In this document: positions 1 to 64,000 of the stretch, piece after piece | Layout of the letters: the number at the start of each line of letters is the position of its first letter | Numbering within the stretch: position 1 is the first letter of the stretch | Assembly (NCBI GenBank): GCA_964442705.1 | Contig: CAYUAQ010000001.1 | Coordinates: forward strand, 14,976 to 78,975 | DNA: 64,000 bases | Direction of reading: 5' to 3' | Source: an uncultured Desulfobacteraceae bacterium | GTDB lineage: Bacteria; Desulfobacterota; Desulfobacteria; Desulfobacterales; JALSRD01 | Notes under the pieces: model-generated | Told to the model about the DNA's origin: nothing | Database searches by the model: none | The model's input: the letters and a program-made list of their open reading frames with translations, nothing else | Translations under genes and position numbers: made by a program

Positions 1-1
1 G

Positions 2-694
2 GGTGCCGCCGGCGACACCTTCGATGTCATCGGCCTCATCGGCGATTCACGCAGCGGGGGGCACCGGATTTCCGAAAAAGACGCCGATCGGGCCTTTCTG
101 CTGCTGGCCGACGCCAGCGGGCACGGCATCGGGCCGGCGCTGTCGGTAACCCAGGTGCGGGCTATGCTGCGCATGGCGGTACGTTCCGGGGAAGACCTCA
201 TGGCCATCATCCGGCTCATGAACAATCAGCTCAGCGAGGACCTTCACGAGGGGCGTTTTATCACCGCCTGGTTCGGGGAGCTGGATCTGGTCAAACACCG
301 GCTGGCCAGCTTCAGCCTGGGCCAGGCGCCGCTGCTTCACTACCGCGCGGAGGAGGACGGCTGCCGCAGCCTGATGCCCCAGGTGCCGCCTTTTGGCACC
401 ATCGATGAAATCGGGGAAAAGGGACCGCAAGTGGTGGAGATGGGGCCCGGGGACATCTTTGCCGTGCTTTCAGACGGTCTCTACGAGCCCCGAAACGCGG
501 AAGGACGCATGTTCGGCAAGCAGCGGGTGGTGGATATTCTGCGCGCCCGTCACGGGGAGACTCCCGATAGTATCCTGAGGGCTATTTTGGAGCAAATAGA
601 CCGTTTCACAGGAAAGGCGCCTCCAGACGACGACCGCACCGCAATCATCATCAAGAGGATTATGAAGTCTTCGGGGGGAAAAGGCGATGTTTGA
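2..694 (+). CDS. PP2C-type (SpoIIE/RsbU-like) serine phosphatase domain protein, 5'-truncated by window edge
   Basis: Frame 2 is open from nt 2 and reads GAAGDTFDVIG...LLLADASGHGIGPALSVTQVRAML...AWFGELD...GDIFAVLSDGLYE...DDDRTAIIIKR. This is the typical SpoIIE/PP2C metal-binding motif series. Stop at 692-694. Confidence 0.75.
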   Translation, partial: GAAGDTFDVIGLIGDSRSGGHRISEKDADRAFLLLADASGHGIGPALSVTQVRAMLRMAVRSGEDLMAIIRLMNNQLSEDLHEGRFITAWFGELDLVKHRLASFSLGQAPLLHYRAEEDGCRSLMPQVPPFGTIDEIGEKGPQVVEMGPGDIFAVLSDGLYEPRNAEGRMFGKQRVVDILRARHGETPDSILRAILEQIDRFTGKAPPDDDRTAIIIKRIMKSSGGKGDV

Positions 695-837
695 TTTGCA
701 CCTTGACAGACGGGCTTCTTTTTGACATATTTAAATCTTTTGGGAATTTTGAAAAGTCCGTATTTTCAAGGGGATGCAGAAGGAAGGCAGGCGAAATCGC
801 CGGTCCGCGGGGCAGTTTCTGCGGATGGTGATGATTT

Positions 838-2820
838 TTGGCGACCAGCATAGACGGGTGGATGATGATGAAAGATCTCTTGTTCAGTTCGTGGCGGAAC
901 CGGGTGGTGGACAATCGCGGTAAGGATCCCGATGCGTATGAACCTGTAGACAATGTGACGTTGCCGGAATATTTCAAGCAGGATCAGAAGCTCAAGGCGT
1001 TGATCGGCTGGTACGGTATCATCCTGCGGTCGCCCGATGTCAACGTGGTGGACATGTGCCGCAGTTATATGCTGGCAGTGCACCAGCAGTCCTGCGGCAA
1101 GTGCATTCCCTGCCGTACGGGCACCGGTGTCATGTACCGGATCATTGCCGGCATCTGCCAGGGCCAGGGGCAGGAAAGTGACATCGACATGCTGCGCACC
1201 CTGGCGGATAACGTGGCCAGCACGGCCAAGTGCAGCATCGGCCAGTTCGGTCCCCTGCCCATTCTGCACGCCCTGGACTACTTCGCAGATGCCTTTGCCG
1301 AAGCCATCCGACGCCACCAGGCCATTGCACCCGGCAGCTACCAGTCCAAGGCCACGGCCCCCTGCATGGATGCCTGCCCCATTCACCTGGACATCCCGCG
1401 CTATGTGGAATGCATCAAGGAGGGCAAATTCCAGGAATCGCTGGATGTCATCCGCGAAAGGCTGCCCATCCCGGGCGTGCTGGGGCGGGTGTGTGTGCGC
1501 CCCTGTGAGGAGCATTGCCGCCGGGAAAACCTGGACGAAGCCATTTCCATAAAGTATCTGAAGCGGTTCGTGGCCGACCACGAACTGTCACTGGGCCGCC
1601 GGCCCGAATTCAAGATAAAGCCGTCGCGCAAGACCGGAAAAGTAGCCATCGTGGGGGCCGGCCCCGCCGGCGTCACCTGTGCTTACCACCTGGCCCGCAA
1701 GGGTCACGAGGTGGTCATCTACGAACGGCTGGGCGAGCCCGGCGGCATGTCGGCCATGGGCATACCGGATTACCGTCTGCCACGCAATATTCTGCGCTGG
1801 GAAGTGGAGCAGATCCGGCGCTTGGGGGTCACCATTCACTACAATAGCGATGTGGGCAAGGATGTAATGCTTCCCGACCTGATCGAGAAAAACGAGGCCG
1901 TTTTCCTGGCCATCGGGGCCCAGTCCAGCACCTCCATGCGGGTCGAGGGCGAAGATGCCGGCTACCGGGGATTTATCCCTGGCGTGCAGTACCTGCGCGA
2001 CATCAACGAGGGCCGTGACCCATACCCGGAGGGCAGACGGGTGGTGGTCATCGGCGGCGGCAACGTGGCCATCGACTGTGTGCGCTGCTCGTTTCGTATC
2101 GGCAAGCAGGAAGTGAACCTGGTCTACCGCCGGACGCGCAAAGAGATGCCCGCCGACGAGGTCGAGATCCGGGATGCCGAGGAGGAGAAGGTTCAGTTTC
2201 ACTTTCTGACCACCCCGGTACGCGTGCTGGCAGAGGACGGCAAGGTGGTGGGCCTGGAGTGCATCCGCATGAAACTGGGCGAACCGGACAGCAGTGGCCG
2301 ACGGCGCCCGGTACCCATCGAGGGGTCCGAGTTCATCTTCGAATGCGACACCGTGGTGCCGGCTATCGGTCAGCGCATCGATTTGTCGCTGCTCGAGGGA
2401 GTGGACGATATAGAGACCACCCGCTGGAACACCATCGCCGTGGACGAAGTAACCAAGCAGACGTCCAACCCCAAGGTGTTCTCGGCCGGTGACTGCGAAA
2501 CCGGGCCCGGTGCCCTGATCACGGCCTGCGCCGGCGGCCGCAGGGCGGCCCGCAGCATGGACCGATTGATCAATGCAAAGCCGTTGACCTACACCCGTGA
2601 AGACCATTTCGACCAGCTTTTCAAGACGTTCAAGGTGTACGATCCGGAAGAGGATATCGGCATACCGGACAGGCGGCCGCGCAAGCACCTGTCCATGCTG
2701 CCGCCGGAGACCCGTAAAAAAACCTTCGACGAGGTGGAAAAAGGGTTCACCAACCCCGAAGCCATCGTCGAGGCGGCCCGCTGCCTGAGATGCTACCGGG
2801 TTGCAACGGTAGCGGTCTAA
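838..2820 (+). CDS. Fe-S flavoprotein: NuoF-like 4Fe-4S (SCGKCIPCRTG) N-terminal module fused to a GltD/glutamate-synthase-small-subunit-like NAD(P)H oxidoreductase
   Basis: 660-aa ORF. Motifs: SCGKCIPCRTGT (NuoF C-terminal cluster), PCMDACP...RVCVRPCEEHCRR (GltD-type Fe-S region), and two Rossmann motifs (VAIVGAGPAGV, VVVIGGGNVAIDC). The start is uncertain: TTG at 838, with ATG codons at about 862-868. Confidence 0.8.
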   Translation: MATSIDGWMMMKDLLFSSWRNRVVDNRGKDPDAYEPVDNVTLPEYFKQDQKLKALIGWYGIILRSPDVNVVDMCRSYMLAVHQQSCGKCIPCRTGTGVMYRIIAGICQGQGQESDIDMLRTLADNVASTAKCSIGQFGPLPILHALDYFADAFAEAIRRHQAIAPGSYQSKATAPCMDACPIHLDIPRYVECIKEGKFQESLDVIRERLPIPGVLGRVCVRPCEEHCRRENLDEAISIKYLKRFVADHELSLGRRPEFKIKPSRKTGKVAIVGAGPAGVTCAYHLARKGHEVVIYERLGEPGGMSAMGIPDYRLPRNILRWEVEQIRRLGVTIHYNSDVGKDVMLPDLIEKNEAVFLAIGAQSSTSMRVEGEDAGYRGFIPGVQYLRDINEGRDPYPEGRRVVVIGGGNVAIDCVRCSFRIGKQEVNLVYRRTRKEMPADEVEIRDAEEEKVQFHFLTTPVRVLAEDGKVVGLECIRMKLGEPDSSGRRRPVPIEGSEFIFECDTVVPAIGQRIDLSLLEGVDDIETTRWNTIAVDEVTKQTSNPKVFSAGDCETGPGALITACAGGRRAARSMDRLINAKPLTYTREDHFDQLFKTFKVYDPEEDIGIPDRRPRKHLSMLPPETRKKTFDEVEKGFTNPEAIVEAARCLRCYRVATVAV

Positions 2821-2824
2821 ACCC

Positions 2825-3859
2825 ATGGCGAGCAGGCAGCATCTCTTGCAACTGAAAAAGGGGACGTCTGCTTGGAATCGCTGGCGCAGGGAAAATGCAA
2901 AGACCATCCCGGATCTGAAGGGGGCCCGGCTGAAAGATATGGTCCTATGCGGGGCCAACCTCTCCTTCGCCGTTCTGGCGGAAGCCGATCTGAAAGGCGC
3001 GGACCTGAGTGAGGCCGACCTCACCGGCGCCGTGCTGCTGAAAGCCAACTGCACGGGCGCCATACTCAACGGCGCCATTTTAAAAAATGCACGCCTGGAA
3101 ATGGCGGACCTGAGCGAAGCCAGTCTGGTGAACGCCGTGCTCGCAGGCGCCTTCCTGAAACACGCCAACCTGACTGCCGCTCGCTTGGGCACTGCCGACC
3201 TGCGGAGCGCCGACCTGAGCAGTGCAGGCCTCGACGACGCCGGATTGGAATGGGCCAACCTGTCCCGTGCCCACCTCGGTCTGGCCAGCCTGCAAAACGC
3301 CTCCTGCCGCCAGGCGGATTTCACCGGTGCCGTGCTGGAAGGCGCCGACCTGCGAGGTGCCGACCTGCGCTTTGCCCGCTTGACAGATGCCTGGCTTTCG
3401 GGGGTGACCTTCAGCCGCAAGGCGCGCTTTCTGGGAGTGAGGCTGGATGGCGCCCACGGCAGTCGGCGTTTCCTGCGATTTGCCGCCCACCAGGATGGCA
3501 TCGAAGAGTTGCGCCAAGCGGGTCTGTGGGGGAAAATACGTTACGCACTGTGGCTGCTGTTCGCCGACTGCGGCCGCACCCCCTGGCCCTGGCTGCTGTG
3601 GTGTCTGGCGCTGGTGTTCTGCTTCGCCGCCGGTTTCTATTTTTTCCTTGGGCCCCGGTCTTTCGAGGTCGGTGAAATGCCCTGGAATTTCGGGTCGGTG
3701 CTGGCCTTTTCACTGGCCAGTTTCGCCGGTTTGGAGGCCGGCTGGATCCGGCCCATCACCACCGCAGCCCGCGGCTGGACCGCGGCCGCAGCCTTCAGCG
3801 GCTATCTCATGCTGGCCCTACTGGTGGCCACCGTGGCCGGCTGGTGGTCGCGGCGCTGA
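2825..3859 (+). CDS. Pentapeptide-repeat protein with C-terminal transmembrane region
   Basis: Long run of A(D/N)Lxx pentapeptides (ANLSFAVLAEADLKGADLSEADLTGAVLLKANCTGAIL...). It is followed by hydrophobic helices (WLLWCLALVFCFAAGFYFF, LMLALLVATVAGWW). The gene starts 4 nt after the upstream stop. Confidence 0.8.
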   Translation: MASRQHLLQLKKGTSAWNRWRRENAKTIPDLKGARLKDMVLCGANLSFAVLAEADLKGADLSEADLTGAVLLKANCTGAILNGAILKNARLEMADLSEASLVNAVLAGAFLKHANLTAARLGTADLRSADLSSAGLDDAGLEWANLSRAHLGLASLQNASCRQADFTGAVLEGADLRGADLRFARLTDAWLSGVTFSRKARFLGVRLDGAHGSRRFLRFAAHQDGIEELRQAGLWGKIRYALWLLFADCGRTPWPWLLWCLALVFCFAAGFYFFLGPRSFEVGEMPWNFGSVLAFSLASFAGLEAGWIRPITTAARGWTAAAAFSGYLMLALLVATVAGWWSRR

Positions 3860-3865
3860 TTTTTC

Positions 3866-5164
3866 CTACCTTTTGGCAAACCAGGGCTGTTCCGTGATCA
3901 GGTTCCTCAGCAGTTTGCGTAGCACGGTGTAAGAGAAGAACTTGGTGGCCAGACCATAGTTGTGATCCACCATCTGCCGACGAAGCAGATCGTCTTCAAG
4001 CACTTTTTTGGTCAGATCGACGGCTTCTCTGGTCACGTACCCATCGATTTCGATCACCGAAAATCCTTTGGGCTTGATGTCCCGCGCATAGATGGAATAG
4101 ATGTTGACCACGATGGGCTTGCGGAAATAGACCGCCTCCAGAAAGGCATTGCCGAAGCCCTCGAAGGTAGAGGGATAAGTCACCAGATCGGCATGGGGGT
4201 AAATGTCTTCCAGGGTGTAGACCTTCCTGCCGTCGGGCAGGATTTCCCGCTTTTCATCGATGATGTCCGAAACAAAAATGGTTTCCACCGCCATCAGGCG
4301 CGAGTATTCCTTGAGGCGCTGCTCGTAGTCATGCCCCTCGTCGCCGGAAGCATGGGAGATAACCAGCTTGACTTTTCGGCCCAACCGGTTGCCCAGGCGG
4401 TGCACCAGTTCGATGGCGTGTTCGATGCCTTTGCGTTTCACCACCCGGGTGGGCTGCAGTACGAACAGCTCGTTGTCTTTGATGCCCAGGGCCTGGCGAA
4501 CATCGGCGGCGTATTCGTCCAAGGGGGGTGGTGGATTGTCGAAATCCATCACGTTGGGGATGATACGGGCCGATATGCCGGTTCTGAAACTGAGCTGTTC
4601 GTCGGCAAAAGAGTTGATTACGGTGTGGACGATGGAGGGCAGTTCGGGGGGGTAGGACATGTGCAGGTAATCGGAAACGGCGTTGATGATGAAACGGTCC
4701 CGTTCCCAATAAAAATCGTGGTGATGAGCCACGGTGGGGATGTTGGTTTCGGCGATCAATTCGGTCAGGGCGATGGCCAGGGGGATGTTCAACGGGATGG
4801 CCAGCACGTTTTCAGGGATCAGCAGTCCGATGTCGAATTTTGCGATAAAGCGATACAGGTGATCTTTCAGATACCGGGCCAAGCGGTGAATCTCGTGGGT
4901 CACGCTGCGGTCGCGTTCGGTGACCCCGAAACACTTTGCGTGCAGAGCGGCGATTTCCGGGTGTCGAAAATGGGCTTCCGGCAGCAGGTAGGAGAGGGCA
5001 TCGGGCCGTTCCAGTTCGCCGGCAAAGTAGTGGCAGCGCAGGCCGGCGTTCTCCAGGACCTGGACCCATTTTTCCGATTCCAGTGATACGCCGTCCGTTC
5101 CGGCCAGGCGGAACGAGACGATTCCTACGTTGTCCGGTTTCCATTTTTTCTTGTTCGCAATCAT
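3866..5164 (-). CDS. GT4-family (GT-B fold) glycosyltransferase
   Basis: 432-aa ORF with a C-terminal GT1/GT4 signature (YPSTFEGFGNAFLEAVYFRKPIVVN). GGGAGA RBS upstream. Lies directly downstream of pyk on the same strand. Confidence 0.7.
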   Translation of the reverse strand: MIANKKKWKPDNVGIVSFRLAGTDGVSLESEKWVQVLENAGLRCHYFAGELERPDALSYLLPEAHFRHPEIAALHAKCFGVTERDRSVTHEIHRLARYLKDHLYRFIAKFDIGLLIPENVLAIPLNIPLAIALTELIAETNIPTVAHHHDFYWERDRFIINAVSDYLHMSYPPELPSIVHTVINSFADEQLSFRTGISARIIPNVMDFDNPPPPLDEYAADVRQALGIKDNELFVLQPTRVVKRKGIEHAIELVHRLGNRLGRKVKLVISHASGDEGHDYEQRLKEYSRLMAVETIFVSDIIDEKREILPDGRKVYTLEDIYPHADLVTYPSTFEGFGNAFLEAVYFRKPIVVNIYSIYARDIKPKGFSVIEIDGYVTREAVDLTKKVLEDDLLRRQMVDHNYGLATKFFSYTVLRKLLRNLITEQPWFAKR

Positions 5165-5202
5165 CGGCAGTTGTCTCCCGGGGGTTTCAGGAATGCGGTT
5201 GT

Positions 5203-6633
5203 CTATGCAGGTTCAAGATTGATGATTTCCATGCGATTGTTGCGTTCGGGATGTTTGCGCGAAGGTCCCTCGGTGAGGACCACCAGTTTTCCGGGGATCT
5301 GCTGGCCTTCGAAGAAGGTTTGGATCCAGGGGCGCCAGGCCGTGGGATGATCCGCTTCGCAAACAGGGTATACCCCGTATGAGAAGCACAGCCCCCGGCA
5401 GACCCTCTCGTCACTGCTGACGCCAACGATCCAGACCGGCAGGCGAAAGCGCGTGATGCGGCGGGCCGTGGCGCCGCTGCGCGTGGGAACGATGACGGCA
5501 TCGGGGGTGATACGTTCCAGGGTGGTGGCCACGCCCAGGGCGATGACATCCGCCAGGTTGATGTCGCCATGGGTGGGCACCGCCATGAGTTCGTCCTGCA
5601 GCGGATGTCGGCCGCGATGGGGCTCGATGGCGGCGGCGATGCTCGCCAGCATACGGGTGGCCTCTAGCGGGTATCTGCCGGTGGCCGATTCCGCCGACAG
5701 CATGACGCAGTCGGTGCCGTCCAGGATGGCGTTGGCCACGTCGGTGGCTTCAGCCCTCGTGGGGCGCCGGCTGACGGTCATGGATTCCAGCATCTGGGTG
5801 GCGGTGATTACCGGCTTCCCGATGCGGTTGGCCTGCTGCATGATTCTTTTCTGAGCCACGGCGATCTGCTCAATGGGGATTTCCACCCCCAGATCGCCCC
5901 GCGCCACCATGATGCCGTCGGCTGCCTCCAGGATTTCATCCAGGTTTTCCAGGGCTCCCGAGCGTTCGATTTTGGCGATTACGAAGGGGTCGTGCCCCAT
6001 TTCGGCAGCGGCTTCTTTGACGGCTATCAGGTCTTGGGCGGTTTCGACAAACGATTGGCTGACGGCATCCACGCCGTTTTTCAAGGCAAAGGCCAGGCAC
6101 TGGCGGTCATGGTCGGTAAAGGCGCTGATGCCCAGGTCGATGCCCGGCAGGTTGAGACCCTTGCGTGAACTCAGCGTACCGCCTGTCGCCACCCGGCAAC
6201 GCACTTCCTCTCCTGAAACCGCCACCACCTCGAGCTGTATGATGCCGTCATTCAAAAAGAGGCGGTTGCCGGGATGTACCGATTGCGGCAACTTTTGCAA
6301 GCTCACCGATACGCGCTCGTGATTGCCCTCCACGGAACGGGTGGTGAGGGTGAAGGCATCGCCCTTGTGCAGTTCGATGGGGTCCTCGGCAAAATCGCCG
6401 ATACGCATCTTGGGTCCCGGCAGGTCCGCCATGATGGCCAGGCGCCGACCGGTGGCCTGCTCGGCCCGACGGATTCTTGCGATGACCTGGCCGTGACCCT
6501 CGAAATCGCCGTGGGAAAAGTTGAGGCGGGCGACGTTCATGCCGGCTTTGATGAGCGCTTCGATTACTTCCTGCGAATCCGATACCGGGCCGATGGTACA
6601 GACGATCTTGGTTTTACTGGCCGGAAACCCCAT
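5203..6633 (-). CDS. pyk: Pyruvate kinase
   Basis: KTKIVCTIGPVSDSQEVIEALIKAGMNVARLNFSHGDFEGH, MADLPGPKMRIG, IAKIERSGALENLDEILEAADGIMVARGDLGVEIP, ATQMLESM. Start chosen at MGFPASK (ATG complement at 6631-6633) because GGAAGGA lies upstream. The longest ORF extends to 6690. Confidence 0.93.
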   Translation of the reverse strand: MGFPASKTKIVCTIGPVSDSQEVIEALIKAGMNVARLNFSHGDFEGHGQVIARIRRAEQATGRRLAIMADLPGPKMRIGDFAEDPIELHKGDAFTLTTRSVEGNHERVSVSLQKLPQSVHPGNRLFLNDGIIQLEVVAVSGEEVRCRVATGGTLSSRKGLNLPGIDLGISAFTDHDRQCLAFALKNGVDAVSQSFVETAQDLIAVKEAAAEMGHDPFVIAKIERSGALENLDEILEAADGIMVARGDLGVEIPIEQIAVAQKRIMQQANRIGKPVITATQMLESMTVSRRPTRAEATDVANAILDGTDCVMLSAESATGRYPLEATRMLASIAAAIEPHRGRHPLQDELMAVPTHGDINLADVIALGVATTLERITPDAVIVPTRSGATARRITRFRLPVWIVGVSSDERVCRGLCFSYGVYPVCEADHPTAWRPWIQTFFEGQQIPGKLVVLTEGPSRKHPERNNRMEIINLEPA

Positions 6634-6773
6634 GTCACTTTTTCCTTCCCTAGGGATGTGTTTTTGATCTCTTGTCCGACTTTTTTGCAACTATACGAAT
6701 TTTCCGGCCTTTCTGTCAAGAATGCAGAACAGGAAAGCGATTTTTTGGTGTCGAAACAAACAAAAAAAAACAG

Positions 6774-6802
6774 TTGACAACAAAAACGCACAAACATATA
6801 AC
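6774..6802 (+). promoter_or_regulatory. Sigma-70-like promoter for the DeoR regulator gene
   Basis: TTGACA (6774-6779), 17-nt spacer, TATAAC (6797-6802). The ATG at 6820 follows with only a very short leader and no obvious SD. Confidence 0.45.
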
Positions 6803-6819
6803 GCTGCAAAATATCGCAC

Positions 6820-7602
6820 ATGAAGAAATCAACCACCATATTGCCGGCTCAGAGGCGACAGCGCATCCTGGAAATTCTCAGGGGAGAACTGATCATTCGG
6901 GGAACCCGGTTGAGCGAATTGCTGGGCGTTTCCGAAATGACCATCCGCCGTGACCTGGATGAGCTTGAAAGACAGGGGCTCGTGGAAAGAACCCACGGCG
7001 GCGCCATATTACGCCAGGAAAGGGTGGACGGCAAATTCTTCTATCACCGCAGCCGAGAGCAGAATCCCGGTCAGAAGCGCTCCATCGCCCTGCGGGCGGC
7101 CACCCTGATCGAACCCAACGACGTCGTCTACATCGGAGAGGGCTACACCGCCGCACAGATCGTGCGCCATGTTGACCCCCATCGGCCCATGACCCTCTTC
7201 ACCAACAACCTGGGCGTATTGCCCGAGGCGGCCGAAACGGCGGCCGAAATCATTTTGCTGCCCGGTGTCTACGACGCCGACACCCAGTCCCTGGCAGGAC
7301 CGCTTACCCTGGAGATGATCGAACAGATAAACGCCGACAAGGTCTTCCTGGGTGCCGACGGACTGAGCCTGAAAACCGGGATGACCACTCCCAACCTGGA
7401 TATTGCCGTTATCGAGCGCTGCATGATCCGGCACACCCGGGGCAAGGTCATCGTCATGGCGGAGCACGCCAAGTTCGGCATGGTGGCCCGGGTGGCCATT
7501 GCGCCCATGGAACGGATCGATGTCATCATCACAAACCGGGAGATACCCGCCGATTTCCGGGAAGATCTCGAAAAATTAAAAATTGAATTGATTCTTGCAT
7601 GA
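6820..7602 (+). CDS. DeoR/GlpR-family transcriptional regulator
   Basis: N-terminal HTH (RRQRILEILRGE..IRGTRLSELLGVSEMTIRRDLDELERQGLVERTHGGA) plus a C-terminal DeoR sugar-phosphate-binding-type domain (ADKVFLGADGLS). Confidence 0.88.
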   Translation: MKKSTTILPAQRRQRILEILRGELIIRGTRLSELLGVSEMTIRRDLDELERQGLVERTHGGAILRQERVDGKFFYHRSREQNPGQKRSIALRAATLIEPNDVVYIGEGYTAAQIVRHVDPHRPMTLFTNNLGVLPEAAETAAEIILLPGVYDADTQSLAGPLTLEMIEQINADKVFLGADGLSLKTGMTTPNLDIAVIERCMIRHTRGKVIVMAEHAKFGMVARVAIAPMERIDVIITNREIPADFREDLEKLKIELILA

Positions 7603-7667
7603 TTAATAAAGAACAATAAATCAGGCAGATAAAGATAAAACATAAACTTTAACGGAAAGGAAATGGT

Positions 7668-8435
7668 ATGCAAGTCTACGTCTGTGTAAAGCACGTTCCC
7701 GACACGGCTGCCAACATCAGGGCCGAGGGAGAGGCTGGATTCAGCGAGAGTGTTAAGTTCGTGGTGAACCCCTATGATGAATACGCGGTGGAAGAGGCCG
7801 TTCGGCTGGTCAAGGAAAAGGGCGGCGAGGTGATCGCCGTATGCGTCGGCAAGGCGGCCGCCATGAGCACCCTGCGAAGCGCTTTGGCCGTGGGCGTCGA
7901 CCGGGGCATCCTGGTGAAAATCGACCGGCAGCTGCCCGAACCCTGCCTGATCGCCCGTGCCCTGCAGAAGGCCATAGCGCAGGACGGCCCGGCGGACTTG
8001 ATTTTCACGGGCCGGCAGTCGGTGGACAGCGAGGGCATGCAGACCCACTACCGCCTGGCGGCCGGCCTGGGCATCCCGGCGGTCAGTGACGTGGTGGCTT
8101 TCGAACTTGTGAATGGCGGTGCCCGCGTGGAGCGCGAGTGCGGCGGTGGCGCGCGCGAGGTGATCGACGTGGCACTGCCGTGTGTCATCGGCGCCAACAA
8201 GGGTCTCAACGAGCCCCGTTATCCCAAGCTGCCGGACGTGCTCAAGGCCAAGAAGAAACCGGTCAAGGAGATAGCGCTCAGTGAGCTGTCCGTGGAGGCT
8301 CCCGAGGATGACTGCCGCATGACCAAACTGGAAGTGATGCCCGACCGGGGCCAGGCCACCATGCTGGCGGGCAGTGTGCCCGAAATGGTGGCAGAGCTGG
8401 TGCGCATTCTGGAGGAAGACGAAAAAGTGCTCTAA
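7668..8435 (+). CDS. etfB: Electron transfer flavoprotein, beta subunit
   Basis: MQVYVCVKHVPDTAANIR...VVNPYDEYAVEEAVRLKE...DLIFTGRQSVDSEGMQT, the typical EtfB pattern. GGAAAGGA RBS. Confidence 0.9.
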   Translation: MQVYVCVKHVPDTAANIRAEGEAGFSESVKFVVNPYDEYAVEEAVRLVKEKGGEVIAVCVGKAAAMSTLRSALAVGVDRGILVKIDRQLPEPCLIARALQKAIAQDGPADLIFTGRQSVDSEGMQTHYRLAAGLGIPAVSDVVAFELVNGGARVERECGGGAREVIDVALPCVIGANKGLNEPRYPKLPDVLKAKKKPVKEIALSELSVEAPEDDCRMTKLEVMPDRGQATMLAGSVPEMVAELVRILEEDEKVL

Positions 8436-8452
8436 AAAAAAGGAGAATACCC

Positions 8453-9400
8453 ATGGCAAGAATAGGGGTGTGGATAGAGATTGGAGAAAGCGGTGTAAAG
8501 GAAGCCAACTTCGGGGTCCTGACGGCGGCGGCCGGCAACGATGTTTACGCCCTGATCTGCGGTGGAGATGCCGACGCCTGCAAGGAGGCCTGCCAGCAAT
8601 ACGGCGCCCGAAAGGTGGTGGCCCTTTCGGCTCAGTCCGGCAACCTGGCCGACAGCCCGGACCTGACCGCCCGGGCCCTGGCCGCGGCGGTCGAGGAGCT
8701 TGATCTAGACGTGCTGACGGGCCTCGGCAGCCTGAACGGTCGCGACCTGCTGGCCCGCACGGCGGCCCTGCTGGACGTGCCGCTGCTGCAGGACTGCATG
8801 GCGGTTGACTTTGGCGCAGGCACCGTGCGCAAGTCCCATTTTTCCGGTAAAACCGTGGCCACTTTCGAGTGCAGCGCCCCGGTGTGGCTGTGCTCAATCC
8901 GGCCCAATGCCGTCGAGCCGGCCGAAGCGCCGGTGGAAGCCGAGGTGGTGTCTTTCGAGGCTCCCGTGTCGGACAGCGGCGATGTCAGGGTAGTCGAGGT
9001 GCGCAAAGACACCTCGGGGGTGATGGAACTTACCGAAGCCAACATCATCATCACCGGCGGACGTCCCATGGACTCGGCCGAGAACTTCAAGCTGCTGCAC
9101 GCGTGCGCCGCGCAACTGGGTGCCGCCGTCGGGGCCTCGCGGGCCGCGGTGGACGCCGGTTTTGCGCCTCACAGCATGCAGGTGGGCCAGACCGGTAAAA
9201 CCGTGTCCCCACGGCTGTACATCGCCTGCGGTCTGTCCGGATCGGTGCAGCACTTCGCCGGCATGAAGACCTCCAAGGTGATCGTGGCCATCAACACCGA
9301 CAAAGACGCCCCCATCTTCGGCAAGTGCAACTACGGCATCGTGGGCGACCTTTTCGAGGTGGTGCCCGTGCTGACTGAAGCGCTCAAAAAAAGGGGGTAA
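8453..9400 (+). CDS. etfA: Electron transfer flavoprotein, alpha subunit
   Basis: C-terminal FAD-binding signature: GASRAAVDAGFAPHSMQVGQTGKTVSPRLYIACGLSGSVQHFAGMKTSKVIVAINTDKDAPIF. Confidence 0.9.
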   Translation: MARIGVWIEIGESGVKEANFGVLTAAAGNDVYALICGGDADACKEACQQYGARKVVALSAQSGNLADSPDLTARALAAAVEELDLDVLTGLGSLNGRDLLARTAALLDVPLLQDCMAVDFGAGTVRKSHFSGKTVATFECSAPVWLCSIRPNAVEPAEAPVEAEVVSFEAPVSDSGDVRVVEVRKDTSGVMELTEANIIITGGRPMDSAENFKLLHACAAQLGAAVGASRAAVDAGFAPHSMQVGQTGKTVSPRLYIACGLSGSVQHFAGMKTSKVIVAINTDKDAPIFGKCNYGIVGDLFEVVPVLTEALKKRG

Positions 9401-9404
9401 AGGC

Positions 9405-11834
9405 ATGAAAGATCAGGCGCGCGTCGTGATCATCGGCGGTGGTATCTTCGGGGCCAGCATCGCCTACCACATTGCCGAAGCCGGGTGTACGGACGTGGTG
9501 CTGCTGGAAAAAGGCGAGCTGACCAGTGGTACGACCTTTCACTCGGTGGGGCTGGTTTCCCAGTTTCGCACCTCGCCCTCCCTCATGAAAGTGGTGAACT
9601 ACAGCATCCGGCTGTTCAACAAACTCCAGCGAGAGGTGGGCGACACCCTGGGCTGGCGCAAGGTGGGCAGTCTGCGCCTGGCGTCAAGCCGTGACCGCTT
9701 GAAGGCCCTGCAGCGTGAGGTCAGCCGCGCCCGCGCCATCGGCATCCAGGCCGAAATGATATCGGACCGGCAGGCCCTGGAGATTGCGCCGTTTCTCTCC
9801 GCAGACGAGCTCTATGGAGCCGTATACGTACCGGACGACGGACACATCGACCCCAGTTCGGTCACATACGAACTGGCGCGCCAGGCCCGGAAACGGGGGG
9901 TCGAGATCAACACCGGCGTACGGGTGATGGACATTGAACTGACCGGCAGCGGAGAGGTTGAAAGGGTGATCACCGATGGCGGTACTATCCGCGCCGACTG
10001 CGTGGTCTGCGCCGCCGGCCAATGGACGCCACGCGTGGCCCAGATGGTGGGTGTCGAACTCCCCATCGTCCCCATGATGAACCAGTACCTGACCACCAGG
10101 CCCATCGCCGGTCAGGAACTGCCGCCGGACACCCCTGTCATCCGGGATCCGGACTACCTTTTCTACAGCCGGGAAGACGTGGGCGCCTTTCTCATCGGCG
10201 GATTCGAGACCACCCCCAAGCCCTGGTCTGTGGAGGGAGTGCCCTGGGATTTTTCCCAGCAGCTGCTCAGCGGTGAATGGGAAATTTTCGAGCGCATCAT
10301 GGAGGGCGCCATGAAGCGGATTCCATTGACGGCCGAGGCCGAGGCCATCGAACTGGTCAACGGACCCGAAGCGTTCACTCCCGATGGCTTCTACCTGCTG
10401 GGACCGGTACCCGGCGTCAGGGGGTTTTACATCGCCGCCGGCGGATCGGACAATGGCATCGCCGGGTCGGGGGGGATCGGAAAACTGATGGCCGAATGGG
10501 TTCTGGAAGGCGAGCCTTCGCTGGACACCCACGAGATGAACGTGCGCCGATTCGGCCCGCATTACAACCACCGTAAATACCTGGTGGAGCATTGCCGGGA
10601 GGTCATCCGCTACTATTATCACCTGCGCTATCCATACGATGAAAACGAGTGGGGGCGGCCCCTGCGGACCAGCCCCTTTTACGGGCGGCTGAAGGAACGC
10701 GGTGCGGTTTTCGGTGAAAAGAACGGCTGGGAACGGGTCAACCACTTCGACCCCGGGAAGCCCTGGCGGCAGGCCGGCGCAGATCAGTCGGCCTGGGGGT
10801 GGGGAAGGCCCGACTTTTTCGATCAGGTGGCGGCCGAGGCGCGCGCCGCCAGGGAGCGGGCCGCGCTGATCGACATGACTTCTTTCGGGAAAATCGATGT
10901 GCGCGGACGAGGCGCGCTGGCGTTCCTGCAGAAAATGGCCGTGGGCAACCTGGACAAACCGGTGGGGCGCATCACCTACACCCAGTTTTTAAACCCCGCC
11001 GGCGGTATCGAAAGCGACGTGACCATCACCCGCGTGGCCGAAGATCATTTCCGGGTCATTTCCGGAACCGCGTTCGTCTCCAATGATCTGGGCTGGATGA
11101 CCATGCACCAGCCCCGGGACGGATCCGTCAGCCTGGCGGATGTCAGCGAACAGTGGGGCTGTCTGGTCATTTGCGGGCCGGTGTCTCGCGGTATCCTGCA
11201 ACGGATCTGCGAGGCCGACCTTTCAAACGCTGCCTTTCCTTACATGACGGCACGGTCGGTACAGGTGGCCGGCATGGAGGTGTGGGCCCAGCGCATCGGC
11301 TACACCGGCGAACTGGGCTGGGAGCTGTACATTCCCTGGGAAAGGGGGCCGGCCGTGTGGGACGCCCTCGTGACGGCCGGCGGCGGCATGCTGCGACCCA
11401 TAGGCTACCGGGCCCTGGATTCGCTGCGCATCGAAAAGGGCTATCTGTACTGGAGTGCGGACATCACCCCCGAAGACAATCCCCTAGAAGCCGGTCTGGC
11501 GGTGGATTTTGAAAAAGGCGACTTCATGGGGCGCGAAGCGCTGCTGAAGATCCGGGAAAAGGGACTGAAAACCCGCCTGAGCGCCCTGGTGCTGGACGCC
11601 GAACACGGTCTGTACGGCGGAGAGTCGGTATACGCCGGCGATCTTCTGGTGGGCCGCATCCGCAGCGCCGCCTTCGGGTACACGGTGGGCAAGGATGTCG
11701 GGCTTGTCTATCTGCCCCCGGCCCTGGCCGTGCCGCAAACATCCCTGACGGTCGAAATCTTCGACCGCCGCGTTCCGGCCCGGGTGGCGGCACTGCCACT
11801 GGTGGATCCCGCCGGAGAAAAACTGAAGTCCTGA
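9405..11834 (+). CDS. Dimethylglycine/sarcosine-dehydrogenase-like enzyme (DAO-type FAD oxidoreductase fused to GcvT-like folate-binding aminomethyltransferase domain)
   Basis: 809 aa. N-terminus VVIIGGGIFGASIAYHIAEAG (FAD). C-terminal half has GcvT-like motifs (LIDMTSFGKIDVRG, YTGELGWELYIP, RIEKGY). Starts 4 nt after etfA. Confidence 0.85.
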   Translation: MKDQARVVIIGGGIFGASIAYHIAEAGCTDVVLLEKGELTSGTTFHSVGLVSQFRTSPSLMKVVNYSIRLFNKLQREVGDTLGWRKVGSLRLASSRDRLKALQREVSRARAIGIQAEMISDRQALEIAPFLSADELYGAVYVPDDGHIDPSSVTYELARQARKRGVEINTGVRVMDIELTGSGEVERVITDGGTIRADCVVCAAGQWTPRVAQMVGVELPIVPMMNQYLTTRPIAGQELPPDTPVIRDPDYLFYSREDVGAFLIGGFETTPKPWSVEGVPWDFSQQLLSGEWEIFERIMEGAMKRIPLTAEAEAIELVNGPEAFTPDGFYLLGPVPGVRGFYIAAGGSDNGIAGSGGIGKLMAEWVLEGEPSLDTHEMNVRRFGPHYNHRKYLVEHCREVIRYYYHLRYPYDENEWGRPLRTSPFYGRLKERGAVFGEKNGWERVNHFDPGKPWRQAGADQSAWGWGRPDFFDQVAAEARAARERAALIDMTSFGKIDVRGRGALAFLQKMAVGNLDKPVGRITYTQFLNPAGGIESDVTITRVAEDHFRVISGTAFVSNDLGWMTMHQPRDGSVSLADVSEQWGCLVICGPVSRGILQRICEADLSNAAFPYMTARSVQVAGMEVWAQRIGYTGELGWELYIPWERGPAVWDALVTAGGGMLRPIGYRALDSLRIEKGYLYWSADITPEDNPLEAGLAVDFEKGDFMGREALLKIREKGLKTRLSALVLDAEHGLYGGESVYAGDLLVGRIRSAAFGYTVGKDVGLVYLPPALAVPQTSLTVEIFDRRVPARVAALPLVDPAGEKLKS

Positions 11835-11849
11835 CAGGTCGGCATCGGC

Positions 11850-11877
11850 GGACAGCGGTGCTGCACCCCCGCTGTCC
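11850..11877 (+). terminator. Stem-loop after the dehydrogenase gene (possible terminator, no clear U-tract)
   Basis: GGACAGCGG-(10 nt)-CCGCTGTCC, a 9-bp perfect stem 16 nt after the stop. Confidence 0.35.
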
Positions 11878-12039
11878 GGCCAGAGGGGCAGGTGACGGAG
11901 GCCTGGATGCTTGCCGGTTGCCGGTCCCTTCCGCGTCCTGGTCCCCACGCTTGCGGCCGCATCCGGCGGCGGTGTATTTCTGTATATACATATAAACCAA
12001 TAGTATCGCTGTATTATCAAGTGGTTGAGGCGTTAAGAC

Positions 12040-12180
12040 CTTGATATATGAAGCTTTAGACGCTGATGTGGTTATGCTTACTATAATTAAATTTCATTCA
12101 TTTTATATTATTTTCTTATTGCAATTGAAATGGAATGGTTGTACTGTAGCCACGCTCTCGGAACCCGGGAGATTGTGCAG
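12040..12180 (+). promoter_or_regulatory. AT-rich promoter/regulatory region upstream of the ABC importer operon
   Basis: A strikingly AT-rich island in a GC-rich genome. It contains TATAAT at 12082-12087. No convincing -35 or sigma-54 element was found by eye. Confidence 0.3.
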
Positions 12181-12216
12181 TGGATTACCTAAACCACCAA
12201 GAAAGGGAGGACGCGT

Positions 12217-13263
12217 ATGAAGACAAGGACAAGAACACTATGTTGGACACTGATAGCCGTTTTTGCCGCCGGGCTGGTGCTGGCCGCCGTTCCCGCCATC
12301 GCCAAGGATCTTCTGGTGTACACGGCGCTGGAGGACGACGAACTGGCCATCTACAAGAAGCAGTTCAAAATTGACCATCCGGAAATCAACCTGAAGATCG
12401 TGCGCGACTCCACGGGCATCGTCACCGCCAAGCTGCTGGCCGAAAAGGACAACCCGCGGGCCGATCTCATCTGGGGCCTGTCGGTGACCAGTGTGATGGT
12501 GTGCGACAACGTCGGCATGCTGACCGGCTACAGCCCCAAGGGACTGGATAAATTCTACAAGGGGTTTTACGACGACAAGAACAAGCAGGCGCACTGGACC
12601 GGTCTCAAAGCTTACATGACGGGATTCGTGGGCAACACCATCGAGATGAAGAAGCTGGGACTGACCATGCCCCAGTCCTATGCCGACCTGATCAAGCCGG
12701 AGTACAAGGGCTACCTGGTGATGCCCAACCCGGCCTCCTCGGGAACCGGTTTCCTGACGGTCTCGGCCTTCCTGCAGCTCATGGGCGAGGAAAAAGCCTG
12801 GGCATTTATGGACAAGCTGCACGAGAACATCGCCGTCTACACCCATTCCGGCTCCAAGCCCGCCAAGCTGGCGGGAAAGGGTGAGTATCCCATCGGCATC
12901 TCCTTCGCCTACCGCGGGTTCAAGCAGAAAGCCAAGGGCGAGCCGGTGGTGGTGGCCTTCCCCAAAGAGGGTTCCGGCTGGGAACTGGAGGCCAACGGCC
13001 TGATCAAGAAGCCCAAGATCAAGAAAGAGGCCAAGGTGTTCCTGGACTGGGCCATCAGCGACACCATGTTCAAACACTACAGCAAAGTGTACCCCATCAT
13101 CGCCAAGAAGGGCATCAAGGTGGTGGTCCCCGAGGGCTACCCCAAGGATCCCACCAAGCAGCTCATCAAGAACGACTTCGAGTGGGCCGCCAAGAACCGC
13201 GACAGGATCCTCAAGGAGTGGACCAAGCGATACGACAGCAAGAGCCTGCCCAAAAAGAAATAA
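12217..13263 (+). CDS. ABC transporter periplasmic substrate-binding protein, Fe3+/2-aminoethylphosphonate (PhnS2-like) family
   Basis: Signal peptide (LIAVFAAGLVLAAVPAIA), then KDLLVYTALEDDELAIYKKQFK..NLKIVRDSTG...ADLIWG, as in AEP/iron-type SBPs. GGGAGG RBS. Confidence 0.75.
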   Translation: MKTRTRTLCWTLIAVFAAGLVLAAVPAIAKDLLVYTALEDDELAIYKKQFKIDHPEINLKIVRDSTGIVTAKLLAEKDNPRADLIWGLSVTSVMVCDNVGMLTGYSPKGLDKFYKGFYDDKNKQAHWTGLKAYMTGFVGNTIEMKKLGLTMPQSYADLIKPEYKGYLVMPNPASSGTGFLTVSAFLQLMGEEKAWAFMDKLHENIAVYTHSGSKPAKLAGKGEYPIGISFAYRGFKQKAKGEPVVVAFPKEGSGWELEANGLIKKPKIKKEAKVFLDWAISDTMFKHYSKVYPIIAKKGIKVVVPEGYPKDPTKQLIKNDFEWAAKNRDRILKEWTKRYDSKSLPKKK

Positions 13264-13275
13264 ATCGGAAAGGAG

Positions 13276-13292
13276 CCGGGAAAATTTCCCGG
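13276..13292 (+). promoter_or_regulatory. Intercistronic palindrome/hairpin between the SBP and ATPase genes
   Basis: CCGGGAAAATTTCCCGG, a near-perfect palindrome 13 nt after the SBP stop. This is a typical position for an mRNA-stabilising or attenuating hairpin. Confidence 0.35.
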
Positions 13293-13444
13293 GCATAATT
13301 ACGGGGTGGCCTGCTGGTGCAACATCCCTGGCGGGATCACCCTGACAGCAGATCAAGTGCCGGCGTGCAGACGGTTCGTCGCGCCGGCACCGCTGTTTGC
13401 AGCCCTATAAAAGAGACCCCGGTTTCGCACAGGAAGGATTTCAG

Positions 13445-14572
13445 ATGTCCTCAAGTTCTGCCGCCGCGGCAAAGCCAACCGAACCCTTTCTGGAAGTACG
13501 TAGCGTCACGAAGATGTTCGGCCGTTTCGTGGCCCTGGAAGATGTATCGCTGGAGGTCTATCCCGGAGAGCTGGTCTGCATCCTGGGCCCCAGCGGCTGC
13601 GGCAAGACCACGCTGCTGCGGGTGATCGCCGGCCTGGAGGAGCAGAACGTCGGTGAAATATTTTTGAAAGGCACCGATATCTCCCGCTACCCCACCTCCA
13701 AACGCCAGTGCGGTATCGTTTTCCAGTCCTATGCCCTTTTCCCCAACCTGACCGCTGCCCAGAACGTGGCCTACGGACTGAAAAACGCCGGCTTGAATCG
13801 CGAAAGGATTGTCGCCCGTACCCGGGAGATGCTGGATCTGGTGGGACTCGGCGACCAGGGACGAAAGTATCCGGCCCAGCTTTCAGGCGGCCAGCAGCAG
13901 CGTGTCGCCCTGGCGCGCGCCCTGGCCCCCAACCCCTCCATGCTGCTGCTGGATGAACCCCTGTCGGCGCTGGATGCCCAGGTGAGGGTGTACCTGCGCA
14001 GCGAGATTCGCGAACTGCAGCAGCGGCTGGGTATCACCACCATCATGGTGACCCACGATCAGGAGGAGGGGCTCACCATGGCCGACCGCATCATACTGAT
14101 GAAGGACGGCCGCTTGATTCAGTGCGACCCTCCCCAGACCATCTACCAGTCGCCCAAGACGACATTTGCCGCCGGCTTCATCGGCGCCATGAACTTTTTC
14201 AGGGGCTGGCGGGTGGCCGAGGCCGGCACCGTGGTGCTGGACGATTACACCCTCACGCTCGGCAACGGGCAGCTGGCGGAAATGGTGGGCCAGGAGGTGA
14301 CCCTGGCCATCCGGCCCGAAGACATCCGGGTGATGGAATCCGGAAAGACCGATACCAACATGGTGGAGGCCGAGATTCGCCACGTTGAATTCCGCGGGGC
14401 CTCCTATCGGCTGCGCATGCGGCTCAAGCGGCGCGGGGACTCGGAAAAATCCGATGACTTCGAGGCCGACATGCCCGCCATCCGGGTAGATCGCCTGGGG
14501 CTGAAAAGAGGGGTGTGCGTCAAAGCGCACCTGCCGCCGGACCGCCTGCTGTGGTTTAGCGAGGGCAGTTGA
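13445..14572 (+). CDS. ABC transporter ATP-binding protein (PhnT/PotA/FbpC-like, with C-terminal TOBE-like domain)
   Basis: Walker A GPSGCGKTT, signature LSGGQQQRVALARAL, Walker B LLLLDEP. Start chosen at MSSSS (AGGAAGGA RBS). The longest ORF starts at 13397. Confidence 0.88.
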   Translation: MSSSSAAAAKPTEPFLEVRSVTKMFGRFVALEDVSLEVYPGELVCILGPSGCGKTTLLRVIAGLEEQNVGEIFLKGTDISRYPTSKRQCGIVFQSYALFPNLTAAQNVAYGLKNAGLNRERIVARTREMLDLVGLGDQGRKYPAQLSGGQQQRVALARALAPNPSMLLLDEPLSALDAQVRVYLRSEIRELQQRLGITTIMVTHDQEEGLTMADRIILMKDGRLIQCDPPQTIYQSPKTTFAAGFIGAMNFFRGWRVAEAGTVVLDDYTLTLGNGQLAEMVGQEVTLAIRPEDIRVMESGKTDTNMVEAEIRHVEFRGASYRLRMRLKRRGDSEKSDDFEADMPAIRVDRLGLKRGVCVKAHLPPDRLLWFSEGS

Positions 14573-14681
14573 TGCTTTCCCACGGTTGGGTTGTCCGGTG
14601 TCCGTGGGCAAATGACAACACCGGAGGAGCACAGGTACAATATTCTTGCGCCCCCTCTGCACTTTCTTGTGCCGGTGGATT

Positions 14682-16757
14682 ATGACTTCTTCAACGATTG
14701 CCGAAAATTTCCTGGATTTTAACAGAATCGCCCGTAAGAAAGTGCGCCAGTACACCAGTTCAGAGAACTGGCTGCGCCGCTTCATGATATGGCTGCTGGT
14801 GCTGTGGATGACGGTGGCGGTGCTGCTGCCCGTATATCAGCTGTTGGAGCGCAGCATGCATGCCGAGGTGGCCGTCAATATCTTCGGTGAAGACGATGTG
14901 CGCCTGGGCGGCCGCCGGGTGTACATCAAGGACGGCCAGGTCATTTTCGACGCCACCCCGCTACCGCTGCGCGAGGGCACCATCTCCCATGACGGCATGA
15001 CCGTGGTGGTCGAAAACAGCAAGTTCCGCGAGGTGGTGTGCGAAAGGATCATGCTCTACGCCGAACCCACCATGGTAAAACCGGTGCGGGTGCAGCTGAG
15101 CGATGAGGCCTGGATCATCGACGGCCGCAAGCTGGCCGAAGACGATTACCAGGGGCTGGTGCAGCGCTGGATCGGGTTGAGCAACTTCAAGAAATACTTC
15201 GCCAACCGGGCATTGTACTACTCGGTGTACAACAGCCTGTTCGTGTCCGTGCTGACCACCCTGATCGCCGTGCTCCTGTCGCTGATCTACGCCTATGCCA
15301 TCACCCGCACCAAGATTGCGGGCAAGATATTTTTCCGCGTGGTGGCCATGCTGCCGCTCTATGCCCCCACCATGCTCTACGGGCTGTCGCTGGTCTACCT
15401 GTTCGGCCACAAGGGGTTTATCACCACGGGGTTTTTCGGACATCTGCCCTGGCTGGCCTGGGACATTCACCTCTACGGGGCGGTGGGCATCGTCATCTCC
15501 GAGGTGGTTTTCACCTTCCCGGCGGCTTACATGATCCTGATGGTCACCCTGCTGAACACCGATGCCCGGCTTTACGAGGCGGCCATCAGTCTGGGCGCCG
15601 GCAAGGTGCGCACCTTTCTGACCGTGACCCTGCCGGGTATCAAATACGGCCTGCTGAGCGCCATCTTCGTCTGCTTCACCCTGTGTTTCACGGACTTCGG
15701 CGCGCCCAAAGTGGTGGGCGGCAACTACAATGTGCTGGCAGTGGATATCTACAAACAGGTCATTGGCCAGCAGAATTTTGGCATGGGTGCCACCATCAGC
15801 ATCATCCTTCTGATCCCGGCGCTCATCTCTTTTATCGCCGACCGCATCGTGCAGCGGCGCCAAGTGGTGGCGCTGACGGCGCGCAGCGTGCCCTACGCCC
15901 CCAAGAAGAACCTGTTCGTCGATACTTCCATGTTCGTGCTGTGCGCCATGATCGCGGGCTTCATCCTGGCCATGCTGTTTGCCGCCGGGTTCGGGTCACT
16001 GGTCAAGATGTGGCCCTACAATTTCGAGCTGGGCCTGTGGCATTATTCCTTTGAAGACGTGGGCGGGGGCGGCTACAACGCCTTCTGGAATTCCATCCGC
16101 ATGGCCACCTACACGGCCGTCATCGGCACCATGGTGACCTTCACGGCCGCCTACCTCATCGAGAAGACGCGGCGCATGCGCATCCTGCGGCAGGCCTCCT
16201 ACCTGCTGTCCATCATCCCGCTGGCCCTGCCGGGCATGGTCATCGGCATTTCCTATATCTTCTTCTTTAACGACCCGCAGCTGAACATCCCTTTCACCAA
16301 CATCGGCTTTGCCAACCCCTTTCACGCCCTCTACGGCACCATCTGGATCATGGTGATCGCCAACATCATCCATTTCTACACCGTCAGTTTCCTGACCTCC
16401 ACCTCGGCCCTGCGACAGCTGGACAAGGAATTCGAGACGGTTTCCGAATCCATGTCGGTGCCTTTCTACACCACCTTCGCCCGCGTGACCGTGCCGGTGT
16501 GCCTGCCGGCCCTGGTGGAGGTGTTCATGTTTTATTTCGTCAGCTCCATGGCCACGGTTTCGGCGGTGATCTTCCTGTACTCGGCCGACACGGTGCTGGC
16601 CTCGGTGGCCGTCGTCAACATGGACGATGCCGGTGACCAGGCCCCGGCGGCGGCCATGTGCATGCTCATCGTGATGGCCAACATCGCCGTGCGCCTGGGC
16701 AGCGAAGGGGTCAATTATTTGTTCCGCAAGAAAACCGAGAGCTGGCGCCAGCGCTGA
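14682..16757 (+). CDS. Fused (two-module, about 12 TM) ABC transporter permease, PhnU2/FbpB-like
   Basis: About 690 aa, very hydrophobic, with two repeated BPD-transporter modules, as in fused iron/AEP-type permeases. The start is uncertain (14646 TTG or 14682 ATG). Confidence 0.8.
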   Translation: MTSSTIAENFLDFNRIARKKVRQYTSSENWLRRFMIWLLVLWMTVAVLLPVYQLLERSMHAEVAVNIFGEDDVRLGGRRVYIKDGQVIFDATPLPLREGTISHDGMTVVVENSKFREVVCERIMLYAEPTMVKPVRVQLSDEAWIIDGRKLAEDDYQGLVQRWIGLSNFKKYFANRALYYSVYNSLFVSVLTTLIAVLLSLIYAYAITRTKIAGKIFFRVVAMLPLYAPTMLYGLSLVYLFGHKGFITTGFFGHLPWLAWDIHLYGAVGIVISEVVFTFPAAYMILMVTLLNTDARLYEAAISLGAGKVRTFLTVTLPGIKYGLLSAIFVCFTLCFTDFGAPKVVGGNYNVLAVDIYKQVIGQQNFGMGATISIILLIPALISFIADRIVQRRQVVALTARSVPYAPKKNLFVDTSMFVLCAMIAGFILAMLFAAGFGSLVKMWPYNFELGLWHYSFEDVGGGGYNAFWNSIRMATYTAVIGTMVTFTAAYLIEKTRRMRILRQASYLLSIIPLALPGMVIGISYIFFFNDPQLNIPFTNIGFANPFHALYGTIWIMVIANIIHFYTVSFLTSTSALRQLDKEFETVSESMSVPFYTTFARVTVPVCLPALVEVFMFYFVSSMATVSAVIFLYSADTVLASVAVVNMDDAGDQAPAAAMCMLIVMANIAVRLGSEGVNYLFRKKTESWRQR

Positions 16758-16782
16758 CGCTTTCGCCACCGGTGGAAACCTT

Positions 16783-16815
16783 AAAACGGGGCCTTTTAGG
16801 AAAAGGCCCCGTTTT
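16783..16815 (+). terminator. Rho-independent terminator ending the ABC importer operon
   Basis: AAAACGGGGCCTTTT-AGG-AAAAGGCCCCGTTTT, a perfect 15-bp stem with A/T tracts on both sides (bidirectional type). Confidence 0.8.
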
Positions 16816-16898
16816 GCGTTGGGGGTGTCGTCACACCGTTTCGCGGAATCCGGCCGACACCATAACTTGACGTTATTCAATGTATTAAAATTCTTATT

Positions 16899-16927
16899 TT
16901 GACTCATATCTTCGGTTCCGTTATAGA
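16899..16927 (+). promoter_or_regulatory. Sigma-70-like promoter of the citrate-synthase-fold/transaminase/ALDH operon
   Basis: TTGACT (16899-16904), 17-nt spacer, TATAGA (16922-16927). About 38 nt upstream of the AGGAGG-ATG at 16965. Confidence 0.5.
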
Positions 16928-16964
16928 GGCGCCGATTGTGACCCTTACATCAGGAGGATCGTTT

Positions 16965-17861
16965 ATGGACCGCAAACCCATGTTCAGAAGAAAGACGTCG
17001 ATTTCGTACAAGACCGAGGAAAAAACGGTGATGCGGGGGTACAACCTGAGCGACCTGGCCGAGGAAGGCTACTCGTTCTGTGACGCCCTTTTCGTGCTCT
17101 ACCAGAACCGCATCCCCACCGAGGAAGAAGAGAAGATGCTCAACTACGAGATGGGGGTGTTCCTGGAGCACTCCATGTCGCCCTCGGCCGTGGCCGCCAT
17201 CGGGGTGAGCGCCGGGCGGCCCAACCTGCCCTGTGCCGTGGCCGCCGCCATCACCACCTTCGGCGGAGTGCACGGCCCCGGCGCGGCCCACGGCTACATG
17301 CTCAACAAGTACATCGAGCGCGCCCTGGAAGAGGGCAAGAGCATCGACGAGATGGCCAAGACCCTGGTGGACGAGTACATGGACAACAAGCGACCCGTGA
17401 TGGGCATGGGGCAGCCCCAGCACATCGACAGCGACCCCCGCGCCGAACCCATTCATCTCAAGCAGGAGGAGCTGGAACTTAAGGGGGTATATCTCGAATT
17501 TCAGCGGGCCGTGGAGAAATACTTCCACGAGCGGCGCAAACGCGAGGGACGCTCATACGTGGGCGTCAACGTGGTGGGCTCCGGCAACACGGCCCTGATG
17601 GAGATCGGGTTTTCGCCCAATGCCGGCTGGTGCATCGGAAGCGTCACCCGCGGTTTCAGCTGCGCCGCCCACGCCCTGTTCAACATGAAGAAGGGGCGCG
17701 CCTGGGGCGCTTCGCGCAACGAACCCATGGTGCAGATGATCGACCTGTCCATGATCAAGTACGTGGGGCCCGAAGACCGGGTGGTTCCCAAGCAGGAAGA
17801 GCGCCAGGAGTACGCCCGCAAACAGAAGCAAGAGGGGGAATACAAGAAATGGGTTATATAG
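16965..17861 (+). CDS. Citrate-synthase-fold protein A (citryl-CoA-lyase/citrate-synthase-like, diverged active site)
   Basis: 298 aa. CS-like motifs: TTFGGVHGPGAAHGYML (compare GPLHGGA), PVMGMGQPQHIDSDPRA (compare GFGHRVYKxxDPRA), GFSPNAGWCIGSVTRGFSCAAHAL (compare RxxGWxAH). AGGAGG RBS before ATG 16965. The ORF-track start at 16899 is TTG. Confidence 0.65.
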   Translation: MDRKPMFRRKTSISYKTEEKTVMRGYNLSDLAEEGYSFCDALFVLYQNRIPTEEEEKMLNYEMGVFLEHSMSPSAVAAIGVSAGRPNLPCAVAAAITTFGGVHGPGAAHGYMLNKYIERALEEGKSIDEMAKTLVDEYMDNKRPVMGMGQPQHIDSDPRAEPIHLKQEELELKGVYLEFQRAVEKYFHERRKREGRSYVGVNVVGSGNTALMEIGFSPNAGWCIGSVTRGFSCAAHALFNMKKGRAWGASRNEPMVQMIDLSMIKYVGPEDRVVPKQEERQEYARKQKQEGEYKKWVI

Positions 17862-18928
17862 ATCAGGAAAAGGCCGAGGAGCTCAACCGCATCAAGAAAG
17901 AGCGTCGGATCGGAAACCTCGACAACCCCAACATGCCCTATGATTACAGTCGCCGGGAATACGGCACGGTGCCCCGTGACACCACGCGGGCCCCTTTTCA
18001 GTGGGTGTCCGAGGTGGCCTACAAGAACGTGCACCGCATCGTGTCCCGCGGGTACGACACCACCGAACTGATGGAGGAAGGCTACGGGGTGGTGGACGTC
18101 CTGTTCGTGGACTACCAGGCCCGCATTCCCACCATCGAAGAGAGCCGGATGCTCAACTACGTCATGATCCTGGCGCTGGAGGACGGACTGTCCATGCCGG
18201 CGGCCATATCGCGCATCGTGGCCCACGCCAAGACTTTCCTGACCCAGGCCTGCGGGGCCTCGGTACTGGCCTTCGGCCACGCCTACGGCGCTTACTCGGC
18301 CTTCGGCAACCGGCTGGAGAAATACATCCAGAAGGTCGACGACGACGGCATAAGCCTGCAGGAGGCCGCCGAGGCGCTGGTGGCCGAGAACCTGCACGAC
18401 GAGGCCCTGGGAGTATCGGGGTTGATGCTCAGGGACCCCGCAGCCAAGCGGATGATCGCAAGGGCGGAAAAGCTTGGTGTGGCAGGGCGTTACATCAAGT
18501 TTTTAAAGGAAATTGTAAAGGCTGCCCAGAAGGCTTCGGATGCTCCCGTGGACGTGGACATGCTGGGGGCCAGCGGGGCGGTCATGATGGATCTGGGGTT
18601 TTCGCCCGAGGCCGCCTGGGCCATCATGGCGGTCACTCGGGCCTATGCCGCCGGCGCCCATTTCATCGAGGAGATCGAGCGCAGCGCCTACACGCGCCTG
18701 GGCCAGGAACTGACGCCGCCGGAGGACTACGACGGGCCGGCGGAAAAGCCGGTGCCGCCCTTAAAAGACCGCGCCAAGGTCGCCAAGCCCGCCCTGTGCC
18801 GCACGCCCCAGGAGTGGAAGCAGCGCTTCGAGGAGATGAAAAAACTCTCCGGCAGCGGGTTCGCCATCATCGAGGAAATCGAGGACCCCAGCAAGAAGTC
18901 CGGCATCAAGAAGGTGGGGAAGTTGTGA
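17849..18928 (+). CDS. Citrate-synthase-fold protein B (paralog of the upstream gene, more diverged)
   Basis: 359 aa. Motifs: VLAFGHAYGAYSAFG, GVSGLMLRDPAAK, GFSPEAAWAIMAVTRAYAAGAHFIEEIER. Start MGYIDQEK has an AGAGGGGGA RBS and overlaps the upstream gene by 13 nt. The longer alternative N-terminus from 17630 is Arg/Pro-rich and implausible. Confidence 0.65.
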   Translation: MGYIDQEKAEELNRIKKERRIGNLDNPNMPYDYSRREYGTVPRDTTRAPFQWVSEVAYKNVHRIVSRGYDTTELMEEGYGVVDVLFVDYQARIPTIEESRMLNYVMILALEDGLSMPAAISRIVAHAKTFLTQACGASVLAFGHAYGAYSAFGNRLEKYIQKVDDDGISLQEAAEALVAENLHDEALGVSGLMLRDPAAKRMIARAEKLGVAGRYIKFLKEIVKAAQKASDAPVDVDMLGASGAVMMDLGFSPEAAWAIMAVTRAYAAGAHFIEEIERSAYTRLGQELTPPEDYDGPAEKPVPPLKDRAKVAKPALCRTPQEWKQRFEEMKKLSGSGFAIIEEIEDPSKKSGIKKVGKL

Positions 18929-18935
18929 AGAAAGG

Positions 18936-19055
18936 GATCAGGTATCACCTTTCAGGGATTAGGTGTCAGGAACAGAAAGTATCAGGTATCAGCTGTCAGG
19001 TATCAGGTAAAGAGGGTATCGGGTATCAGCTGTCAGGTATCAGGTTTCAGGTATG
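18936..19055 (+). repeat. Intercistronic array of TCAGG(TATC) short direct repeats, including an exact 24-nt duplication
   Basis: TCAGG occurs 9 times in about 120 nt. GGTATCAGCTGTCAGGTATCAGGT is exact at 18985-19008 and 19022-19045 (37-nt period). Confidence 0.85.
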
Positions 19056-19072
19056 AGGAATAAGCGGAGGAT

Positions 19073-20215
19073 ATGACGATGGAAGTGGTCAAACCGGTCA
19101 AACGCAATGTGCTGCTCAACCCCGGGCCTGCCACCACCACGGACACGGTCAAGTACGCCCAGGTGGTGCCGGACATCTGTCCACGGGAGCAGGAATTCGT
19201 CGACATCATGACCGAAGTGCGCCGGGAGCTGGTGAAGATCGTTCACGGCGACCCGGATAAATACACGGCCGTGATCTTCACCGGCTCGGGCACCATCATT
19301 CAGGATGTGCTGGTCAATTCCCTCGTGCCGGAGGGCAAGAAGATATGCGTGGTCAACAACGGCGCCTACGCCGCCCGCATGGCCGAGATCGCCGATTACT
19401 ACGGGATTCCCTGCGTGAACGTGGAATTCGACACCACCGGGCTGCCGGACCTGGCGGTGGTGGAAAAGGCGCTGGCAGGAGACCCGGACATCGCCGTGGT
19501 GGCGGCCGTGCACCACGAGACCGGCACGGGGGTGCTCAATCCCGTGCGCGAAATCGGCCGGCTGGCCCACAAGCACGGCTGCGTGTTCGTGGTGGACACC
19601 ATCTCCACCTACGCGCTGCGGCCCATCGACATTGCGGCCGAGAACATCGATTTCCTGATGTCATCGGCCCAGAAGGGACTGGCCGCCATGACCGGCGCAT
19701 CCTGGACCGTGGGCCGCAGGGACGAGATCGAGAAGTCCAAGGCGTATCCCACGCGCTCCTACTACTGCAACCTGTACATGCAGTACGACTTTTTCGAGCG
19801 CGTGGGCGAGATGCACTTCACGCCCCCCGTGCAGACCATCTACGCCCTGCAGCAGGCCATTCGCGAATACTGGCAGGAGGGCGAAGCGGCCCGCTGGCGG
19901 CGGCTGACCAAATGCTGGGAAGCCGTCCACCGCGGACTGGAAGAGATCGGGCTGAAGTCCGTCATCGACAGGGACATCCAGGGCAAACTGGTGGTGACCG
20001 TCAAGGCCCCCGAAGACGGGCGCTTCGACTTCAACCGTCTGCACGACTACTGCTACGAGCGGGGATTCACCATCTACCCGGGCAAGATGTTCGGCCTGAA
20101 GACCTTCCGGCTGTGCAACCTCGGAGTGATCACCGAGGAGGACATCGAAGACTTCTTCGTGGTGGCCAAGGAGGCCTTCCGGGAGATGGGGTATTCGCTT
20201 CCGCTGGAAGTTTGA
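19073..20215 (+). CDS. phnW: Class V aminotransferase, 2-aminoethylphosphonate:pyruvate transaminase (PhnW)-like
   Basis: LLNPGPATTT, NNGAYAARM, HHETGTGVLNP, SSAQKGL (PLP lysine), GFTIYPGK, FRLCNLG. These align by eye with recalled Salmonella PhnW motifs (LLTPGPLTTS, SNGAYGARM, HSETTTGMLNP, SSANKCIQG, GFVIYPGK, FRIGNIG). The substrate is not proven. Confidence 0.7.
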   Translation: MTMEVVKPVKRNVLLNPGPATTTDTVKYAQVVPDICPREQEFVDIMTEVRRELVKIVHGDPDKYTAVIFTGSGTIIQDVLVNSLVPEGKKICVVNNGAYAARMAEIADYYGIPCVNVEFDTTGLPDLAVVEKALAGDPDIAVVAAVHHETGTGVLNPVREIGRLAHKHGCVFVVDTISTYALRPIDIAAENIDFLMSSAQKGLAAMTGASWTVGRRDEIEKSKAYPTRSYYCNLYMQYDFFERVGEMHFTPPVQTIYALQQAIREYWQEGEAARWRRLTKCWEAVHRGLEEIGLKSVIDRDIQGKLVVTVKAPEDGRFDFNRLHDYCYERGFTIYPGKMFGLKTFRLCNLGVITEEDIEDFFVVAKEAFREMGYSLPLEV

Positions 20216-20275
20216 AGTGTGAAGTGTGAAAAACTGGGCGTTAGACTGCGAGTTAAAAGATAAAGGAGAAAAGAG

Positions 20276-21664
20276 ATGCAAGACAATATCCAGGAGATGT
20301 ATGAAAGGGCCCGGCGGGCTTTCAAGGAAGTCGAATTCTGGCCCCAGGAGAAGGTGGACGAGATGGTGCTGTCGGTGGCCTGGGAACTGCTCAAGGAAGA
20401 TGTGCGGAAAAAACTGGGTACCATGGCCGTGGAGGAATCGGGCATCGGCGTGGCCGAAGACAAGATCGCCAAGATCCGCAACAAGACCCTGGGCACCCTC
20501 TGGGACCAGCGGGGCGTCAAAACCTGCGGACTGGTGGAACAAGACCCCGCTTTGCAGATCCGCAAATACGCCAAACCCATCGGGGTGATCGCCAACGTGG
20601 TGCCCTGCACCAACCCGGAGTCGACCATCTGCTGCCTGGCCCTGAGCACGCTGAAGACGCGCAACGCCCAAATCGTCTCGCCGCACCCGCGCACCCAGAA
20701 GACCTCCTACGAAACCGTGGAGCACGTCCGCAAGGGGCTGGCCAAGGTGGGCGCACCCGTGGACTTGGTGCAGTGCATCCAGCGGACCAGCCACGCCAAG
20801 ACCTCGGAGCTAATGGCCAACTGCGACTACGCCGTGGCCACCGGCGGGGCCGCCCTGGTCAAGGTGGTTTACGCCGCCGGCAAGCCGGCCCAGACCGTGG
20901 GCGCCGGCAACGTGGTGTCCATCGTGGACGAGACCGCCGACATCCCGGCCGCGGCCCACAAGGTGTTCATCTCCAAGATCGCCAACAACTCGGCTTCCTG
21001 CTCCTCGGAAAACGCCGTGGCGGTGCACGTGAGCAAGTTCGACGAGATGATGGCGGCCCTCAAATCAGAGGGCGCTTACCTGTGCAGCACCGAAGAGCGC
21101 GAGAAGCTGCGCCAGACCATGTGGCCCGACGGTACCCACCTGAACCGCGACATCGTGGCCCACTCGGCCCGATTCATCGCCGACTTGGCGGGCATCGAGG
21201 TGCCTGGAGACACCCGTGTGCTCATGGTCATGGGCGAGAAGATCGGCCCCGAGGACCGTTTTTCCGGGGAGAAAATCTCGCCGGTGCTGACCGTGTGGAA
21301 GTGGAGCGATTTCGACGAGATGCTGGATCGCCTGGAAAAGATCCTCAAATTTTCGGGCGAAGGGCACTCGGCCTCCATCCACACCGAGATCGACGAACGG
21401 CGGGTGAAACTGGCGCTGCGCGCCAACGTGGGGCGCGTGGTGTGCAGCATGCCCCACTCCTACGCCAACAGTGGCGGGTGGACCTCGGGACTGCCCACCA
21501 CCGACACCCTGGGCTGCGGCAGCTGGGCCGGCAACATCACCAGCGACAACATCAACTGGCGGCATTTTCTCAACTACACCTGGCTGGCGCTTCCCAAGGA
21601 CGAGTACATCCCCGGCGACGAAGAGCTCTTCGGTGAGTTTCTCAAGAAATGGGGCAGTGACTAA
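20276..21664 (+). CDS. CoA-acylating aldehyde dehydrogenase (EutE/PduP/AdhE-N-terminal family)
   Basis: 462 aa. Candidate catalytic Cys context IANNSASCSSENAV resembles AdhE/EutE (NGxxCASEQ). The overall length and motifs are not those of classic non-acylating ALDHs. Confidence 0.7.
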   Translation: MQDNIQEMYERARRAFKEVEFWPQEKVDEMVLSVAWELLKEDVRKKLGTMAVEESGIGVAEDKIAKIRNKTLGTLWDQRGVKTCGLVEQDPALQIRKYAKPIGVIANVVPCTNPESTICCLALSTLKTRNAQIVSPHPRTQKTSYETVEHVRKGLAKVGAPVDLVQCIQRTSHAKTSELMANCDYAVATGGAALVKVVYAAGKPAQTVGAGNVVSIVDETADIPAAAHKVFISKIANNSASCSSENAVAVHVSKFDEMMAALKSEGAYLCSTEEREKLRQTMWPDGTHLNRDIVAHSARFIADLAGIEVPGDTRVLMVMGEKIGPEDRFSGEKISPVLTVWKWSDFDEMLDRLEKILKFSGEGHSASIHTEIDERRVKLALRANVGRVVCSMPHSYANSGGWTSGLPTTDTLGCGSWAGNITSDNINWRHFLNYTWLALPKDEYIPGDEELFGEFLKKWGSD

Positions 21665-21676
21665 GCTTTTCTCGGG

Positions 21677-21710
21677 AAACGGGGCACGCCGTCAAAGGCC
21701 GCCCCGTTTT
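21677..21710 (+). terminator. Terminator-like hairpin after the aldehyde dehydrogenase gene
   Basis: AAACGGGGC-(15 nt)-GCCCCGTTT followed by T, 13 nt after the stop. Confidence 0.55.
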
Positions 21711-21725
21711 GGCGAGTGGAACAGC

Positions 21726-22304
21726 ATGCCGGCCACGGAATTCCGTGACAGACTTTACCAGGCGTTGCGCGAATGTCGCTTGGAAGAGGCGCTGGCGGCG
21801 CTGCAGCGCAACCCGGAGCGCCTGCCCGCACACCGAGTCGACTCGCTTGTGGAACGGCTCGAGGGCCAGGCCCGCCAGCTGCAGATGGCGGGGGAAATCG
21901 GAGCCTGCCGGCGGATGGAACGGCACATTTTCGCGTTGCGCGCCCTCTTGGCGCATGGCCCGCAGGCCTGCAGGGTGATCCGCGACGTTGAGCTGACACC
22001 GAACTACGACGGAAAGATCCTGCTGATGAAACTGGCCGGCGGCCTGCTGGACGGCAAACTGTGCCTGCGCGGCGGCGACGAGTGGCACCGGGAGATCCTT
22101 CGAAATACGGTTGCGGAAATCGGTGATCTGGGCTTCACTGCTGTTCAGGTTCTGCCTTTGGGCGGGGGCTTATTACGCTTCGAGGACCAGCGGCACCCGC
22201 GGCTGCGGGGTGCCAGCGACGAATTTGGCCGTTGTGACATGGAGCTGGCCGCCAAGCTGCTAAGCAGCACTTTTCCGGAAACGAATATCCGGGTTGACGA
22301 TTGA
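21726..22304 (+). CDS. Hypothetical protein (192 aa)
   Basis: ORF in frame with 21471..22304. Start chosen at MPATEF, after the terminator. No recognisable motifs. Confidence 0.45.
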   Translation: MPATEFRDRLYQALRECRLEEALAALQRNPERLPAHRVDSLVERLEGQARQLQMAGEIGACRRMERHIFALRALLAHGPQACRVIRDVELTPNYDGKILLMKLAGGLLDGKLCLRGGDEWHREILRNTVAEIGDLGFTAVQVLPLGGGLLRFEDQRHPRLRGASDEFGRCDMELAAKLLSSTFPETNIRVDD

Positions 22305-22308
22305 CCCC

Positions 22309-22719
22309 ATGAGAGCCATCACCCTGCCGCGGCCCATGGCCTGGCTGGTGGCCATGGGTGCAAAAGCCATCGAGACCCGCCCGCGTGCGACACCTTACCG
22401 CGGCCCGCTGGCGATTCACGCCGCTGCTGCTGCCAGTGCGGTAACGGATCCCTACCACCGGCAGGTACTGTCAGAGGGCGGCCTGGATCCGGACCGGCTG
22501 CCCGGCGGCGTCGTTATTGCCCTGTGCCGTCTGGTGGACTGCCGGCTGATCATGCCGGCGGAATGCCCCTGCTATCCCGAGTATGCCTTCGGCTGTTTCA
22601 CTCCCGGGTGGTACGCCTGGCACCTTTCAGACATCCAGGCCCTGCCGGCGCCCATTAGCGCCCGGGGACATGCCGGACTTTGGTTGTGGCACAATGCAGA
22701 TTCTCCCTGGAGAAACTGA
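22309..22719 (+). CDS. ASCH-domain-like small protein
   Basis: MRAITLPRPMAWLVAMGAKAIETRPRATPYRGPLAIHAA...WYAWHLSDIQALP resembles the ASCH/PUA-like fold family. Starts 4 nt after the upstream stop. Confidence 0.5.
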   Translation: MRAITLPRPMAWLVAMGAKAIETRPRATPYRGPLAIHAAAAASAVTDPYHRQVLSEGGLDPDRLPGGVVIALCRLVDCRLIMPAECPCYPEYAFGCFTPGWYAWHLSDIQALPAPISARGHAGLWLWHNADSPWRN

Positions 22720-22722
22720 AAC

Positions 22723-23283
22723 ATGGATGAATCACCGAAACGGGCTGTGGGAGGGGTGAGAAATACTGAGACCGTGTATGCCGGGAGGCTGTTTTCCTTT
22801 ACCGTGGAGGACGTGCGGCTGCCAAACGGCGTGGAAACCCGCCTGGCCTTCGTGCGCCACCCAGGATCAACCGCCATCGTGCCGCTGACCGATGACGGCC
22901 AGGTGGTGATGACCCGCCAGTACCGGCATGCGGTAAAGGCCTACCTGCTGGAGGTGCCGGCCGGCACCATGGAGCCCGGAGAGCCCCCTCTGGACTGTGC
23001 GCGGCGCGAACTGGAGGAAGAGACCGGCATGCTCCCCGGCAGCATGCAGTCCCTGGGGTACATCCACATCCTGCCGTCCTATTCCGACGAGGTCATCCAC
23101 CTCTACCTGGCACGCAACCTTGCCCGCACGGCCCAGCACCTGGACCGCGACGAGATCATCGAGCTGGAAGTCCACCCCCTGGACAGGCTCATGCGGATGA
23201 TCGCAGACGGCCGCATCACCGATGCTTTGACCATCCTGTGCCTGCAGCGGACCTGGTTTTTCCTGGAGCACCAACCAGGCTGA
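22723..23283 (+). CDS. NUDIX hydrolase (ADP-ribose pyrophosphatase-like)
   Basis: Nudix box GTMEPGEPPLDCARRELEEETG. Confidence 0.85.
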   Translation: MDESPKRAVGGVRNTETVYAGRLFSFTVEDVRLPNGVETRLAFVRHPGSTAIVPLTDDGQVVMTRQYRHAVKAYLLEVPAGTMEPGEPPLDCARRELEEETGMLPGSMQSLGYIHILPSYSDEVIHLYLARNLARTAQHLDRDEIIELEVHPLDRLMRMIADGRITDALTILCLQRTWFFLEHQPG

Positions 23284-23371
23284 TCCGAACGCCACCAGCG
23301 ACCCACTCATTATATGGCCTGGGTGGGTTTGGTGGTTTTGGTGGATGGGAAATATTGCCAGACGACAGGCG

Positions 23372-24277
23372 CTAAAAGATCGACTGCATGTAGCTCTGCG
23401 TCCAGCGGTCGATGCGCACGATCAGGGCCCTGAGCGGCTCGGAGAGGTACTTGTCGCGGTGGTGCACCAGGTAGAACTTGCGCGTCAGGGTCTTGTCGGT
23501 CAGCGGGATTTCCGCCAGGCGGCCGGCCTGTATCTCTTCCTGGGCCACCTTGCGGCTGATCAGGGCGATACCCAGCCCGGCTTCCACGGCCTCCTTGATG
23601 GCCCGGTTGCTGGAAAGCTCCATGGGGATCGTCAGGGACAGCTTGTTGACCTGCACCAGTTTTTCCAGCGCCCGGCGGGGGGCCGATCCCGGCTCGTGCA
23701 CGATCATGGGGTGGTCCTCGAGATCGCGGGGGTCGAGGAGGTGTTTGCGGGTGATGGGGTGGCCCGGCGGCACGATGAGTATCAGGCGGTCCTCCAGGAT
23801 TTCCTGCATGATGATTTTGGGGTTGCCGATGGGGTAGGAGATAAACCCCAGGTCGCACTCCAGGGCAACTACTTTTTCCACCACCAGGTCGCTGGGCAGG
23901 ATGCTGACCGACAGCGTTATGTGAGGGTTGGCACGGCAGAAGGGCGTCGTGATGGAGGGCAGGTAGTAAGCGCCGAAACTCTCGCTGGCGTGCACGCGGA
24001 TGTGCCCCTTTTCAAATTTCTGGAATTCGCGTATGCTCTCTTCGGCAAAGCGCTCCATTTCGAAGATCTTTTCGGCCACCTCGTAAAGGGCCTCGCCGGC
24101 ATCGGTGAGTGCCATTTTTTTCCCGAAACGGTTGATGAAGCGCAGCTCGTACTGCTCCTGCAGCCGCTGGATGCCCTTGGTGACGGCCGGCTGGGTGATG
24201 TTAAGCTCACGAGCGGCGGCACTCAGGTTACCGTGGCGCGCCGCCAAGTAGAAAATCTTCAGCAAATTCAGGTTCAT
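23372..24277 (-). CDS. LysR-family transcriptional regulator
   Basis: MNLNLLKIFYLAARHGNLSAAARELNITQPAVTKGIQRLQEQY (LysR HTH) plus a substrate-binding domain. Start taken at MNLNLL. The longest ORF runs to 24358. Confidence 0.88.
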   Translation of the reverse strand: MNLNLLKIFYLAARHGNLSAAARELNITQPAVTKGIQRLQEQYELRFINRFGKKMALTDAGEALYEVAEKIFEMERFAEESIREFQKFEKGHIRVHASESFGAYYLPSITTPFCRANPHITLSVSILPSDLVVEKVVALECDLGFISYPIGNPKIIMQEILEDRLILIVPPGHPITRKHLLDPRDLEDHPMIVHEPGSAPRRALEKLVQVNKLSLTIPMELSSNRAIKEAVEAGLGIALISRKVAQEEIQAGRLAEIPLTDKTLTRKFYLVHHRDKYLSEPLRALIVRIDRWTQSYMQSIF

Positions 24278-24289
24278 TACTGCAATATC

Positions 24290-24310
24290 ATTACATTTGG
24301 TTATGGTAAT
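24290..24310. promoter_or_regulatory. LysR-type T-N11-A operator in the divergent intergenic region
   Basis: ATTAC-N11-GTAAT (ATTACatttggttatgGTAAT) 13 nt upstream of the LysR start. A further ATTAC direct copy lies at 24276-24280. Confidence 0.5.
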
Positions 24311-24489
24311 GAATAAAAGTATGATCTGCCAATAGCACAGCCAAGACGGCCGGATCAATCTTTTTGCACGCGCAGGAGTTGGCAGGCAGAGCAGCGGGGG
24401 AAGCGGCGCGAAGGATCAGGGTTGGCTTTTGCCCGATGGTAAGGTAAAAGAAAAGCCCATTCACCAAATAATCCAGGCTTACAGGAGCC

Positions 24490-25752
24490 ATGGTTTTCCG
24501 GAAACACCAAAACTGTCTGCCGTTGTTGCTCTTCCTGCTGACGGGCCTGCTGCTGCCTGCAGCCGCCGGCGCCCTCGAACCGCGCGAAGTGCTGGTGGTG
24601 GCCAACGACAGCACCCGAGACAGCCTGTCCCTGGCCAAACTGTACATGCAGAAACGCGCCGTCCCGGCGCAAAACCTGCTGGTTTTAAAAACCGCAAACG
24701 GCGAAGTTTGTTCACGCCGGCAGTACGACCGCGATATCGCGGCACCTGTCCGGCGCTACCTCGAGGGCCGCAAGGACGGTGGTGCCGGCATCCGCTGCCT
24801 CGTGCTGATGGCGGGAGTGCCGCTTAAAATCGGCCCCTCCGACGAGAACCGCCTGCGGCGCATGCAGATTCTGCAGAAGGAGGTCCAGCGTCTGTCCGAA
24901 CAGCTGGACGCCGGGAAAGACGGCAGGGGAGAGGGCGCCGAAAGCCTCCAGGCAGCCATCAAGAAGGTGCGCAGCGAGATAACGGCGCTTCAGGCGCTCA
25001 CCGACCAGGCGGCGGTGGATTCGGAACTGACGGTGGTCAGAGCCGGAGACTATCCCCTGGAGGGGTGGGTGCCCAACCCCTTTTTTTACGGCTTCCGTAA
25101 AAAAACATTCACCCTGGTGAAAAAGGGTCACGTGCTGATGGTCAGCCGGCTGGACGGCCCCACAACCGCAACGGTGCGTCGCATCATCAATGACAGCCTG
25201 GCGGCGGAAACCGTGGGACTGCGGGGAAAAGCCTGTTTCGACGCCCGCTGGAAGATGCCGGACAAACGACCCCAGAGTGGTTATGCCCTGTACGACTATT
25301 CCATTCACCAGGCCGCACGGTTGATCCGCAAATCCGGCTTGATGCCGGTGGCCACCGACAGCCGTGACACCCTCTTTCAGAAGGGGCAGTGCCCCGCTGC
25401 AGCGCTGTACTGCGGGTGGTACAGCCTGGGAAAATACGTGGACGCTTTCACCTGGCAGAAGGGGGCGGTGGGCTATCACATCGCCAGCAGTGAATGCGCC
25501 TCGCTGCGCAACCAAAAGAGCCGCGGGTGGTGCAAGATGATGCTGGAAAAGGGCGTGGCCGCCACCATCGGGCCCGTTTACGAACCTTACGTGCAGGCCT
25601 TTCCGCTGCCGGAGATTTTTTTCTCCTTGCTGGTTGACGGCTACCTGACCTTGGGCGAATGCTACCTGGTCAGCCTGCCGTACCTCTCCTGGCAGATGGT
25701 GCTGGTGGGCGATCCACTGTACCGGCCGTTCGAGAAGCGGCGGCGGCAGTGA
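24490..25752 (+). CDS. Secreted/periplasmic conserved hypothetical protein (resembles TIGR03790-type proteins from memory)
   Basis: Signal peptide LPLLLFLLTGLLLPAAAGA. 420 aa. No catalytic motif recognised. Confidence 0.6.
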   Translation: MVFRKHQNCLPLLLFLLTGLLLPAAAGALEPREVLVVANDSTRDSLSLAKLYMQKRAVPAQNLLVLKTANGEVCSRRQYDRDIAAPVRRYLEGRKDGGAGIRCLVLMAGVPLKIGPSDENRLRRMQILQKEVQRLSEQLDAGKDGRGEGAESLQAAIKKVRSEITALQALTDQAAVDSELTVVRAGDYPLEGWVPNPFFYGFRKKTFTLVKKGHVLMVSRLDGPTTATVRRIINDSLAAETVGLRGKACFDARWKMPDKRPQSGYALYDYSIHQAARLIRKSGLMPVATDSRDTLFQKGQCPAAALYCGWYSLGKYVDAFTWQKGAVGYHIASSECASLRNQKSRGWCKMMLEKGVAATIGPVYEPYVQAFPLPEIFFSLLVDGYLTLGECYLVSLPYLSWQMVLVGDPLYRPFEKRRRQ

Positions 25753-25836
25753 AGTGTCACGCCATTGGTTGGCCCTGTGCCGGCCGGCCAAGGTATCTCG
25801 CCGAAAACCTCCCGTCACCGATTGTCAAGGGGGCGC

Positions 25837-25893
25837 CAAGCGTGTTTCGGTGAAGCGTCATTGTGCATCCGCGCCGCAGCCGAAACACGCTTG
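25837..25893. repeat. 14-bp perfect inverted repeat in a convergent intergenic region
   Basis: CAAGCGTGTTTCGG (25837-25850) and CCGAAACACGCTTG (25880-25893), separated by a 29-nt spacer. Confidence 0.7.
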
Positions 25894-25956
25894 ACACGGC
25901 GTTGCCGCAACTGATTGAGAAAATCCGGTCACGGCGCCTTGAATGCGAGCCGAAGC

Positions 25957-26142
25957 CTATTTCTGGTCGTGGGCTTTGCAGCTGCCCTTGGGGGCGTTGC
26001 GGATGTCGTTCTGGTGCCTGGCGATGGAGATGATCAGGGCCAGGCCCGCCTTGACAGGATCCGGCACCTCCTGGCTTTTCAGTTTTTCCGCTTCTTCGCA
26101 GATGGCTTCGAAAGCCCGACTGATTTTTTCGGTACTCAACAT
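25957..26142 (-). CDS. Small hypothetical protein (61 aa)
   Basis: MLSTEKISRAFEAICEEAEKLKSQEVPDPVKAGLALIISIARHQNDIRNAPKGSCKAHDQK. A GGAGGG RBS lies 6 nt upstream of the ATG. The longer 142-aa reading upstream looks non-coding. Confidence 0.45.
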   Translation of the reverse strand: MLSTEKISRAFEAICEEAEKLKSQEVPDPVKAGLALIISIARHQNDIRNAPKGSCKAHDQK

Positions 26143-26355
26143 GGCGTTTCCCTCCATTTCTGTTCGACGATGGGTCCCCGACGCAAAAAGCGGCGTCGGC
26201 CTGGTACAGGCTAGAATAATATCGATCCCCATGATGTCAAAAGCCTCTGCGGGATTGCCGGGGCCGGATTCTCTGCCAAAGATCAGGATTGAAGAAAATC
26301 CGGATCCTGCCGAAATACTGCTAAAGGAGACCATCTGAAGAACCCACATAATCGC

Positions 26356-28146
26356 TTGATAAGCACCGCAGGTGATGGTATGCAATCAACTTTTTACAAA
26401 GAGGATCGTTTCACCGGCTGCCAATGGCCGGAAGAGCTCGAGGCCACAAATGAACCCCAACAGATGGAGCGCAAAATGGCAAGCAAGACCCAGGCAGAAC
26501 CCGTCGCCAACAGCAGTGTCTCCGTAAGTCCCCATGGAGAAGCCTTCAAACTGCCCGCAGAGGAAGACTACCAGGCGGAGTTCGACCGGCTCAAGAAACT
26601 GGTCGCGGCCCAGCGCGAAATGGGCCGGCAGATTGTGGTCGTCATGGGCGTTGGATTCGTGGGGGCCGTCATGGCGGGGGTAGTGGCCGACTCGGCCGAC
26701 CCCAAAACCGGTGAACCGCTCTATTTCGTCATGGGCATGCAGCGGCCCTCCACCCGTTCCTACTGGAAGATACCACTGCTGAACCGTGGCATCGCGCCGG
26801 TGGAAGCCGAAGACAAGGAGGTTGCCCCCCTCATTCAGCGCTGCGTCCGGGAGAAAAAGACCTTGACGGCCACCTTTACCTACGATGCCCTGACGCTGGC
26901 CGACATCGTGGTGGTGGACGTGCAGTGCGACTATCAGAAGGAAACCCTGGGCAATGTGCGCAAGGGATACGCCGACATCGCCGCACTGGAAGACAGTTTG
27001 AAAATCATCGGTGAGCGCATCGATCCGTCCTGCCTGGTGCTCATCGAGACCACGGTTCCGCCGGGAACCACGGAGTATGTGGCCTACCCGCTCATCAAGA
27101 AGGCCTTTGAAAAAAGAGGCCTCGAAGATGCCGAGCCTTGCCTGGCGCACTCCTTCGAGCGGGTCATGCCGGGACGCAATTACGTGGCCTCCATCCGTGA
27201 TTTCTGGCGGGTATGCAGCGGCGTCAACGCCGAGGCTCGCGACAAGGTGACCCGCTTCCTGTCCGCGGTCATCAACGTGGAGCAGTATCCCCTCACGGTG
27301 CTGGACCGGCCCATCGAAAGCGAAACCTGCAAGATCGTGGAAAACTCTTACCGGGCCACCATCCTGGCCTTCCTGGACGAGTGGAGCCTTTTTTCGGAGC
27401 GCAACGGCGTGGACCTGATCAAGGTGGTGGAAGCCATCAGGGTACGCCCCACGCACTCCAACATGATCTTCCCGGGGCCCGGCATCGGCGGCTACTGCCT
27501 GCCCAAGGACGGCGGCCTGGGGGTTTGGGCCTACAATACACTGATGGGGTTTGAAGATGACATCTTCAAGCTGACGCCGGCCGCCATCGACATCAACGAC
27601 ACCCGGGCCTTGCACGCCGTGCAGCTGGTGCGCGATGCCCTGCGCAACATGGGTAAAATTGTAGCGGCTTCGCGGGTGGCGGTGCTGGGCGCCTCCTACC
27701 GGCAGGACGTGGGCGACACACGCTACTCCGGCTCCGAACTCATCGTGCGCAAGATCACCGAGATGGGAGGCGAGGTGCTGGTCCACGACCCCTATGTCAA
27801 GCACTGGTGGGAGTTGGAAAAGCAGGAGACCTACCCGGCCCCCGGCAAATCCTGGGCGCGCTTTTTCCGCAACCAGGACAGCCTGTCACGGGTGAGGGTG
27901 CACCAGGAGATGCCCTCGGCCCTTGCCCAGGCCGACGCCGTGGTGCTGGCCGTCCGGCACGAGACCTACCTCCACCTAGACCCCGACGAGGTGATCCAGA
28001 TGGCCGGCCGTCCCGTGGCCGTCATCGACTGCTTCGGTATCCTCGACGACGACGCCATCCGCCGCTACTTCGAACTGGGCTGCGAGGTCAAGGGGCTGGG
28101 CCGCGGCCACGTGAAACGCATCAAGGACAGTGTTCTGAAGCGGTGA
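26356..28146 (+). CDS. Nucleotide-sugar dehydrogenase (UDP-glucose/GDP-mannose dehydrogenase family, WecC/TviB-like), unusually long
   Basis: Rossmann motif IVVVMGVGFVGAVMAGVVA. Catalytic region PGPGIGGYCLPKDG. C-terminal UDPG_MGDH domain (AVLGASYRQDVGDTRYS). The start is ambiguous (ATG/GTG candidates at 26356, 26380, 26464 and 26476). Confidence 0.82.
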   Translation: MISTAGDGMQSTFYKEDRFTGCQWPEELEATNEPQQMERKMASKTQAEPVANSSVSVSPHGEAFKLPAEEDYQAEFDRLKKLVAAQREMGRQIVVVMGVGFVGAVMAGVVADSADPKTGEPLYFVMGMQRPSTRSYWKIPLLNRGIAPVEAEDKEVAPLIQRCVREKKTLTATFTYDALTLADIVVVDVQCDYQKETLGNVRKGYADIAALEDSLKIIGERIDPSCLVLIETTVPPGTTEYVAYPLIKKAFEKRGLEDAEPCLAHSFERVMPGRNYVASIRDFWRVCSGVNAEARDKVTRFLSAVINVEQYPLTVLDRPIESETCKIVENSYRATILAFLDEWSLFSERNGVDLIKVVEAIRVRPTHSNMIFPGPGIGGYCLPKDGGLGVWAYNTLMGFEDDIFKLTPAAIDINDTRALHAVQLVRDALRNMGKIVAASRVAVLGASYRQDVGDTRYSGSELIVRKITEMGGEVLVHDPYVKHWWELEKQETYPAPGKSWARFFRNQDSLSRVRVHQEMPSALAQADAVVLAVRHETYLHLDPDEVIQMAGRPVAVIDCFGILDDDAIRRYFELGCEVKGLGRGHVKRIKDSVLKR

Positions 28147-28365
28147 GAGACCCCCTCGGCAGCGGACCGGATAATCCCGGTAATCGAAAATCGGCCCGTG
28201 GAATCCCCTTTACAAAAAGATGCAATTGAAATAAAATCTGGCCCTAAAATCCGGAGAGAGTGAACATTTCGGCAGCAGCCCGGACGGCACACCACTGTTG
28301 GTACTGGGTGTCAGCGATCGGTGTGTGTATCTAACGATCCGGGCTGACGGTTTTGAGGCGGACGG

Positions 28366-31032
28366 ATGGGCAGAAGACGAAAAAAAAAGAGCAGATCGGC
28401 CAGGAAAAAAAAGGATCAGCGGCGGGCCAATGCGCCACCGGAGAAGCTCATCCGGCAGGCTGCCCAGGAACTCGAAAACGGTCGGGCTCGTGATGCCATA
28501 ACCCTGCTGAAACTGGCATCCCGCAAAAAGAGAGGCGACGATGAAATCCGCGGCCTTTTTTTAAGGGCATATCTCCTGCGGGAAGAGCAGTTGAGGCGGA
28601 AAGGCCTCGAGGTGGAGGCCGAAAGCGTCCATCTGCAGGCTCTCTCCCACCTGCCGCAGACAGGCCCTCTGGCGGAGGTCGACCTTGGGGCCCTGGTGCG
28701 TGCCGGCGGCATGGATGATGCCGTCAAGATTTACAACCGGCACCTGTCCGGCGGCAAGCCGCTAGTGTCGGTGGAACGTCAGCTCGCCGAACGCCTGTTG
28801 ATCAGCGGCCAGTGGATTCTGCTGGAAAAAGTGGATTCGGCCGCCGGGCTGCATCGCGAGGCCGAACACGCCCAAGCGGCGGCGGAACTTATGAACGCCG
28901 GCCGATGGGATGCCGCCCTGCAAAGGCTGGCCCCGGTCTCGCGGTCCTCTCCATACGCCACTCTGCGATTGCTCTGTCATGCCATGGTGATTTTTCTGGA
29001 GGGTAGAGATGAAAGCCTGGACAGGGTTGTGGCGATCATGCCGCGGGATTCCCTGCTCTATTCTCTGATTAAAACACTGGCCCATGCACCGCAGACATTG
29101 AACTGTCTGTGGGAACGGCCGGTCTATCCCGAAGACAAGGTGCGGAAAATCATCGCCGACATGCGGCAGCACCGCTTCCGAAATCTGGAATCCATCCTTC
29201 CCGGTGCGGCGCGTTCCCTCTATCCCCGTGATCCGGAGGTGGCCATGGGGAATATCCTGGAGGCTTTCTGGTCTCTGGGCATCACGAACGATTCGTTCCG
29301 GGATGGGTATTTCGACCTGATCGATACACTGTTGCCGGGGGAGGCGGCCAGCCTGCTACAGGCCAAGATGGACTTCTATTACTTTGACCAGCTGTACATC
29401 GATGCGGGAATTTACCTGGAGGAACTGGGCGCGGAATTTCCCGACCCACGGGACGAAAAAATCGCGGCCGCCACGATACTCTTTCAAGCAGTAGAACGCC
29501 TTCGCCGCAACGATGACTTCTACCGCATGGCTTCTTCGTTGTCTCGCCACCTGGAGGAATTGCTGGGAATATCTTCCGACGATCCGGATGTGAGACTGCT
29601 CGAGATGTTGAGCAGGGCCATCGAGCTGGACCCGTCTGCCCGGCATGTATACGGCCTCATGGCCCAAATGCCCCGATATTCACGGGCCGCCAAAAACCTG
29701 GTGGAGGCCGGATTGAAAACCATGATGCGGCAATTTGATGATGATCCTTTCCCCTGCCTGGAACTGGCCACGCTGTATTACGAAAAAAACGCCTATCGCA
29801 AGGCCGAGGCGGTGCTGTCCGAGGCTATCGAGCGTGCACCCCACGATGCCGCGGTACTGGAGCGGCACGTGTACGCACTGCTGATTTCAGCGGGTAAACG
29901 CATCCGCAGGAAAAAATTTCACCTGGCATCCGAAGACCTGGAAAAGGCACGACGGTTGTGCAGCGGAGAATCCCTGGCCCTGGTGGTAGCCAAGCAGGTG
30001 GTTTTTGATGTCGAGCAGCGGGGGCAGCTGGATCTCTTCGGAAAAGCGGTGGACAGCCGCGGCAAAAAAATTAGCCCTCTGGTCGAGCAGGCGCTGGAAC
30101 CGCTTTGCCTGTTGGACCGGTTGAAAATGCTGGGGCTTCTCATCAACGATGCAATGCAGCGACAGCCGCGTTGGGCGGACAAACAGATCAAGGAGCTTCG
30201 CCGGATGCTGAGCCGCGAATGCAAGCAGTTGGAACGACTATCGTCCAGAGACATACGCGGGCTGCTTCAACCACTGAAAAAGGAACTGACATCGGTAGTG
30301 CGTGAACGCCGACTGGCCGGTATTTACCTCCGGGCCAGGGCAGACATCCTGCGGCTTCTGCGAGACGATGATTACCTGTCGGTGCTGGATGCACTGGTCC
30401 AAGCCGGCTTGTTCGGGGAAGTCATCAAGGAAAACCGGCGCCGTCTGAAAAAAGGTGCCGGCGCTAGTGCAAACCTGTTGGATTTTTATGTGGTCGTCAT
30501 CCGGCACCTGGCTGATGACAGCCTGCATGATGCCGATGCTTTTGAAACGGTTGTCCAGCGGGCCTCGGATCCTTCGGAGAGAGAGGCCCTGCGGGCTGCG
30601 GCGCGCAGACTGGCGCGTAACGCTTGCGGCGACCTGGAAAAAGCGCTTCTCAACTTCGATTTCAATCTGTTGCGGCCCAGAGATTTTTTCCCCCCGGACT
30701 TCTTCCCTGTAATTGCGGACGATGATGCGTATGATGAGTTCGATGACGAGATTGACGGCCTAAATGACATCGCCGAAATGCAGGGCCTGATGGATCTTTT
30801 CATGGGCAAATCCCCGTCCGGACCCTTGGTGGATCGCCTGCTTGAAATGGTTGAAAAGATGGTGGATTCCTTTGACCTCAGGGAGGCATCGACCAGGCGG
30901 ATTCGGCGCGCCCGGGAGGGCCTCATGCGCAGGGATCCTGAAATTGCCATTATCGGAATGATGGTCCGACAACTCAACGAAAAGCAGATGGCGCGCCTTT
31001 CCCGGGAAGCGCTTCAACTGCTGTTCGGTTGA
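28366..31032 (+). CDS. Large all-alpha (TPR/HEAT-like) protein with a poly-basic N-terminus and an acidic C-terminal patch; unknown function
   Basis: 888 aa. Starts MGRRRKKKSRSARKKKDQRR. TPR-like segments (LATLYYEKNAYRKAEAVLSEAIERAP). Acidic stretch DDDAYDEFDDEIDGLNDIAEMQ. First gene of the Hsp70 operon. Confidence 0.7.
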   Translation: MGRRRKKKSRSARKKKDQRRANAPPEKLIRQAAQELENGRARDAITLLKLASRKKRGDDEIRGLFLRAYLLREEQLRRKGLEVEAESVHLQALSHLPQTGPLAEVDLGALVRAGGMDDAVKIYNRHLSGGKPLVSVERQLAERLLISGQWILLEKVDSAAGLHREAEHAQAAAELMNAGRWDAALQRLAPVSRSSPYATLRLLCHAMVIFLEGRDESLDRVVAIMPRDSLLYSLIKTLAHAPQTLNCLWERPVYPEDKVRKIIADMRQHRFRNLESILPGAARSLYPRDPEVAMGNILEAFWSLGITNDSFRDGYFDLIDTLLPGEAASLLQAKMDFYYFDQLYIDAGIYLEELGAEFPDPRDEKIAAATILFQAVERLRRNDDFYRMASSLSRHLEELLGISSDDPDVRLLEMLSRAIELDPSARHVYGLMAQMPRYSRAAKNLVEAGLKTMMRQFDDDPFPCLELATLYYEKNAYRKAEAVLSEAIERAPHDAAVLERHVYALLISAGKRIRRKKFHLASEDLEKARRLCSGESLALVVAKQVVFDVEQRGQLDLFGKAVDSRGKKISPLVEQALEPLCLLDRLKMLGLLINDAMQRQPRWADKQIKELRRMLSRECKQLERLSSRDIRGLLQPLKKELTSVVRERRLAGIYLRARADILRLLRDDDYLSVLDALVQAGLFGEVIKENRRRLKKGAGASANLLDFYVVVIRHLADDSLHDADAFETVVQRASDPSEREALRAAARRLARNACGDLEKALLNFDFNLLRPRDFFPPDFFPVIADDDAYDEFDDEIDGLNDIAEMQGLMDLFMGKSPSGPLVDRLLEMVEKMVDSFDLREASTRRIRRAREGLMRRDPEIAIIGMMVRQLNEKQMARLSREALQLLFG

Positions 31033-31084
31033 GGGCCGTACTGCCGCAGTCGACGGGCACCACGACAACACTGGAGGGCGTAGC

Positions 31085-31396
31085 ATGCTGATTTGCTTCC
31101 TCACCCTGGGACTCGACACCGACGCTTCGGACGACGAGATCCGTAAGCGATACCTGGAACTGATTCGACGGCACACGCCGGAAAAAGATCCGGCCCGTTT
31201 TCAGGTGATAGCCGATGCTTACGAAAAAATCAAAGACCGACGCACCCGCATTGTTCACCAGGTGCTGGGCGGCATGGCCATCAGCGATCCCGATCCCTAT
31301 TTGTTGGCATTGTTTCGGGCCGCCCGCCCCGAAAAACGCAGCCCCGGCCTGAGGGAACTGCTGTCGGATGCCGGCCTGCAGGAACGATCATTCTGA
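31085..31396 (+). CDS. Small J-domain-like protein with a non-canonical HPD region
   Basis: LGLDTDASDDEIRKRYLELIRRHTPEKDPARFQVIADAYEKIKD follows the J-domain helix II/III pattern, but HPD is replaced by H-T-P-E. GGAGGG RBS. Confidence 0.65.
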   Translation: MLICFLTLGLDTDASDDEIRKRYLELIRRHTPEKDPARFQVIADAYEKIKDRRTRIVHQVLGGMAISDPDPYLLALFRAARPEKRSPGLRELLSDAGLQERSF

Positions 31397-31399
31397 CTA

Positions 31400-32251
31400 A
31401 TGGGTGAGGTCATGGTTGCAACCCCTGTCTCAGCGCATCTTAAAAAGGCTTGGCACTGGTCTCGGCGTAGGATGATATTTCCCGTGCTGCATGGTGCCGC
31501 CGCCACGCTGTCTGTCTGGCAAAGATCCCTGTCCCGGCGCTGGGATCTGCAGCGGCGCGACCGGCCGGAATGGAAACAGCAGGTGCTGTCGGATTTCAAT
31601 GTCTGGTTGACCGATCTGCCCGACGAGCCGCCGGAAGCCGCCGATCTTTCCCCTGAAGCTTGCGACTTGTATACCCTGCTGATGGAATTCACGGCCCTGC
31701 GCCAGGAAATCCGCCTCCAGAACCGCGAGCAGCATCGCAGCATCAGCGATGTACGGGAACTGATCGAGCAGTGTGCCAAGGCCGCCGACCTTTTCCGGGA
31801 CCGTACCGAGCAGCTGCCCCTGCTGGAGGAGCGCATACGGTGCAGTGCCGAGAAGAAGGTGATTCTGCCGTTTCTGGACGTTCGTGAAGCCCTGGTGCGG
31901 GGTCTGGAGGCCGCCCGCGGTGTGGCCCGCCGGAAGAACCTGTTCACACGCATGCCGGCCGGCATCGAAGGCGTCATCGAGGGGTACGAGATGGCTCTGC
32001 GACGGTTCGACCGCGTTCTTTCCCAGGTTGATGTCAGGCCCCTGGAGGCCGTAGGACGTCCTTTTGATGCAGCCGTCATGCGCGCGGTCGACAGGAGATG
32101 GGATGCCGACCGTGCCGCCGGCCTCGTTTTGGAGGAGCTTCGCAGCGGGTTCATGCGTAAAGACGAGGTTCTGCGCATCGCCGAAGTGGTGGTCAACACA
32201 CCGCAGCCGATAACGGAAAACGGAAACAACACGCCTGCACCGCAGGGATGA
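31400..32251 (+). CDS. GrpE-like nucleotide exchange factor (diverged)
   Basis: Coiled-coil segment (DLYTLLMEFTALRQEIRLQNRE) followed by a GrpE-type C-terminal beta domain (VRPLEAVGRPFDAAVMRAV....VLEELRSGFMRKDEVLRIAEVVV). Starts 3 nt after the J-like gene. Confidence 0.6.
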   Translation: MGEVMVATPVSAHLKKAWHWSRRRMIFPVLHGAAATLSVWQRSLSRRWDLQRRDRPEWKQQVLSDFNVWLTDLPDEPPEAADLSPEACDLYTLLMEFTALRQEIRLQNREQHRSISDVRELIEQCAKAADLFRDRTEQLPLLEERIRCSAEKKVILPFLDVREALVRGLEAARGVARRKNLFTRMPAGIEGVIEGYEMALRRFDRVLSQVDVRPLEAVGRPFDAAVMRAVDRRWDADRAAGLVLEELRSGFMRKDEVLRIAEVVVNTPQPITENGNNTPAPQG

Positions 32252-32269
32252 TTTTCAAGGAGGAGAGTT

Positions 32270-34009
32270 ATGGAGCCGATCATCGGCATCGATCTGGGAA
32301 CCACCAATTCGGAAGTGGCCTTTGCCTTCGATGGCCGTGTCGAAGTCATCGAGGACAATGACAACGGCATCCTGCCTTCCTGTGTGGGCCTCTCGGATCA
32401 CGGAAGAATCATTGTCGGTGCCGAAGCCCGTAACCAGGCCGTCATCGCCCCTGAGCGCACCGTGCTTTCGGTCAAGCGCCGCATGGGAAGCAACGACAAA
32501 CTGACGTTGGGCGATGCGGAATTTCTCCCCCAAGAGATTTCGGCCTTTATTTTGAAAGCCTTGCGCAAGCGGGCCGAAAACCGCATCGGCCAGGCGGTGA
32601 ACAAAGCCGTCATCACGGTGCCGGCCTACTTCACCGATGCCCAGCGGCAGGCCACCCGCGAAGCCGGGCAGATTGCCGGGCTGGAAGTGGTGCGCATCAT
32701 CAACGAACCCACCGCCGCGGCCTTGGCTTACGAAAGCCTGAACGCCGAACCCCGGCGCATCCTGGTGTACGATCTGGGTGGCGGCACTTTCGACGTGTCC
32801 ATCGTCAGCATCGAAGAGGGGGTGGTGGAGGTGTTGTCCAGCACCGGCGACAGCCGCTTGGGCGGCGATGACTTCGATCGGCGCATTGTCACTCACCTGG
32901 TGTCGCATATCGAGGAAGAACTGAAACTGCCGGTGCGCGAGAATCCGGTAACCATGGCCCGTCTCCTGCGGGCGGCCGAAGCGGCCAAGATCGAACTCTC
33001 CACCCGCCCCTTCACCACCGTCGAAGAGGATCATATCGGCAGGAAAATGGGCAGAGACCTTCATCTGTCCCTGGAGGTTTCGAGAAAGCAGTTTGAGGAC
33101 ATGATCGCGACCGACCTGGCACGCACCATGGAATCGATCAACAAAGCCCTGAAGGATGCCAGCCTGCTTCCGGGTGCCATCGACAAGATCATCCTGGTGG
33201 GCGGCTCGACCCGCATTCCGCGCATCTCCCAGATGCTGGAGGAAAAATTCAGGCAACAGGCCCATGGACACATTGACCCGGACCTGTGCGTGGCCATGGG
33301 AGCCGGCATCCAGGCGGGTCGGGAGATGGGCGAAGACGATTCGGGGGTGCTGGTGGATATTACGCCATACACCTTCGGCACGTCCGCCATGGGAGAAGTC
33401 GACGGGCAGCACAGCCTGACCATGTTCGTTCCCCTGATCCGGCGCAATACCAAGCTCCCGGCCAGGCACAGCGAGGTTTTTTTTACCGTCGTGGAGAACC
33501 AGGAAGAGGTGGATGTGCGCGTCTATCAGGGGGAAGCGCCCGATGCCGAAGACAACATCCTGCTGGGCAACTACAGTTTCAAACTGACGCCGGCGCCGGC
33601 CGGCAGCAAGATCATCCTGGACTTCGAACTGGACCTCAACGGCATTCTCAAAATCAAAGCCATCGAGAAAAAGACCGGCAAATTCATCGACGCCGTCATC
33701 GAAAACGCCATATCCCGGTTTGACGAAGAGGCTTTGAAGCATACCCGGCAGCGCATCGACGCCCTGTGGGGAGATGACCGGGAGGAGGATGGCGGCGCAG
33801 GGAAAGAAGCAGCGGCTGCGGTCATGCCCGCCAAGTACGCAAGTCTCATTCGCCGGGCCGAAGAAAAATTGCCCGAGGCTGCCGCAGAAGACCGCGACGA
33901 GCTTATCAACCTCATCGAGGATATCCGAGACGCCCTGCAGGCCGGTAAAGAAGACGAGGCGGACCGGCTGTACCAGGAACTGGATGATATCCTCTTTTAC
34001 ATCGGCTGA
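32270..34009 (+). CDS. Hsp70-family ATPase (short DnaK paralog, 579 aa)
   Basis: IGIDLGTTNSEVA, VITVPAYFTDAQRQATREAG, RIINEPTAAALAY, VYDLGGGTFDVSI, ILVGGSTRIPRI. The substrate-binding domain is present and the lid is shortened. AAGGAGG RBS. Confidence 0.9.
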   Translation: MEPIIGIDLGTTNSEVAFAFDGRVEVIEDNDNGILPSCVGLSDHGRIIVGAEARNQAVIAPERTVLSVKRRMGSNDKLTLGDAEFLPQEISAFILKALRKRAENRIGQAVNKAVITVPAYFTDAQRQATREAGQIAGLEVVRIINEPTAAALAYESLNAEPRRILVYDLGGGTFDVSIVSIEEGVVEVLSSTGDSRLGGDDFDRRIVTHLVSHIEEELKLPVRENPVTMARLLRAAEAAKIELSTRPFTTVEEDHIGRKMGRDLHLSLEVSRKQFEDMIATDLARTMESINKALKDASLLPGAIDKIILVGGSTRIPRISQMLEEKFRQQAHGHIDPDLCVAMGAGIQAGREMGEDDSGVLVDITPYTFGTSAMGEVDGQHSLTMFVPLIRRNTKLPARHSEVFFTVVENQEEVDVRVYQGEAPDAEDNILLGNYSFKLTPAPAGSKIILDFELDLNGILKIKAIEKKTGKFIDAVIENAISRFDEEALKHTRQRIDALWGDDREEDGGAGKEAAAAVMPAKYASLIRRAEEKLPEAAAEDRDELINLIEDIRDALQAGKEDEADRLYQELDDILFYIG

Positions 34010-34025
34010 CCCGGGAGGGCTGTTC

Positions 34026-34322
34026 ATGAAGCGATGTCCCACCTGCCGCGCCCGTCTGCACGGCGGCGCGGTTTGCCACCGCTGCAAAACCGACCTGAGC
34101 ACGCTGCTGGCCGTCGAGGAAAGCTGGCGCAGGCACCTCGAAGCTGGCTGGCGGGCCGTACGGGATGATGACGTGGAAACGCTGCGCTTTCATGCCAGGC
34201 GGGCTTTCTCCCTGATATGTACGGGGGCATCTTGTCGTCTGATGGCCTGCGCGGCTTTGATGGACCATGATTACGATCTGGCCTTGAAGGTGTGGCGGAC
34301 CGGCCGTCGCCAAGGGGCGTGA
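34026..34322 (+). CDS. Small zinc-ribbon protein
   Basis: MKRCPTCRARLHGGAVCHRCKTDL (CxxC-N10-CxxC) followed by a helical tail. Starts 16 nt after the Hsp70 stop. Confidence 0.5.
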   Translation: MKRCPTCRARLHGGAVCHRCKTDLSTLLAVEESWRRHLEAGWRAVRDDDVETLRFHARRAFSLICTGASCRLMACAALMDHDYDLALKVWRTGRRQGA

Positions 34323-34340
34323 CCGCCACCTTGCTGTCGC

Positions 34341-34811
34341 CTACTGTCTGTTTCTCTCCGACATGATCTGCGCGTAGGCCTGCTGGATCTCCTTGAAGCG
34401 CTGCTCGGCCAGTTCCCGGAATTCACGCCCGAGGTGGGTCACCTTGTCCGGGTGGTATTTGGCGGCAAGCTGGCGATAGGCGCGCTTGACCTCATCTGCC
34501 GGGGCACCGGGCGCCACACCCAGAATGGCATAAGGATCGTCCGGCGAGACCCGCCCTTTTTGCGCGCTGCCACCTTCATGACCGCCGGCCCGGGCTTCTT
34601 GCGCCCCTTCCTGACGGTTCCCATGGCCGGCATCATCCGGGCGCCGCACACGGCGCCGCTGCAGGGACTGCTGCACTGATTTGTAGATCCACCACACGAA
34701 AAGTCCGGCCAGCAGGTCATCCAGCCACCCCCAGCCCACCAGAAAATCCGGCACCAGGTCATAGGGATTTAGAATATACAGCAGTGCAATGATGGTAAAC
34801 AGGATCTTCAT
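34341..34811 (-). CDS. Membrane-anchored J-domain protein (DUF1232/YkvA-like N-terminus + canonical DnaJ domain)
   Basis: N-terminus LNPYDLVPDFLVGWGWLDDLLAGLFVWW (DUF1232 pattern). C-terminus DPYAILGVAPGAPADEVKRAYRQLAAKYHPDK with intact HPD. Confidence 0.8.
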   Translation of the reverse strand: MKILFTIIALLYILNPYDLVPDFLVGWGWLDDLLAGLFVWWIYKSVQQSLQRRRVRRPDDAGHGNRQEGAQEARAGGHEGGSAQKGRVSPDDPYAILGVAPGAPADEVKRAYRQLAAKYHPDKVTHLGREFRELAEQRFKEIQQAYAQIMSERNRQ

Positions 34812-34980
34812 GCTTTTGTAAGGGAAAAATGGTTACCCAGTTCCGCCCCCGCCGATATCTGGATATCTGCAACCATAGCACGCCCTCACAATGAATTACA
34901 ACGACGCCTCACGGCCCGCCTGAAACACGCTTTTCCGGGGGCACCGCGCCCTTTCTCGTTACTGAAAAAAGTTAATACCT

Positions 34981-34999
34981 CTATTAAAAATTTTAATAG
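34981..34999. promoter_or_regulatory. Perfect 9-1-9 AT-rich palindrome upstream of the minor-pilin operon
   Basis: CTATTAAAA-A-TTTTAATAG. Candidate dimeric regulator site. Confidence 0.4.
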
Positions 35000-35171
35000 C
35001 TGGGCTGCTGGCGAGCAGGTCCGCCGTTGTCTGCAACCAGAGATCCGAAAGCCGAAATATGCGGCGGTTTACCTTTCCATATTTCTAACTCATTTAAAAT
35101 TAAAGGTAAAAATATATTTACCGACGATTTAATACCGAAAGCCGGGTCTGAAGTCCTCCGCGGGCGTTTCA

Positions 35172-35187
35172 TGGCACGAATATTGGA
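35172..35187 (+). promoter_or_regulatory. Sigma-54-like promoter (imperfect -12) upstream of the minor-pilin operon
   Basis: TGGCAC-GAATA-TTGGA. The -24 element is perfect. The -12 element reads GG instead of GC. About 50 nt upstream of ATG 35238. Confidence 0.35.
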
Positions 35188-35237
35188 TATTGTCAGGACA
35201 GGACCATATCTGTTGTGACCATAGACGAGAGGCCGAT

Positions 35238-35819
35238 ATGAAGAAGAAAGAAACAGGTTTTACCATAATGGAGCTCATGGTGGCTACGGCCATCTTCGGC
35301 ATTCTGTGCGCCGTTGCGGTGCCCAACATGATCGGCAGTCTGCCGGGGCACCGGCTGCGCAGTGCGGCGGGCGACGTCCGGTCCAATCTGCAGCTCGCCA
35401 AGTTGCGGGCCGTCAAGGAAAATCGATTTTATGCCGTCGCTTTTGATAAAAACTCCGATACTTACCGGGTAGTAAACTGCGGTCCTGATAATAGGTACAA
35501 CACGAGCGATGACGCCACGGTAAAAACGGTGGATCTGAATGAATACGGCAGTGGCGTCAGTTATGGCCATGGTGCAGCGACAAGCGGTGTCAGCGGAGCA
35601 AGCTTCGGGGACGAAATCACCTTCCCGACTGATCCGTTAAGTTCGGTAGACAACATGGCCATGTTTTCACCCACCGGTTTAGCCAGTCATGTTTCCGGTT
35701 CGTTCTGTGTCGGTTATGTATATTTAGCCAACAACCGTAGAGAAACCATCGCGGTAGGGGCCAATTCAATCGCCGGCAACATAACGTCGAAAAGCTGGGT
35801 CGGTGGTGGTTGGAAATAG
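35238..35819 (+). CDS. fimT: Type IV minor pilin, FimT/GspH-like
   Basis: Prepilin signal MKKKETG|FTIMELMVATAIFGIL, then a GspH-like segment (HRLRSAAGDVRSNLQLAKLRAV). Confidence 0.75.
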   Translation: MKKKETGFTIMELMVATAIFGILCAVAVPNMIGSLPGHRLRSAAGDVRSNLQLAKLRAVKENRFYAVAFDKNSDTYRVVNCGPDNRYNTSDDATVKTVDLNEYGSGVSYGHGAATSGVSGASFGDEITFPTDPLSSVDNMAMFSPTGLASHVSGSFCVGYVYLANNRRETIAVGANSIAGNITSKSWVGGGWK

Positions 35820-35837
35820 CATGCAAGGGAGAAAGAA

Positions 35838-36587
35838 ATGAAGAGCAATCGGAATGGTTTTACCCTGGTGGAGCTGCTGATCGCCATGGCTATTTCCAGT
35901 ATTGTCCTGGGGGTGATCGTGGTTACCTACCAATCACAAGCCAAGACGCATATGACCCAGCAGGAAGTCGTGGGCATGCATCAAAATGCGCGGGCCGCCA
36001 TGGACCTGATGACCCGCGAGATCCGCACGGTTGGCCTGGACCCCACCGGCAACGGCGGAGCAGGGGTCTATTCCGGTGGTGCCCAAGCCGGCTACCTGCA
36101 TTTCAGCAGGGATTTTACCGTAAGCCGGTTAAATGGCCAGGACGATGACTCCGATGGAGAAGTCGACGAGACGGATGAATGGGCCGACGGCACCATCGGG
36201 ACGACAGGCGGCGAAGATATCGATTACCGGCTGTCCAATGACAGCGATGGAGACGGGGTGGCCGACGGCTTTCCCTGCACCCTTCAGAGAAAATCTCTGC
36301 CGCTGGCAGAGAATATCGAAGTGCTTAACTTCGTTTACCTGGATGCCGATGGCGGGGTGATTGCATCGCCGGTTCCTGACGCAAGACTTGCCGATATCCG
36401 TTCAATACAGGTGACCCTCATAGCACGCACCGATGATCCGGTAATGATGCGTAAAGCAAGCGACAGCAATGTTTACAGGAACCAGCAGGGTACCGTCTTG
36501 TTGGACAAGTCATCGAACCCGGATACGGTGCGACGTATTCTGTTAACCACCGAGGTTCGTTGCCGTAACATGGGCCTGCTCAACTGA
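35838..36587 (+). CDS. pilW: Type IV minor pilin PilW-like
   Basis: MKSNRNG|FTLVELLIAMAISSIVLGVIVVTY. Size and position are typical of PilW. Confidence 0.7.
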   Translation: MKSNRNGFTLVELLIAMAISSIVLGVIVVTYQSQAKTHMTQQEVVGMHQNARAAMDLMTREIRTVGLDPTGNGGAGVYSGGAQAGYLHFSRDFTVSRLNGQDDDSDGEVDETDEWADGTIGTTGGEDIDYRLSNDSDGDGVADGFPCTLQRKSLPLAENIEVLNFVYLDADGGVIASPVPDARLADIRSIQVTLIARTDDPVMMRKASDSNVYRNQQGTVLLDKSSNPDTVRRILLTTEVRCRNMGLLN

Positions 36588-36609
36588 TCCTGAAAGAGGG
36601 AATCGTTTT

Positions 36610-37017
36610 ATGTATACCGAACACTACGAACAAGCGAACATGTCCGACCGGGAAAATGGGTTCACCCTCATAGAGGTTATGATCGCCATGGCAATATTCG
36701 CCGTAGGAATTCTGGCAGTTGCCGGCATGCAGCTTTCCGCCACTAAAGGCAACACGTCATCGGGCAAGATGACACGGGCGGCCATCATCGCCCAGACTCA
36801 GATGGAGCAGCTGGCTGCCCTCAAATACAATGACGCCCTGAATGCAGTGGGCAGCCATGCGTATGCCGGCAACCCCATCGAAGGGCAGTACAACGTTTCC
36901 TGGACCGTGACCGGTGATAGTCCCATCCAGCATACCAAGACCATCGATGTGACCGTAACCTGGCAGGGAGGACAGCGACAGGTGACGCTGACTTCGATAA
37001 AAGACGACATCCTGTAA
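36610..37017 (+). CDS. pilV: Type IV minor pilin PilV-like
   Basis: G|FTLIEVMIAMAIFAVGILAVAGMQ, a PilV-type N-terminus. An alternative start lies at 36640. Confidence 0.7.
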   Translation: MYTEHYEQANMSDRENGFTLIEVMIAMAIFAVGILAVAGMQLSATKGNTSSGKMTRAAIIAQTQMEQLAALKYNDALNAVGSHAYAGNPIEGQYNVSWTVTGDSPIQHTKTIDVTVTWQGGQRQVTLTSIKDDIL

Positions 37018-37042
37018 AGTCAAAGTGAAAGGAAAGCATTCC

Positions 37043-37612
37043 ATGCAGATCATTTCCAAACTTGCCGGAGACGAACAGGGTTCCGCACTGATATTTGCCA
37101 TTCTTATCCTGGCGCTGCTGACCATTCTGGGAATCTCGTCGAGCAACACCAGCATTGTGGAAAGCATGATTTCCGGCAATGACACGCTGTCGAAAATGGC
37201 CTTTCAGCAGGCAGACGGCGGCACCCAGGCCGGCATCGAACTGCTGGAGCAGAACATAGAGAACCGGGGGTTCGACACCGGGGAGTTGTCCGCTATTCCC
37301 GGGATCACCGTGAACAACACCAACCTCTTTTTAAATACTTCCGCCAATGACCCTTCAGACGATGCCGACACCAGTCGGGATGCCTATATGCCCAAGGGCG
37401 GTGCTGTCAATCAACCGCACACCAACCTGACGTTCGGCGGGATTGCGGGCTTGTCCACGGGTTCGGCCATTCAGATGGCGGCCGGATACGAGGGCAAAGG
37501 CAAGTCCGCAGGCAACAGCGGGGCGTGGATCATCTATGATATCCGCTCGGCGCGCAAGGACGTGAAAAATGCCGAGGCAAAGGTCCGGGTCAGATGGCGG
37601 CACGTCATTTAA
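37043..37612 (+). CDS. pilX: PilX-like minor pilin (PilX N-terminal domain)
   Basis: EQGSALIFAILILALLTILGISSSNTSIVESMISGN. Start at ATG 37043 with an AAGGAAAG RBS. Confidence 0.6.
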   Translation: MQIISKLAGDEQGSALIFAILILALLTILGISSSNTSIVESMISGNDTLSKMAFQQADGGTQAGIELLEQNIENRGFDTGELSAIPGITVNNTNLFLNTSANDPSDDADTSRDAYMPKGGAVNQPHTNLTFGGIAGLSTGSAIQMAAGYEGKGKSAGNSGAWIIYDIRSARKDVKNAEAKVRVRWRHVI

Positions 37613-37646
37613 AACAGCATTAACCCCTCTAACCCCAGGTGATGAT

Positions 37647-37964
37647 ATGAAAATAAAAAAGGCTCTGTTAACAGTATTTATCCTTGTCGTCATGTTCATT
37701 TCAGGCAGTATCAGTCAGGCCGGAAGCTACTGGCAGACGGGTCGCGTGACAAAGTCGGCCTGGCACGACAGGTACTGGTACGTTGAAATCAATACCGTAA
37801 AGTATACCCTCATGCCCGAGGTGAGCGTACTGGTGCCCTCGGAGAGAAAATTGTATCGGGGCGGCACGGATCGTTTTCGGCCTTCGTCGTATCTGAGCTA
37901 CGGCAGGAAGTTGATGGTCAAGATTGAAGGCCGCAGAATCTATGAGATTATCGTATCTAAATAG
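37647..37964 (+). CDS. Small secreted protein of unknown function (105 aa) inside the pilus operon
   Basis: Signal peptide MKIKKALLTVFILVVMFISGSISQA. No known motif. Confidence 0.5.
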   Translation: MKIKKALLTVFILVVMFISGSISQAGSYWQTGRVTKSAWHDRYWYVEINTVKYTLMPEVSVLVPSERKLYRGGTDRFRPSSYLSYGRKLMVKIEGRRIYEIIVSK

Positions 37965-37974
37965 GGGTGCAGAC

Positions 37975-40900
37975 ATGTTGAAAAAATCGATGATACTACT
38001 GATATTGATGTCCCTGGTGTGTGTCGGCGGGCTGAACAGCAGTGCCCGGGCTGAAAACATGGGAGACTACAGCCTGCTGCCGCCTTTTGTCACCGCCGGC
38101 GTGCCCCCCTTGGTCATGCTGGTTATCGGACGAAACCACAAACTTTACTACGAAGCTTACAACGATGCCTCTGATCTGAATGACGACGGCATTCTGGATG
38201 TCGGCTACAATCCGTCAATAGACTACTACGGGTACTTCGATTCCCACAAAGAGTATGTTTACAGCACCGCCAACCATCGCTTCGAACCGGTGGCGGTCAC
38301 CTTCGACAAAAAGGTGAGCGCTGGCGGCCGCTGGAGCGGGGATTTTCTCAACTACCTGACCATGTCCCGCATGGACGCCCTGCGCAAGGTGCTGTATGGC
38401 GGCTACCGCTCGACGGACACGGACTCGGAAACCGTTCTGGAGCGGGTCTATATTCCCCAGGACGCCCACAGCTGGGGCAAGGAATACGAGAGCGTTTCCC
38501 GCGACGGGTATGATATCAGCGAGTACACGCCCCTCGATCTTCCCCTAGACGGCTACCGGCACCTGTTTGCTTCCACGACCTTATCCGAAAACGGTGATCC
38601 GGTTTTAAGGGTCATGCCCAACAGCATTCACCGCATCTGGGAGTGGGTTTCCAAGGAACGGCCGGTGTGCGACAACTCGCTGGTGTCCAGCGGGGGCAAT
38701 TACAACAGTTATCCTAGCGACCACGATGCCTATGAAGACCTGGTTTTGCAGTTCGCCAACGCCGGCCACCTTCAGGGGACCCAGCCGGTGGACAATATCG
38801 ACGGCAGCGGAAACCCGTTTGGCTCGGACGAATACTATCTCACCATTTTTACGGGAAAGATCAACATTGCCACGGCCGGGACCTACGAGTTTGCCGTGGA
38901 CGGCGACGACGCCGTCGAGGTGATCATCGACGGCACCGTGGTGGCCGGGTGGTACGACGGACACGGCAGGTGCAGTTGCCATGATCACAGCGGTAGTATC
39001 GTCCTGGACGCCGGGGAATATGACATCGAATTCAGGCACCAGGAAACCACCGGCGGCGACTATTACCACCTGTGGTGGAAGGGGCCTGACAGCGACAGCC
39101 ATGACTGGGAGATCGTTCCCAAGGACGCATTTTCGGGTTTGACGCAAACCGTTTACAACGTGTCAACGCCCGTTTCCACCATCACCGACTATCAGGTGCG
39201 CGTACTGGTGGGAAAGCCGGACATGCCGGAGTCCAACTGCAAGCTTTACCCCAACGGCAACTACAAGCCGGTGGGGATTCTGCAGCGCTACGGCGAATCC
39301 GACCGCATGTACTTCGGCCTCATCACGGGCTCCTATGCCAAGAACACCTCCGGTGGTGTACTGCGCAAAAACATTTCATCCATCACCGATGAGATCGATC
39401 CCAACACGGGACAGTTTACCAGTGTCAACGGTATCATCGCCACGCTGGACAAGTTTCGGATCTACGACTTCAATTACGGCGACTATTCATACCGTCCCGG
39501 ATGGGAAGATGCCTGGGTGACCACCAGGCCCATGAACGAGGGTGAGTTCCCGGACTGGGGCAACCCCATTGCCGAGATGCTGTACGAAGGCATGCGCTAC
39601 TTTGCCGGCAAGGCCAGCCCCACCGGTGATTTTGTATACGGCAGCGGCACACCGGACGAAACCCTGGGACTGCCCCTGGCAAACTGGAACGACCCCTATG
39701 ACACGGCCAACGGCGGCTTCAGCTACTGTGCCAAGCCGTTTATTCTGATGATCAGCGACATCAACCCCACCTACGACTCGGATCAGCTGCCGGGGGTGGA
39801 CGGCAATTTCGGGTCGTTCAGCGGCGACATGTCCGGTATGAATGTTTCGGACCTGGCCAATACCATCTCGGGCAATGAGGGCATCGCGGGCTACCATTAC
39901 ATCGGCCAGGTGGGCAGCGATTATGATGGATCTCCCCGTCCGAAGCTCGTCAGCGGCTTCGGCAACATCCGGGGGCTGTGCCCCGAAGAGCCCACCAAGC
40001 AGGGCAGCTACTACTCGGCCAGCGTTGCCTACTACGGCCGCAAGACCGATTTGAACAGCGCCACGGAAGACCAGAAGGTGAGTACCTATGCGGTGGGGCT
40101 GGCCTCGCCGCTGCCCAGGATCACCATTCCGGTGGGCGACCAGACCATTACCCTGGTGCCCTTCGCCAAATCCGTGGGCGGATGCCTGGGCATCAGCGGC
40201 GCCCAGGGCGACTTCCAGGCTACCAATACGATTGTCGATTTTTATATCGAGGAAATTACGCCTACCCAAGGCGTTTTCAGGATCAACTTCGAAGACGTGG
40301 AACAGGCCGCCGACCATGACATGGATGCCATTGTAAAATACGAATACACGGTCAATGCCGACGGCACGGTCACGATTACGTTGACTTCCACATACGCCTC
40401 CGGCTGTATCATCCAGCACCTCGGTTACGTGATTTCCGGCACCACCGAGGACGGCACCTACCTGGAGGTAACGGACGCAGACACCGCCGTCGGCAGCGAT
40501 GTGGATTATTTCCTGGACACGCCGCCGGGCCAGAGTCCGGGCGGCACTTGGGCAGATGGTGCGGATCTCCCCATGACGACCAGCCGGACTTTTACACCGG
40601 GGGCCACCACCACCGCAACCCTGCTGAAAAACCCGCTCTGGTATGCCGCCAAGTGGGGCGGGTTCCAGGAATCACCGGACGACCAGAACGATCTGCCGGA
40701 CCAGGACGAGGAGTGGGACAAAGACGGCGACGGCGTTCCCGACACCTACTTTTACGTCACCAACCCATTGCGGCTGGAGGAACAGCTCAACAAGTCCTTT
40801 GCCGATATTCTGAGCCGGACTTCCTCCGGTACGGCCGCATCGGTCATCTCCAGTTCCCGGTCCGGTGAAGGCGCGGTTTACCAGTCCGTGTTTTTTCCCG

Positions 40901-43356
40901 AAATCAAGGATGCCCTGGGAAACAGCGTCAACTGGATCGGCGATGTGCATGCCCTGCTGGTCGATGCCTATGGAAACATGAGAGAGGACAGCAATGGCAA
41001 CCGAACCCTGGATCTTGTCAATGATCTGATCATCAAATTCGACGGTGAGACGGTATACAAATACCGGGACACCAACGGCAACGGCTTGCTGGATGCCTCT
41101 GAGACCACTTCCATCTTCAGCGGAAAATTGAGCGACATCAAGTTCCTGTGGAGCGCCGCCGGTTGGCTGAACAGCATTGCCGACACGGATGTTGTCAACA
41201 ACCGTGCAAGTTACAACAGCTTCGCCGACCACAACCGGTATATCTTTACGTTCATCGACAGCAACCAGGATATGATTGCCGATTCGGGTGAGATCGTCGA
41301 TTTCCTGGCGGGCAACGAGAGCCTCATCAATCCTTACCTGAGCCTGTATCCTCCCTTTGAAACACGTCCGTCTTTTGTGCCCGATCCGGCTGATGCAGCC
41401 GCCTACAGTGATTTCATCAGCCAGCAGTCCCAACGGGAAATCAATTTTATCAGAGGACAGGATCAGGACATCTTCAACTCAAGCACCACCCCGGTCTATA
41501 CCATACCGAAATTCCGCAACCGACAAATCGACTTCGAGGGCACCGGGACGGCGGTTACCTGGAGACTGGGGGACGTCGTCTATTCCACCCCCACGGTGGT
41601 GGGCACACCGGCTGAAAACTTCGACCTTTTGTATGGAGACCTGTCCTATCTGGCGTTTCATAAAAAATATCGTCGCCGCCGTCAGGTAGTCTATGTGGGG
41701 TCCAACGACGGCATGCTGCATGCCTTCAACGCCGGCTATTTTGATCAGCAGAACAATAAGTTCTGGCGGTCATACAATGCCGGCAGCGGTACTTACGGTG
41801 ACACCGGCGCCCAGCTCGGTGCGGAGCTGTGGGCCTATGTCCCCTACAACCTGTTGCCCCATCTCTACTGGCTGACTTCGCCGGCCTACAACGGCGAAAT
41901 GCACGTCAGTTATGTGGGGCACAAGCCGAGGATATTCGATGCCAAGGTGTTTGCCGATGACAGCATCCACCCGGGCGGATGGGGTACGGTGCTTGTCTGC
42001 GGCATGAAGTTCGGCGGCGGAAAGATTCGTGCCGATGTGGATAAGAACAACGTCTACGACCCCGATACCGACCGAACCATGACGTCTGCCTTTATCGTCA
42101 TGGATATCACGGATCCCGAAAGCGGGCCCAAAGTCATTGCCGAACTGACATTTCCCAACCTTGGTTTTACGACTTGTTATCCCAATGTGGTTGTGATGAA
42201 AGACAAGGATTCCGCCAACGACGACAATGACTGGTACCTTGTGCTGGGGTCCGGCCCCATTGGTCCCGACGGGGCCGACACGGCATCCCTGACGACGGCC
42301 ACCAGTGTTCAGAAGGCCAAAATCTACATGGTAGACCTCAAGAAACTGTGTCGCGACGGATACGTTTATGCCCTGGATAATAATTCCAATGCCGCTGAAA
42401 ATGATCCCTGGTTTGTCGAACTGGATGACGATTCTTTCATCTCCGACCCCATCAGCGTCGATTACGATCTGGACTATAAATCCGACGTTGTCTACTTCGG
42501 GACGGTGTCCGGTGACTACACTGCCGGGTGGGGGGGGAAATTGAGAAGAATCGTCATGGATGATGACACCAGCACGGCCAGCTGGGACAGCGACAGCGTA
42601 CTGATAGACTTGACTGACGCCATTGATAATGGCGGCGTAACCCAGGGGCAGCCCATCGTGGCCGCTCCGGCGGCGGGCATGGACAATAATGGCTACCGCT
42701 GGGTGTTTTTCGGCACGGGCCGCTTTTTTAACCGCCTGGATGTCACCGACCCGACCACGTTTGACCAGCAGAGCTTTTATGGCATTAAAGAACCACAGGA
42801 TAGCGATGGGAATCCGACCTGGGGAACGGTCCTGAGGGCAAGTTTGCTGGATGTCAGCAACGCTGAAGTGTTCGAAGGCGGAGAGACTGTCTCGGGTGTG
42901 AGCGGCGCAGCTACCTTCGATGAATTGATCACCAAGGTGGAAAGCAAATCCGGGTGGCTGCTGGATTTCCCCCAGAGTATGGAGAGAAATCTCGGTCAGG
43001 CAGCCCTGCTGGGGGATGTCCTGCTGTTTACGAGCTATATTCCCGGCAACGATCCCTGTTCTTTTGAAGGTAACAGCAACCTGTACTCCCTGTATTACGA
43101 GACCGGCACCGCTTACAAGGAATCCGTCATAGGGGTAAACCAGAACAATTCCGTTACCGAAGATGGTGAAATAAAATATGAAGTCGTAAAACGCATAGAG
43201 CTGGGACAGGGGCTTGCCATGACACCCAACCTACACACCGGCAGGGAAGTCGGATCCAAAGGCCTGGTACAGACCAGTAAGGGTGCCATCCTGGACATCG
43301 AGCAGAAGAACCCGGGGGTAACCAAAAGCGGGCTGACCACCTGGCTGGAGGAATGA
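37975..43356 (+). CDS. pilY1: Giant PilY1-like pilus tip-associated protein with an inserted PA14 domain
   Basis: 1793 aa. Signal peptide. PilY1-type N-terminus (PPLVMLVIGRNHKLYYEAYND). PA14-like segment (FTGKINIATAGTYEFAVDGDDAVEVIIDG...DIEFRHQE..GGDYYHLWW, about 38.75-39.13 kb). C-terminal PilY1 propeller-like region (VYVGSNDGMLHAFNAG, VYFGT..GG). Confidence 0.8.
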   Translation: MLKKSMILLILMSLVCVGGLNSSARAENMGDYSLLPPFVTAGVPPLVMLVIGRNHKLYYEAYNDASDLNDDGILDVGYNPSIDYYGYFDSHKEYVYSTANHRFEPVAVTFDKKVSAGGRWSGDFLNYLTMSRMDALRKVLYGGYRSTDTDSETVLERVYIPQDAHSWGKEYESVSRDGYDISEYTPLDLPLDGYRHLFASTTLSENGDPVLRVMPNSIHRIWEWVSKERPVCDNSLVSSGGNYNSYPSDHDAYEDLVLQFANAGHLQGTQPVDNIDGSGNPFGSDEYYLTIFTGKINIATAGTYEFAVDGDDAVEVIIDGTVVAGWYDGHGRCSCHDHSGSIVLDAGEYDIEFRHQETTGGDYYHLWWKGPDSDSHDWEIVPKDAFSGLTQTVYNVSTPVSTITDYQVRVLVGKPDMPESNCKLYPNGNYKPVGILQRYGESDRMYFGLITGSYAKNTSGGVLRKNISSITDEIDPNTGQFTSVNGIIATLDKFRIYDFNYGDYSYRPGWEDAWVTTRPMNEGEFPDWGNPIAEMLYEGMRYFAGKASPTGDFVYGSGTPDETLGLPLANWNDPYDTANGGFSYCAKPFILMISDINPTYDSDQLPGVDGNFGSFSGDMSGMNVSDLANTISGNEGIAGYHYIGQVGSDYDGSPRPKLVSGFGNIRGLCPEEPTKQGSYYSASVAYYGRKTDLNSATEDQKVSTYAVGLASPLPRITIPVGDQTITLVPFAKSVGGCLGISGAQGDFQATNTIVDFYIEEITPTQGVFRINFEDVEQAADHDMDAIVKYEYTVNADGTVTITLTSTYASGCIIQHLGYVISGTTEDGTYLEVTDADTAVGSDVDYFLDTPPGQSPGGTWADGADLPMTTSRTFTPGATTTATLLKNPLWYAAKWGGFQESPDDQNDLPDQDEEWDKDGDGVPDTYFYVTNPLRLEEQLNKSFADILSRTSSGTAASVISSSRSGEGAVYQSVFFPEIKDALGNSVNWIGDVHALLVDAYGNMREDSNGNRTLDLVNDLIIKFDGETVYKYRDTNGNGLLDASETTSIFSGKLSDIKFLWSAAGWLNSIADTDVVNNRASYNSFADHNRYIFTFIDSNQDMIADSGEIVDFLAGNESLINPYLSLYPPFETRPSFVPDPADAAAYSDFISQQSQREINFIRGQDQDIFNSSTTPVYTIPKFRNRQIDFEGTGTAVTWRLGDVVYSTPTVVGTPAENFDLLYGDLSYLAFHKKYRRRRQVVYVGSNDGMLHAFNAGYFDQQNNKFWRSYNAGSGTYGDTGAQLGAELWAYVPYNLLPHLYWLTSPAYNGEMHVSYVGHKPRIFDAKVFADDSIHPGGWGTVLVCGMKFGGGKIRADVDKNNVYDPDTDRTMTSAFIVMDITDPESGPKVIAELTFPNLGFTTCYPNVVVMKDKDSANDDNDWYLVLGSGPIGPDGADTASLTTATSVQKAKIYMVDLKKLCRDGYVYALDNNSNAAENDPWFVELDDDSFISDPISVDYDLDYKSDVVYFGTVSGDYTAGWGGKLRRIVMDDDTSTASWDSDSVLIDLTDAIDNGGVTQGQPIVAAPAAGMDNNGYRWVFFGTGRFFNRLDVTDPTTFDQQSFYGIKEPQDSDGNPTWGTVLRASLLDVSNAEVFEGGETVSGVSGAATFDELITKVESKSGWLLDFPQSMERNLGQAALLGDVLLFTSYIPGNDPCSFEGNSNLYSLYYETGTAYKESVIGVNQNNSVTEDGEIKYEVVKRIELGQGLAMTPNLHTGREVGSKGLVQTSKGAILDIEQKNPGVTKSGLTTWLEE

Positions 43357-43496
43357 GTCTGAAACGCCAGTCCTGACGCTCCCGAAAAGGATCGGCGGCT
43401 GGCTGGAATGCCCCTTGGGCTCAAGACGGAGACAGAATAACCGATACTGAAAACAGAGGCTGAAACTCCGGTGTCCAAGAAAACTACGAGACTGTC

Positions 43497-44120
43497 ATGA
43501 AGGAGGGCGATGACGTGAAACCTGGATGCATGCGTAATTGGATGTTGCTGCTGCTGGCAGTTGTGATTGTCGGTTTGCTGCTGCCCGGCGGCACATGGGC
43601 AAAGGTATACAGATTTGTGGACGAGGATGGAATCGTTCATTTCACCGACAATGCGTTGCAGGTTCCCATGGACCAGCGTCTGCCGCTTGAGGAGGCTCCT
43701 CTGCAGACAGAGGAAAAATCAGCCGTCCGTCCTCCGTCGCCGCCCTCACCCGACGGGCAAAACATGCGGGGTGTGCGCCAGAAGAGAGAAGCCCTGAAAA
43801 AACAGCAGACCAGCATGAATACGCGCTTCGCACAGCTGAACCGGCAGAAGAAGCGGCTCGATGCCGAACTGGAAGCCATCAACCAGGAACGGCAACAGTT
43901 GGAGAAAGAAAGCGTCGTCAAGCATTCCAAACGATCATACCGCATTTACAAGCAGAAAGTAGAACGGCTGGATGCCCGCATCAAAGCCTATAATGATCGG
44001 CGACAGGCGTTCAACAAGCAGGTCGAAGCCTACAATGAAAAAATGCGGCAGTTTGAGGAGCAGCGTCGGCGGTTAAACGCCGCCATCGATGCCTTTGACC
44101 AGGCCAAAATGGAAGACTGA
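43497..44120 (+). CDS. DUF4124-like secreted coiled-coil protein
   Basis: Signal/TM segment (WMLLLLAVVIVGLLLPGGTWA), then KVYRFVDEDGIVHFTDN (DUF4124 pattern) and a long K/E/Q/R-rich coiled coil. Confidence 0.6.
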   Translation: MKEGDDVKPGCMRNWMLLLLAVVIVGLLLPGGTWAKVYRFVDEDGIVHFTDNALQVPMDQRLPLEEAPLQTEEKSAVRPPSPPSPDGQNMRGVRQKREALKKQQTSMNTRFAQLNRQKKRLDAELEAINQERQQLEKESVVKHSKRSYRIYKQKVERLDARIKAYNDRRQAFNKQVEAYNEKMRQFEEQRRRLNAAIDAFDQAKMED

Positions 44121-44123
44121 CCA

Positions 44124-45965
44124 TTGACTGCCACGGCCAGAGCCGTCCAAGATGCGGTTGCCCGGGATGGATACGGGCAATCCAAAGACCCCTTTTCACC
44201 CCGCGCTGTTTGCGAAACATTGCTGGAGCAGGGTCTCGTCAGCCGGGATCAGGTCCGCGATATCCTGTCGCGCGAGAAGATGCTGTTGAAGCGTCTGCAG
44301 GGTTTGCGAGCCAAGGGAAATGGTGGCGGAGAAGTAAACTTCGTCGACGTGCTGGTGCCCCTCAATCTGAAACGGGCCGATGACCGTTTTGCCGTGCTGG
44401 ACGAAGACGCCGTCTACCGGGCATTGGCCAGCACATGGGGGGTGCCGTTTAAAAAGATCGACCCTTTGAAACTCGATCTCAACGTGGTCACCAGTACCAT
44501 CCCCCGCAACTTCGCCATGAAGCACCAGGTGCTTCCCATAGCCGTGCAGGACCGCCGTCTCACGGTGGCCACGCCCAATCCCTTCAACAGCGAAATTTTC
44601 GAAGACATCGAGCGGGTCAGCCGCCTGAAGGTCCAAACGGTGGTCAGCCCCAAAGGCGATATCGTCAAGCTGATCGACGAATTTTTTGGCTTCAAATGCT
44701 CCATAGCGGCTGCCGAAAACCAGTTTGCCGGCCCCTCCGTGGATCTGGGCAACCTGGAGCAGTACGTGCGTCTGCAGACCATGGATGAGCTGCCATCCAC
44801 GGATCAACACGTTGTCAATGCCGTCAACCATCTGTTTCTGTACGCTTTCGAACAGCGGGCCAGTGATATTCACATCGAGCCCAAACGCGACACCAGCTTG
44901 GTGCGCCTGAGGATAGACGGCGTGCTGCACACCGTTTACACGCTCCCCAAGAACGTCCATTCGGCCATTGTCAGCCGCATCAAGAACCTGTCGCGACTGG
45001 ACATGGCCGAGAAGCGGCGTCCTCAGGATGGCCGCATCAAGACGGACAAAGACGGGGTGGAGGTGGAAATCCGTGTGTCCACGGTGCCGGTGGCCTTTGG
45101 TGAAAAAGTGGTCATGCGCATCATGGACCCGGACATTCTCTTCCAGGATCTGCAGAACCTGGGATTTTCCGACTATGATCTGGAGCGCTACAATAAATTT
45201 GTTGACTTCCCCCACGGCATTCTGCTGGTGTGTGGTCCTACCGGGAGCGGCAAATCGACCACCTTGTACTCCACCCTGAGGCAGCTGTCTTCCCCGCAGA
45301 TCAACATCACGACGGTGGAAGATCCCATCGAGATGATACACGAGGAGTTCAACCAGATTGCGGTCCAGCCGGCCGTGGACGTCACTTTTTCGACGATTCT
45401 GCGAAACATTCTGCGGCAGGACCCTGACGTGATCATGATCGGCGAACTCAGGGATCTGGATACCGCCGAAAATGCGGTTCAAGCCGCCCTGACCGGCCAT
45501 CTGGTGCTCTCCACGCTGCACACCAACGATGCGCCTTCCTCCATCATACGGCTGCTGGATCTGGGGGTTCCCTATTTCCTAATCCAAGCGTCGTTGATCG
45601 GCATCATGGGCCAACGGCTGGTACGAAGAATCTGCCGCAACTGCGTCGAAGAGTTTCAGTTGGATGCGGCCGAGCTGCGGGAAAAGGGGATTTCCCTGGA
45701 TAAAGAGGGGGCCGTCAAGCTTTTCCGGGGCAAGGGGTGCCAGAAATGCCGCGGAACCGGTTATCTGGGCAGGACCGGTATTTTCGAAGTCCTTCCTTAC
45801 AGTGACAAGATCAAAAAGCTCACCACGGAAGATGCCAACCTGGAAGAAATCCGCCGGCAGGCGGCAGCCGAGGGGTTGATTACTCTGCGGCAGAACGCCA
45901 TTCAAAAACTGCTGGCAGGGGAAACCACCTACCAGGAAGTCTTGCGGGTTACCTGGGAAGAATAG
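44124..45965 (+). CDS. pilB: Type II/IV secretion family ATPase (PilB/GspE)
   Basis: ASDIHIEP, Walker A GPTGSGKSTTLY, Asp box/Walker B (DPDVIMIGELRD), His box (TGHLVLSTLHTN), and a tetracysteine motif (CRNC...CQKCRGTGY). TTG start 4 nt after the upstream stop. Confidence 0.85.
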   Translation: MTATARAVQDAVARDGYGQSKDPFSPRAVCETLLEQGLVSRDQVRDILSREKMLLKRLQGLRAKGNGGGEVNFVDVLVPLNLKRADDRFAVLDEDAVYRALASTWGVPFKKIDPLKLDLNVVTSTIPRNFAMKHQVLPIAVQDRRLTVATPNPFNSEIFEDIERVSRLKVQTVVSPKGDIVKLIDEFFGFKCSIAAAENQFAGPSVDLGNLEQYVRLQTMDELPSTDQHVVNAVNHLFLYAFEQRASDIHIEPKRDTSLVRLRIDGVLHTVYTLPKNVHSAIVSRIKNLSRLDMAEKRRPQDGRIKTDKDGVEVEIRVSTVPVAFGEKVVMRIMDPDILFQDLQNLGFSDYDLERYNKFVDFPHGILLVCGPTGSGKSTTLYSTLRQLSSPQINITTVEDPIEMIHEEFNQIAVQPAVDVTFSTILRNILRQDPDVIMIGELRDLDTAENAVQAALTGHLVLSTLHTNDAPSSIIRLLDLGVPYFLIQASLIGIMGQRLVRRICRNCVEEFQLDAAELREKGISLDKEGAVKLFRGKGCQKCRGTGYLGRTGIFEVLPYSDKIKKLTTEDANLEEIRRQAAAEGLITLRQNAIQKLLAGETTYQEVLRVTWEE

Positions 45966-45983
45966 CAACCCATGTCCCGCTGA

Positions 45984-46682
45984 CTACTTCTTTTTTATCA
46001 GCATGCTGGAGGGGTCCAGAAAAAGCTGGGCCTCACTCAGATTTTCGGCGCCCCCCTTCAGTGCCCGTATGTGAATATGGGTACCCTCGGGCTGCAGCGC
46101 GATGGCGGCTTCGAAAAGGTCGGCCACTTTTTCCAGTTGGGCCGGCAACCCTTGCGGCCCCGGGTCCTCGTGCCGGTGGCTGCGTACACTCAGCCACACG
46201 TGAAGATGCTGTTGTCGGGCCAGGTCTTTCAACTCGGTGAGCATGGGACGTACCTCACCGTCGAAAGGCAGCCCGTCGATAAGCATCATGCGCGGAGTGA
46301 AGATGCCCTGTTCGGTCAGATCGGTAAGCCGCTCGGTGAGTTTGGGGACACTGAAGCCCTCCACCTGAAAGGTCATGATGAACCGATGGGTCAGGATGGA
46401 GTCCCGCAGCAGGTTTATCTGCGCGTTGTCATACTGGTTTGCCAGGTTGCGGAATACCTCTTCGTACCACAGGGTCACCTTGCCCACCGGATCATCCAGG
46501 CTGATGTGCAGCACGTTCTTGTCGCGCAGCAGTGAATTGAGGGCCAGTTGAACCATGAGAGCCGTTTTGCCGACACCGGCCCGGGCCACCACTGCTCCGA
46601 ATCCGCCGGGGGGCAGCACGTCGTCCGTTTCGGCACCCAGCAGCCGGAGGGGATTCCTTAAAATTAAATCCTTCTTGAGCAT
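45984..46682 (-). CDS. RecA-superfamily (KaiC/DnaB-like) P-loop ATPase, single domain
   Basis: Walker A ARAGVGKTAL, Walker B MMLIDGL. 232 aa from MLKKDL with an AAGGAAAGGA RBS. Lies downstream of the EF-G gene on the same strand. Confidence 0.6.
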   Translation of the reverse strand: MLKKDLILRNPLRLLGAETDDVLPPGGFGAVVARAGVGKTALMVQLALNSLLRDKNVLHISLDDPVGKVTLWYEEVFRNLANQYDNAQINLLRDSILTHRFIMTFQVEGFSVPKLTERLTDLTEQGIFTPRMMLIDGLPFDGEVRPMLTELKDLARQQHLHVWLSVRSHRHEDPGPQGLPAQLEKVADLFEAAIALQPEGTHIHIRALKGGAENLSEAQLFLDPSSMLIKKK

Positions 46683-46761
46683 GGTAAGGTTCCTTTCCTT
46701 GATATAAAGTACCGTTGCCACCGGTCCGGGTTGCCGCGGTGCCGGTCCGGGCGTGTATTTT

Positions 46762-48849
46762 TTAAGCAACATGCTTCTTCTCTTCGGCTCTTTTCTTTTT
46801 AAGCTCCTCGGCCACAGATTGCGGCACCTGCTTGTAGAGGGCGAATTCCATGGTGAACTGGGCCTTGCCCTGGGTAAGAGAGCGCAGCGCCGTGGAGTAA
46901 CCGAACATCTCTGCCAGCGGCACCTGGGCTTCGATGGCGCAGGAGTGTCCCTCGTCCTGGGTTCCGACGATGATGCCGCGACGCTGGTTCAGGGAGCCCA
47001 TCACCGACCCCTGGAATTCGGTGGGCGTTTCCACCACGACCTTCATGATCGGTTCGTGGATCACGGGGCCGGCCTTGGGATACGCCTCCAGAAAGGCTCC
47101 CCTGGCCGTGGCCTGAAACGCCATCTCGGAAGAATCCACCGAATGGGAGGCGCCGTCGTTGATCACCACTTTGACACCGGTCACCGGGTACTCCATCATG
47201 GGGCCCTTGGCCAGGCACTGCCGGAAACCCTTTTCACAGGCCGGGATGAACTGGGTGGGGATGGCGCCGCCGGTGACCTGGTTGTCGAAGACAAATTCTT
47301 CGTCGCTCACCGGTTCCAGGTAGCCGGCGATGCGGCCGAACTGACCTGCGCCGCCGGTCTGTTTCTTGTGGGTGTAGTTGAACTCGGCCCGGCGGGTGAT
47401 GGTTTCTCGATAGGCCACCCGTGGCTGTCCCGTGGTAACCTCTGCACTGTACTCGCGCCACATGCGCTCGACGTAAACCTCGAGGTGCAGCTCACCCATG
47501 CCCTCGATGATGGTTTCGCTGGTTTCTTCATCCATGAAGGTGCGGAAGGTGGGGTCTTCCTTTGAAAAGCGGTTCAGCGCCTTGGACATGTTGATCTGGC
47601 TCTTGTTGTCCTTGGGCAGAATGGCCAGTGAAATGACCGGTTCGGGGACGAACATGGATGTCATGGTCAGGCTCAGGCCCGGGGATACGAAGGTGTCTCC
47701 GGAGGCGCAGTCCACGCCGAAAAGGGCCCCGATGTAGCCGGCGTAAATGGCCGGGATATCTTCCATCTGGTCGGCGTGCATGCGTACGACGCGGCCGATT
47801 TTGATTTTCTTGCCGTTGCGCACGTTGACCACCGTATCCCCCTTGGCCAGCTTGCCCTGGTAGACGCGCAGATAGGTCAGTTGTCCGTACTGTCCGTCTT
47901 CGAGCTTGAAGGCCAGGGCCACCAGGGGCTTGGTCTCATCGGCTTCCAGCACCACCGGCTTCTCGTCATGGGAAGTGTCCAGGGCTTCGTTCTTGACATC
48001 CAGCGGGCAGGGCAGCAGGCCTACCACCGCATCCAGCAGGGGCTGGACCGCCTTGTTTTTATAGGCGGAGCCCATGAACACCGGGGTGATCTGGCGGGTG
48101 AGGGTGCCGGCCCTTACAGCGGAGAGGATGAGGGCTGGATCGATGTCGCCCTCTTCAAGCACGGCCTCCATGAGATCGTCTGAAAACATGGAGGCGGCAT
48201 CCAGCAGTTCTTCTCTTTTCTCCAGGGCGGCATCCATCAGGTGCGCTGGGATTTCTTGTTCACGGATTTTTTCCCCATTGTCTCCGTCGAAATACAGGGC
48301 CCTCATTTTCACCAGATCGATCACCCCCTCGAAGTCGGCTTCCAGTCCGATGGGCAGCTGCATGGCCACGGCATTGTGGCCTAGTTTTTCTCTGAGCTTC
48401 TCAACCACCCGCAGGGGATTGGCGCCGCTGCGGTCGCACTTGTTGACAAAAGCCACGCAGGGCACTTTATAGCGCTTCATCTGTTGATCGACGGTAATGG
48501 ACTGGGACTGCACACCGCCCACGGCACAGAGAACCAGGATGGCGCCGTCCAGAACCCTCAGCGAACGTTCCACTTCGATGGTGAAATCCACATGGCCGGG
48601 CGTATCGATGATGTTGATCTCATGGTCGTTCCACTGGCAGAAAGTCGCGGCCGAAGCGATGGTGATGCCGCGTTCCTTTTCCAGTTCCATGGAATCCATG
48701 GTGGCGCCGACACCATCTTTTCCCTTGACGTCATGGATGGCGTGAATCCTGTTGGTGTAATACAGAATCCTCTCCGTCAGTGTGGTCTTGCCCGAATCGA
48801 TGTGGGCGCTGATACCGATGTTTCGGACTTTTCGGATATCGTGTTTCAT
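46762..48849 (-). CDS. fusA: Elongation factor G (stand-alone paralog, not in an rpsL-rpsG-fusA context)
   Basis: [52 protein letters not shown], and full domains II-V. AAAGGAG RBS. Confidence 0.92.
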
Positions 48850-48940
48850 CAGGTGCTCCTTTTGCGGCCTTATGCTGGTCTTTATCTGTAGCGCGGGCAG
48901 TCTTCCGTTTCAGTGATCCAATTTCCGACCCGGTCACAGA

Positions 48941-48981
48941 ACAATAAAATCCCCCACCGGAAAAGAACCAGGTGAGGGATT
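48941..48981 (-). terminator. Rho-independent-type terminator after the smr-domain gene (minus strand)
   Basis: Minus strand reads AATCCCTCACC-(12 nt)-GGTGGGGGATT followed by TTATTGT. 11-bp stem with one mismatch. Confidence 0.5.
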
Positions 48982-49073
48982 GTTGGTAACCGGGCCTTAT
49001 AAACTCTAAATAATACGTCTCCACTCCTGTTTTGTCAATATCATTTCCAATTTTTTTGAAAACAGGTATTTTT

Positions 49074-49796
49074 TCAGGACCGAAGCTTTGCCTGCCGCCG
49101 GCTCAGCGGTCGGTTTCTGAGCAGTACATAGGTGGCTCCCGCACCGCCGTCGCAGGCTTTGGCGCTCGTATAGGCCAGCAGCCAGCGGCGCCAGCGGCCA
49201 CTGAGCAGCCAGCATTGAACCTTTCGTTTAAGGACCGGTTCACCCGGGGAAGACAACCCCCTTCCATGGATGATCAGCAGCGCCCTTTTCCCGTCTCTCA
49301 AGGCTGTTTTCAAAAAAGCATCAAAGGCGGTCCGGGCCCGGCTCACGGGCAACCCGTGCAGATCCAGGTGATCCTGGATCGAAAAGTCACCGCGTCGCAG
49401 GCTCCGTAGAAGCGGGCGGTCGTCGATATAGCCGCAGCCCTCGATATATTCGGGCGTGTGGCGCCACTGGAATCCTTCGCCGTGTCGGATCAATCTGCTG
49501 AGCTGATGCAGGGCTTCTTCTTCGATGTCCCGGTAACAGCAGGCCGGGGTTGCAGGCAATCGGGATTCGATGACATTGTCGCGGTCAATGGGAACGACAT
49601 CGGCCATGGCCAGCCTGAACAGCTCACCATCATCCGGCAGCGTGATCTCCGGCTGGCTGGCCGGTGCGGATGGGGGAAACGCAGACGGGTGATCCCGGCC
49701 GGGAGGCAGGTCCGACAGGAGTTTTTCAAGCTGCGCAAAGGGGCCGCCGCGGGCCTCTTTTCTAGAGGTTCTGGCCATAAGTTTCTGCCGATCCAT
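49074..49796 (-). CDS. Smr-domain protein
   Basis: C-terminal Smr domain DLHGLPVSRARTAFDAFL...LLIIHGRGLSS. Confidence 0.8.
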   Translation of the reverse strand: MDRQKLMARTSRKEARGGPFAQLEKLLSDLPPGRDHPSAFPPSAPASQPEITLPDDGELFRLAMADVVPIDRDNVIESRLPATPACCYRDIEEEALHQLSRLIRHGEGFQWRHTPEYIEGCGYIDDRPLLRSLRRGDFSIQDHLDLHGLPVSRARTAFDAFLKTALRDGKRALLIIHGRGLSSPGEPVLKRKVQCWLLSGRWRRWLLAYTSAKACDGGAGATYVLLRNRPLSRRQAKLRS

Positions 49797-49933
49797 CGGA
49801 AATATTTTTCGATGCAGCGGTTCTTATGGTAAAGATATATATTTTATAGCATGCAGCGGGCCGGGTAGCAACGGCTGTTTTTCGGCCTCGCCGGTGCATG
49901 CGATGGGGGTGAATCGACAGCAGGGCAGAAGGG

Positions 49934-50653
49934 ATGAGGACAGTCAGGATTACGATAGGGTCCGAGGAGTGGAACCGGATCCTGAGCGAGGGAGCAGCCA
50001 CCCTGGGGATAAAGCTGGAGGATCGCCAGATTCGGCTGATGGCGCTGCACGCCACCGAACTGCTCAAGTGGAATCGACGGGTCAACCTGACCAGGATCAC
50101 CGAGCCGGTCGAGGTGGCTGTGAAGCACTTCTTGGATTCCATGGCCGCCGCCCCGTTGATCGGTGCGGAGAAGACCGTTCTCGATCTGGGGTCCGGCGGG
50201 GGGTTTCCCGGACTTCCCCTCAAGGTTGCCGTGCCCGATGCCCGGGTGACCCTGGTCGACAGTGCACGCAAGAAAGTCTCCTTTTTGAAGCACGTCATAC
50301 GGCAAATCGGCCTGGAGGGAGTCGATGCCCTGCAGAGCCGGGTCGAAAGCTTGGGCGGGCATCCGGCACACCGTGGCAAATATGATGTAGTGGTCTCGCG
50401 GGCCCTGGCTTCCCTGGATGACTTCGTGCGCTTGGCCATGCCTTTAGTGGCATCCCGGGGGGTCATCGTAGCCCTAAAGGCGGGGCGTGCGGCAGACGAA
50501 ATTCGGGAACTGGCGGCGCGCTGTCGGAAAGGAGAGCGGCAAGCACCGATCCGGCTGGTGGAGGCAAAAGAGATGATTCTGCCGGTGATGAATCTAAGAA
50601 GGTGTATCGTGGTGCTGAAACCAGCGGCATCGCCACCAACAGCCTGCCTGTGA
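49934..50653 (+). CDS. rsmG: 16S rRNA (guanine527-N7)-methyltransferase
   Basis: LLKWNRRVNLTRITEPVEVAVKHFLDS, LDLGSGGGFPGLPLKV, DVVVSRA. Confidence 0.88.
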   Translation: MRTVRITIGSEEWNRILSEGAATLGIKLEDRQIRLMALHATELLKWNRRVNLTRITEPVEVAVKHFLDSMAAAPLIGAEKTVLDLGSGGGFPGLPLKVAVPDARVTLVDSARKKVSFLKHVIRQIGLEGVDALQSRVESLGGHPAHRGKYDVVVSRALASLDDFVRLAMPLVASRGVIVALKAGRAADEIRELAARCRKGERQAPIRLVEAKEMILPVMNLRRCIVVLKPAASPPTACL

Positions 50654-50876
50654 ATGTTTTTAGCTGTTAATCGCTGCTGGAGAGGGTATTGCGAATGTCC
50701 CGGGACAGCCGGTCCTCAAAAGGGTCGAACTTGTTTTTCTTTCTGGAATTCATGGCGGACACGATTTTCAGCTGCATCGGGTTTACAGGTTGTGACAAAC
50801 TCTGTAAAGAGAGATTTCTGAAGCGTTGCCACGATTTTGTACTTGGCGGATACCCATGGAAAACAAGGAGTGTTGC

Positions 50877-51347
50877 ATGTCTGAAATCGATACCCATCTG
50901 CAAAGTGCGCTGCATGTCCTGCGCGATGTCTATGAAAGCCAAATACCGTTCAACAGGGTGCTGGGACTTGAAATTGTGGCCATGGATCCCGATCAGGTGT
51001 GCGTCAAATTCGAAATGCAGGAGAAATTGATCGGCAATTTCGTCAAAAAGAGCCTGCACGGCGGCGTGGTAGCATCCGTAATGGACCTCACCGGTGGCAT
51101 CATTGCAGGCACCGGGCTCGTCCGGCAGCTGATCGGCAGTTCTCCAAAAGAGATTTTCGATCGTATCGCCCGCATCGGGACTATCGACCTGCGTGTGGAT
51201 TACCTGCGGCCGGGACGCGGGGCATTTTTTCTGACCGCGGGGACCGTTCTCAGAACCGGCAGCAAGGTAGCCGTGACTCGTATGGAAATGCACAATGATC
51301 AGGGGGTCCTGATCGCGGTGGGTACCGGAACCTACATCGTGGGCTGA
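50877..51347 (+). CDS. PaaI-family hot-dog thioesterase
   Basis: IPFNRVLGLEIV.., LHGGVVASVMDLTGG, IDLRVDYLRPG. AAGGAG RBS before ATG 50877. Confidence 0.8.
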   Translation: MSEIDTHLQSALHVLRDVYESQIPFNRVLGLEIVAMDPDQVCVKFEMQEKLIGNFVKKSLHGGVVASVMDLTGGIIAGTGLVRQLIGSSPKEIFDRIARIGTIDLRVDYLRPGRGAFFLTAGTVLRTGSKVAVTRMEMHNDQGVLIAVGTGTYIVG

Positions 51348-51362
51348 TGTCGGGATACCCTC

Positions 51363-52517
51363 TCAATCGATCAGGGTCGCCTTGCGGATGGCTTGCGGGC
51401 CGTATTTCGAAGCCACGGCATCCACGGCCGCATCAATACGCTCCCAACCAGCGGGCTGGAGGTCATCACCGCCGAAAAGACAGGTCTGTTCCGGGGTGCC
51501 GGCACGCAGCAGGCCGGCAACGCCTACACCCACCAGACGCACTTTTTTTTTGAGTGGCAGAGAATCCAGGAGTGCCGATGCCCGCGTGTAGATGGTCGTC
51601 GACGATCGGGTGGCCCTTTCCAAGGTGCTGTGCCGGGTGGTCTGGTGAAAGTCGGCGAATTTGACTTTGAGTGTGACGGTGCGGGCTTTGAAACCGGCCT
51701 GGCGAAGACGCCGGCCCACATCTTCAGACTGCTGCAGGAGGATTTTTTTCAAAAGCCGCCCGTCGACGGTGTCTCGGGGCAGGGTCTTTTCCTCGCTGAT
51801 GGATTTGACCGGCTGCCATGGCGTCACCCGGGACCGGTCGATTCCCCGGGCCAGCTCAAACAGCCGGCAGCCGAACTTGCCAAGGTGCTGCACCAGCAGG
51901 CGGCGGGGCATGCGGCGCACATCCCCCATGTGTCGCAGTCCCATTTCCGCCAGCTGTTGACTGGTTCGCCGGCCCACCCCGGGGATACGGGCCACGGGCA
52001 GGCGCGCGATGAATTCATCGACTTCGTGGGGAACAATAACGGTAAGCCCATCGGGCTTTTGCATGTCCGAAGCGATCTTGGCCAGAAATTTCAGCGGGGC
52101 GACACCGATGGAACAGGTCAGACCGAAGCGCTCTTTAATCTCCCCCTTAATACGGGTGGCGATATCCAGCGGTGAGCCGAACAGTCTGCGGCACCCCGCA
52201 ACATCCAGGTAGGCTTCGTCGATGGAGACCTTTTCGACCAGGGGCGTGTAGCCGGAGAGATGCGCCATGATGGCCCCGGACAGCTGTTGATAGCGCTGCC
52301 TGCGTGGCGGAACGATCACCAGTTCCGGGCATCGGCGCCGGGCCTGAAACATGGGCATGGCCGAATGGATGCCGAATCGCCTGGCCTCGTAACTGGCGGC
52401 CGCCACCACGCCGCGGTCGGACGCAGATCCCACCACCAGGCAGCGTCCGGCCAGGGAGGGATCGTCCAGGCGCTCCACCGCCGCGAAAAAGGCATCCATG
52501 TCGACATGCAGAATCAT
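51363..52517 (-). CDS. dinB: DNA polymerase IV
   Basis: MILHVDMDAFFAAVERLDDPSL, VSIDEAYLDV, SIGVAPLKFLAKIASD, IPGVGRRT. Confidence 0.92.
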   Translation of the reverse strand: MILHVDMDAFFAAVERLDDPSLAGRCLVVGSASDRGVVAAASYEARRFGIHSAMPMFQARRRCPELVIVPPRRQRYQQLSGAIMAHLSGYTPLVEKVSIDEAYLDVAGCRRLFGSPLDIATRIKGEIKERFGLTCSIGVAPLKFLAKIASDMQKPDGLTVIVPHEVDEFIARLPVARIPGVGRRTSQQLAEMGLRHMGDVRRMPRRLLVQHLGKFGCRLFELARGIDRSRVTPWQPVKSISEEKTLPRDTVDGRLLKKILLQQSEDVGRRLRQAGFKARTVTLKVKFADFHQTTRHSTLERATRSSTTIYTRASALLDSLPLKKKVRLVGVGVAGLLRAGTPEQTCLFGGDDLQPAGWERIDAAVDAVASKYGPQAIRKATLID

Positions 52518-52529
52518 ATCGCCGGAAAG

Positions 52530-53171
52530 CTACTGGTTTTTTTTGGTTGTCTTCCCCTTTACGGGACGTTTGTCGAAATGGGGCACGAGCTCCACGTAAA
52601 GCATCCCCTTGCGGGTGTATATGTTGGATATTTTCATGTTTATGAAAATTTTTCCGCTGGAAGTATTGGCCACGATGGGTCGCAGGGCCTTCATGGCAAT
52701 GGGGTATTCCACTTCATTGAAAACCGAAAGCAGCTGCGTCAGGTCCGATCCCGTGCTTTTTTTGTCTGCCTGAATGTTTTTCTGGGTAACGTGGGGTTTA
52801 ATATAAAGAATACGTCTGGCGCTGTCAAAACGCAGCTTTACCAGACTGTGAAAGGACAGATTGACCGTACCGATGTCCACAATCAGAGATCCCATGTTTA
52901 AACCGATCCGTTTGCCGTGGACAGCGGTCAGGAACGACGCCTGGTTGTCACCGAATTTCAGCTGTTGGACGGATTTCAGCCATAATTTTCCGGAAAGCTG
53001 CTTGATAGGTGTAAGTTCCAGTGGTAAAAGCCGATCAAAGGCGGTCTTTATGACCTCCACGGGAACCATTACGGTGACGGCTCCGGTCGCGGCGCCCAAG
53101 GCCGGCTCAGCTGCAACAGCGGTGAGCAGCAGGATGATCCCAAGGATGAGTGCGTTTGCCTTCTTTGTCAT
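52530..53171 (-). CDS. Secreted hypothetical protein (213 aa)
   Basis: Signal peptide MTKKANALILGIILLLTAVAAEPALG. Co-oriented with, and 12 nt upstream of, dinB. Confidence 0.55.
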   Translation of the reverse strand: MTKKANALILGIILLLTAVAAEPALGAATGAVTVMVPVEVIKTAFDRLLPLELTPIKQLSGKLWLKSVQQLKFGDNQASFLTAVHGKRIGLNMGSLIVDIGTVNLSFHSLVKLRFDSARRILYIKPHVTQKNIQADKKSTGSDLTQLLSVFNEVEYPIAMKALRPIVANTSSGKIFINMKISNIYTRKGMLYVELVPHFDKRPVKGKTTKKNQ

Positions 53172-53252
53172 GCATCAGCTCGGTTTGTGTGCAGGCTTGT
53201 GGGAATCGACTCGACGTCAACCTCGCATATTCCACAGTTGTGGTCAATACCG

Positions 53253-53678
53253 ATGAACAACATTATTCACATCAGGGTTCGGGGGTACCACATCGATTTT
53301 TTCGGGCACGTCAACAATGCCCGTTACCTGGAATTCCTGGAAGAGGCGCGCTGGCGTTTTTTTGAAGAGCCAGGCGGACGTATCGCCTTTTCGCGTTTGA
53401 ACATGGACTTCGTGGTGGCCAACATCAATATCAGCTACCGCCATGCGGCTGTCATGGGGGATGACCTCACCATCGAGACACACATGAAGGAAATACGGCG
53501 CAGCAGTGCCGTACTGGAACAAATCGTACGGCTGGCCGGGCAGGACCTGAGGGTGGTCGAGGCCGATGTGACTTTCGTCTTCCTGGATTCGGACAGCGGG
53601 ACCGTGCTGCCCATATCCGGAGAGATCCTGGCGCTGCTCAAGGCATTGCCGGGCGGTTCTGACGCTAAAGGGGCGTGA
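53253..53678 (+). CDS. Acyl-CoA thioesterase, YbgC/4HBT family
   Basis: HIRVRGYHIDFFGHVNNARYLEFLEEARW. Start at MNNIIH. Confidence 0.8.
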   Translation: MNNIIHIRVRGYHIDFFGHVNNARYLEFLEEARWRFFEEPGGRIAFSRLNMDFVVANINISYRHAAVMGDDLTIETHMKEIRRSSAVLEQIVRLAGQDLRVVEADVTFVFLDSDSGTVLPISGEILALLKALPGGSDAKGA

Positions 53679-53754
53679 AAAAACCCGAGAAAAGAGGGGT
53701 GTCAGAAGAAGGGGGCTCAAAAACCTGACACCTGACAGCTTCTGAATAAAAAAC

Positions 53755-53852
53755 TGGCGGAAGTGCATGGGAATCGAACCCACCCGGGACGGTTTTAGCG
53801 CCCCACACCGGATTTGAAGTCCGGGAGCCCCACCAGTGAGCTGCGCACTTCC
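53755..53852 (-). tRNA. selC: tRNA-Sec (anticodon UCA)
   Basis: The reverse complement reads GGAAGTGCGCAGCTCACTGGTGGGGCTCCCGGACTTCAAATCCGGTGTGGGGCGCTAAAACCGTCCCGGGTGGGTTCGATTCCCATGCACTTCCGCCA. It has an 8-bp acceptor stem, anticodon loop CUUCAAA, a long variable arm, a T-loop GGTTCGATTCC and an encoded CCA. It is closely parallel to E. coli selC as recalled. Confidence 0.9.
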
Positions 53853-53994
53853 GCACGGTTTGGGCATAACTTATTATCAACCCCCTTTTTTGTCAATATT
53901 TTTAAGGCAACCATATTCCCCTAAAGCATGCTGGCGATATGCTGATAGAAGAGATGAGGGGACTTAGGATTTAAAGCCCAGGCATTAAAAAATA

Positions 53995-54480
53995 ATGGAA
54001 TGGGACCCTGATCTGAGTGCCAGACAGAAAGTAACCCTCTTTCTGGCCACCGGCGGCTTGGTTGGCCTGATACCCGTGGCCCCGGGAACCTTCGGATCCC
54101 TGGTAGGGCTGGGAGGGTGCTACCTGCTGGCCGGGCTGGACTTTTCCCTTGCTTTAATCCTGACGATCGTACTATTTGTTTTAGCCGTCAGGATTGCCGG
54201 CGATGCCGAAAAACTGCTGGGCCAAAAAGACCCGGGCGCTATCGTAATCGATGAAATCACCGGCATGGCTGTTACACTGCTGGGCTTTCCCTTCAGCTTC
54301 CCCGTGGCCATAGCCGGGTTTTTGCTGTTTCGGGTGCTGGATATCAGTAAACCGCCGCCTGTCCGCACCGTCGAACGGCGTTTTTCGGGCGGATTCGGTA
54401 TTGTTGTCGACGACGTGGTCGCCGGCGTGATGGCCAACCTGATACTGAGGCTGGTGTCAGCGGTTTTTCAGGTTTTTTAA
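53995..54480 (+). CDS. pgpA: Phosphatidylglycerophosphatase A
   Basis: PGTFGSLVGL, IVIDEITGM, FRVLDISKPPP, VVDDVVAGVMANL. Confidence 0.88.
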   Translation: MEWDPDLSARQKVTLFLATGGLVGLIPVAPGTFGSLVGLGGCYLLAGLDFSLALILTIVLFVLAVRIAGDAEKLLGQKDPGAIVIDEITGMAVTLLGFPFSFPVAIAGFLLFRVLDISKPPPVRTVERRFSGGFGIVVDDVVAGVMANLILRLVSAVFQVF

Positions 54481-54525
54481 AAGCGATGGTTGGCCACGCC
54501 ATATCGGGAAAGGCAATTTTAAAAT

Positions 54526-55170
54526 TTGAGCACAAAGCAACTGGCTGAAAAAAAAACTAAAATTAAGAAAAAAAGCGCCTGGCGTGAAAACATCGAGGCC
54601 ATTGCCATTGCGGTGGTGCTGGCCCTTTTCATTCGCGCCTTTGTCGTCCAGGCCTTTAAAATCCCCTCCGGTTCCATGAAAGACACCCTTCTGATCGGAG
54701 ACCACATCCTGGTCAATAAGTTCATCTACGGCATTAAAATGCCCTTCAGCAACGCCACTCTCATTTCCGTCAAGAATCCGCAGCGGGGCGACATCATGGT
54801 TTTTAAATTCCCGGAGGATCCCGAGAAGGATTTCATCAAACGGGTGATTGGCGTGGAGGGGGACGTGGTGGAGGTTCGCCAGAAAAAGGTTTTCGTCAAC
54901 CACAAGGAACTCGACGAACCCTACGCCAAACACACCGATCCACGCATCATTCCGGCGTGGATTCAGCCGCGGGACAATTTCGGGCCGGTGACCGTTCCCA
55001 AAGACAGCCTTTTCGTCATGGGAGACAACCGTGACCACAGCTACGACAGCCGCTTCTGGGGATTCGTCAAGCTCGATGCCGTCAGAGGCAAGGCCTTTAT
55101 CATCTACTGGTCATGGGTCGACGACACCTTCGGCGTTCGCTGGGGGCGTATCGGTCACTTGCTGCATTAA
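54526..55170 (+). CDS. lepB: Signal peptidase I
   Basis: IPSGSMKDTLLIGDHILVNKF, RGDIMVFKFP, KRVIGVEGD, GDNRDHSYDSRFWGFV. Confidence 0.92.
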   Translation: MSTKQLAEKKTKIKKKSAWRENIEAIAIAVVLALFIRAFVVQAFKIPSGSMKDTLLIGDHILVNKFIYGIKMPFSNATLISVKNPQRGDIMVFKFPEDPEKDFIKRVIGVEGDVVEVRQKKVFVNHKELDEPYAKHTDPRIIPAWIQPRDNFGPVTVPKDSLFVMGDNRDHSYDSRFWGFVKLDAVRGKAFIIYWSWVDDTFGVRWGRIGHLLH

Positions 55171-55171
55171 A

Positions 55172-56486
55172 ATGAAAATGGTAATCAAAAACGCCCGCAT
55201 TCTGGATCCCGGCAAGCGGGACACAACGGGAGATATCTGGATCAGCGACGGCATTGTCACTGAACTGGGGCGCGGTGCCTCTGCCCTGAACGGAAAAGCC
55301 GACCGTGTCATCGATGCTTCGGGATGCACCGCCGTTCCCGGGTTGATCGACATGCATGTGCATTTCAGAGAGCCGGGTCAGGAGCACAAGGAAACCATCG
55401 CCAGCGGCTGCCGGGCGGCGGCCAGAGGCGGTTTTACAGCGGTGTGCCCCATGCCCAACACCGAGCCGCCCAATGATTCCCCTGAAATCATGCAGCTGAT
55501 TCTGGGCAAAGCGTCCCAGGCCAACGGGGTGCGGGTTTTGCCGGTGGCCGCCATCACGCGGGGTCTCGGGGGAAAGACCCTTACTGACTTTTCCGCCCTC
55601 AAAACCTGTGGCGCGGTGGCCGTCTCCGACGACGGCCATCCGGTGGTGAGCGGTTCAGTGATGCAGCAGGCGATGGAGGCAGCCCGTGAGCAAGACCTGC
55701 TGGTGATCTCCCACAGCGAAGACCTGTCGTTTTCAGCCGGCGGCCACATGAATGCGGGCACGGTTTCCCGCCGGCTGGGCTATGCCGGCATACCCAGTGC
55801 CGCCGAGTATGTAATGGTGGCCCGTGACATTGCCCTGTGTGAAATGACGGGCGCGCGGTTGCACATCGCCCACGTCAGTACCCGACAGTCCGTGCTGGCC
55901 ATCCGCAAGGCCAAAGACAGGGGGCTTCCGGTGAGTGCCGAGACCGCCCCCCATTACCTGTTTTTGACCGACCATACCGTGGAAGCACTGGGAGCCGCCG
56001 CCAAGATGAACCCGCCCCTGCGGACTCCCGCCGATCAGCGGGCGCTTCGGGAGGGACTGGTCGACGGTACTATCGACGCCATCGCTACCGATCATGCCCC
56101 TCACAGCCCGGAAGAGAAAAACATGCCTTTTGAGCAGGCCCCCAACGGCGTCATTGGTCTGGAAACATCCCTGGGGCTGGGTCTCAAGCTGGTGGAAGAG
56201 GGCGTACTGGACATGGACCAGCTGGTGGCTAAAATGTCGCTAAACCCGGCCCGGCTCCTGGGAATCGATCATCATCTGACGCCGGGCCGGCCGGCCGACC
56301 TTACGCTCATCGATCCGGCCGCTTCCTGGAAAGTACGTCCGGAGCTGTTTGCCTCCCGCAGCCGCAACACGCCTTTTGCCGGATGGGAGCTTCCGGGCCG
56401 GGCCGTGCTCACCATGGCCGGCGGCCGTGTGGTTCACGATGATTTGATCAGGAATGAAGCCCCTCACAGTGGAACGGACGGACAGC

Positions 56487-56494
<8 letters not shown>
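55172..56494 (+). CDS. pyrC: Dihydroorotase
   Basis: PGLIDMHVHFREPGQEHKETI, GGFTAV, HIAHVST, TDHAPHS. Start at MKMVIKN, 1 nt after the lepB stop. Confidence 0.9.
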
Positions 56495-57887
<1,393 letters not shown>

Positions 57888-58131
57888 TCCAACTCCGGCT
57901 TTAATCCAGGCTCACCCACTCCCGGTCTCTTTCTTTAACTGTATGGATGCGTGCGTTCAGCTGCCCAGAGCGTTGGTCAGGTCCTATCAAATTTTTGTCC
58001 TGCCCCTGACAATCTTTGTTTTCATCCCTCGGCGCTGCCTGCCCGTGCACCGGCGCATCAATTGGCAGCAAAATAAAAAAATATAGATAAAATAAGTTGT
58101 TAGAATATATAGCGACGACTTTTTCGGCTTT

Positions 58132-58147
58132 TGGCATGTGGCTTGCT
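58132..58147 (+). promoter_or_regulatory. Sigma-54 promoter of pilA
   Basis: TGGCAT-GTGGC-TTGCT with exact GG-N10-GC spacing, about 128 nt upstream of the pilA ATG. Confidence 0.75.
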
Positions 58148-58274
58148 ATATCTCTGTGCAAACGATGAAAAATTAAAGAAATCTGGTGAAAGGGGGGATA
58201 ATTAAAAAGAGTTCAGAGAAAGTTCGGGAGACAACAAACCAACACCATTTCATTATTCAAAGGAGATAAACGCA

Positions 58275-58700
58275 ATGCTGAGCAAACTGAGGACAAACAA
58301 ATCCGGTTTCACCCTGATCGAACTGATGATCGTCATCGCCATCATCGGCATTCTGGCGGCCATCGCCCTGCCCAACTACATTTCATACAGGAACAAAGCC
58401 TATTGTTCCAGCGCGGAAAACGACGCCGACACGATTCTGTCCACGCTTTCCGACTACTATGCCATTCCGTCTCATACGGCCATGATCACCGGCAACGTTG
58501 GCCCTGCCGCGACCACACTTAACGGTGTGGCGTTCAAAGCGCTGTCCAACGGGAATACCGCTGTGCTCAGCAATCCCGCTGGCGATACTCTTCGTGTGGT
58601 GGTAACTGACGTCAGTGGTAGATGTCCTTCTGATTACCGGACATCGCAGTCCCTGGCAGGCTGGAGCACTACTGCCAACACCTTCCAGAAAGACATGTAG
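58275..58700 (+). CDS. pilA: Type IVa major pilin
   Basis: [11 protein letters not shown]|[42 protein letters not shown]. Ser/Thr-rich C-terminal half with a Cys pair. Confidence 0.9.
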
Positions 58701-58752
58701 CAGGAAAAGTTGCTTGCTCACTTTTAATGTAAGCCGATTAAACACGTGAACT

Positions 58753-58788
58753 TAGGAGGGGATGGCCAAGTCCATCCCCTCCTGAATT
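58753..58788 (+). terminator. Strong hairpin terminator after pilA
   Basis: AGGAGGGGATGG-CCAAGT-CCATCCCCTCCT, a 12-bp perfect stem, then GAATTTG. Confidence 0.6.
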
Positions 58789-58840
58789 TGTCATGCATTT
58801 ATGCTGAAAGAAAATTCTTCGGCGCAACCGGCTGGCGAAA

Positions 58841-60874
58841 ATGAAGGCGTTCACTGACTCAGCACACGGAGAAAGGCTTTCAGACGATAAGCTGAAAATC
58901 GTCATCTGTGTACTCTTGGCCATCGTCACCTTTTCTGTCTACCAGCAGGTGAGCAGCCACGATTTCATCAATTTCGATGATGATATTTATATAACCAAAA
59001 ACCCCAGAGTAGCCCAGGGGCTCACCTGGGACAATGTGGTCTGGGCATTCCGCACGACCTATTTCGGTAACTGGCATCCGTTGACATGGGTGTCCTATTT
59101 TATAGACGCACAGCTTTTCGGGGTCAACGCCTCGGCCTTCCTACTGGTCAACGTCTTCATTCATATCGGCACGACGCTGCTTCTGTTCTTGTTTCTCAGC
59201 AAGGCCACTGCATGTCCGTGGCGTAGCGCGTTCGTGGCAGCCCTTTTTGCCCTGCATCCCCTGCATGTCGAGTCTGTAGCCTGGGCATCTGAACGCAAAG
59301 ACGTCCTGTGCGCTTTTTTCTGGATGCTCACCATGGGGGCCTACTTCAGCTATGCCAGGGCCCCCACATATGCCAGATACCTGCGGATGCTTTTTTGCTT
59401 TCTCCTGGGCATGATGGCCAAACCGATGATGGTGACGCTGCCTTTTGTGCTGCTGCTCATGGATTACTGGCCACTGAAAAGGCTGAGTTTAACAGGCTTG
59501 CCTGAAGGGATTGGCAGGGCCTTGATGCCGCTGGAAAATCAGGCCTCTGCATCCAAGGCAGGCTTTAGTAAATCAGCGGCGGCCTTGGTCAAAGAAAAAA
59601 TCCCCCTGTTTATAATCGTGGCTGCATCCGGAGTGGTCACGTTTGTGGTGCAGCAGAACAGCGGAGCTGTGGCACCCCTTGAGATCATCCCCACCGGCTT
59701 CAGAACAGCCAATGCGCTGGTATCATACTTTTCTTATTTGATACGCATGTTCTGGCCGCACAACCTGTCCGTTTTCTATCCCTATCCTGAAACGATTCCC
59801 TGGTGGAAGATTGCCTCCGCCGTCGCCACCCTGTTGACCGTAAGTTATCTGACCATAAGATATGCACCTAGATATCCTTACCTGCTGGTAGGATGGCTTT
59901 GGTATCTGGGGACATTGGTACCCGTTATAGGGTTCCTACAGGTGGGTTTGCAGGCTATGGCCGATCGATACACTTACATTCCGATGATCGGCCTGTTTAT
60001 AATGTTGGTGTGGTTCGCCTTTGACATGACGGCTTCAAAACCGCTTCGGCAAATGACGATGTGTCTGGTTGCAACCACGTCTATACTGGTGCTTGTCGTT
60101 TTGAGCACACGGCAAATCGGTTATTGGAAAAACAGCTTTACGATTTTCAAACATGCCCTTGAAACGACTCCAGCGAGTGCCACGACGCTCAACAATTATG
60201 GGCTAGCCTTGATCGCCAGAGGGCGGTTGGTTGAAGCCAGTGAGCTTTTTAGGACCGCTATCCGGCTGGAACCTCAAAGAGCGCAGTCTTATGTGAATCT
60301 GGGCTTGTCCTTCTCTGAACAGGGACGACTGGAGAAAGCTCTTTTATACTTCAAAGAGGCCCATCGCCTCGATCCCAGCGATCCGATAGCTGTAAAGAAT
60401 TATAAAAGAACTGCAAAGATACTCGATGAGAGGCTTGGTACCATTGCTGCTCTTGAACAGCAGTTGCCTGAAGAACCGGAGAATGTCGCGCTTCTGATCA
60501 GAATTGGCACTCTTTATCAGAATATCTACAAATTACAAAGGGCTATTACTTGCTTTCGCACCGTACTGAGCATTGATGCCGCTAATGTGGAAGCACGCAA
60601 CGCGCTGGCTGCGGCTTATGCCATGCAGGGAAATTACGAAGAAGCAGAGGCTCAGTTCAAACGGGCCCTTGAAACCCAGCCCAAAAGAAGCGAGACCTAT
60701 TATCTGTTGGCTGGTCTGTATGGGCGTCAGAAAAGAACAGCGCTTTCGATGGAGTGGCTGCGAAAAGCGATTAAAATGGGGTTCAAAGATTGGAAATATT
60801 TGAGAATAGATCCAAATTTCAGGCTCTTAAGACAGCATCCCGATTTTTATAAATTGATAAATCAGTCTTCGTGA
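58841..60874 (+). CDS. Polytopic membrane protein with PMT/TMTC-like (GT-C-type, DUF1736-like) N-terminal domain and C-terminal TPR repeats
   Basis: 677 aa. N-terminus FINFDDDIYITKNPRVAQGLTWDNVVWAFRTTYFGNWHPLTW, LHPLHVESVAWASERKDVL, KPMMVTLPFVLLLMDYWP, ADRYTYIP, with many TM helices. The C-terminus has TPR repeats (NNYGLALIARGRLVEASELFRTAIRLEP...). Confidence 0.75.
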   Translation: MKAFTDSAHGERLSDDKLKIVICVLLAIVTFSVYQQVSSHDFINFDDDIYITKNPRVAQGLTWDNVVWAFRTTYFGNWHPLTWVSYFIDAQLFGVNASAFLLVNVFIHIGTTLLLFLFLSKATACPWRSAFVAALFALHPLHVESVAWASERKDVLCAFFWMLTMGAYFSYARAPTYARYLRMLFCFLLGMMAKPMMVTLPFVLLLMDYWPLKRLSLTGLPEGIGRALMPLENQASASKAGFSKSAAALVKEKIPLFIIVAASGVVTFVVQQNSGAVAPLEIIPTGFRTANALVSYFSYLIRMFWPHNLSVFYPYPETIPWWKIASAVATLLTVSYLTIRYAPRYPYLLVGWLWYLGTLVPVIGFLQVGLQAMADRYTYIPMIGLFIMLVWFAFDMTASKPLRQMTMCLVATTSILVLVVLSTRQIGYWKNSFTIFKHALETTPASATTLNNYGLALIARGRLVEASELFRTAIRLEPQRAQSYVNLGLSFSEQGRLEKALLYFKEAHRLDPSDPIAVKNYKRTAKILDERLGTIAALEQQLPEEPENVALLIRIGTLYQNIYKLQRAITCFRTVLSIDAANVEARNALAAAYAMQGNYEEAEAQFKRALETQPKRSETYYLLAGLYGRQKRTALSMEWLRKAIKMGFKDWKYLRIDPNFRLLRQHPDFYKLINQSS

Positions 60875-60889
60875 AAGGGGCTGCATATC

Positions 60890-61711
60890 ATGTTTAAAGG
60901 TAAAAAAGTCATAGTTGTCATGCCTGCATACAATGCAGAAAAGACACTGAAAAAAACGTATGATGAGGTTATGGCGCAGGAAATAGTCGATGAGGTAATT
61001 ATCGTCGATGACGCCAGTATGGATAAAACCGTGGAAATCGGAAAAATGCTACCCAAGGCGATAGTCCACAGACATGATCAAAATCGCGGCTATGGCGCCA
61101 ATCAGAAAACGTGTTATAAACTAGCGCTCGAAATGGGTGCCGATATCGTAATCATGGTCCATCCCGACTACCAGTATACCCCCAAGCTGATTCCTGCCAT
61201 GGCCTCCATCATTGGAAACGATCTGTATCCCTGTGTATTGGGGTCCCGTATTTTAGGAGGTTATGCGCTGAAAGGCGGGATGCCGCGGTGGCGATATATA
61301 GCTAATCGTGGTTTGACCCTGATTGAAAATTTTCTCATGGGAGCAAAAATTTCCGAATTTCACAGTGGTTACCGGGCATTTTCGGGTAAACTGCTGGAGC
61401 AGCTGCCCTTGAAAGGCAATTCAGACGATTTTGTGTTTGATAATCAGATGCTTGCACAAATTCTCTGGTTCGGTTTCCCGATTGCAGAAGTCACTTGTCC
61501 ATCGAAATATTTCACCGAAGCTTCTTCAATCAATCTTATGAGAAGTATCGTATATGGATTCGGATGTATCTTTACGGCATTGCAATACAGACTGTCAAAG
61601 ATGAAGTTGCTGCAGTCAAACATTTTTCCGAAAATCTGTGCGGAAAAAACTGGCAATATAGGTACGCAGTATATTTTGAAGAATAGGCCGAATTTTTCTA
61701 GCGGTGAATAG
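60890..61711 (+). CDS. GT2-family glycosyltransferase (polyprenyl-phosphate sugar synthase/Dpm1-like)
   Basis: VIVVMPAYNAEKTL, IIVDDASMDKT, QNRGYGANQ, VHPDYQY. Confidence 0.8.
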   Translation: MFKGKKVIVVMPAYNAEKTLKKTYDEVMAQEIVDEVIIVDDASMDKTVEIGKMLPKAIVHRHDQNRGYGANQKTCYKLALEMGADIVIMVHPDYQYTPKLIPAMASIIGNDLYPCVLGSRILGGYALKGGMPRWRYIANRGLTLIENFLMGAKISEFHSGYRAFSGKLLEQLPLKGNSDDFVFDNQMLAQILWFGFPIAEVTCPSKYFTEASSINLMRSIVYGFGCIFTALQYRLSKMKLLQSNIFPKICAEKTGNIGTQYILKNRPNFSSGE

Positions 61712-61712
61712 C

Positions 61713-62486
61713 ATGAGCAATCGTTTCCAGCGCTTTTTCGAAGAGAACGCCTATGTAGCAGCCAAGAGATATATCTATAATTACCACATTCGCCGCAGAG
61801 CAGTAACCGCTCTTCTGAGGGGAGAGCACCATCGGCTTGTGCTTGAAATGGGGTGTGGCGTGGCGCCGGTAGTGCCCAATCATAAAGGTACGGTTTATGT
61901 GGATCTGTCATTTACAGCCGTTCAGTTGTTAAAAAAAGAGTCCGGGGCTGCCGGTTTTGTGGTTGCGGACGGGACGAATTTGCCGTTCAAGTCGCATGTG
62001 TTTTCCCATACGGTAACTTCTGAAGTACTGGAACATATTGAAGATGATGAAGGAGCCCTGAAAGAATTGGCAAGAGTCATGTCCCCTGGAGGGAAATTAG
62101 TTATCACCTTTCCACACAGAAAGTTTTATTTCGCGATAGATGACCGTTATGTTGAACATTTCCGTCGATACGAAATTGAAGAGATAAAGGCGAAATTGGA
62201 GAAATACGGATTAATAACGGTAGGAATTGGTAAGGTGCTGGGTCCATTGGAAAAAATCACTATGTGGACTGTGACTGGAGTGCTCTCATTTGTTCAAATA
62301 TTAAATATAGAAAGGAAAACAGGAAAAAAGCAGATAAAACCCCCCAATGCCGCTTTATTTAAGATAATAACGCCCATTTTTAAATGGGTTAATAAATACT
62401 ATGGGCAGTTAGCCCGTTTGGACGCAAAAATAGCGCCTATGGCACTGGCTACTGTCTTGGTGATAAAATCACAATTGCCGGATTGA
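61713..62486 (+). CDS. Class I SAM-dependent methyltransferase with a C-terminal hydrophobic tail
   Basis: VLEMGCGVAP (motif I), VVADGTNLPF, SEVLEHIEDD, MSPGGKLVITFP. ATG lies 2 nt after the GT2 stop. Confidence 0.75.
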   Translation: MSNRFQRFFEENAYVAAKRYIYNYHIRRRAVTALLRGEHHRLVLEMGCGVAPVVPNHKGTVYVDLSFTAVQLLKKESGAAGFVVADGTNLPFKSHVFSHTVTSEVLEHIEDDEGALKELARVMSPGGKLVITFPHRKFYFAIDDRYVEHFRRYEIEEIKAKLEKYGLITVGIGKVLGPLEKITMWTVTGVLSFVQILNIERKTGKKQIKPPNAALFKIITPIFKWVNKYYGQLARLDAKIAPMALATVLVIKSQLPD

Positions 62487-62615
62487 TCAAGGGTGTAATA
62501 AGCACTATCAGTTATTGCCCCTACCGCCTTTCCCCCTCTTATCGAAAGATTACATTGTCTTTTCTAAAAAATCAGGGTCGCCATTATAAATTTCATTTGC
62601 TGCCTAAGGCATAAT

Positions 62616-64000
62616 ATGAGTTATCCGGCACAAAAAACAAATGGATGGGCAAGGCCGCTGGAAATAAATAGTATCAAAACCAGGAAATCTCATCTCGGTT
62701 GGACGGATATCGCGATATGCACGCTTATAATTGTTACAACACTATCCGTCTATTTTCAGGTTAAGAATTTTGAATTCATAAGCTACGATACACCGGAATA
62801 TGTATATGAAAACAAATATGTCGCACAAGGGTTAAGTGCCGAGGGCATAAAATGGGCACTGACAACGACTTACATGAGCAACTGGCATCCGTTATCATGG
62901 CTGTCCCATATGCTGGATGTAACCCTGTTTGGACTAGAGCCCGGTTCTCATCACTTAATGAATGTTTTTATTCACTTATTAAATACATTTCTCCTTTATA
63001 TCATTTTCCTAAGAATGACGGGTAAGCAATTGCAAAGCGCAACGGTCGCAGCTTTGTTTGCGCTTCACCCACTCCATGTCCAATCTGTTGTTTGGGTCGC
63101 TGAACGAAAAGATTTGCTCAGCACCATGTTTTTCATGCTAACAGTAATTGCTTACTTAAACTACCTCAAAAATCACAGCTTAAAATGGTACTTGAGCGTT
63201 ATTTTGATATATATCCTGGGATTAGCGTGCAAGCCCATGATTGTTACACTGCCATTTGTTTTATGGTTGCTTGATTACTGGCCATTGAAAAGATACGGAT
63301 TTAAGCTGAATACGCCTGGCCGCAAAGTCGCGGCATATTCATTTGGGGATAAAATGCCCCTCTTGATGCTATCGGCTGCAAGTAGCGTAATTACCATAGT
63401 TGCTCAGCAATCTGGAGGGGCGATGGCGTCCCTCGGGGAAATAGGACTAAAAGCGAGATTGGTGAACGCTGTTTTTGGTTATACGATGTACCTGAGAAAG
63501 ATAATATGGCCTGACAATATTGCCATCGTCTATCCTTATCCGGAGCACCTATCCAGCTGGGCCATCGTTTACTCTTGTGTTTGCATCTTGGGGACGTCTA
63601 TGCTCTCATTTTGGTCCATTAAAAAAAGGCCATGGCTTGCAGTGGGATGGTTATGGTTTGTCGGGACCCTTGTACCGGTGATTGGAATAGTTCAAGTGGG
63701 AATGCAATCCATGGCCGATAGATACACCTATATTCCAGCGATTGGCATTTTTGTAATGGTCTCCTGGGGTATGATCGCTGTCATGGAAGAACATAGTTTT
63801 AATAATAAATGGATGTTCGCATTATTGATTATGCTTTTATTTGTTTACTCGTCAGTAACGTGGAAGCAAATCGGGTATTGGAGAAACAGCGAGACGCTTT
63901 TCCGACACACGATTGATGTGACAGAAAAAAACTATATCGCTCACAACAATCTTGGGTACGAGCTGTTAGAAAAAGGCGATTTGGACAATGCCATAAGACA
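62616..64000 (+). CDS. Second PMT/TMTC-like membrane protein (paralog of 58841..60874), 3'-truncated by the window edge
   Basis: The open frame from ATG 62616 runs to the window end. FISYDTPEYVYENKYVAQGLSAEGIKWALTTTYMSNWHPLSW, LHPLHVQSVVWVAERKDLL, KPMIVTLPFVLWLLDYWP and ADRYTYIP parallel the first copy. It is absent from the ORF track because no stop is reached. Confidence 0.75.
   Translation, partial: MSYPAQKTNGWARPLEINSIKTRKSHLGWTDIAICTLIIVTTLSVYFQVKNFEFISYDTPEYVYENKYVAQGLSAEGIKWALTTTYMSNWHPLSWLSHMLDVTLFGLEPGSHHLMNVFIHLLNTFLLYIIFLRMTGKQLQSATVAALFALHPLHVQSVVWVAERKDLLSTMFFMLTVIAYLNYLKNHSLKWYLSVILIYILGLACKPMIVTLPFVLWLLDYWPLKRYGFKLNTPGRKVAAYSFGDKMPLLMLSAASSVITIVAQQSGGAMASLGEIGLKARLVNAVFGYTMYLRKIIWPDNIAIVYPYPEHLSSWAIVYSCVCILGTSMLSFWSIKKRPWLAVGWLWFVGTLVPVIGIVQVGMQSMADRYTYIPAIGIFVMVSWGMIAVMEEHSFNNKWMFALLIMLLFVYSSVTWKQIGYWRNSETLFRHTIDVTEKNYIAHNNLGYELLEKGDLDNAIR

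Follow-up and report, generated by a model that had tools for sequence, protein, structure and literature searches.

A putative 2-aminoethylphosphonate catabolic island encoding paired citrate-synthase-fold proteins in a Desulfobacteraceae bacterium

Introduction

Among described enzymes, the closest counterpart to the aldehyde dehydrogenase considered here is SauS, which acts on sulfoacetaldehyde, an isosteric anionic C2 aldehyde, and yields sulfoacetyl-CoA (PMC10413351). Genomes of sulfate reducers are noted to lack PhnX, and phnA has been recorded in 18 of 95 sulfate-reducing strains (PMC4046663). Here we analyze a 64-kb stretch of DNA (the window) from a Desulfobacteraceae bacterium, carrying what we judge, at roughly even chances, to be a catabolic island for 2-aminoethylphosphonate (AEP) that operates via an undescribed CoA-dependent route, with N-methylated forms of AEP probably serving as further substrates. 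No description of such a route was found in the literature searched.

Results

All features given below lie on the forward strand, except for one divergent regulator. The core comprises four genes at 16965–21664, encoding two citrate-synthase-fold proteins (CS-A and CS-B), a PhnW-AepZ-type AEP aminotransferase and a CoA-acylating aldehyde dehydrogenase (ALDH), and all four products named in a preliminary description of this DNA matched family profiles. The genes sit, as also proposed there, behind a type-2 AEP ABC importer, consisting of the substrate-binding protein PhnS2 (12217–13263; TIGR03261, 451 bits, cut-off 393), the ATPase PhnT2 (13397–14572, start codon uncertain; TIGR03265, 458.3 bits against 457.7) and the fused double permease PhnU2 (14646–16757; TIGR03262, 712 bits against 593). 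The aminotransferase (19073–20215) scored 430 bits with TIGR03301 (PhnW-AepZ, cut-off 361) and 300 with NF010006 (cut-off 296), and 295 with TIGR02326, under the cut-off of 401. Phosphonate identity is supported by the importer proteins and PhnW-AepZ all exceeding equivalog cut-offs. The ALDH (20276–21664), previously assigned to an EutE/AdhE type, is of the acylating type, and its best family is SauS (NF047625, 486 bits, under the cut-off of 600) rather than AdhE (375 bits) or the EutE type (308 bits). Its catalytic Cys, within NNSASCSSEN, is conserved in 61 homologues, and we propose that it is an acylating phosphonoacetaldehyde dehydrogenase.

CS-A (16965–17861, 298 aa) begins at an ATG 7 nt past AGGAGG, and not at the TTG inside the promoter from which its reading frame had been drawn (16899). 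CS-B (17849–18928, 359 aa) is a paralogue translationally coupled to it, its ATG and the CS-A stop forming a 13-nt overlap. Both matched PF00285 (63 and 29.4 bits, respectively; cut-off 27), and they are 32% identical to one another (BLASTP, E 5e-44); the best NCBIfam citryl-CoA lyase model gave 123 bits with CS-A, below its cut-off of 212. In AF2 models (pLDDT 90 for CS-A and 84 for CS-B), both are predicted to have a citryl-CoA-lyase fold, with 6hxp as the best PDB match of each (TM 0.74/0.85 for CS-A). Relative to GltA, CS-A retains H103 (GltA H264), R159 (R314) and R229 (R387), and carries Q150 in place of H305 and V204 in place of D362, while CS-B has Y, V, A and L at H264, H305, R314 and D362, having lost nearly all canonical active-site residues. 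The His-His-Asp catalytic triad is thus kept whole in neither protein, and the absence of H305 and D362 from both excludes ordinary citrate-synthase or lyase chemistry. Accordingly, we rejected the pair as ordinary citrate, methylcitrate or citryl-CoA enzymes, in line with the preliminary description.

An AT-rich conserved element at 16874–16927 contains the promoter and a probable regulator site. The promoter proposed earlier, TTGACT (-35, 16899–16904) and TATAGA (-10, 16922–16927) separated by 17 nt, is present, and was not flagged by a consensus promoter scan because its -10 lacks the final T. The call is backed by conservation upstream of CS-A, where TTGACT(T)ATA lies within an AT-rich element of ~35 nt, TTGACTTA is found in 33 of the 77 loci, and 17 nt further downstream lies a TAnAAT-like -10. 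Two terminators had been described on either side of the unit: a strong hairpin is found after phnU2 (16782–16816; dG -26 kcal/mol, z -3.7 against shuffles) and another hairpin after the ALDH gene (21671–21716; dG -28 kcal/mol, z -3.2); neither has the T-run that the terminator scan requires. The first is probably a terminator dividing the two units. The spacer between CS-B and phnW holds an array of about 17 AGGTATC heptamers (18933–19058, TRF), and in relatives this spacer is likewise filled by arrays of repeats or hairpins specific to each lineage.

The unit is larger than the self-contained four-gene operon first described, as further genes adjoin it on both sides. Before the transporter, a DeoR/GlpR-family regulator (6802–7602; NCBIfam GlpR/AgaR-type matches of 176 and 158 bits, both under cut-off) heads a block with electron-transfer flavoprotein (ETF) beta and alpha genes (7653–9400; NCBIfam EtfB-like and EtfA-like matches). 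ETF beta spans 7653–8435 and the alpha open frame 8312–9400, its true start being probably near 8440; several related loci also carry ETF-like clusters (c27 and c35). The block also encodes an 809-aa protein of the dimethylglycine/sarcosine-dehydrogenase type, in which an FAD oxidase (DAO) is fused to a GcvT aminomethyltransferase (9405–11834; NCBIfam GcvT 197 bits, with SoxA/SoxB-type and TMAO-demethylase-like matches as well). Its gene lies beside the module in 5 of the 81 loci, and from this context the protein may be an N-methyl-aminoethylphosphonate demethylase.

Directly downstream of the ALDH gene lies a gene missing from the preliminary description, which encodes a 192-aa PHPT1-like phosphatase with a C-terminal Janus/Ocnus domain of the phosphohistidine-phosphatase family (21726–22304; PF05005, 30.5 bits, cut-off 23, model positions 4–107 of 108). 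The best PDB match of its family profile was human PHPT1 (E 0.004); that alignment begins at residue 53 of the chain and at the invariant His121 of the family. The gene lies beside the module in 17 of the 50 complete loci. Overlapping its stop is a gene for a 141-aa protein (22294–22719; cluster c25) with no Pfam or NCBIfam match, found after the Ocnus-like gene in five loci, followed by a Nudix hydrolase (22723–23283; NudE/ADP-ribose-pyrophosphatase-like, NCBIfam NudE 88 bits, under cut-off) whose gene is adjacent to the module in 13 loci. A divergent LysR-type protein (23372–24358, reverse strand), assigned from its HTH-containing translation, is a candidate regulator of the operon, and its cluster turns up again downstream of the module, in 24 of the 81 loci.

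Across 50 related loci that are complete on the downstream side (from Desulfobacterales, Planctomycetota and others), CS-A was accompanied by CS-B in every case and by ALDH in 49, making this trio almost perfectly linked. CS-A itself is 83%–91% identical across Desulfobacterales, Planctomycetota, Anaerolineales, Latescibacterota, SAR324 and Spirochaetales. Window-type PhnW was present in 41 of the 50, and in six of the remaining nine another part of the locus carried a PhnW-type gene, either classic or more divergent; four minimal loci (L013, L030, L034 and L041) contain only CS-A, CS-B, PhnW and ALDH. Co-occurrence of the CS-fold pair with PhnW-like or AEP-transporter genes had been suggested previously as a cross-genome check; in relatives, phosphonate importers are among the neighbors, and canonical phnX, phnA or xsc are not consistently adjacent. 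Variable neighbors include classic PhnW (486 bits), the 1-hydroxy-AEP ammonia-lyase PbfA (700 bits, cut-off 525), an HpnZ-like 'phosphonate catabolism' ADH (302 bits), PhnC and PhnE importers, PHO4 and PhoU_div phosphate transport, and one of two sets of probable demethylases, the first made up of MtmB, a corrinoid protein and an MtaA-like protein, the second of DAO-GcvT and ETF. These changing enzymes are expected to converge on phosphonoacetaldehyde or its precursor AEP. A non-PhnX HAD hydrolase, also encoded in relatives, had likewise gone unmentioned in the preliminary description.

Discussion

The recurrence of PbfA, PhnS2T2U2, PhnCE, the HpnZ-like ADH and PHO4 with PhoU_div strongly supports a phosphonate rather than a sulfonate reading of the operon. 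Both had been entertained; the taurine/sulfonate option found no support, as no sulfonate-specific neighbor recurs. PhnX, PhnA, PhnZ, Xsc, IslA and C-P lyase were all missing from a scan of every sizeable ORF in the 64 kb, and tblastn searches of the window with HAD, PhnX-like, PbfA and other related-locus neighbor queries returned no match, which agrees with the earlier view of a unit devoid of a recognizable second-step or known C-P-cleaving enzyme and suggests that the C-P bond of an aminophosphonate is broken here in a manner not yet described.

The C-P bond could instead be cleaved by some other protein. The HAD hydrolase could be the real C-P hydrolase, given that it follows ALDH in 41 of 50 complete loci and has a nucleophilic Asp without the Asp+2 acid/base, a motif state also seen in phosphonatase and dehalogenases; it is absent from the window, and its gene could lie elsewhere in the genome. 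Similarly, PhnA or another known enzyme could be encoded beyond the 64 kb scanned, given the record of phnA in some sulfate-reducing strains.

The substrates are a further source of alternatives. The ALDH falls short of the SauS cut-off and may use an aldehyde other than phosphonoacetaldehyde. The active-site signature of CS-A ('QPQH, no Asp'), which the preliminary description did not mention, is common to more distant relatives whose genes are flanked by those of CoA-transferase subunits and whose loci show no evident phosphonate genes, and so is not specific to C-P chemistry and does not indicate it by itself; C-C bonds are the likelier target of these relatives. Their position does suggest that the clade acts on CoA esters supplied by an adjacent enzyme.

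In the route that we infer, including all its substrates and reactions, PhnS2T2U2 would import AEP, PhnW would transaminate it to phosphonoacetaldehyde, and the SauS-like dehydrogenase, using NAD(P)+ and CoA, would oxidize this aldehyde to phosphonoacetyl-CoA. A CS-A/CS-B heteromer would then bind the thioester, CS-A being proposed as the catalytic subunit with the working site and CS-B as a degenerate partner or scaffold. The stabilization of the acetyl-CoA enolate typical of the fold, together with the retained oxaloacetate-pocket Arg cluster, would make the enolate a leaving group, and CS-A keeps the enolate-stabilizing His (GltA H264) and the equivalents of R314 and R387. Hydrolysis of the C-P bond would give acetyl-CoA and phosphate, while the PHPT1-like protein in the window, and in most relatives the HAD hydrolase, would be accessory phosphatases, perhaps removing some phosphorylated intermediate. 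That the CS-fold pair itself hydrolyzes the C-P bond of phosphonoacetyl-CoA is the most parsimonious reading and chemically sensible, and it is one that we purely infer.

The operon is a high-value lead toward a new class of C-P-cleaving enzyme. Its closely conserved gene set, found in sediment sulfate reducers and other anaerobes, apparently degrades the natural phosphonate AEP without any known enzyme of this kind. We know of no pathway in which phosphonoacetyl-CoA is a catabolic intermediate. To our knowledge, all known hydrolytic C-P cleavages (PhnX, PhnA and phosphonopyruvate hydrolase) use a beta-carbonyl electron sink, and a thioester enolate is an electron sink of the same beta-carbonyl type.

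Conservation and genomic context of the module

In the window, which comes from a Desulfobacteraceae MAG, the operon encodes two citrate-synthase-fold (citryl-CoA-lyase-like) proteins, CS-A (16965-17861, + strand, 298 aa) and CS-B (17849-18928, + strand, 359 aa), a class V aminotransferase recognized by NCBIfam models (PhnW; 19073-20215, + strand), and an aldehyde dehydrogenase recognized by NCBIfam and Pfam models (ALDH; 20276-21664, + strand). CS-A begins at a real ATG at 16965 with AGGAGG ahead of it, and the ATG of CS-B overlaps the CS-A stop by 13 nt. Three adjacent upstream genes on the + strand, phnS2 (12217-13263; 451 bits, cut-off 393), phnT2 (13397-14572; 458.3 bits, cut-off 457.7), and phnU2 (14646-16757; 712 bits, cut-off 593), all pass their NCBIfam equivalog cut-offs and encode PhnS2T2U2, the type-2 ABC importer of 2-aminoethylphosphonate (AEP). 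Directly upstream of these, 6802-11834 encodes a DeoR regulator, both ETF subunits (beta and alpha), and a dimethylglycine-dehydrogenase-type DAO-GcvT fusion of 809 aa. We infer that the fusion is probably an ETF-linked N-methyl-AEP demethylase, which by analogy would parallel the MtmB, corrinoid, and MtaA-like genes of Planctomycetota loci L001, L070, and L090. At positions 13059-14442 of L090, next to the module, an MtmB homologue is broken into successive ORFs of 140, 115, and 216 aa; an intact MtmB gene and a corrinoid protein gene lie alongside. An in-frame amber (pyrrolysine) codon may account for the split, or the homologue may be a pseudogene.

Two public contigs were 100% identical to the window across CS-A, and the best 120 matches to CS-A were all at least 81% identical. 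With clustering at 50%, only 492 matching representatives were found among 1.84 billion proteins, and at 90% identity the protein collection contains hundreds to more than 1000 clusters of CS-A and CS-B, with source annotations reading only "citrate synthase" or "hypothetical." The module of CS-A, CS-B, and ALDH occurs in at least seven phyla, mostly in anaerobic sediment bacteria. A scan of species-representative genomes yielded 124 CS-A loci, of which 80 were retrieved; hosts were mostly Desulfobacterales, together with Planctomycetota (Pirellulales, Thermoguttaceae, Sedimentisphaerales, and Phycisphaerae), Anaerolineales, Latescibacterota, SAR324, Spirochaetales, and a few others. Gene counts were restricted to loci extending 6.5 kb or more downstream (complete loci, n = 50), where CS-B was present in all 50, the ALDH in 49, and window-type PhnW in 41, usually in the order CS-A, CS-B, PhnW, ALDH, and a HAD hydrolase. 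In six of the nine loci without window-type PhnW, another PhnW-type gene, either classic or more divergent, is found at a different place in the locus.

Beyond this core, gene content varies. The HAD hydrolase (cluster c3, hereafter HAD-c3) was found in 41/50 complete loci, a PHPT1-like protein in 17/50, EamA in 15/50, PbfA in 13/50, DUF4886 in 11/50, PhnS2/PhnU2 and ADH_Zn in 7/50 each, DAO-GcvT and PHO4 in 5/50 each, and a PhnX-like protein in 4/50. Variable neighbors include a classic PhnW (486 bits), PbfA (700 vs. 525 bits), which converts 1-hydroxy-AEP to phosphonoacetaldehyde, an HpnZ-like "phosphonate catabolism" alcohol dehydrogenase (302 bits), PhnC and PhnE (both passing their cut-offs), MtmB-type methyltransferases accompanied by corrinoid and MtaA-like proteins, and a PiT-type phosphate transporter paired with PhoU_div. 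The same module, alongside PhnW-AepZ and MtmB genes, is retained in a lineage with only 74% identity to CS-A. These diverse inputs are expected to give phosphonoacetaldehyde or AEP, with one invariant output module of CS-A, CS-B, and acylating ALDH, and this pairing of varied inputs with an unvarying module is our strongest evidence that the module processes phosphonoacetaldehyde.

Promoter and flanking sequences

A strong hairpin follows phnU2 (16782-16816; dG -26 kcal/mol, z -3.7 against shuffles), and after it comes an AT-rich stretch with TTGACT, a 17-nt spacer, and TATAGA, with CS-A next. The consensus promoter scan did not flag this promoter because its -10 element lacks the final T. Nonetheless, in many relatives the region ahead of CS-A has a conserved, roughly 35-nt AT-rich element that includes TTGACT(T)ATA, and TTGACTTA was found upstream of CS-A in 33/77 loci with a TAnAAT-like -10 at 17-nt spacing. 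The promoter TTGACT-17-TATAGA that had been proposed at 16899 is therefore backed by conservation, and the AT-rich element probably also contains a regulator site. No Rfam family matched the leader or the region (E up to 0.1), and the leader folded no better than shuffled sequences (z -0.02), leading us to reject a riboswitch or other known RNA there; a sigma-54 promoter upstream of CS-A was likewise rejected, with none in 77 loci.

The spacer between CS-B and phnW (18933-19058) carries about 17 copies of the heptamer AGGTATC, which also occurs at 20207-20230. The same spacer holds lineage-specific arrays of 7-8-nt repeats in other loci (L008, L013, L019, L029, L034, L035, L039, L042, L046, L048, and L068), often trailed by their own reverse complement to form long repeat-built hairpins, and it spans merely 10-40 nt in other relatives. 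These arrays may have a role in mRNA processing, mRNA stability, or the tuning of translation.

Farther downstream, the PHPT1-like gene ends inside a 141-aa ORF (22294-22719) that neither Pfam nor NCBIfam recognizes and that comes after an Ocnus-like gene in five loci. Beyond this ORF, genes for a Nudix hydrolase (22723-23283) and a divergently oriented LysR regulator (23372-24358) are recurrent. A type IV pilus cluster (35820-45965), with N-methylation-motif pilins, PilX, a 1813-aa PilY1-like protein, and a PilB/TfpB ATPase, bears no relation to the finding. Between 58000 and 64000, the G+C content drops from about 58% to 41-50% across genes for a TPR protein, a family-2 glycosyltransferase, and a methyltransferase, a segment that may be a horizontally acquired surface-polysaccharide region.

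Two divergent citrate-synthase-fold proteins

Both CS proteins match the citrate synthase family PF00285 (cut-off 27), CS-A with 63 bits and CS-B with 29.4 bits, and they are paralogues with 32% identity. AF2 models (pLDDT 90 for CS-A and 84 for CS-B) had the same best PDB match, the Hydrogenobacter thermophilus citryl-CoA lyase (CCL) 6hxp, with Foldseek TM values of 0.74/0.85 for CS-A and 0.57/0.78 for CS-B; this enzyme is the nearest solved relative by sequence and by fold. The citrate-synthase-type all-helical fold is thus predicted for both. The best scores against curated NCBIfam models, which include those of PRK06224, were 123 bits (CS-A) and 99 bits (CS-B), compared with cut-offs of 193-261 or more for citrate synthases and citryl-CoA lyases.

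Active-site positions were taken from an alignment of CS-A and CS-B with Escherichia coli citrate synthase (GltA) and 6hxp. The His-His-Asp triad (GltA H264/H305/D362; pig H274/H320/D375), intact in GltA and 6hxp, reads H, Q, V in CS-A and Y, V, L in CS-B: the enolate-stabilizing H264 corresponds to H103 in CS-A and Tyr in CS-B, H305 to Gln150 and Val, and the catalytic base D362 to Val204 and Leu. R306 is replaced by Pro in CS-A and Ser in CS-B, and Y308 by His and Leu, with a "QPQH" motif in CS-A instead of the canonical sequence. Among the oxaloacetate/citrate-binding arginines (GltA R314, R387, and R407'), CS-A has R159, R229, and R/K at 251, and CS-B, with Ala at the R314 position, has only the R387 equivalent, the register of R407 being uncertain. 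At the seven positions other than R407', these states were constant in all sampled family members. The loss of the triad from both proteins therefore means that neither is an ordinary citrate synthase or citryl-CoA lyase, and CS-A appears to retain the part of the site that polarizes the thioester carbonyl, along with a cationic pocket where the anionic groups of oxaloacetate sit. In one lineage 60% identical to CS-A, the A-type protein P0121 and B-type protein P0133 share near-identical stretches (e.g., KSLKEMA..LV.E and GTAGxYHDFQIEIQN) that are not common to the window's CS-A and CS-B, a pattern that may point to gene conversion, or to the pair having been re-duplicated recently.

Aminotransferase and acylating aldehyde dehydrogenase

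The aminotransferase passed the cut-offs of TIGR03301 (PhnW-AepZ; 430 bits vs. 361) and NF010006 (300 vs. 296), although it fell below that of the narrower TIGR02326 (295 vs. 401), and it is predicted to be an AEP aminotransferase of the PhnW/AepZ type. For the ALDH, the best family was SauS, the acylating sulfoacetaldehyde dehydrogenase (NF047625), with 486 bits, under the equivalog cut-off of 600, as were relatives at 479-515 bits; other scores were 375 bits for AdhE, 308 bits for EutE-type, and 62 bits for PF00171. Its catalytic Cys, within NNSASCSSEN (xCxxE motif), is kept in 61 homologues, and the predicted enzyme, similar over its full length to acylating members, is of the CoA-acylating type (AdhE N-terminal/EutE/SauS).

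Absence of known cleavage enzymes

No PhnX (TIGR01422), PhnA, PhnZ, Xsc, IslA, or C-P lyase subunit was found among all sizeable ORFs of the 64 kb, and tblastn of the window with the HAD, PhnX-like, and PbfA proteins of relatives gave no match. The preliminary description had recognized no known second-step enzyme in the 64 kb, and the ORF scan agrees. A hidden HAD, PbfA, or MtmB gene was also considered and rejected, with none detected by tblastn, as was an HD-domain neighbor as a candidate PhnZ, which in NCBIfam matched only generic HD/HDIG models and the C-terminal part of a DVU_1551-type NTP transferase. The question of whether a canonical cleavage gene is consistently encoded beside the operon in relatives was answered in the negative: the recurrent clusters of 81 loci included no PhnA (nor any phnA-like cluster), PhnY*/PhnZ, C-P lyase, Xsc, or IslA, and the PhnX-like gene (TIGR03351, 170 bits, under the cut-off of 219) was present in only 4/50 complete relatives. 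Four complete loci (L013, L030, L034, and L041) contain only CS-A, CS-B, PhnW, and ALDH. A genome paper on a related sulfate reducer has noted the lack of PhnX in sulfate-reducer genomes, as well as phnA in some sulfate reducers (PMC4046663).

Candidate phosphatases and CoA-transferase-linked relatives

Overlooked in the preliminary description were HAD-c3, the PHPT1-like protein, and a group of single-gene CS-A relatives. HAD-c3 is a HAD-IA hydrolase (TIGR02253/YjjG-like, 98-111 bits) encoded directly after the ALDH in the relatives that have it and missing from the window. It was rejected as a PhnX, having no match to PhnX models and no invariant cap Lys for a Schiff base. Motif I is D-F-x-Q-T, with the nucleophilic Asp and without the Asp+2 acid/base, and several invariant Arg and aromatic residues in the cap appear suited to a polyanionic ligand. 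In the window, the PHPT1-like gene (21726-22304, 192 aa) comes directly after the ALDH hairpin; its product matches PF05005 (Janus/Ocnus) over the whole domain (30.5 bits, cut-off 23), and the best solved structure for its family profile is human PHPT1 (E 0.004), with the alignment starting at chain residue 53, the counterpart of the invariant H121 of the window protein. Both proteins would be phosphatases fit for groups that can leave unprotonated (phospho-His, acyl phosphates, or a carbanion/enolate). Their role may be to clear a phosphorylated intermediate; alternatively, the actual C-P hydrolase may be one of the two.

The single-gene CS-A relatives (L086, 4066-6829; L087, 7211-9712; L089, 6234-13281) are 40-45% identical to CS-A and carry the same QPQH/no-Asp signature. 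They lie between or beside two family-I CoA-transferase subunits (PF01144) in loci without evident phosphonate genes, which also encode crotonyl-CoA carboxylase/reductase, or a non-acylating ALDH and two class III omega-aminotransferases. The signature common to these CoA-transferase-linked relatives suggests that the clade acts on CoA esters supplied by a neighboring enzyme, supporting a CoA-ester substrate; since it occurs in non-phosphonate loci, the signature by itself is no sign of C-P chemistry. By analogy, the three loci look like an uncharacterized "CoA-transferase + CCL-like" system reminiscent of citrate lyase.

A proposed route from AEP to acetyl-CoA

In the route we propose, AEP, or N-methyl-AEP after demethylation, would be imported, PhnW would convert AEP to phosphonoacetaldehyde, the SauS-like ALDH would oxidize the aldehyde to phosphonoacetyl-CoA with formation of NAD(P)H, and a CS-A/B heteromer would cleave phosphonoacetyl-CoA to acetyl-CoA and Pi. 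The first part, from AEP through phosphonoacetaldehyde to the CoA ester, is probable, and the case for the full route, with CS-A/B as the C-P-cleaving enzyme, stands evenly balanced. Every hydrolytic C-P cleavage of which we are aware depends on an electron sink at a beta-carbonyl, namely an enamine in PhnX and a metal-bound enolate in PhnA and phosphonopyruvate hydrolase, and the citrate-synthase fold is specialized in making the acetyl-CoA enolate. We know of no enzyme that removes X from X-CH2-CO-SCoA. The full-text literature searched contained nothing linking phosphonate catabolism to citryl-CoA-lyase-like proteins, to an acylating phosphonoacetaldehyde dehydrogenase, or to phosphonoacetyl-CoA as a catabolite, and its single mention of phosphonoacetyl-CoA came from work on biosynthesis, where its formation had been predicted but did not occur. 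Tentatively, and with doubt slightly outweighing confidence, we put forward CS-A/B as the founding phosphonoacetyl-CoA phosphonohydrolase on the citrate-synthase fold, which together with an acylating phosphonoacetaldehyde dehydrogenase would constitute a further AEP route beyond PhnX, PhnY/PhnA, PhnY*/PhnZ, and C-P lyase, one that is oxygen-independent and thioester-conserving, serves sulfate reducers and Planctomycetota of anoxic marine sediments, and may have a phosphorylated intermediate resolved by the PHPT1-like protein and HAD.

It is unlikely, though worth serious consideration, that a phosphatase-type enzyme instead cuts the C-P bond of phosphonoacetyl-CoA (or phosphonoacetaldehyde), with HAD attacking phosphorus through its Asp in most relatives and the PHPT1-like protein or an unlinked HAD serving here, and with CS-A/B having some other task, such as to bind or present the CoA ester, to protonate the enolate, or to deal with the thioester. 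The placement of HAD-c3 after the ALDH in 41/50 complete loci is consistent with this, as are the PHPT1-family phosphatase directly downstream in the window, the polyanion-suited cap, and a motif without Asp+2 that recalls phosphonatase (DxAGT) and haloacid dehalogenases, whose leaving groups need no protonation. However, HAD is absent from the window and from 9/50 complete loci, with the PHPT1-like protein missing as well in four of those nine, whereas CS-A/B is never absent; HAD scores far under PhnX models, and its cap has no invariant Lys that could form a Schiff base as in PhnX; and the proteins conserved most strongly in the system (83-91% identity) would be left functionless. We also consider it improbable that CS-A/B performs C-C or thioester chemistry, either converting phosphonoacetyl-CoA to phosphonoacetate by CoA hydrolysis or transfer for a PhnA encoded elsewhere, or acting as a retro-Claisen lyase or condensing enzyme on another amine-derived CoA ester (for example, one from an aminophosphonate of greater length, or malonyl-CoA made from beta-alanine through malonate semialdehyde). 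The settings of the same-signature relatives do suggest C-C chemistry on CoA esters of carboxylic acids, citrate synthases hydrolyze citryl-CoA, and phnA occurs in some sulfate reducers (PMC4046663). Yet making a thioester only to hydrolyze it would be wasteful when a non-acylating PhnY exists, thioester hydrolysis by citrate synthase requires the Asp that is missing here, the variable neighbors all indicate phosphonoacetaldehyde, a C2 compound offering no C3 for a retro-Claisen reaction, and no phnA-like gene recurs in the 81 loci.

The preliminary description had left room for a sulfonate version. In such a version, taurine or isethionate would give sulfoacetaldehyde, the ALDH would be a true SauS, and CS-A/B would desulfonate sulfoacetyl-CoA to acetyl-CoA and sulfite for respiration by the sulfate reducer. 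The chemistry is analogous, SauS is the best ALDH family, and hosts are mostly sulfate or sulfite reducers, but we regard this version as very improbable: the ALDH scores stay under the SauS cut-off, the aminotransferase scores above the cut-offs of equivalog models specific for AEP, unlike taurine transaminases, which belong to class III, the neighbors (PbfA, PhnS2T2U2, PhnC/PhnE, HpnZ-like alcohol dehydrogenase, phosphate transporters, and phosphatases) point to phosphonates, and no sulfonate transporter, sulfite exporter, or Xsc/IslA context recurs. The suggestion that CS-A/B might be ordinary citrate, 2-methylcitrate, or citryl-CoA enzymes located by chance beside PhnW and ALDH, which the PF00285 matches and "citrate synthase" source labels would invite, is effectively refuted by the lost triad, by scores far under every NCBIfam cut-off for such enzymes, and by near-perfect linkage to ALDH and PhnW across phyla.

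Phosphonates constitute a large share of marine dissolved organic phosphorus, with AEP the most common biogenic phosphonate, and the hydrolytic AEP routes described to date all end, as far as we are aware, in PhnX or PhnA. If the module does cut the C-P bond via a CoA thioester, it would add a new enzyme class and a new intermediate, phosphonoacetyl-CoA, to phosphonate biochemistry, explain AEP mineralization in anoxic sediments with a gain of acetyl-CoA and reducing equivalents, supply a marker gene for phosphorus-cycle surveys that are now blind to this capacity, and represent recruitment of the citrate-synthase fold to the cleavage of a heteroatom-carbon bond.

Comparison with known systems

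Similar to the PhnW-PhnX pathway of Salmonella and Bacillus cereus, the proposed route would begin with AEP import and transamination by a class V PhnW to phosphonoacetaldehyde, rely on hydrolytic C-P cleavage through a beta-carbonyl-derived electron sink, and deliver its end product into acetyl-CoA metabolism. It differs in that the window has no PhnX, the aldehyde would be oxidized to a CoA thioester before the C-P cut, the sink would be a thioester enolate rather than a Lys enamine, and NAD(P)H and acetyl-CoA would be obtained directly. The PhnW-PhnY-PhnA pathway of Sinorhizobium meliloti likewise oxidizes the aldehyde carbon ahead of C-P hydrolysis and has an acetate-type enolate as leaving group; however, PhnY is a non-acylating ALDH that yields free phosphonoacetate, in contrast to the CoA-acylating AdhE/EutE/SauS type here, and the candidate hydrolase has a citrate-synthase fold, whereas PhnA, which is absent here, is a zinc enzyme belonging to the alkaline-phosphatase superfamily.

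SauS of Cupriavidus necator and Bilophila wadsworthia, the best-scoring ALDH family, with the catalytic Cys motif kept, catalyzes conversion in either direction between an anionic C2 aldehyde (X-CH2-CHO) and the corresponding CoA thioester (PMC10413351), although the window ALDH falls short of the equivalog cut-off (486 vs. 600), its context is phosphonate rather than sulfonate, and in known pathways sulfoacetyl-CoA is formed by ligases (SauT or SauCD) and then reduced. The eukaryotic 14-kDa phosphohistidine phosphatase PHPT1 and its Janus/Ocnus relatives share with the PHPT1-like protein the His at the alignment start and the GGG and G-x-S-x-x-(F/Y)G motifs, but the window protein is bacterial, has an extra N-terminal region of about 80 residues, and lies within a phosphonate operon. 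With 6hxp and the CCL module of ATP-citrate lyase, CS-A and CS-B have in common the same short citrate-synthase-type fold, and CS-A keeps the enolate-stabilizing His and two substrate-binding Arg; the CCL reaction itself releases an acetyl-CoA enolate from a substituted acetyl-CoA. Nonetheless, identity to the CS proteins is only 22-26%, the equivalents of His305 and Asp362 are gone from both, CCL is a homo-oligomer whereas CS-A/CS-B is an obligate paralogue pair in which CS-B has extra N- and C-terminal extensions, and the bond broken by CCL is C-C rather than the C-P proposed for CS-A/B. The overall logic (transaminate, activate the beta-carbonyl, hydrolyze) would be the same as in the known AEP pathways, with a C-P hydrolase that represents a new enzyme class if the mechanism holds.

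Follow-up and report, generated by a model that had tools for sequence, protein, structure and literature searches.

Does the Hsp70 gene cluster in the window (the whole 64,000-nt stretch of desulfobacterial DNA that was analysed) represent the housekeeping chaperone set of its organism in an unusual arrangement, or does it encode a separate machine with partners of its own? The sequence-only reading had proposed a self-contained, non-housekeeping Hsp70 module, and this proposal is now supported by the conservation of the cassette and by the scores of its Hsp70, which fall under the cut-offs for DnaK equivalogs. The co-directional run of five genes that had been described, with gaps of 52, 3, 18 and 16 nt, was recovered with matching ORF positions, and all five ORFs lie on the + strand exactly at the coordinates given here:

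28209..28237, + strand: candidate sigma-70-type promoter TTTACA-17-TAAAAT, ~130 nt 5' of gene 1 (consensus scan, 10/12 matches; a pattern match only)
28366..31032, + strand: gene 1, TPR-like alpha-solenoid, putative scaffold, 888 aa (ORF, Pfam, AlphaFold2)
28366..28440, + strand: polybasic N-terminal tail of the scaffold (MGRRRKKKSRSARKKKDQRR...), 13 K/R within the first 25 residues
29737..29856, + strand: most conserved scaffold block, aa 458-497, DDPFPCLELATLYYEKNAYRKAE..L.EA..RAPHD..V (invariant alignment columns)
30682..30810, + strand: disordered acidic Phe-rich scaffold linker, aa 773-815 (pLDDT <50), after a conserved FDF..L motif
30811..31029, + strand: small helical C-terminal domain of the scaffold (helices aa 819-887), ending in LSREALQLLFG (tail motif 30997-31029)
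31085..31396, + strand: gene 2, J-like protein, 103 aa (Pfam DnaJ; TPE for HPD)
31400..32251, + strand: gene 3, GrpE-like nucleotide exchange factor, 283 aa (Pfam GrpE)
32270..34009, + strand: gene 4, Hsp70 paralogue, 579 aa (Pfam HSP70)
34026..34322, + strand: gene 5, C4 zinc ribbon plus about two TPR motifs, 98 aa (profile matches; the start is an internal ATG within a longer ORF)
34341..34811, - strand: neighbouring 156-aa DUF1232–J membrane protein, convergent with the cassette across a gap of 18 nt

The five genes have been kept together as a single unit across a deep divergence and in no fewer than two phyla. Their order is identical in every related locus that lies on a long enough contig (~30), and for this reason the arrangement is far beyond chance. 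The cassette loci comprise L001-L040 (Desulfobacterales), L041/42/44/54, L045/52/53 and L055 (a lineage of 73% GC), and they include a Bryobacterales-like acidobacterial genome; proteins flanking the cassette in L054 cluster at >=90% identity with Bryobacterales proteins. A gene-neighbourhood comparison showed that the unit is conserved even in L041/42/44/54, where the scaffold is only 23% and the Hsp70 46% identical. A pattern-limited scan found the cassette in 33 of 185,579 species genomes. What surrounds it is not conserved (the maximum recurrence among 225 Pfam families in 145 flanking ORFs was 6) and consists mostly of ordinary metabolic, regulatory and housekeeping genes. The same holds for the neighbouring protein that had been counted as part of the machine: it does converge on the cassette and combines Pfam DUF1232 with a DnaJ domain (60.8 bits) in which HPD is intact, but it adjoins the cassette in this window only, has no orthologue in the neighbourhoods of all other loci, and was rejected as a cassette member.

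The product of gene 4 is an Hsp70 (Pfam HSP70, E 1e-144) and among named families is nearest to DnaK, although it scores under both NCBIfam DnaK equivalog cut-offs (518 vs 648; 501 vs 822). It shares with housekeeping DnaK the fold, the catalytic and interdomain linker residues, and the positions aligned to R167/N170/T173, which form the J-docking face of DnaK. The cassette Hsp70s are 46-56% identical among themselves as against 35-41% to E. coli DnaK, and across lineages they differ from the housekeeping protein in having common indels and an EILF[YF]I end in place of the disordered tail; in the window this conserved C-terminal peptide is ELDDILFYIG, encoded at 33977-34006. The ATPase motifs reported earlier are real, but the lid is not simply short: it has helices that correspond to the C-terminal lid, and it is the disordered tail that is missing. 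Part of the helix-B region is of low complexity.

The cofactors encoded beside this Hsp70 have diverged as well. The degenerate J-like protein recognized from the sequence matches the Pfam DnaJ domain (33.5 bits vs a cut-off of 27.8) and retains helices II and III and a conserved C-terminal extension, but HPD, the Gly/Phe region and the zinc-finger domain of housekeeping DnaJ are all missing from it. In pairwise alignments to solved J domains T-P-E (codons at 31175-31183) falls under H-P-D, and the replacement is family-wide: all 29 orthologues carry [TPS]-P-E, the J-like proteins of more distant cassettes have PPS or RPG at this place, and HPD occurs in no member. The GrpE-like protein matches Pfam GrpE over aa 112-266 (70.5 bits), shares the GrpE fold of the housekeeping system and is set apart from it by a new, family-specific N-terminal extension; it falls under every NCBIfam GrpE equivalog cut-off. 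Two blocks, WK.K...DF..WL..LPE and CDLYTLL.EF.ALRQE, are conserved, and a search found 372 relatives. The start of translation is uncertain, and a length of 255 aa is given in the public record. Gene 5 was correctly described as a CxxC...CxxC protein, and about two TPR motifs can now be added: no Pfam family passes the cut-off for the 98-aa protein, but weak zinc-ribbon matches occur in 16-17 of 21 members, C4, P5, C7, C17, R19 and C20 are invariant in the 21 orthologues, and aa 33-93 of the family profile align with structures of consensus TPRs (E 4.6e-17 to 1e-4).

The scaffold gene is always first in the cassette. That its product is an all-alpha, TPR/HEAT-like protein was borne out by an AlphaFold2 model (an all-alpha solenoid, pLDDT 82) and by TPR_19, the sole Pfam family to pass (aa 450-497). 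Foldseek searches with the model returned generic TPR scaffolds only (TTC21B, Ski3, Ctr9 and Naa15, TM ~0.2), neither Pfam nor fold comparison identified a catalytic domain, and the profile of the C-terminal domain matched no PDB sequence. A profile search collected 199 clusters at E<=1e-30. The basic N-terminus and acidic C-terminal patch seen in the one sequence proved to be conserved throughout the family: most of the 95 full-length members have 6-13 K/R and 0-3 D/E at the N-terminus, and the acidic linker of long forms holds 10-27 D/E per 40 aa. Within the most conserved block lies a near-invariant NA[FY]RKAE motif, which is present in most of the 95 members and, as NAYRKAE, in the 23%-identical subfamily. 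Most of the family ends in LS[RK]EAxx[IL]L[FY]GK followed by basic residues, and most long forms carry an Hsp70-substrate-like LLFGK tail. A short acidobacterial subfamily (~787 aa) likewise has the polybasic N-terminus but neither acidic linker nor C-terminal domain; the basic-flanked tail is missing too, and these scaffolds end in ...GLF. The evidence supports the 888-aa protein as an obligate, family-specific partner of the Hsp70 module. It diverges much faster than the Hsp70 (30-42% vs 60-70% identity). Orphan copies without chaperone genes occur at L047 and L048, and either the scaffold can persist alone or the other four genes lie elsewhere in those genomes.

How might such a machine operate? 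The Hsp70 would be a working ATPase, given that neither the interdomain linker nor any catalytic residue has been lost, and it would be reset by GrpE, with the ~890-aa solenoid as its dedicated scaffold or adaptor. The tails of eukaryotic Hsp70s, which end in EEVD, dock on Hop/Sti1 or CHIP. The cassette likewise pairs a conserved extreme C-terminal Hsp70 peptide with TPR proteins, but its peptide is acidic-hydrophobic, and its TPR proteins come from the same operon as the Hsp70 and share with Hop or CHIP no sequence likeness beyond the repeat. By analogy, the peptide E-[IL]-L-F-[YF]-[ILM], which stands in place of the disordered tail, might dock on a TPR groove, candidates being the NA[FY]RKAE repeat of the scaffold and the mini-TPR of gene 5. 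The tail of long-form scaffolds, with a hydrophobic LL[FY] core and then basic residues, looks like a textbook ligand of the Hsp70 substrate cleft, and it could tether the substrate-binding domain or serve as a pseudo-substrate. The J-like protein probably docks at the R167/N170/T173 face and tunes ATP hydrolysis more than it simply triggers it, perhaps as mitochondrial Pam16 and other J-like regulators lacking HPD do, or perhaps as a co-evolved private J. The mitochondrial import motor resembles the cassette in its set of cofactors: one Hsp70 is served there by a J-like protein without HPD (Pam16), a GrpE (Mge1) and a small zinc-ribbon protein of C4 type (Hep1/Zim17). This likeness is functional only: the cassette has no translocase, gene 5 has TPR motifs and no zf-DNL match, and the only membrane J protein close by (34341-34811) does not accompany the cassette in other loci. 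The polybasic head of the scaffold is probably an anchor that holds the machine on a polyanion (nucleic acid, ribosome or acidic membrane), where a client would be remodelled. Motif conservation and analogy are the grounds on which we propose that the Hsp70 tail docks on a TPR groove, that the scaffold tail may be a pseudo-substrate and that the J-like protein has this role. Since the short acidobacterial scaffold has no acidic linker, C-terminal domain or basic-flanked tail, mechanisms that use those parts cannot be universal.

The same features might be read in the opposite direction, with the solenoid as the client: it would assemble with itself into a head-to-tail polymer, coat or condensate, which the Hsp70 would build or take apart, much as Hsc70 and auxilin disassemble clathrin. 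Segments of opposite charge, the substrate-like tail, rapid evolution relative to the Hsp70 and a fold akin to the TPR subunits of large assemblies would all fit such a role, and stoichiometric co-inheritance would be expected of a dedicated client no less than of an adaptor. However, the acidobacterial subfamily is without the acidic linker and the basic-flanked tail and still keeps the whole cassette, and the polybasic head alone suits anchoring equally well; we regard this possibility as unlikely.

A link to type IV pili or exopolysaccharide had been suggested by a minor-pilin operon ~430 nt from the end of the locus. The operon is indeed there, with minor pilin genes from ~0.4 kb downstream in a cluster that also holds a PilY1-like protein and an MshE-type ATPase. 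A precedent also exists in Myxococcus xanthus, where the specialised DnaK and GrpE homologues SglK and GrpS serve both pilus-dependent motility and the production of exopolysaccharide (bioRxiv 10.64898/2026.08.28.747804; PMC8265645). SglK (MxDnaK2) is a second Hsp70 outside the heat-shock response; it is non-essential, shares a transcript with its own GrpE and has no disordered C-terminal tail (PMC11019930). The cassette Hsp70 likewise lacks that tail and would resemble SglK in the other respects. The precedent is an analogy and not the same cassette: grpS–sglK is reported to be bicistronic and to have no J-protein gene beside it (PMC11019930), whereas the cassette has five genes, including the giant TPR scaffold, the HPD-less J-like protein and the zinc-ribbon–TPR protein. 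SglK has also been reported to belong to the full PRK00290-type DnaKs and to complement a dnaK mutant of E. coli (PMC11019930, PMC8265645); the cassette Hsp70 scores under the PRK00290 cut-off. Pilin or pilus genes adjoin the cassette in no other locus, and N_methyl is not among the recurrent Pfam families of the 145 flanking ORFs; a chaperone dedicated to pilus or exopolysaccharide biogenesis is, in our judgement, improbable.

The conflict module that was the other alternative at the outset, taken here as an Hsp70-based conflict or anti-phage system in which the solenoid would act as sensor, is very improbable. In the GAP1-N2 conflict systems (Kaur et al. 2020, PMC7159879), HSP70 and GrpE do occur with partners that bear or are fused to J or TPR domains, outside the heat-shock regulon; toxin–antitoxin genes lie near or are even inserted at some cassette loci (L002, L034), and a STAND-like AAA_16 ATPase follows at one (L004). 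But the hallmarks of those systems, which occur mainly in actinobacteria and firmicutes, are GAP1-N2 GTPases and proteins with FNIII repeats (PMC7159879), and Pfam and NCBIfam detect neither domain in the five cassette proteins. PADLOC gave no match for these five and the neighbouring protein, the cassette has no effector domain, and its composition is uniform, with no variable effector. Homologues are absent from the phage, plasmid and viral-contig collections searched, and the flanks are mostly housekeeping genes.

The least probable reading is that of an unusually arranged housekeeping DnaK–GrpE set, to which the kinship with DnaK and the retention of all functional residues would lend themselves, but against which stand the missed DnaK equivalog cut-offs, the lack of a true DnaJ, two extra obligate genes, the separate grouping of the cassette Hsp70s by their indels, the small subset of species that carry the cassette, the absence of CIRCE, sigma-32 and sigma-54 motifs upstream of the scaffold gene in 37 loci (this one and 36 others), and the occurrence of dnaK in 98.9% of bacteria, with paralogues common in Acidobacteria (PMC11019930).

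From its composition, we consider that the locus is probably an accessory, self-contained Hsp70 operon that exists alongside the housekeeping DnaK and has private cofactors. The cassette, centred on a large helical-repeat scaffold, seems not to have been described before. If this reading is true, some bacteria own a second, private Hsp70 machine built around such a scaffold.

All six open reading frames (ORFs) described in the sequence-only reading of this region are present where they had been placed, and the domain assignments made for them are upheld by Pfam and NCBIfam. Five of the ORFs make up what we refer to as the cassette, with intergenic gaps of 52, 3, 18 and 16 nt in order, and the sixth converges on its 3' end. 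The features concerned are the following:

28209-28237, candidate sigma-70-like promoter, recognized by a pattern match
28366-31032, + strand, scaffold gene (gene 1), 888 aa, with TPR_19 as its single significant Pfam match
31085-31396, + strand, J-like gene (gene 2), 103 aa, J domain (Pfam/NCBIfam)
31400-32251, + strand, GrpE-like gene (gene 3), 283 aa, GrpE domain (Pfam/NCBIfam)
32270-34009, + strand, Hsp70 gene (gene 4), 579 aa, full HSP70 match (E 1e-144)
34026-34322, + strand, gene 5, 98 aa, CxxC...CxxC, no Pfam or NCBIfam family above cut-off
34341-34811, - strand, DUF1232–J gene, 156 aa, DUF1232 and a canonical HPD J domain, converging on the cassette
35190-45965, type IV pilus cluster, directly downstream of the cassette

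Four minor pilins of prepilin or PilX-like type are encoded in the pilus cluster, together with a PilY1-like protein of 1810 aa that has a PA14 domain, a protein with DUF4124 and an ATPase of the MshE type (MshEN plus T2SSE). The remaining content of the 64-kb window is ordinary chromosomal, and no canonical dnaK, dnaJ or grpE occurs elsewhere in it. The product of the DUF1232–J gene is a small membrane protein, DjlA-like by NCBIfam at a score under the cut-off, and is the sole member of its own 90%-identity cluster. Upstream of the cassette, at 23345-25752, lie two ORFs (323 aa and 420 aa) that match no Pfam family at E<=0.001. Between 58000 and 64000 the G+C content drops from ~0.58 to 0.41-0.50, and the ORFs there (a 677-aa multi-TPR protein, a family-2 glycosyltransferase and a methyltransferase) give this segment the look of a surface-polysaccharide island gained horizontally.

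Relatives of the scaffold were first met in metagenome-assembled genomes of Desulfobacterales, at 30-42% identity, and the first three genomic contexts had an identical five-gene order within unrelated flanks. A scan of 185,579 species genomes with two peptide patterns then yielded 33 loci, all of the Desulfobacterales type, and the related loci were read with 10 kb of flank around each. When these were searched by tblastn with the window proteins, the scaffold, J-like, GrpE, Hsp70 and zinc-ribbon genes were found in that order wherever the contig sufficed, which bears out the idea that the cassette is conserved as a unit. Identities to the window proteins across the scanned loci run as follows: Hsp70 60-70%, GrpE 45-58%, J-like protein 40-55%, zinc-ribbon protein 34-50%, scaffold 30-42%. 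The same searches found the DUF1232–J gene, the pilins and the upstream UDP-sugar dehydrogenase in none of the scanned loci. Among 145 flanking ORFs from ~35 loci, which matched 225 Pfam families, the commonest family (response regulator) occurred six times; there was no conserved neighbour and no enrichment of any pilin or defence family. Two Desulfobacterales loci that otherwise differ in context have a methylenetetrahydrofolate reductase gene not more than a few kb past the cassette (L001, 16033-16932; L038, 16275-17144), probably as a matter of local synteny rather than of a functional link.

Departures from the five-gene arrangement are listed here by locus:

L034, 12822-14084 and 17257-18009, inserts that interrupt the cassette in one metagenome-assembled genome
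L047, 7953-10286, orphan scaffold gene, 777 aa, other four cassette genes absent
L048, 5895-8228, orphan scaffold gene, 777 aa, other four cassette genes absent
L032, 10010-11581, lone scaffold gene, a 523-aa truncated fragment

In L034 the first insert, which comprises a PIN-domain gene and some small ORFs, separates the scaffold gene from the J-like gene, and the second, a 250-aa ORF without any Pfam match, parts the Hsp70 gene from the zinc-ribbon gene. The operon evidently tolerates insertions. The orphan scaffolds adjoin a methyltransferase and a peptide ABC transporter, and the metagenome from which they come also contains a complete cassette (L052).

A distribution restricted to the Desulfobacterales had to be rejected once an exhaustive profile search and later look-ups gave acidobacterial and high-GC members; the narrower picture was an artefact, because the genome scan had used only two peptide patterns. 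The profile search recovered 199 scaffold clusters (50% identity) with E<=1e-30, a number that rises to 562 when the limit is E<=1e-10. Among these is a short subfamily of ~787 aa in which neither the acidic linker nor the C-terminal domain of the longer scaffolds is present. Its context, established by a metagenome scan and contig look-up, is still a complete cassette (J-like protein of 98 aa, GrpE of 227 aa, Hsp70 of 568 aa, zinc-ribbon protein of 96 aa), in which the scaffold is only 23% and the Hsp70 46% identical to the window protein. On a 7.17-Mb contig the neighbours of such a cassette share 90%-identity clusters with proteins of Bryobacterales (Acidobacteriota). The full cassette is also found on a 6.49-Mb contig whose sampled locus (L055) has a G+C content of 73%. 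In L055 (13906-15859) the reading frame of the Hsp70 is broken inside the low-complexity part of the lid, and its conserved C-terminal segment goes on in a different frame, which points to a frameshift in the long-read assembly or else to a pseudogene. The relatives of the GrpE-like protein include those of the multicellular magnetotactic Desulfobacterales Ca. Magnetoglobus and Ca. Magnetomorum. The cassette is a chromosomal five-gene unit without fixed neighbours, and in two phyla or more its genes are jointly subject to purifying selection.

The gene 4 product is a full-length member of the Hsp70 superfamily (PF00012, E 1.1e-144, aa 4-573). Throughout the family it retains the equivalents of DLGTTNS, K70, E171 and DLGGGTFD, a hydrophobic interdomain linker, and the residues aligned to the J-docking positions R167, N170 and T173 of DnaK; the numbering is what we take to be that of E. 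coli DnaK, and an alignment to the solved Geobacillus DnaK agrees with it. The protein scores 518 bits against a DnaK equivalog cut-off of 648 (PRK00290) and 501.5 against 822.55 (TIGR02350), and so misses both; judged by its sequence, it looks catalytically competent, yet is no DnaK equivalog. It is likewise under the cut-off for HscA (399.5 bits against 708.55, TIGR01991), and no HscB or Isc genes occur in the cassette or its flanks. The cassette Hsp70s have in common the loss of 24 residues from the ATPase domain, as in Gram-positive DnaKs, an insertion of 8 residues in the beta substrate-binding domain and, separately, a 4-residue deletion. They lack a disordered tail and end in the conserved sequence E-L-[DE]-[DE]-[IL]-L-F-[YF]-[ILM]-[GE]. 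Across lineages their mutual identity is 46-56%, compared with 35-41% to E. coli DnaK.

Canonical stimulation of Hsp70 by J domains requires the tripeptide HPD. The J-like protein matches PF00226 over aa 7-55 (33.5 bits against a cut-off of 27.8) and aligns to solved J domains, but its TPE falls exactly under their H-P-D. This position reads [TPS]-P-E in 29 of 29 Desulfobacterales orthologues, PPS or RPG in remoter cassettes and HPD in none, and it is for the missing tripeptide that we class the product as J-like. Its C-terminal extension carries a conserved R..GL.EL motif, and the other domains of DnaJ (Gly/Phe region, Cys-rich zinc finger) are absent from its 103 residues. The gene 3 product contains a GrpE domain at aa 112-266 (PF01025, 70.5 bits against 25.8) and lies under every NCBIfam GrpE equivalog cut-off, which marks it as a divergent GrpE; the blocks WK.K...DF..WL..LPE and CDLYTLL.EF.ALRQE are conserved ahead of the core. 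The start of this gene is ambiguous (31400-31483): the longest ORF, of 283 aa, begins 3 nt past the J-like stop, and an identical public protein has 255 aa. Conservation among orthologues is poor before about residue 26.

In the AlphaFold2 model of the scaffold monomer, built from an 18-sequence alignment (pLDDT 82), an alpha-solenoid runs unbroken as far as residue 770 or so, residues 773-815 are acidic and disordered, and a small helical domain forms the C-terminus; no catalytic domain was detected. Foldseek matched the model to generic TPR scaffolds only (TTC21B of IFT-A, Ski3, Ctr9, Naa15), at TM ~0.2, and therefore gave no lead on function. In 95 full-length members the family-wide features are a polybasic N-terminus, with mostly 6-13 Lys or Arg within residues 1-25, a near-invariant TPR block (DDPFPCLELA.LYYEKNA[FY]RKAE...RAPHD.RV), an FDF..L motif that precedes the Asp/Glu/Phe-rich linker and, in most, the ending LS[RK]EAxx[IL]L[FY]GK followed by basic residues. 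A profile of the C-terminal domain detected no significant relatives among PDB sequences, and the presence of this domain shows no correlation with the N-terminal extension of GrpE (in L045 the domain accompanies a short GrpE call). The family of gene 5 was assembled from cassette loci, a word-indexed search with the 98-aa protein having returned only itself. Its members have an invariant C4 zinc ribbon (C4, C7, C17, C20) and then about two TPR motifs; the whole-sequence profile matches consensus-TPR structures at E values down to 4.6e-17, these being multi-repeat proteins, and the single repeats match weakly. The Hep1/Zim17 escort proteins are defined by a zf-DNL zinc ribbon, whereas gene 5, besides its TPR motifs, has only weak Pfam hits to generic zinc ribbons, and zf-DNL does not figure in the list of the 25 families that recur most often in 21 gene 5 members.

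From sequence, one predicted monomer structure and gene context, the cassette most likely specifies an accessory Hsp70 cycle with private cofactors, in which the solenoid would serve as scaffold or adaptor of the Hsp70. Eukaryotic Hsp70 tails dock onto TPR clamps, the clamp of Hop and CHIP binding the C-terminal EEVD through three TPRs; the cassette Hsp70 ends instead in EILF[YF]I, and the scaffold carries an invariant basic TPR motif, NA[FY]RKAE. The Hsp70 tail might be a docking peptide for a TPR groove, formed either by the NA[FY]RKAE block or by the mini-TPR of gene 5. DnaK favours hydrophobic cores with basic flanks, and the LLFGK-plus-basic tail of the scaffold could be a built-in ligand of the Hsp70 substrate cleft. 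The HPD-less J-like protein may regulate ATP hydrolysis or trigger it privately, and the polybasic head of the scaffold would anchor the machine to a polyanion. The main mechanistic rival to a scaffolding role casts the solenoid as the client, in the form of a self-assembling protein with patterned charges that the Hsp70 would assemble or disassemble.

It is unlikely that the cassette is the housekeeping Hsp70 set. The housekeeping operon provides a full DnaJ, with HPD, Gly/Phe region and zinc finger, whereas the cassette offers a 103-aa J-like protein with TPE; this, together with the missed DnaK cut-offs, lends support to the earlier claim of a non-housekeeping Hsp70. Simple patterns for CIRCE, sigma-32 and sigma-54 sites, in lineages whose promoters are poorly known, had no match within 300 nt upstream of 37 cassettes. 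The near-universal dnaK occurs in 98.9% of bacteria, and Acidobacteria often have further copies (PMC11019930). A chaperone for pilus or exopolysaccharide clients, as the sequence-only reading had suggested, loses its ground with the observation that pilus adjacency is unique to this window, and the same is true of a part for the DUF1232–J protein, whose gene is absent beside the cassette in all other loci. The Myxococcus xanthus precedent, SglK–GrpS, is functionally tied to pilus-dependent motility and exopolysaccharide (bioRxiv 10.64898/2026.08.28.747804), but it is described as bicistronic, without a J protein next to it (PMC11019930), and a more canonical DnaK (PMC11019930, PMC8265645), as against five genes that include a J-like one. 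The conflict-module alternative, and with it any defence or mobile-element reading, was dropped: published HSP70/GrpE conflict systems centre on a GAP1-N2 GTPase with an FNIII-repeat protein in the operon (PMC7159879), neither domain is found in the cassette proteins by Pfam or NCBIfam, no effector was seen, PADLOC-DB v2 gave no family at E<=0.01 for any of the six proteins, and plasmid, phage and viral-contig collections held no homologue.

We file the cassette among the specialised bacterial Hsp70 systems, and full-text literature searches turned up no account of it; in named public records the scaffold is 'hypothetical' or a 'TPR repeat protein' and the exchange factor is 'GrpE'. Three of its cofactors are without described counterparts, namely the solenoid family, the obligately HPD-less J-like protein and the zinc-ribbon–TPR protein. 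A bolder version of the accessory cycle, which we consider rather improbable, is that of a miniature eukaryote-style Hsp70 network evolved independently in bacteria, in which the Hsp70 tail would dock on operon-encoded TPR co-chaperones under regulation by the HPD-less subunit, with the polybasic tail of the solenoid keeping it on a polyanionic cellular structure (ribosome, nucleoid or RNA); this would amount to a site-specific remodelling machine of a type undescribed in prokaryotes.

To our knowledge, few specialised second Hsp70 systems have been recognized in bacteria. The cassette carries candidate specificity factors of its own, in the form of the ~890-aa scaffold, the HPD-less J-like protein, a private GrpE and the zinc-ribbon–TPR protein, and the five purified proteins would allow direct tests of how Hsp70 paralogues are targeted. 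Such studies could show what role HPD-less J-like proteins play outside mitochondria, and could tell whether the docking of Hsp70 tails on TPRs is confined to eukaryotes. Several hundred database entries now named 'hypothetical', 'TPR repeat protein' or 'GrpE' would become members of one system.

Follow-up and report, generated by a model that had tools for sequence, protein, structure and literature searches.

What do the genes that follow the pilin gene pilA at this locus do, and on which molecule do they act? The window, by which we mean the whole stretch of DNA that was analyzed, is 64 kb long. We propose, with moderate confidence, that a pilA-linked cluster for envelope glycosylation begins in its last segment and would work like the "three-component" lipid-carrier systems. 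A pilA-adjacent pilin O-glycosyltransferase that combines GT-C and TPR (TfpW) is already known, and the pilA gene cluster of cable bacteria has already been noted to include TPR proteins along with a methyltransferase and a "phospholipid carrier-dependent glycosyltransferase" (PMC10580974). The first-pass annotation of this DNA suggested that such a pilin-linked system had not been described in bacteria; this was wrong in part, as both of these precede it.

The pilin gene and its surroundings

Upstream of pilA is a pilR-like gene (56454-57887, + strand), an open reading frame for a sigma-54 enhancer-binding response regulator of the PilR type. Its orthologs in related loci (L001, L002, and L064; 73% identity) contain Response_reg, Sigma54_activat, and HTH_8 domains. 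Pattern matching identified a -24/-12 promoter-like element, TGGCAT-N5-TTGCT (58132-58147, + strand), with the sequence TGGCATGTGGCTTGCT; no other site in the 64 kb fits TGGCAY-N5-TTGCW. Because 0.22 matches are expected by chance, the match alone is modest evidence for a sigma-54 promoter, and its weight comes from its position behind pilR. The element ends 127 nt before the ATG of pilA, and similar elements lie 5' of pilA in L064 and L066.

The pilA gene (58275-58700, + strand) encodes a 141-amino-acid major type IVa pilin (N_methyl, E = 2.1e-10) with two cysteines and a leader of 11 residues that is followed by FTLIELM. Its top NCBIfam model is the Myxococcus PilA, with a score well under the cutoff, and its relatives at 52-78% identity carry the names Desulfobulbus, Desulforhopalus, and "Ca. 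Electr...". The C-terminal half of the pilin had been described as rich in serine and threonine; these make up 19 of the 77 residues in the globular part (24.7%), which is a moderate enrichment.

After pilA comes a GC-rich hairpin and then a weak T tract (58752-58785, + strand; 14-bp stem, dG of -25.6 kcal/mol). When we folded related pilA loci, we found comparable hairpins after pilA in L001, L002, L064, L065, L066, and L068. This hairpin is probably an attenuating terminator. Going by these sequence matches, PilR and sigma-54 would drive pilA, and only part of the transcription would pass into the glycosylation genes. The presence of such a strong hairpin between pilA and the cluster genes counts against the pilin-glycosylation reading. 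The promoter, pilA, and the hairpin had all been located correctly in the first-pass annotation.

The GC content of the last six 1-kb intervals is 0.39-0.53, as compared to 0.589 +/- 0.033 over the first 58 kb (z of -1.8 to -6.0), and GC3 falls from 0.70-0.79 in lepB, a pyrC-like ORF, and pilR to 0.68 in pilA and 0.44-0.57 in the cluster genes. The AT-richer segment that had been reported from about 58 kb is thus borne out, and the composition of the cluster is strongly atypical. Because composition breaks from pilA onward, an insertion hotspot could account for the adjacency to pilA. The atypical composition would suit horizontal acquisition, as had been hinted, but the divergence of the cluster genes from their relatives is about the same as that of the flanking genes lepB and pilR.

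The predicted glycosyltransferases

As had been described, four genes follow pilA: a 677-amino-acid protein with membrane and TPR domains, a GT2, a methyltransferase, and a paralog of the first that is cut off by the end of the window. The 677-amino-acid protein (58841-60874, + strand) is predicted from its fold, motifs, and TPR matches to be a GT-C-fold membrane glycosyltransferase with C-terminal TPR repeats. Its membrane domain spans amino acids 1-430, and the repeats, which would lie on the periplasmic side, run from about amino acid 430 to 677; this architecture is TMTC/TfpW-like. AF2 models had pLDDT of 86 and 81, and all of the top 15 Foldseek matches (15/15) were GT-C-fold proteins (STT3, PglB, ArnT, Pmt4, and PIG-U) with probabilities of 0.94-1.0. 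Their E values (0.012-0.5) are weak, although the matches agree with one another. In an alignment of 52 homologs, the DD in the first loop (D46-D47), where a catalytic Asp was expected, is invariant, as are HPL (139-141), ERK (151-153), K194, and DR..Y (375-379). These invariant polar residues sit at positions equivalent to the catalytic and donor-binding motifs of GT-C enzymes.

The membrane domain had also been called "DUF1736-type," which did not hold up: in a Pfam search, the TMTC-specific DUF1736 model matched neither of the window's membrane domains, and the membrane domain of the 677-amino-acid protein had zero significant matches. The second copy scores 22.9 bits against PMT_2, below the cutoff of 26.1; among the family members that we tested, 11 of 16 match PMT_2 (best E = 2.9e-10). 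By translation and alignment, this paralog (62616 to beyond 64000, + strand) is 43% identical to the first copy across the membrane domain, and its first-loop motif is D-T, not D-D. Its orthologs are intact in L065 (60% identity) and decayed in L001 and L064.

The GT2 (60890-61711, + strand; PF00535, E = 1.1e-22) is of the polyprenyl-phosphate-sugar synthase type and has no predicted TM helix. Among solved structures, its best match is the Dol-P-Man synthase of Pyrococcus furiosus (5mlz, E = 1e-8), and the metal-binding D..Q aligns between the two; in NCBIfam, the highest-scoring models, each under its cutoff, are AglJ, PpgS, Dol-P-hexose transferase, and PgfS. Because GT2 orthologs in other phyla are 63-74% identical and adjoin GT-C/TPR arrays, the two kinds of protein are, judging from gene neighborhoods, a conserved functional pair. 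The class I SAM-dependent methyltransferase (61704-62486, + strand; Methyltransf_11, E = 2.4e-15) has one C-terminal hydrophobic segment (amino acids 236-254) and is found at the same position of the cluster in L001, L002, L064, and L065.

The GT-C fold, the invariant DD in the first loop, and the type of the GT2 (polyprenyl-phosphate-sugar synthase) together make lipid-carrier-dependent glycosylation in the periplasm the best reading of the module. [quoted passage not shown] The first periplasmic loop of both GT-C/TPR enzymes would hold the active site with the DD motif, from which the sugar would pass to Ser/Thr of a protein that is exposed in the periplasm and picked by the TPR domain. Homology and fold (Dol-P-Man synthase, GT-C matches, and DD) back the earlier suggestion of this division of labor between the GT2 and the GT-C/TPR proteins. 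The LPG_synthase_TM protein is a candidate for the flippase: its gene comes after the cluster in syntenic relatives and, in this genome, would be past the window's end. More speculatively, the methyltransferase would modify the sugar.

Comparison with known systems

According to its description, TfpW from group IV strains of P. aeruginosa is 646 amino acids long and has 11 TM helices; periplasmic loop 1 carries a DDX motif, and the C-terminal TPR domain is periplasmic. Its gene is immediately 3' of pilA, and it is needed for O-glycosylation of the pilin (bioRxiv 10.1101/2020.04.19.049825). The first-pass annotation cited TfpW merely as a GT-C arabinosyltransferase, but this published architecture matches the GT-C plus TPR of the window. 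By the published description, TfpW (Pseudomonas (para)aeruginosa Pa5196 and PA7) and the window enzyme share adjacency to pilA, a length of about 650 amino acids, a multi-TM GT-C domain with C-terminal TPR, a cytoplasmic N-terminus, the DDX in periplasmic loop 1 (essential in TfpW), and ArnT as the best structural template. TfpW transfers a polyprenyl-phosphate-linked sugar to Ser/Thr of pilin, as the window enzyme would. However, the donor for TfpW is polyprenyl-P-D-Araf, made via DprE1/E2-type enzymes that are encoded elsewhere, while the window cluster encodes its own Dpm1/GtrB-type GT2 and a methyltransferase, and we expect a hexose-type donor instead of D-Araf. Also unlike TfpW, the window cluster has two GT-C/TPR paralogs, and the proline-rich motif of TfpW (YX6PFX7P, linked to chain polymerization) is absent from the window enzyme.

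The eukaryotic O-mannosyltransferases TMTC1-4 (CAZy GT105) similarly have an N-terminal GT-C membrane domain and C-terminal TPR on the non-cytoplasmic side, and full-length prokaryotic homologs of TMTC have been noted, including one from a Deltaproteobacterium (PMC7801869). Motifs in common are the first-loop DD, a conserved Lys at the KE(T/Q)xxT position, and (E/D)RxxY before the last helices. The window's lineage has NWHP in place of SYRP and KP in place of KE, whereas a divergent pilA-adjacent lineage from cable bacteria retains the TMTC-like YRP, KE, and EHRNY. The acceptors of TMTC are cadherin domains, unlike in our reading of the window.

In the three-component systems (GtrA/GtrB/GtrC, ArnC/ArnEF/ArnT, and the GT136 pentofuranose systems), a GT2 polyprenyl-P-sugar synthase and a GT-C are likewise co-encoded and act extracytoplasmically, classically on O antigens (PMC11127046). 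Their targets are O antigen or lipid A, and no TPR domain is attached to the GT-C; we saw no gene for a GtrA, SMR, or MATE flippase in 58-64 kb. Actinobacterial Pmt (GT39) also transfers a sugar to Ser/Thr of exported proteins, from polyprenyl-P-mannose made by the GT2 Ppm1, but the window enzymes fall outside PF02366, have TPR repeats, and come from a Gram-negative host (Desulfobacterota). Finally, PglL/TfpO (PilO) glycosylate pilin and tfpO is also directly 3' of pilA, but they are Wzy_C-type, an unrelated fold and family, and a Pfam search gave zero Wzy_C matches in the window cluster. PglL/TfpO transfer preassembled oligosaccharides en bloc from Und-PP and do not draw on Und-P-monosaccharides.

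Linkage to pilA and the likely acceptor

In all four of the nearest homologs that we looked up (P0002, P0003, P0005, and P0006), whose membrane domains are 58-71% identical to that of the window GT-C/TPR, the GT-C/TPR, GT2, and methyltransferase genes follow pilA in the same order. A second survey started from pilA and covered six more distant Desulfobulbales-type loci (pilins 52-64% identical), including one from a cable bacterium. On the same strand just downstream of pilA, all six have a TPR-type GT-C candidate (L066, L067, L069, and L071), a PMT-type GT-C (L066, L068, L069, and L070), or both, and 5 of the 6 also have a VKOR/DsbA fusion. The divergent TPR lineage next to pilA is homologous to the window's family (hhalign probability 98.4%, E = 4.5e-15). 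This synteny supports a conserved linkage of the gene set to pilA across Desulfobulbales-type loci. Given the synteny and the precedent of TfpW, the acceptor is probably the product of pilA, the gene directly upstream; the globular domain of this major pilin, with its 24.7% of Ser and Thr, would be in the periplasm before assembly.

Alternatively, the enzymes might O-glycosylate periplasmic or secreted proteins in general, with other envelope acceptors; their position next to pilA would be historical, as pilin loci are variable regions that gather surface-modification genes. The atypical composition of the cluster and the hairpin that parts it from pilA fit this explanation, as does the wider family, which comprises 65,047 clusters at 50% identity (E <= 1e-3). 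A pilin-like ORF lies no farther than about 8 kb away in just 2 of 61 distant loci; most of the 61 hold 2-5 paralogs in an array, an arrangement that suggests numerous or general acceptors. The same GT2 and GT-C/TPR occur in such arrays without a pilin gene in Verrucomicrobiota, Planctomycetota, Acidobacteriota, and other Desulfobacterota; by these gene contexts, the family is not pilin-linked outside this clade. Also, the two paralogs, together with the true PMT-family (PF02366) gene and second GT2 further downstream in syntenic loci, suggest several specificities. Nevertheless, we consider general glycosylation unlikely: the adjacency to pilA holds in 10 of 10 related loci as well as in the window, even where the GT-C/TPR gene is of the divergent lineage, and in the cable bacterium (L069), pilA, TPR/GT-C, VKOR/DsbA, and PMT form a compact unit between unrelated housekeeping genes.

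A protein acceptor is not certain, as proteins of polysaccharide secretion can have TPR domains too. Like ArnT or Gtr, the GT-C enzymes might act on lipid A/LPS, exopolysaccharide, or peptidoglycan, with the TPR domain as the binding site for a glycan or a secretion machine. In favor of this, the closest fold matches include ArnT, O antigens are the classic three-component targets, the TPR domain weakly resembles the PgaA, BcsC, and PrsT models (scores far under cutoffs), and L067, L068, and L070 run on into GT4s and a Wzx-like Polysacc_synt gene. In contrast, both of the characterized GT-C plus TPR architectures, TMTC1-4 and TfpW, modify proteins; the co-conservation with pilA and with the disulfide-forming VKOR/DsbA points to protein maturation; and genes for O-antigen or EPS polymerization or export were not found in 58-64 kb. 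A non-protein acceptor therefore seems quite improbable.

It is very improbable that the membrane and TPR proteins are non-catalytic factors for pilus assembly or stability, like the TPR lipoproteins PilF/PilW/Tgl, with the GT2 and methyltransferase as unrelated neighbors. In favor of this, the best NCBIfam match of the TPR part is the type IV pilus protein PilW (87.7 bits versus a cutoff of 154), family members are annotated in their sources as TadD, PilF, or "TPR repeat protein," and in the paralog the DD motif no longer has its second Asp. Against it, the fold is GT-C, the catalytic- and donor-binding-equivalent residues are invariant, the coupling of the GT2 to the family is both tight and widespread, and the PilW and TadD names derive from the TPR part alone.

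Genes and signals of the pilA segment

Downstream of a PilR-type sigma-54 activator (ORF at 56454-57887), the window encodes the pilin PilA (58275-58700; 141 amino acids), whose prepilin N_methyl motif was found with E = 2.1e-10. After a gap of 140 nt on the same strand comes a 677-amino-acid GT-C/TPR protein (58841-60874), which we call the first copy. It is followed by a GT2 (60890-61711), a SAM methyltransferase (61704-62486), and a second GT-C/TPR protein (the paralog), which begins at 62616 and runs past the window end at 64000. All of these genes are on the + strand, and they agree with the gene list of the first-pass annotation, as does the hairpin that follows pilA.

Between pilR and pilA lies a sigma-54 promoter-like element, TGGCATGTGGCTTGCT (58132-58147, + strand). 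It is the sole match to TGGCAY-N5-TTGCW in 64 kb, with 0.22 matches expected by chance. The match by itself would be no more than suggestive, and its placement between pilR and pilA adds weight. The hairpin 3' of pilA (58752-58785) is GC-rich, with a 14-bp stem and a dG of -25.6, and related pilA loci have an equivalent hairpin in the same place. Transcriptional read-through of this hairpin is speculative.

Several other features of the window deserve mention. An ORF at 55031-56494, between lepB and pilR and overlapping the start of pilR, has an amidohydrolase/dihydroorotase-like translation (judged by eye). L001 and L002, two of the loci that contain the nearest homologs of the first copy, have no counterpart of this ORF, and their pilR is directly after lepB. 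No pilS histidine kinase lies beside pilR in the window, L001, L002, or L064 (another of the nearest-homolog loci), and L066-L071, which were looked up via their similar pilins, have a divergent pilS-pilR pair. Upstream of the pilA segment, a type IV pilus operon (35256-45965) includes three minor-pilin-like ORFs with prepilin motifs (35256-35819, 35856-36587, and 36658-37017), a 1810-amino-acid PilY1-like protein (37924-43356), and a PilB/MshE-type ATPase (44124-45965). A selenocysteine tRNA gene is also far upstream of the cluster, at 53755-53852 on the - strand (Rfam, 76.1 bits; ARAGORN anticodon TCA); Rfam and tRNA scans of the window found no other RNA family.

The GT-C/TPR protein, the GT2, and the methyltransferase

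The 677-amino-acid protein had been described at first pass as a TMTC/PMT-like membrane domain of the DUF1736 type joined to TPR repeats. The GT-C fold and the TPR layout held up, but the TMTC-specific DUF1736 (PF08409) was not matched by either window copy (E ≤ 10) or by any of 16 family members (E ≤ 1). The first copy has the TMTC-type layout, with an N-terminal GT-C domain and then C-terminal TPR repeats: the TPR domain starts at about residue 430, and canonical TPR (TPR_1, TPR_2, and TPR_11) is found in the C-terminal third, at residues 447-615, with E values of 1e-22 to 1e-25. The membrane domain of the first copy has no significant match in Pfam. The paralog scores 22.9 bits against PMT_2 (PF13231), for which the cutoff is 26.1; PMT_2 is matched by 11 of 16 trimmed family members (best E = 2.9e-10), and most database relatives of the first copy have a precomputed match to it.

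Full-length searches of the PDB, by sequence and by fold, were swamped by TPR proteins, and the fold search was redone with the membrane domain alone. The AlphaFold models are confident (pLDDT 81-86; the AF2 model of residues 1-433 has a pLDDT of 80.9 and a pTM of 0.84). Foldseek placed only STT3, PglB, ArnT, Pmt4, and PIG-U at ranks 1-15, with probabilities of 0.94-1.0 and TM(query) of 0.30-0.45 but with weak E values (0.012-0.5), and Pmt1/2, AftA, and DPY19 at lower ranks. PDB sequence searches with the membrane domain, as a single sequence or as a 16-sequence profile, found no match. As modelled, the membrane domain of the first copy has the GT-C(A) superfamily fold.

The first extracytoplasmic loop contains the acidic D-D/E that characterizes GT-C(A), in the DDX form (D46-D47-D48). 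A catalytic Asp/Glu in this loop was to be expected if the protein is a glycosyltransferase, as the first-pass annotation had pointed out, and indeed D46-D47 does not vary in alignments of 48 and 52 homologs, with F42-x3-D46-D47 immediately after TM1. The other polar residues that a GT-C active site should have are likewise invariant across the 48-52 homologs: HPL (139-141), ERK (151-153), K194, and D375-R376-x-x-Y379. Relative to the published TMTC motif set (DD/SYRP/KE(T/Q)xxT/DW/ERxxY, PMC7801869), the first copy has the DD, NWHPL for SYRPL, AKPMxVT for KExxT (the Lys is kept and the Glu is lost), and DRYTY for ERxxY, with no clear counterpart of the DW. The paralog retains only the first Asp of the DD (Asp-Thr, versus Asp-Asp in 15 of 15 other aligned family members); the Asp that it keeps is the one common to all homologous sugar transferases (PMC7801869).

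The Wzy_C domain of the PglL/TfpO-type O-oligosaccharyltransferases was matched by none of the five proteins. Source databases annotate members of this family as "TPR repeat protein," "TadD/PilF," or "protein O-mannosyl-transferase" (JGI), and the membrane/TPR proteins might be read as plain PilF/PilW-type assembly factors. We reject this reading on account of the invariant catalytic motifs and the predicted GT-C fold.

The best solved relative of the GT2 is the Dol-P-Man synthase of Pyrococcus (5mlz, E = 1e-8), in an alignment that pairs the metal-binding Asp and Gln; the structure match to ArnC is weaker (E = 9e-3). The top NCBIfam models for the GT2 are all polyprenyl-P-sugar synthases, yet the scores are below the equivalog cutoffs. 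These similarities point to a polyprenyl-phosphate-sugar synthase of the type found in three-component systems, and the pairing of a GT2 with a GT-C enzyme for periplasmic glycosylation is known as "three-component" logic (PMC11127046). A lipid-carrier glycosylation reading is well supported by homology: we infer that a lipid-linked sugar donor would be made in the cytoplasm and then used by the GT-C enzymes for transfer in the periplasm. No gene for a lipid-linked-sugar flippase was found in 58-64 kb; a candidate is the LPG_synthase_TM gene that comes after the cluster in four related loci described below. The identity of the sugar is a matter of speculation, as is the role of the methyltransferase.

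Linkage to pilA and likeness to TfpW

The link to pilA, on which the first-pass annotation had based its pilin-linked reading, is kept in the Desulfobulbales-type loci that we examined, but it is not general: among 61 distant loci with GT-C/TPR family genes, only 2 have a pilin-like ORF nearby. On the GT-C side, all 4 of the nearest homologs that we looked up (58-71% identity) are in a window-like arrangement (L001, L002, L064, and L065). The shared order is (lepB)-pilR-pilA-GT-C/TPR-GT2-methyltransferase-(second GT-C/TPR, intact or decayed). In those four loci, the cluster is then followed by LPG_synthase_TM (PF03706), a VKOR/DsbA fusion, a true PMT-family GT-C, and a second GT2; the region of this contig that corresponds to the LPG_synthase_TM gene is beyond the window end. 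In L064, the stretch at 7580-9861, which separates pilA from the intact GT-C/TPR gene, contains decayed duplicates of the GT-C/TPR gene (in three fragments) and of the first 75 codons of the GT2. These remnants show that the module has undergone tandem duplication and decay.

On the pilA side, we looked up six loci whose pilins are 52-64% identical to the window's PilA; the names attached to the pilin's relatives (Desulfobulbus, Desulforhopalus, and "Ca. Electr...") place the window in Desulfobulbales. In 4 of the 6 loci, pilA is directly followed by a gene for a membrane+TPR protein of about 700 amino acids (L066, 9771-11876; L067, 9868-11637; L069, from a cable bacterium, 10506-12590; and L071, 8646-10778). 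Also, a PMT-family gene is downstream of pilA in four loci (L066, L068, L069, and L070), and five of the six have a VKOR/DsbA fusion. In the cable bacterium, pilA, the TPR protein, VKOR/DsbA, and PMT form a compact block between unrelated genes.

These membrane+TPR proteins of cable bacteria and their relatives are a second, divergent GT-C/TPR lineage, often with two adjacent paralogs, and are annotated just as "TPR protein" or "hypothetical." Their membrane domain has no match in Pfam. An hhalign comparison shows their homology to the window family (probability 98.4%, E = 4.5e-15, 329 columns), and they have the TMTC-like motifs HLDD, YRP, SKEN, and EHRNY. Because different lineages of one enzyme type keep the slot after pilA, beside a disulfide-forming enzyme, we infer that PilA is an acceptor of the cluster's glycosyltransferases; this is the strongest argument for it. 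The disulfide-forming VKOR/DsbA is what a two-cysteine pilin would need.

The VKOR/thioredoxin(DsbA) fusion is paired with a PMT-family gene (PF02366) in L001 (16809-19637), L002 (14859-17758), L064 (16900-19818), L065 (7121-10118), L068 (9604-13585), L069 (12565-15389), and L070 (8597-11487). Downstream of pilA, this pair recurs across Desulfobulbales-type loci and is more constant than the GT-C/TPR genes.

At first pass, such a pilin-linked system was thought not to have been described in bacteria. This is contradicted by TfpW, a GT-C+TPR enzyme whose gene comes directly after pilA and which is needed for pilin Ser/Thr to be O-glycosylated (bioRxiv 10.1101/2020.04.19.049825). TfpW has 646 amino acids and 11 predicted TM helices; periplasmic loop 1 holds an essential DDX, the C-terminal TPR domain is periplasmic, and ArnT is the best template for modelling the protein (bioRxiv 10.1101/2020.04.19.049825). 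Similarly, the gene for the first copy is directly after pilA on the same strand (as it is in L001, L002, L064, and L065, and as the divergent lineage is in L066, L067, L069, and L071), and the protein is of similar length (677 versus about 650 amino acids), with the DDX at D46-D47-D48 and a large C-terminal TPR domain. In contrast, the proline-rich YX6PFX7P, which is in periplasmic loop 4 of TfpW, is absent from the window copies: this pattern, loosened forms included, had no match in either of them or in five divergent pilA-adjacent relatives. The donors differ too, with a Dpm1-type GT2 here and DprE1/E2-type D-Araf synthesis for TfpW. There are no Pseudomonas entries among the best 120 relatives of either GT-C/TPR lineage. 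The window protein is TfpW-like in architecture and position, a likeness to TfpW (AAM52060.1) that is by description and does not establish family membership. We read the cluster as a probable pilin-associated glycosylation system of the three-component type that resembles TfpW.

Prokaryotic proteins homologous to TMTCs over their full length had been noted before (PMC7801869). Furthermore, a pilA cluster has been described in every Ca. Electrothrix clade, in which TPR proteins are encoded along with a methyltransferase and a "phospholipid carrier-dependent glycosyltransferase," but the TPR proteins were taken solely as interaction modules and no glycosylation was claimed (PMC10580974). A review of bacterial O-glycoproteomics mentions none of GT-C, TfpW, or PMT. 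We discarded Ogt, a pilin glycosyltransferase of cyanobacteria, as an analogue because it is a cytoplasmic GT41.

The wider family and base composition

A search with the membrane domain alone, against sequences clustered at 50% identity, gave 65,047 clusters with E ≤ 1e-3 (16,483 with E ≤ 1e-30). We found no experimentally characterised member of this bacterial family, and tblastn against plasmids gave no match for either lineage. The 61 distant loci (from Verrucomicrobiota, Planctomycetota, Acidobacteriota, Desulfobacterota, and other phyla) have tandem arrays of 2-5 paralogs, which in 12 loci lie next to a GT2 with 63-74% identity to that of the window and in a 13th (L013) next to one with 48% identity. 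Because the shared GT2 flanks these arrays while pilin-like ORFs are so rarely near them, the conserved unit is GT2 + GT-C/TPR, which is not, as a rule, a pilin system. A GT2 of about 245 amino acids, 63-74% identical to the window's, heads arrays of 3-4 paralogs in L005, L020, L024, L026, L028, L030, L032, L042, L054, L062, and L011; loci with this GT2 span Planctomycetota, Verrucomicrobiota, and Geobacterales. The GT2 + GT-C/TPR array looks like an uncharacterised, very widespread module.

The bacterial family is homologous in architecture to the human TMTC O-mannosyltransferases. PilA is reported to be the most highly expressed protein in cable bacteria (PMC10580974), and the conserved link to this abundant, easily purified protein points to a specific candidate substrate for a TMTC-like family that is very large and uncharacterised. 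A broader proposal, which we consider rather unlikely, is that the family consists of widespread protein O-glycosyltransferases that depend for their donor on a single, highly conserved Dpm1-like GT2, and that in Desulfobulbales, cable bacteria included, their dedicated substrate is the major pilin, matured by a conserved GT-C/TPR + VKOR/DsbA + PMT module. If so, this would be the first foothold for working out the function of the prokaryotic relatives of human TMTCs, and the pilins of cable bacteria and their relatives would be glycoproteins. Glycosylation of pilins alters pilus surface chemistry, phage susceptibility, adhesion, and assembly. One preprint presents pilin glycosylation in Pseudomonas as a phage defence (bioRxiv 10.1101/150227).

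The GC content of the last six kilobases is 0.39-0.53, versus 0.589 ± 0.033 before (z from -1.8 to -6.0), and GC3 is 0.70-0.79 in lepB, the pyrC-like ORF, and pilR, an intermediate 0.68 in pilA, and 0.44-0.57 in the cluster genes. Both profiles bear out the earlier impression of an AT-richer segment from about 58 kb. If the low GC were due to recent transfer out of a sampled relative, the cluster should be unusually close to that relative. Its proteins are 54-79% identical to those of lower-GC relatives, versus 67-73% for the flanking lepB and pilR; as the cluster is no closer to the relatives than lepB and pilR are, we reject this explanation. In a search of representative genome contigs, relatives reached at most 49% identity (55% for fragmentary matches). 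The strong AT shift of the cluster may reflect either acquisition from an unsampled donor or a long-standing compositional bias of these membrane/surface genes. Elsewhere in the window, GC dips to 0.515-0.56 at 35-38 kb.
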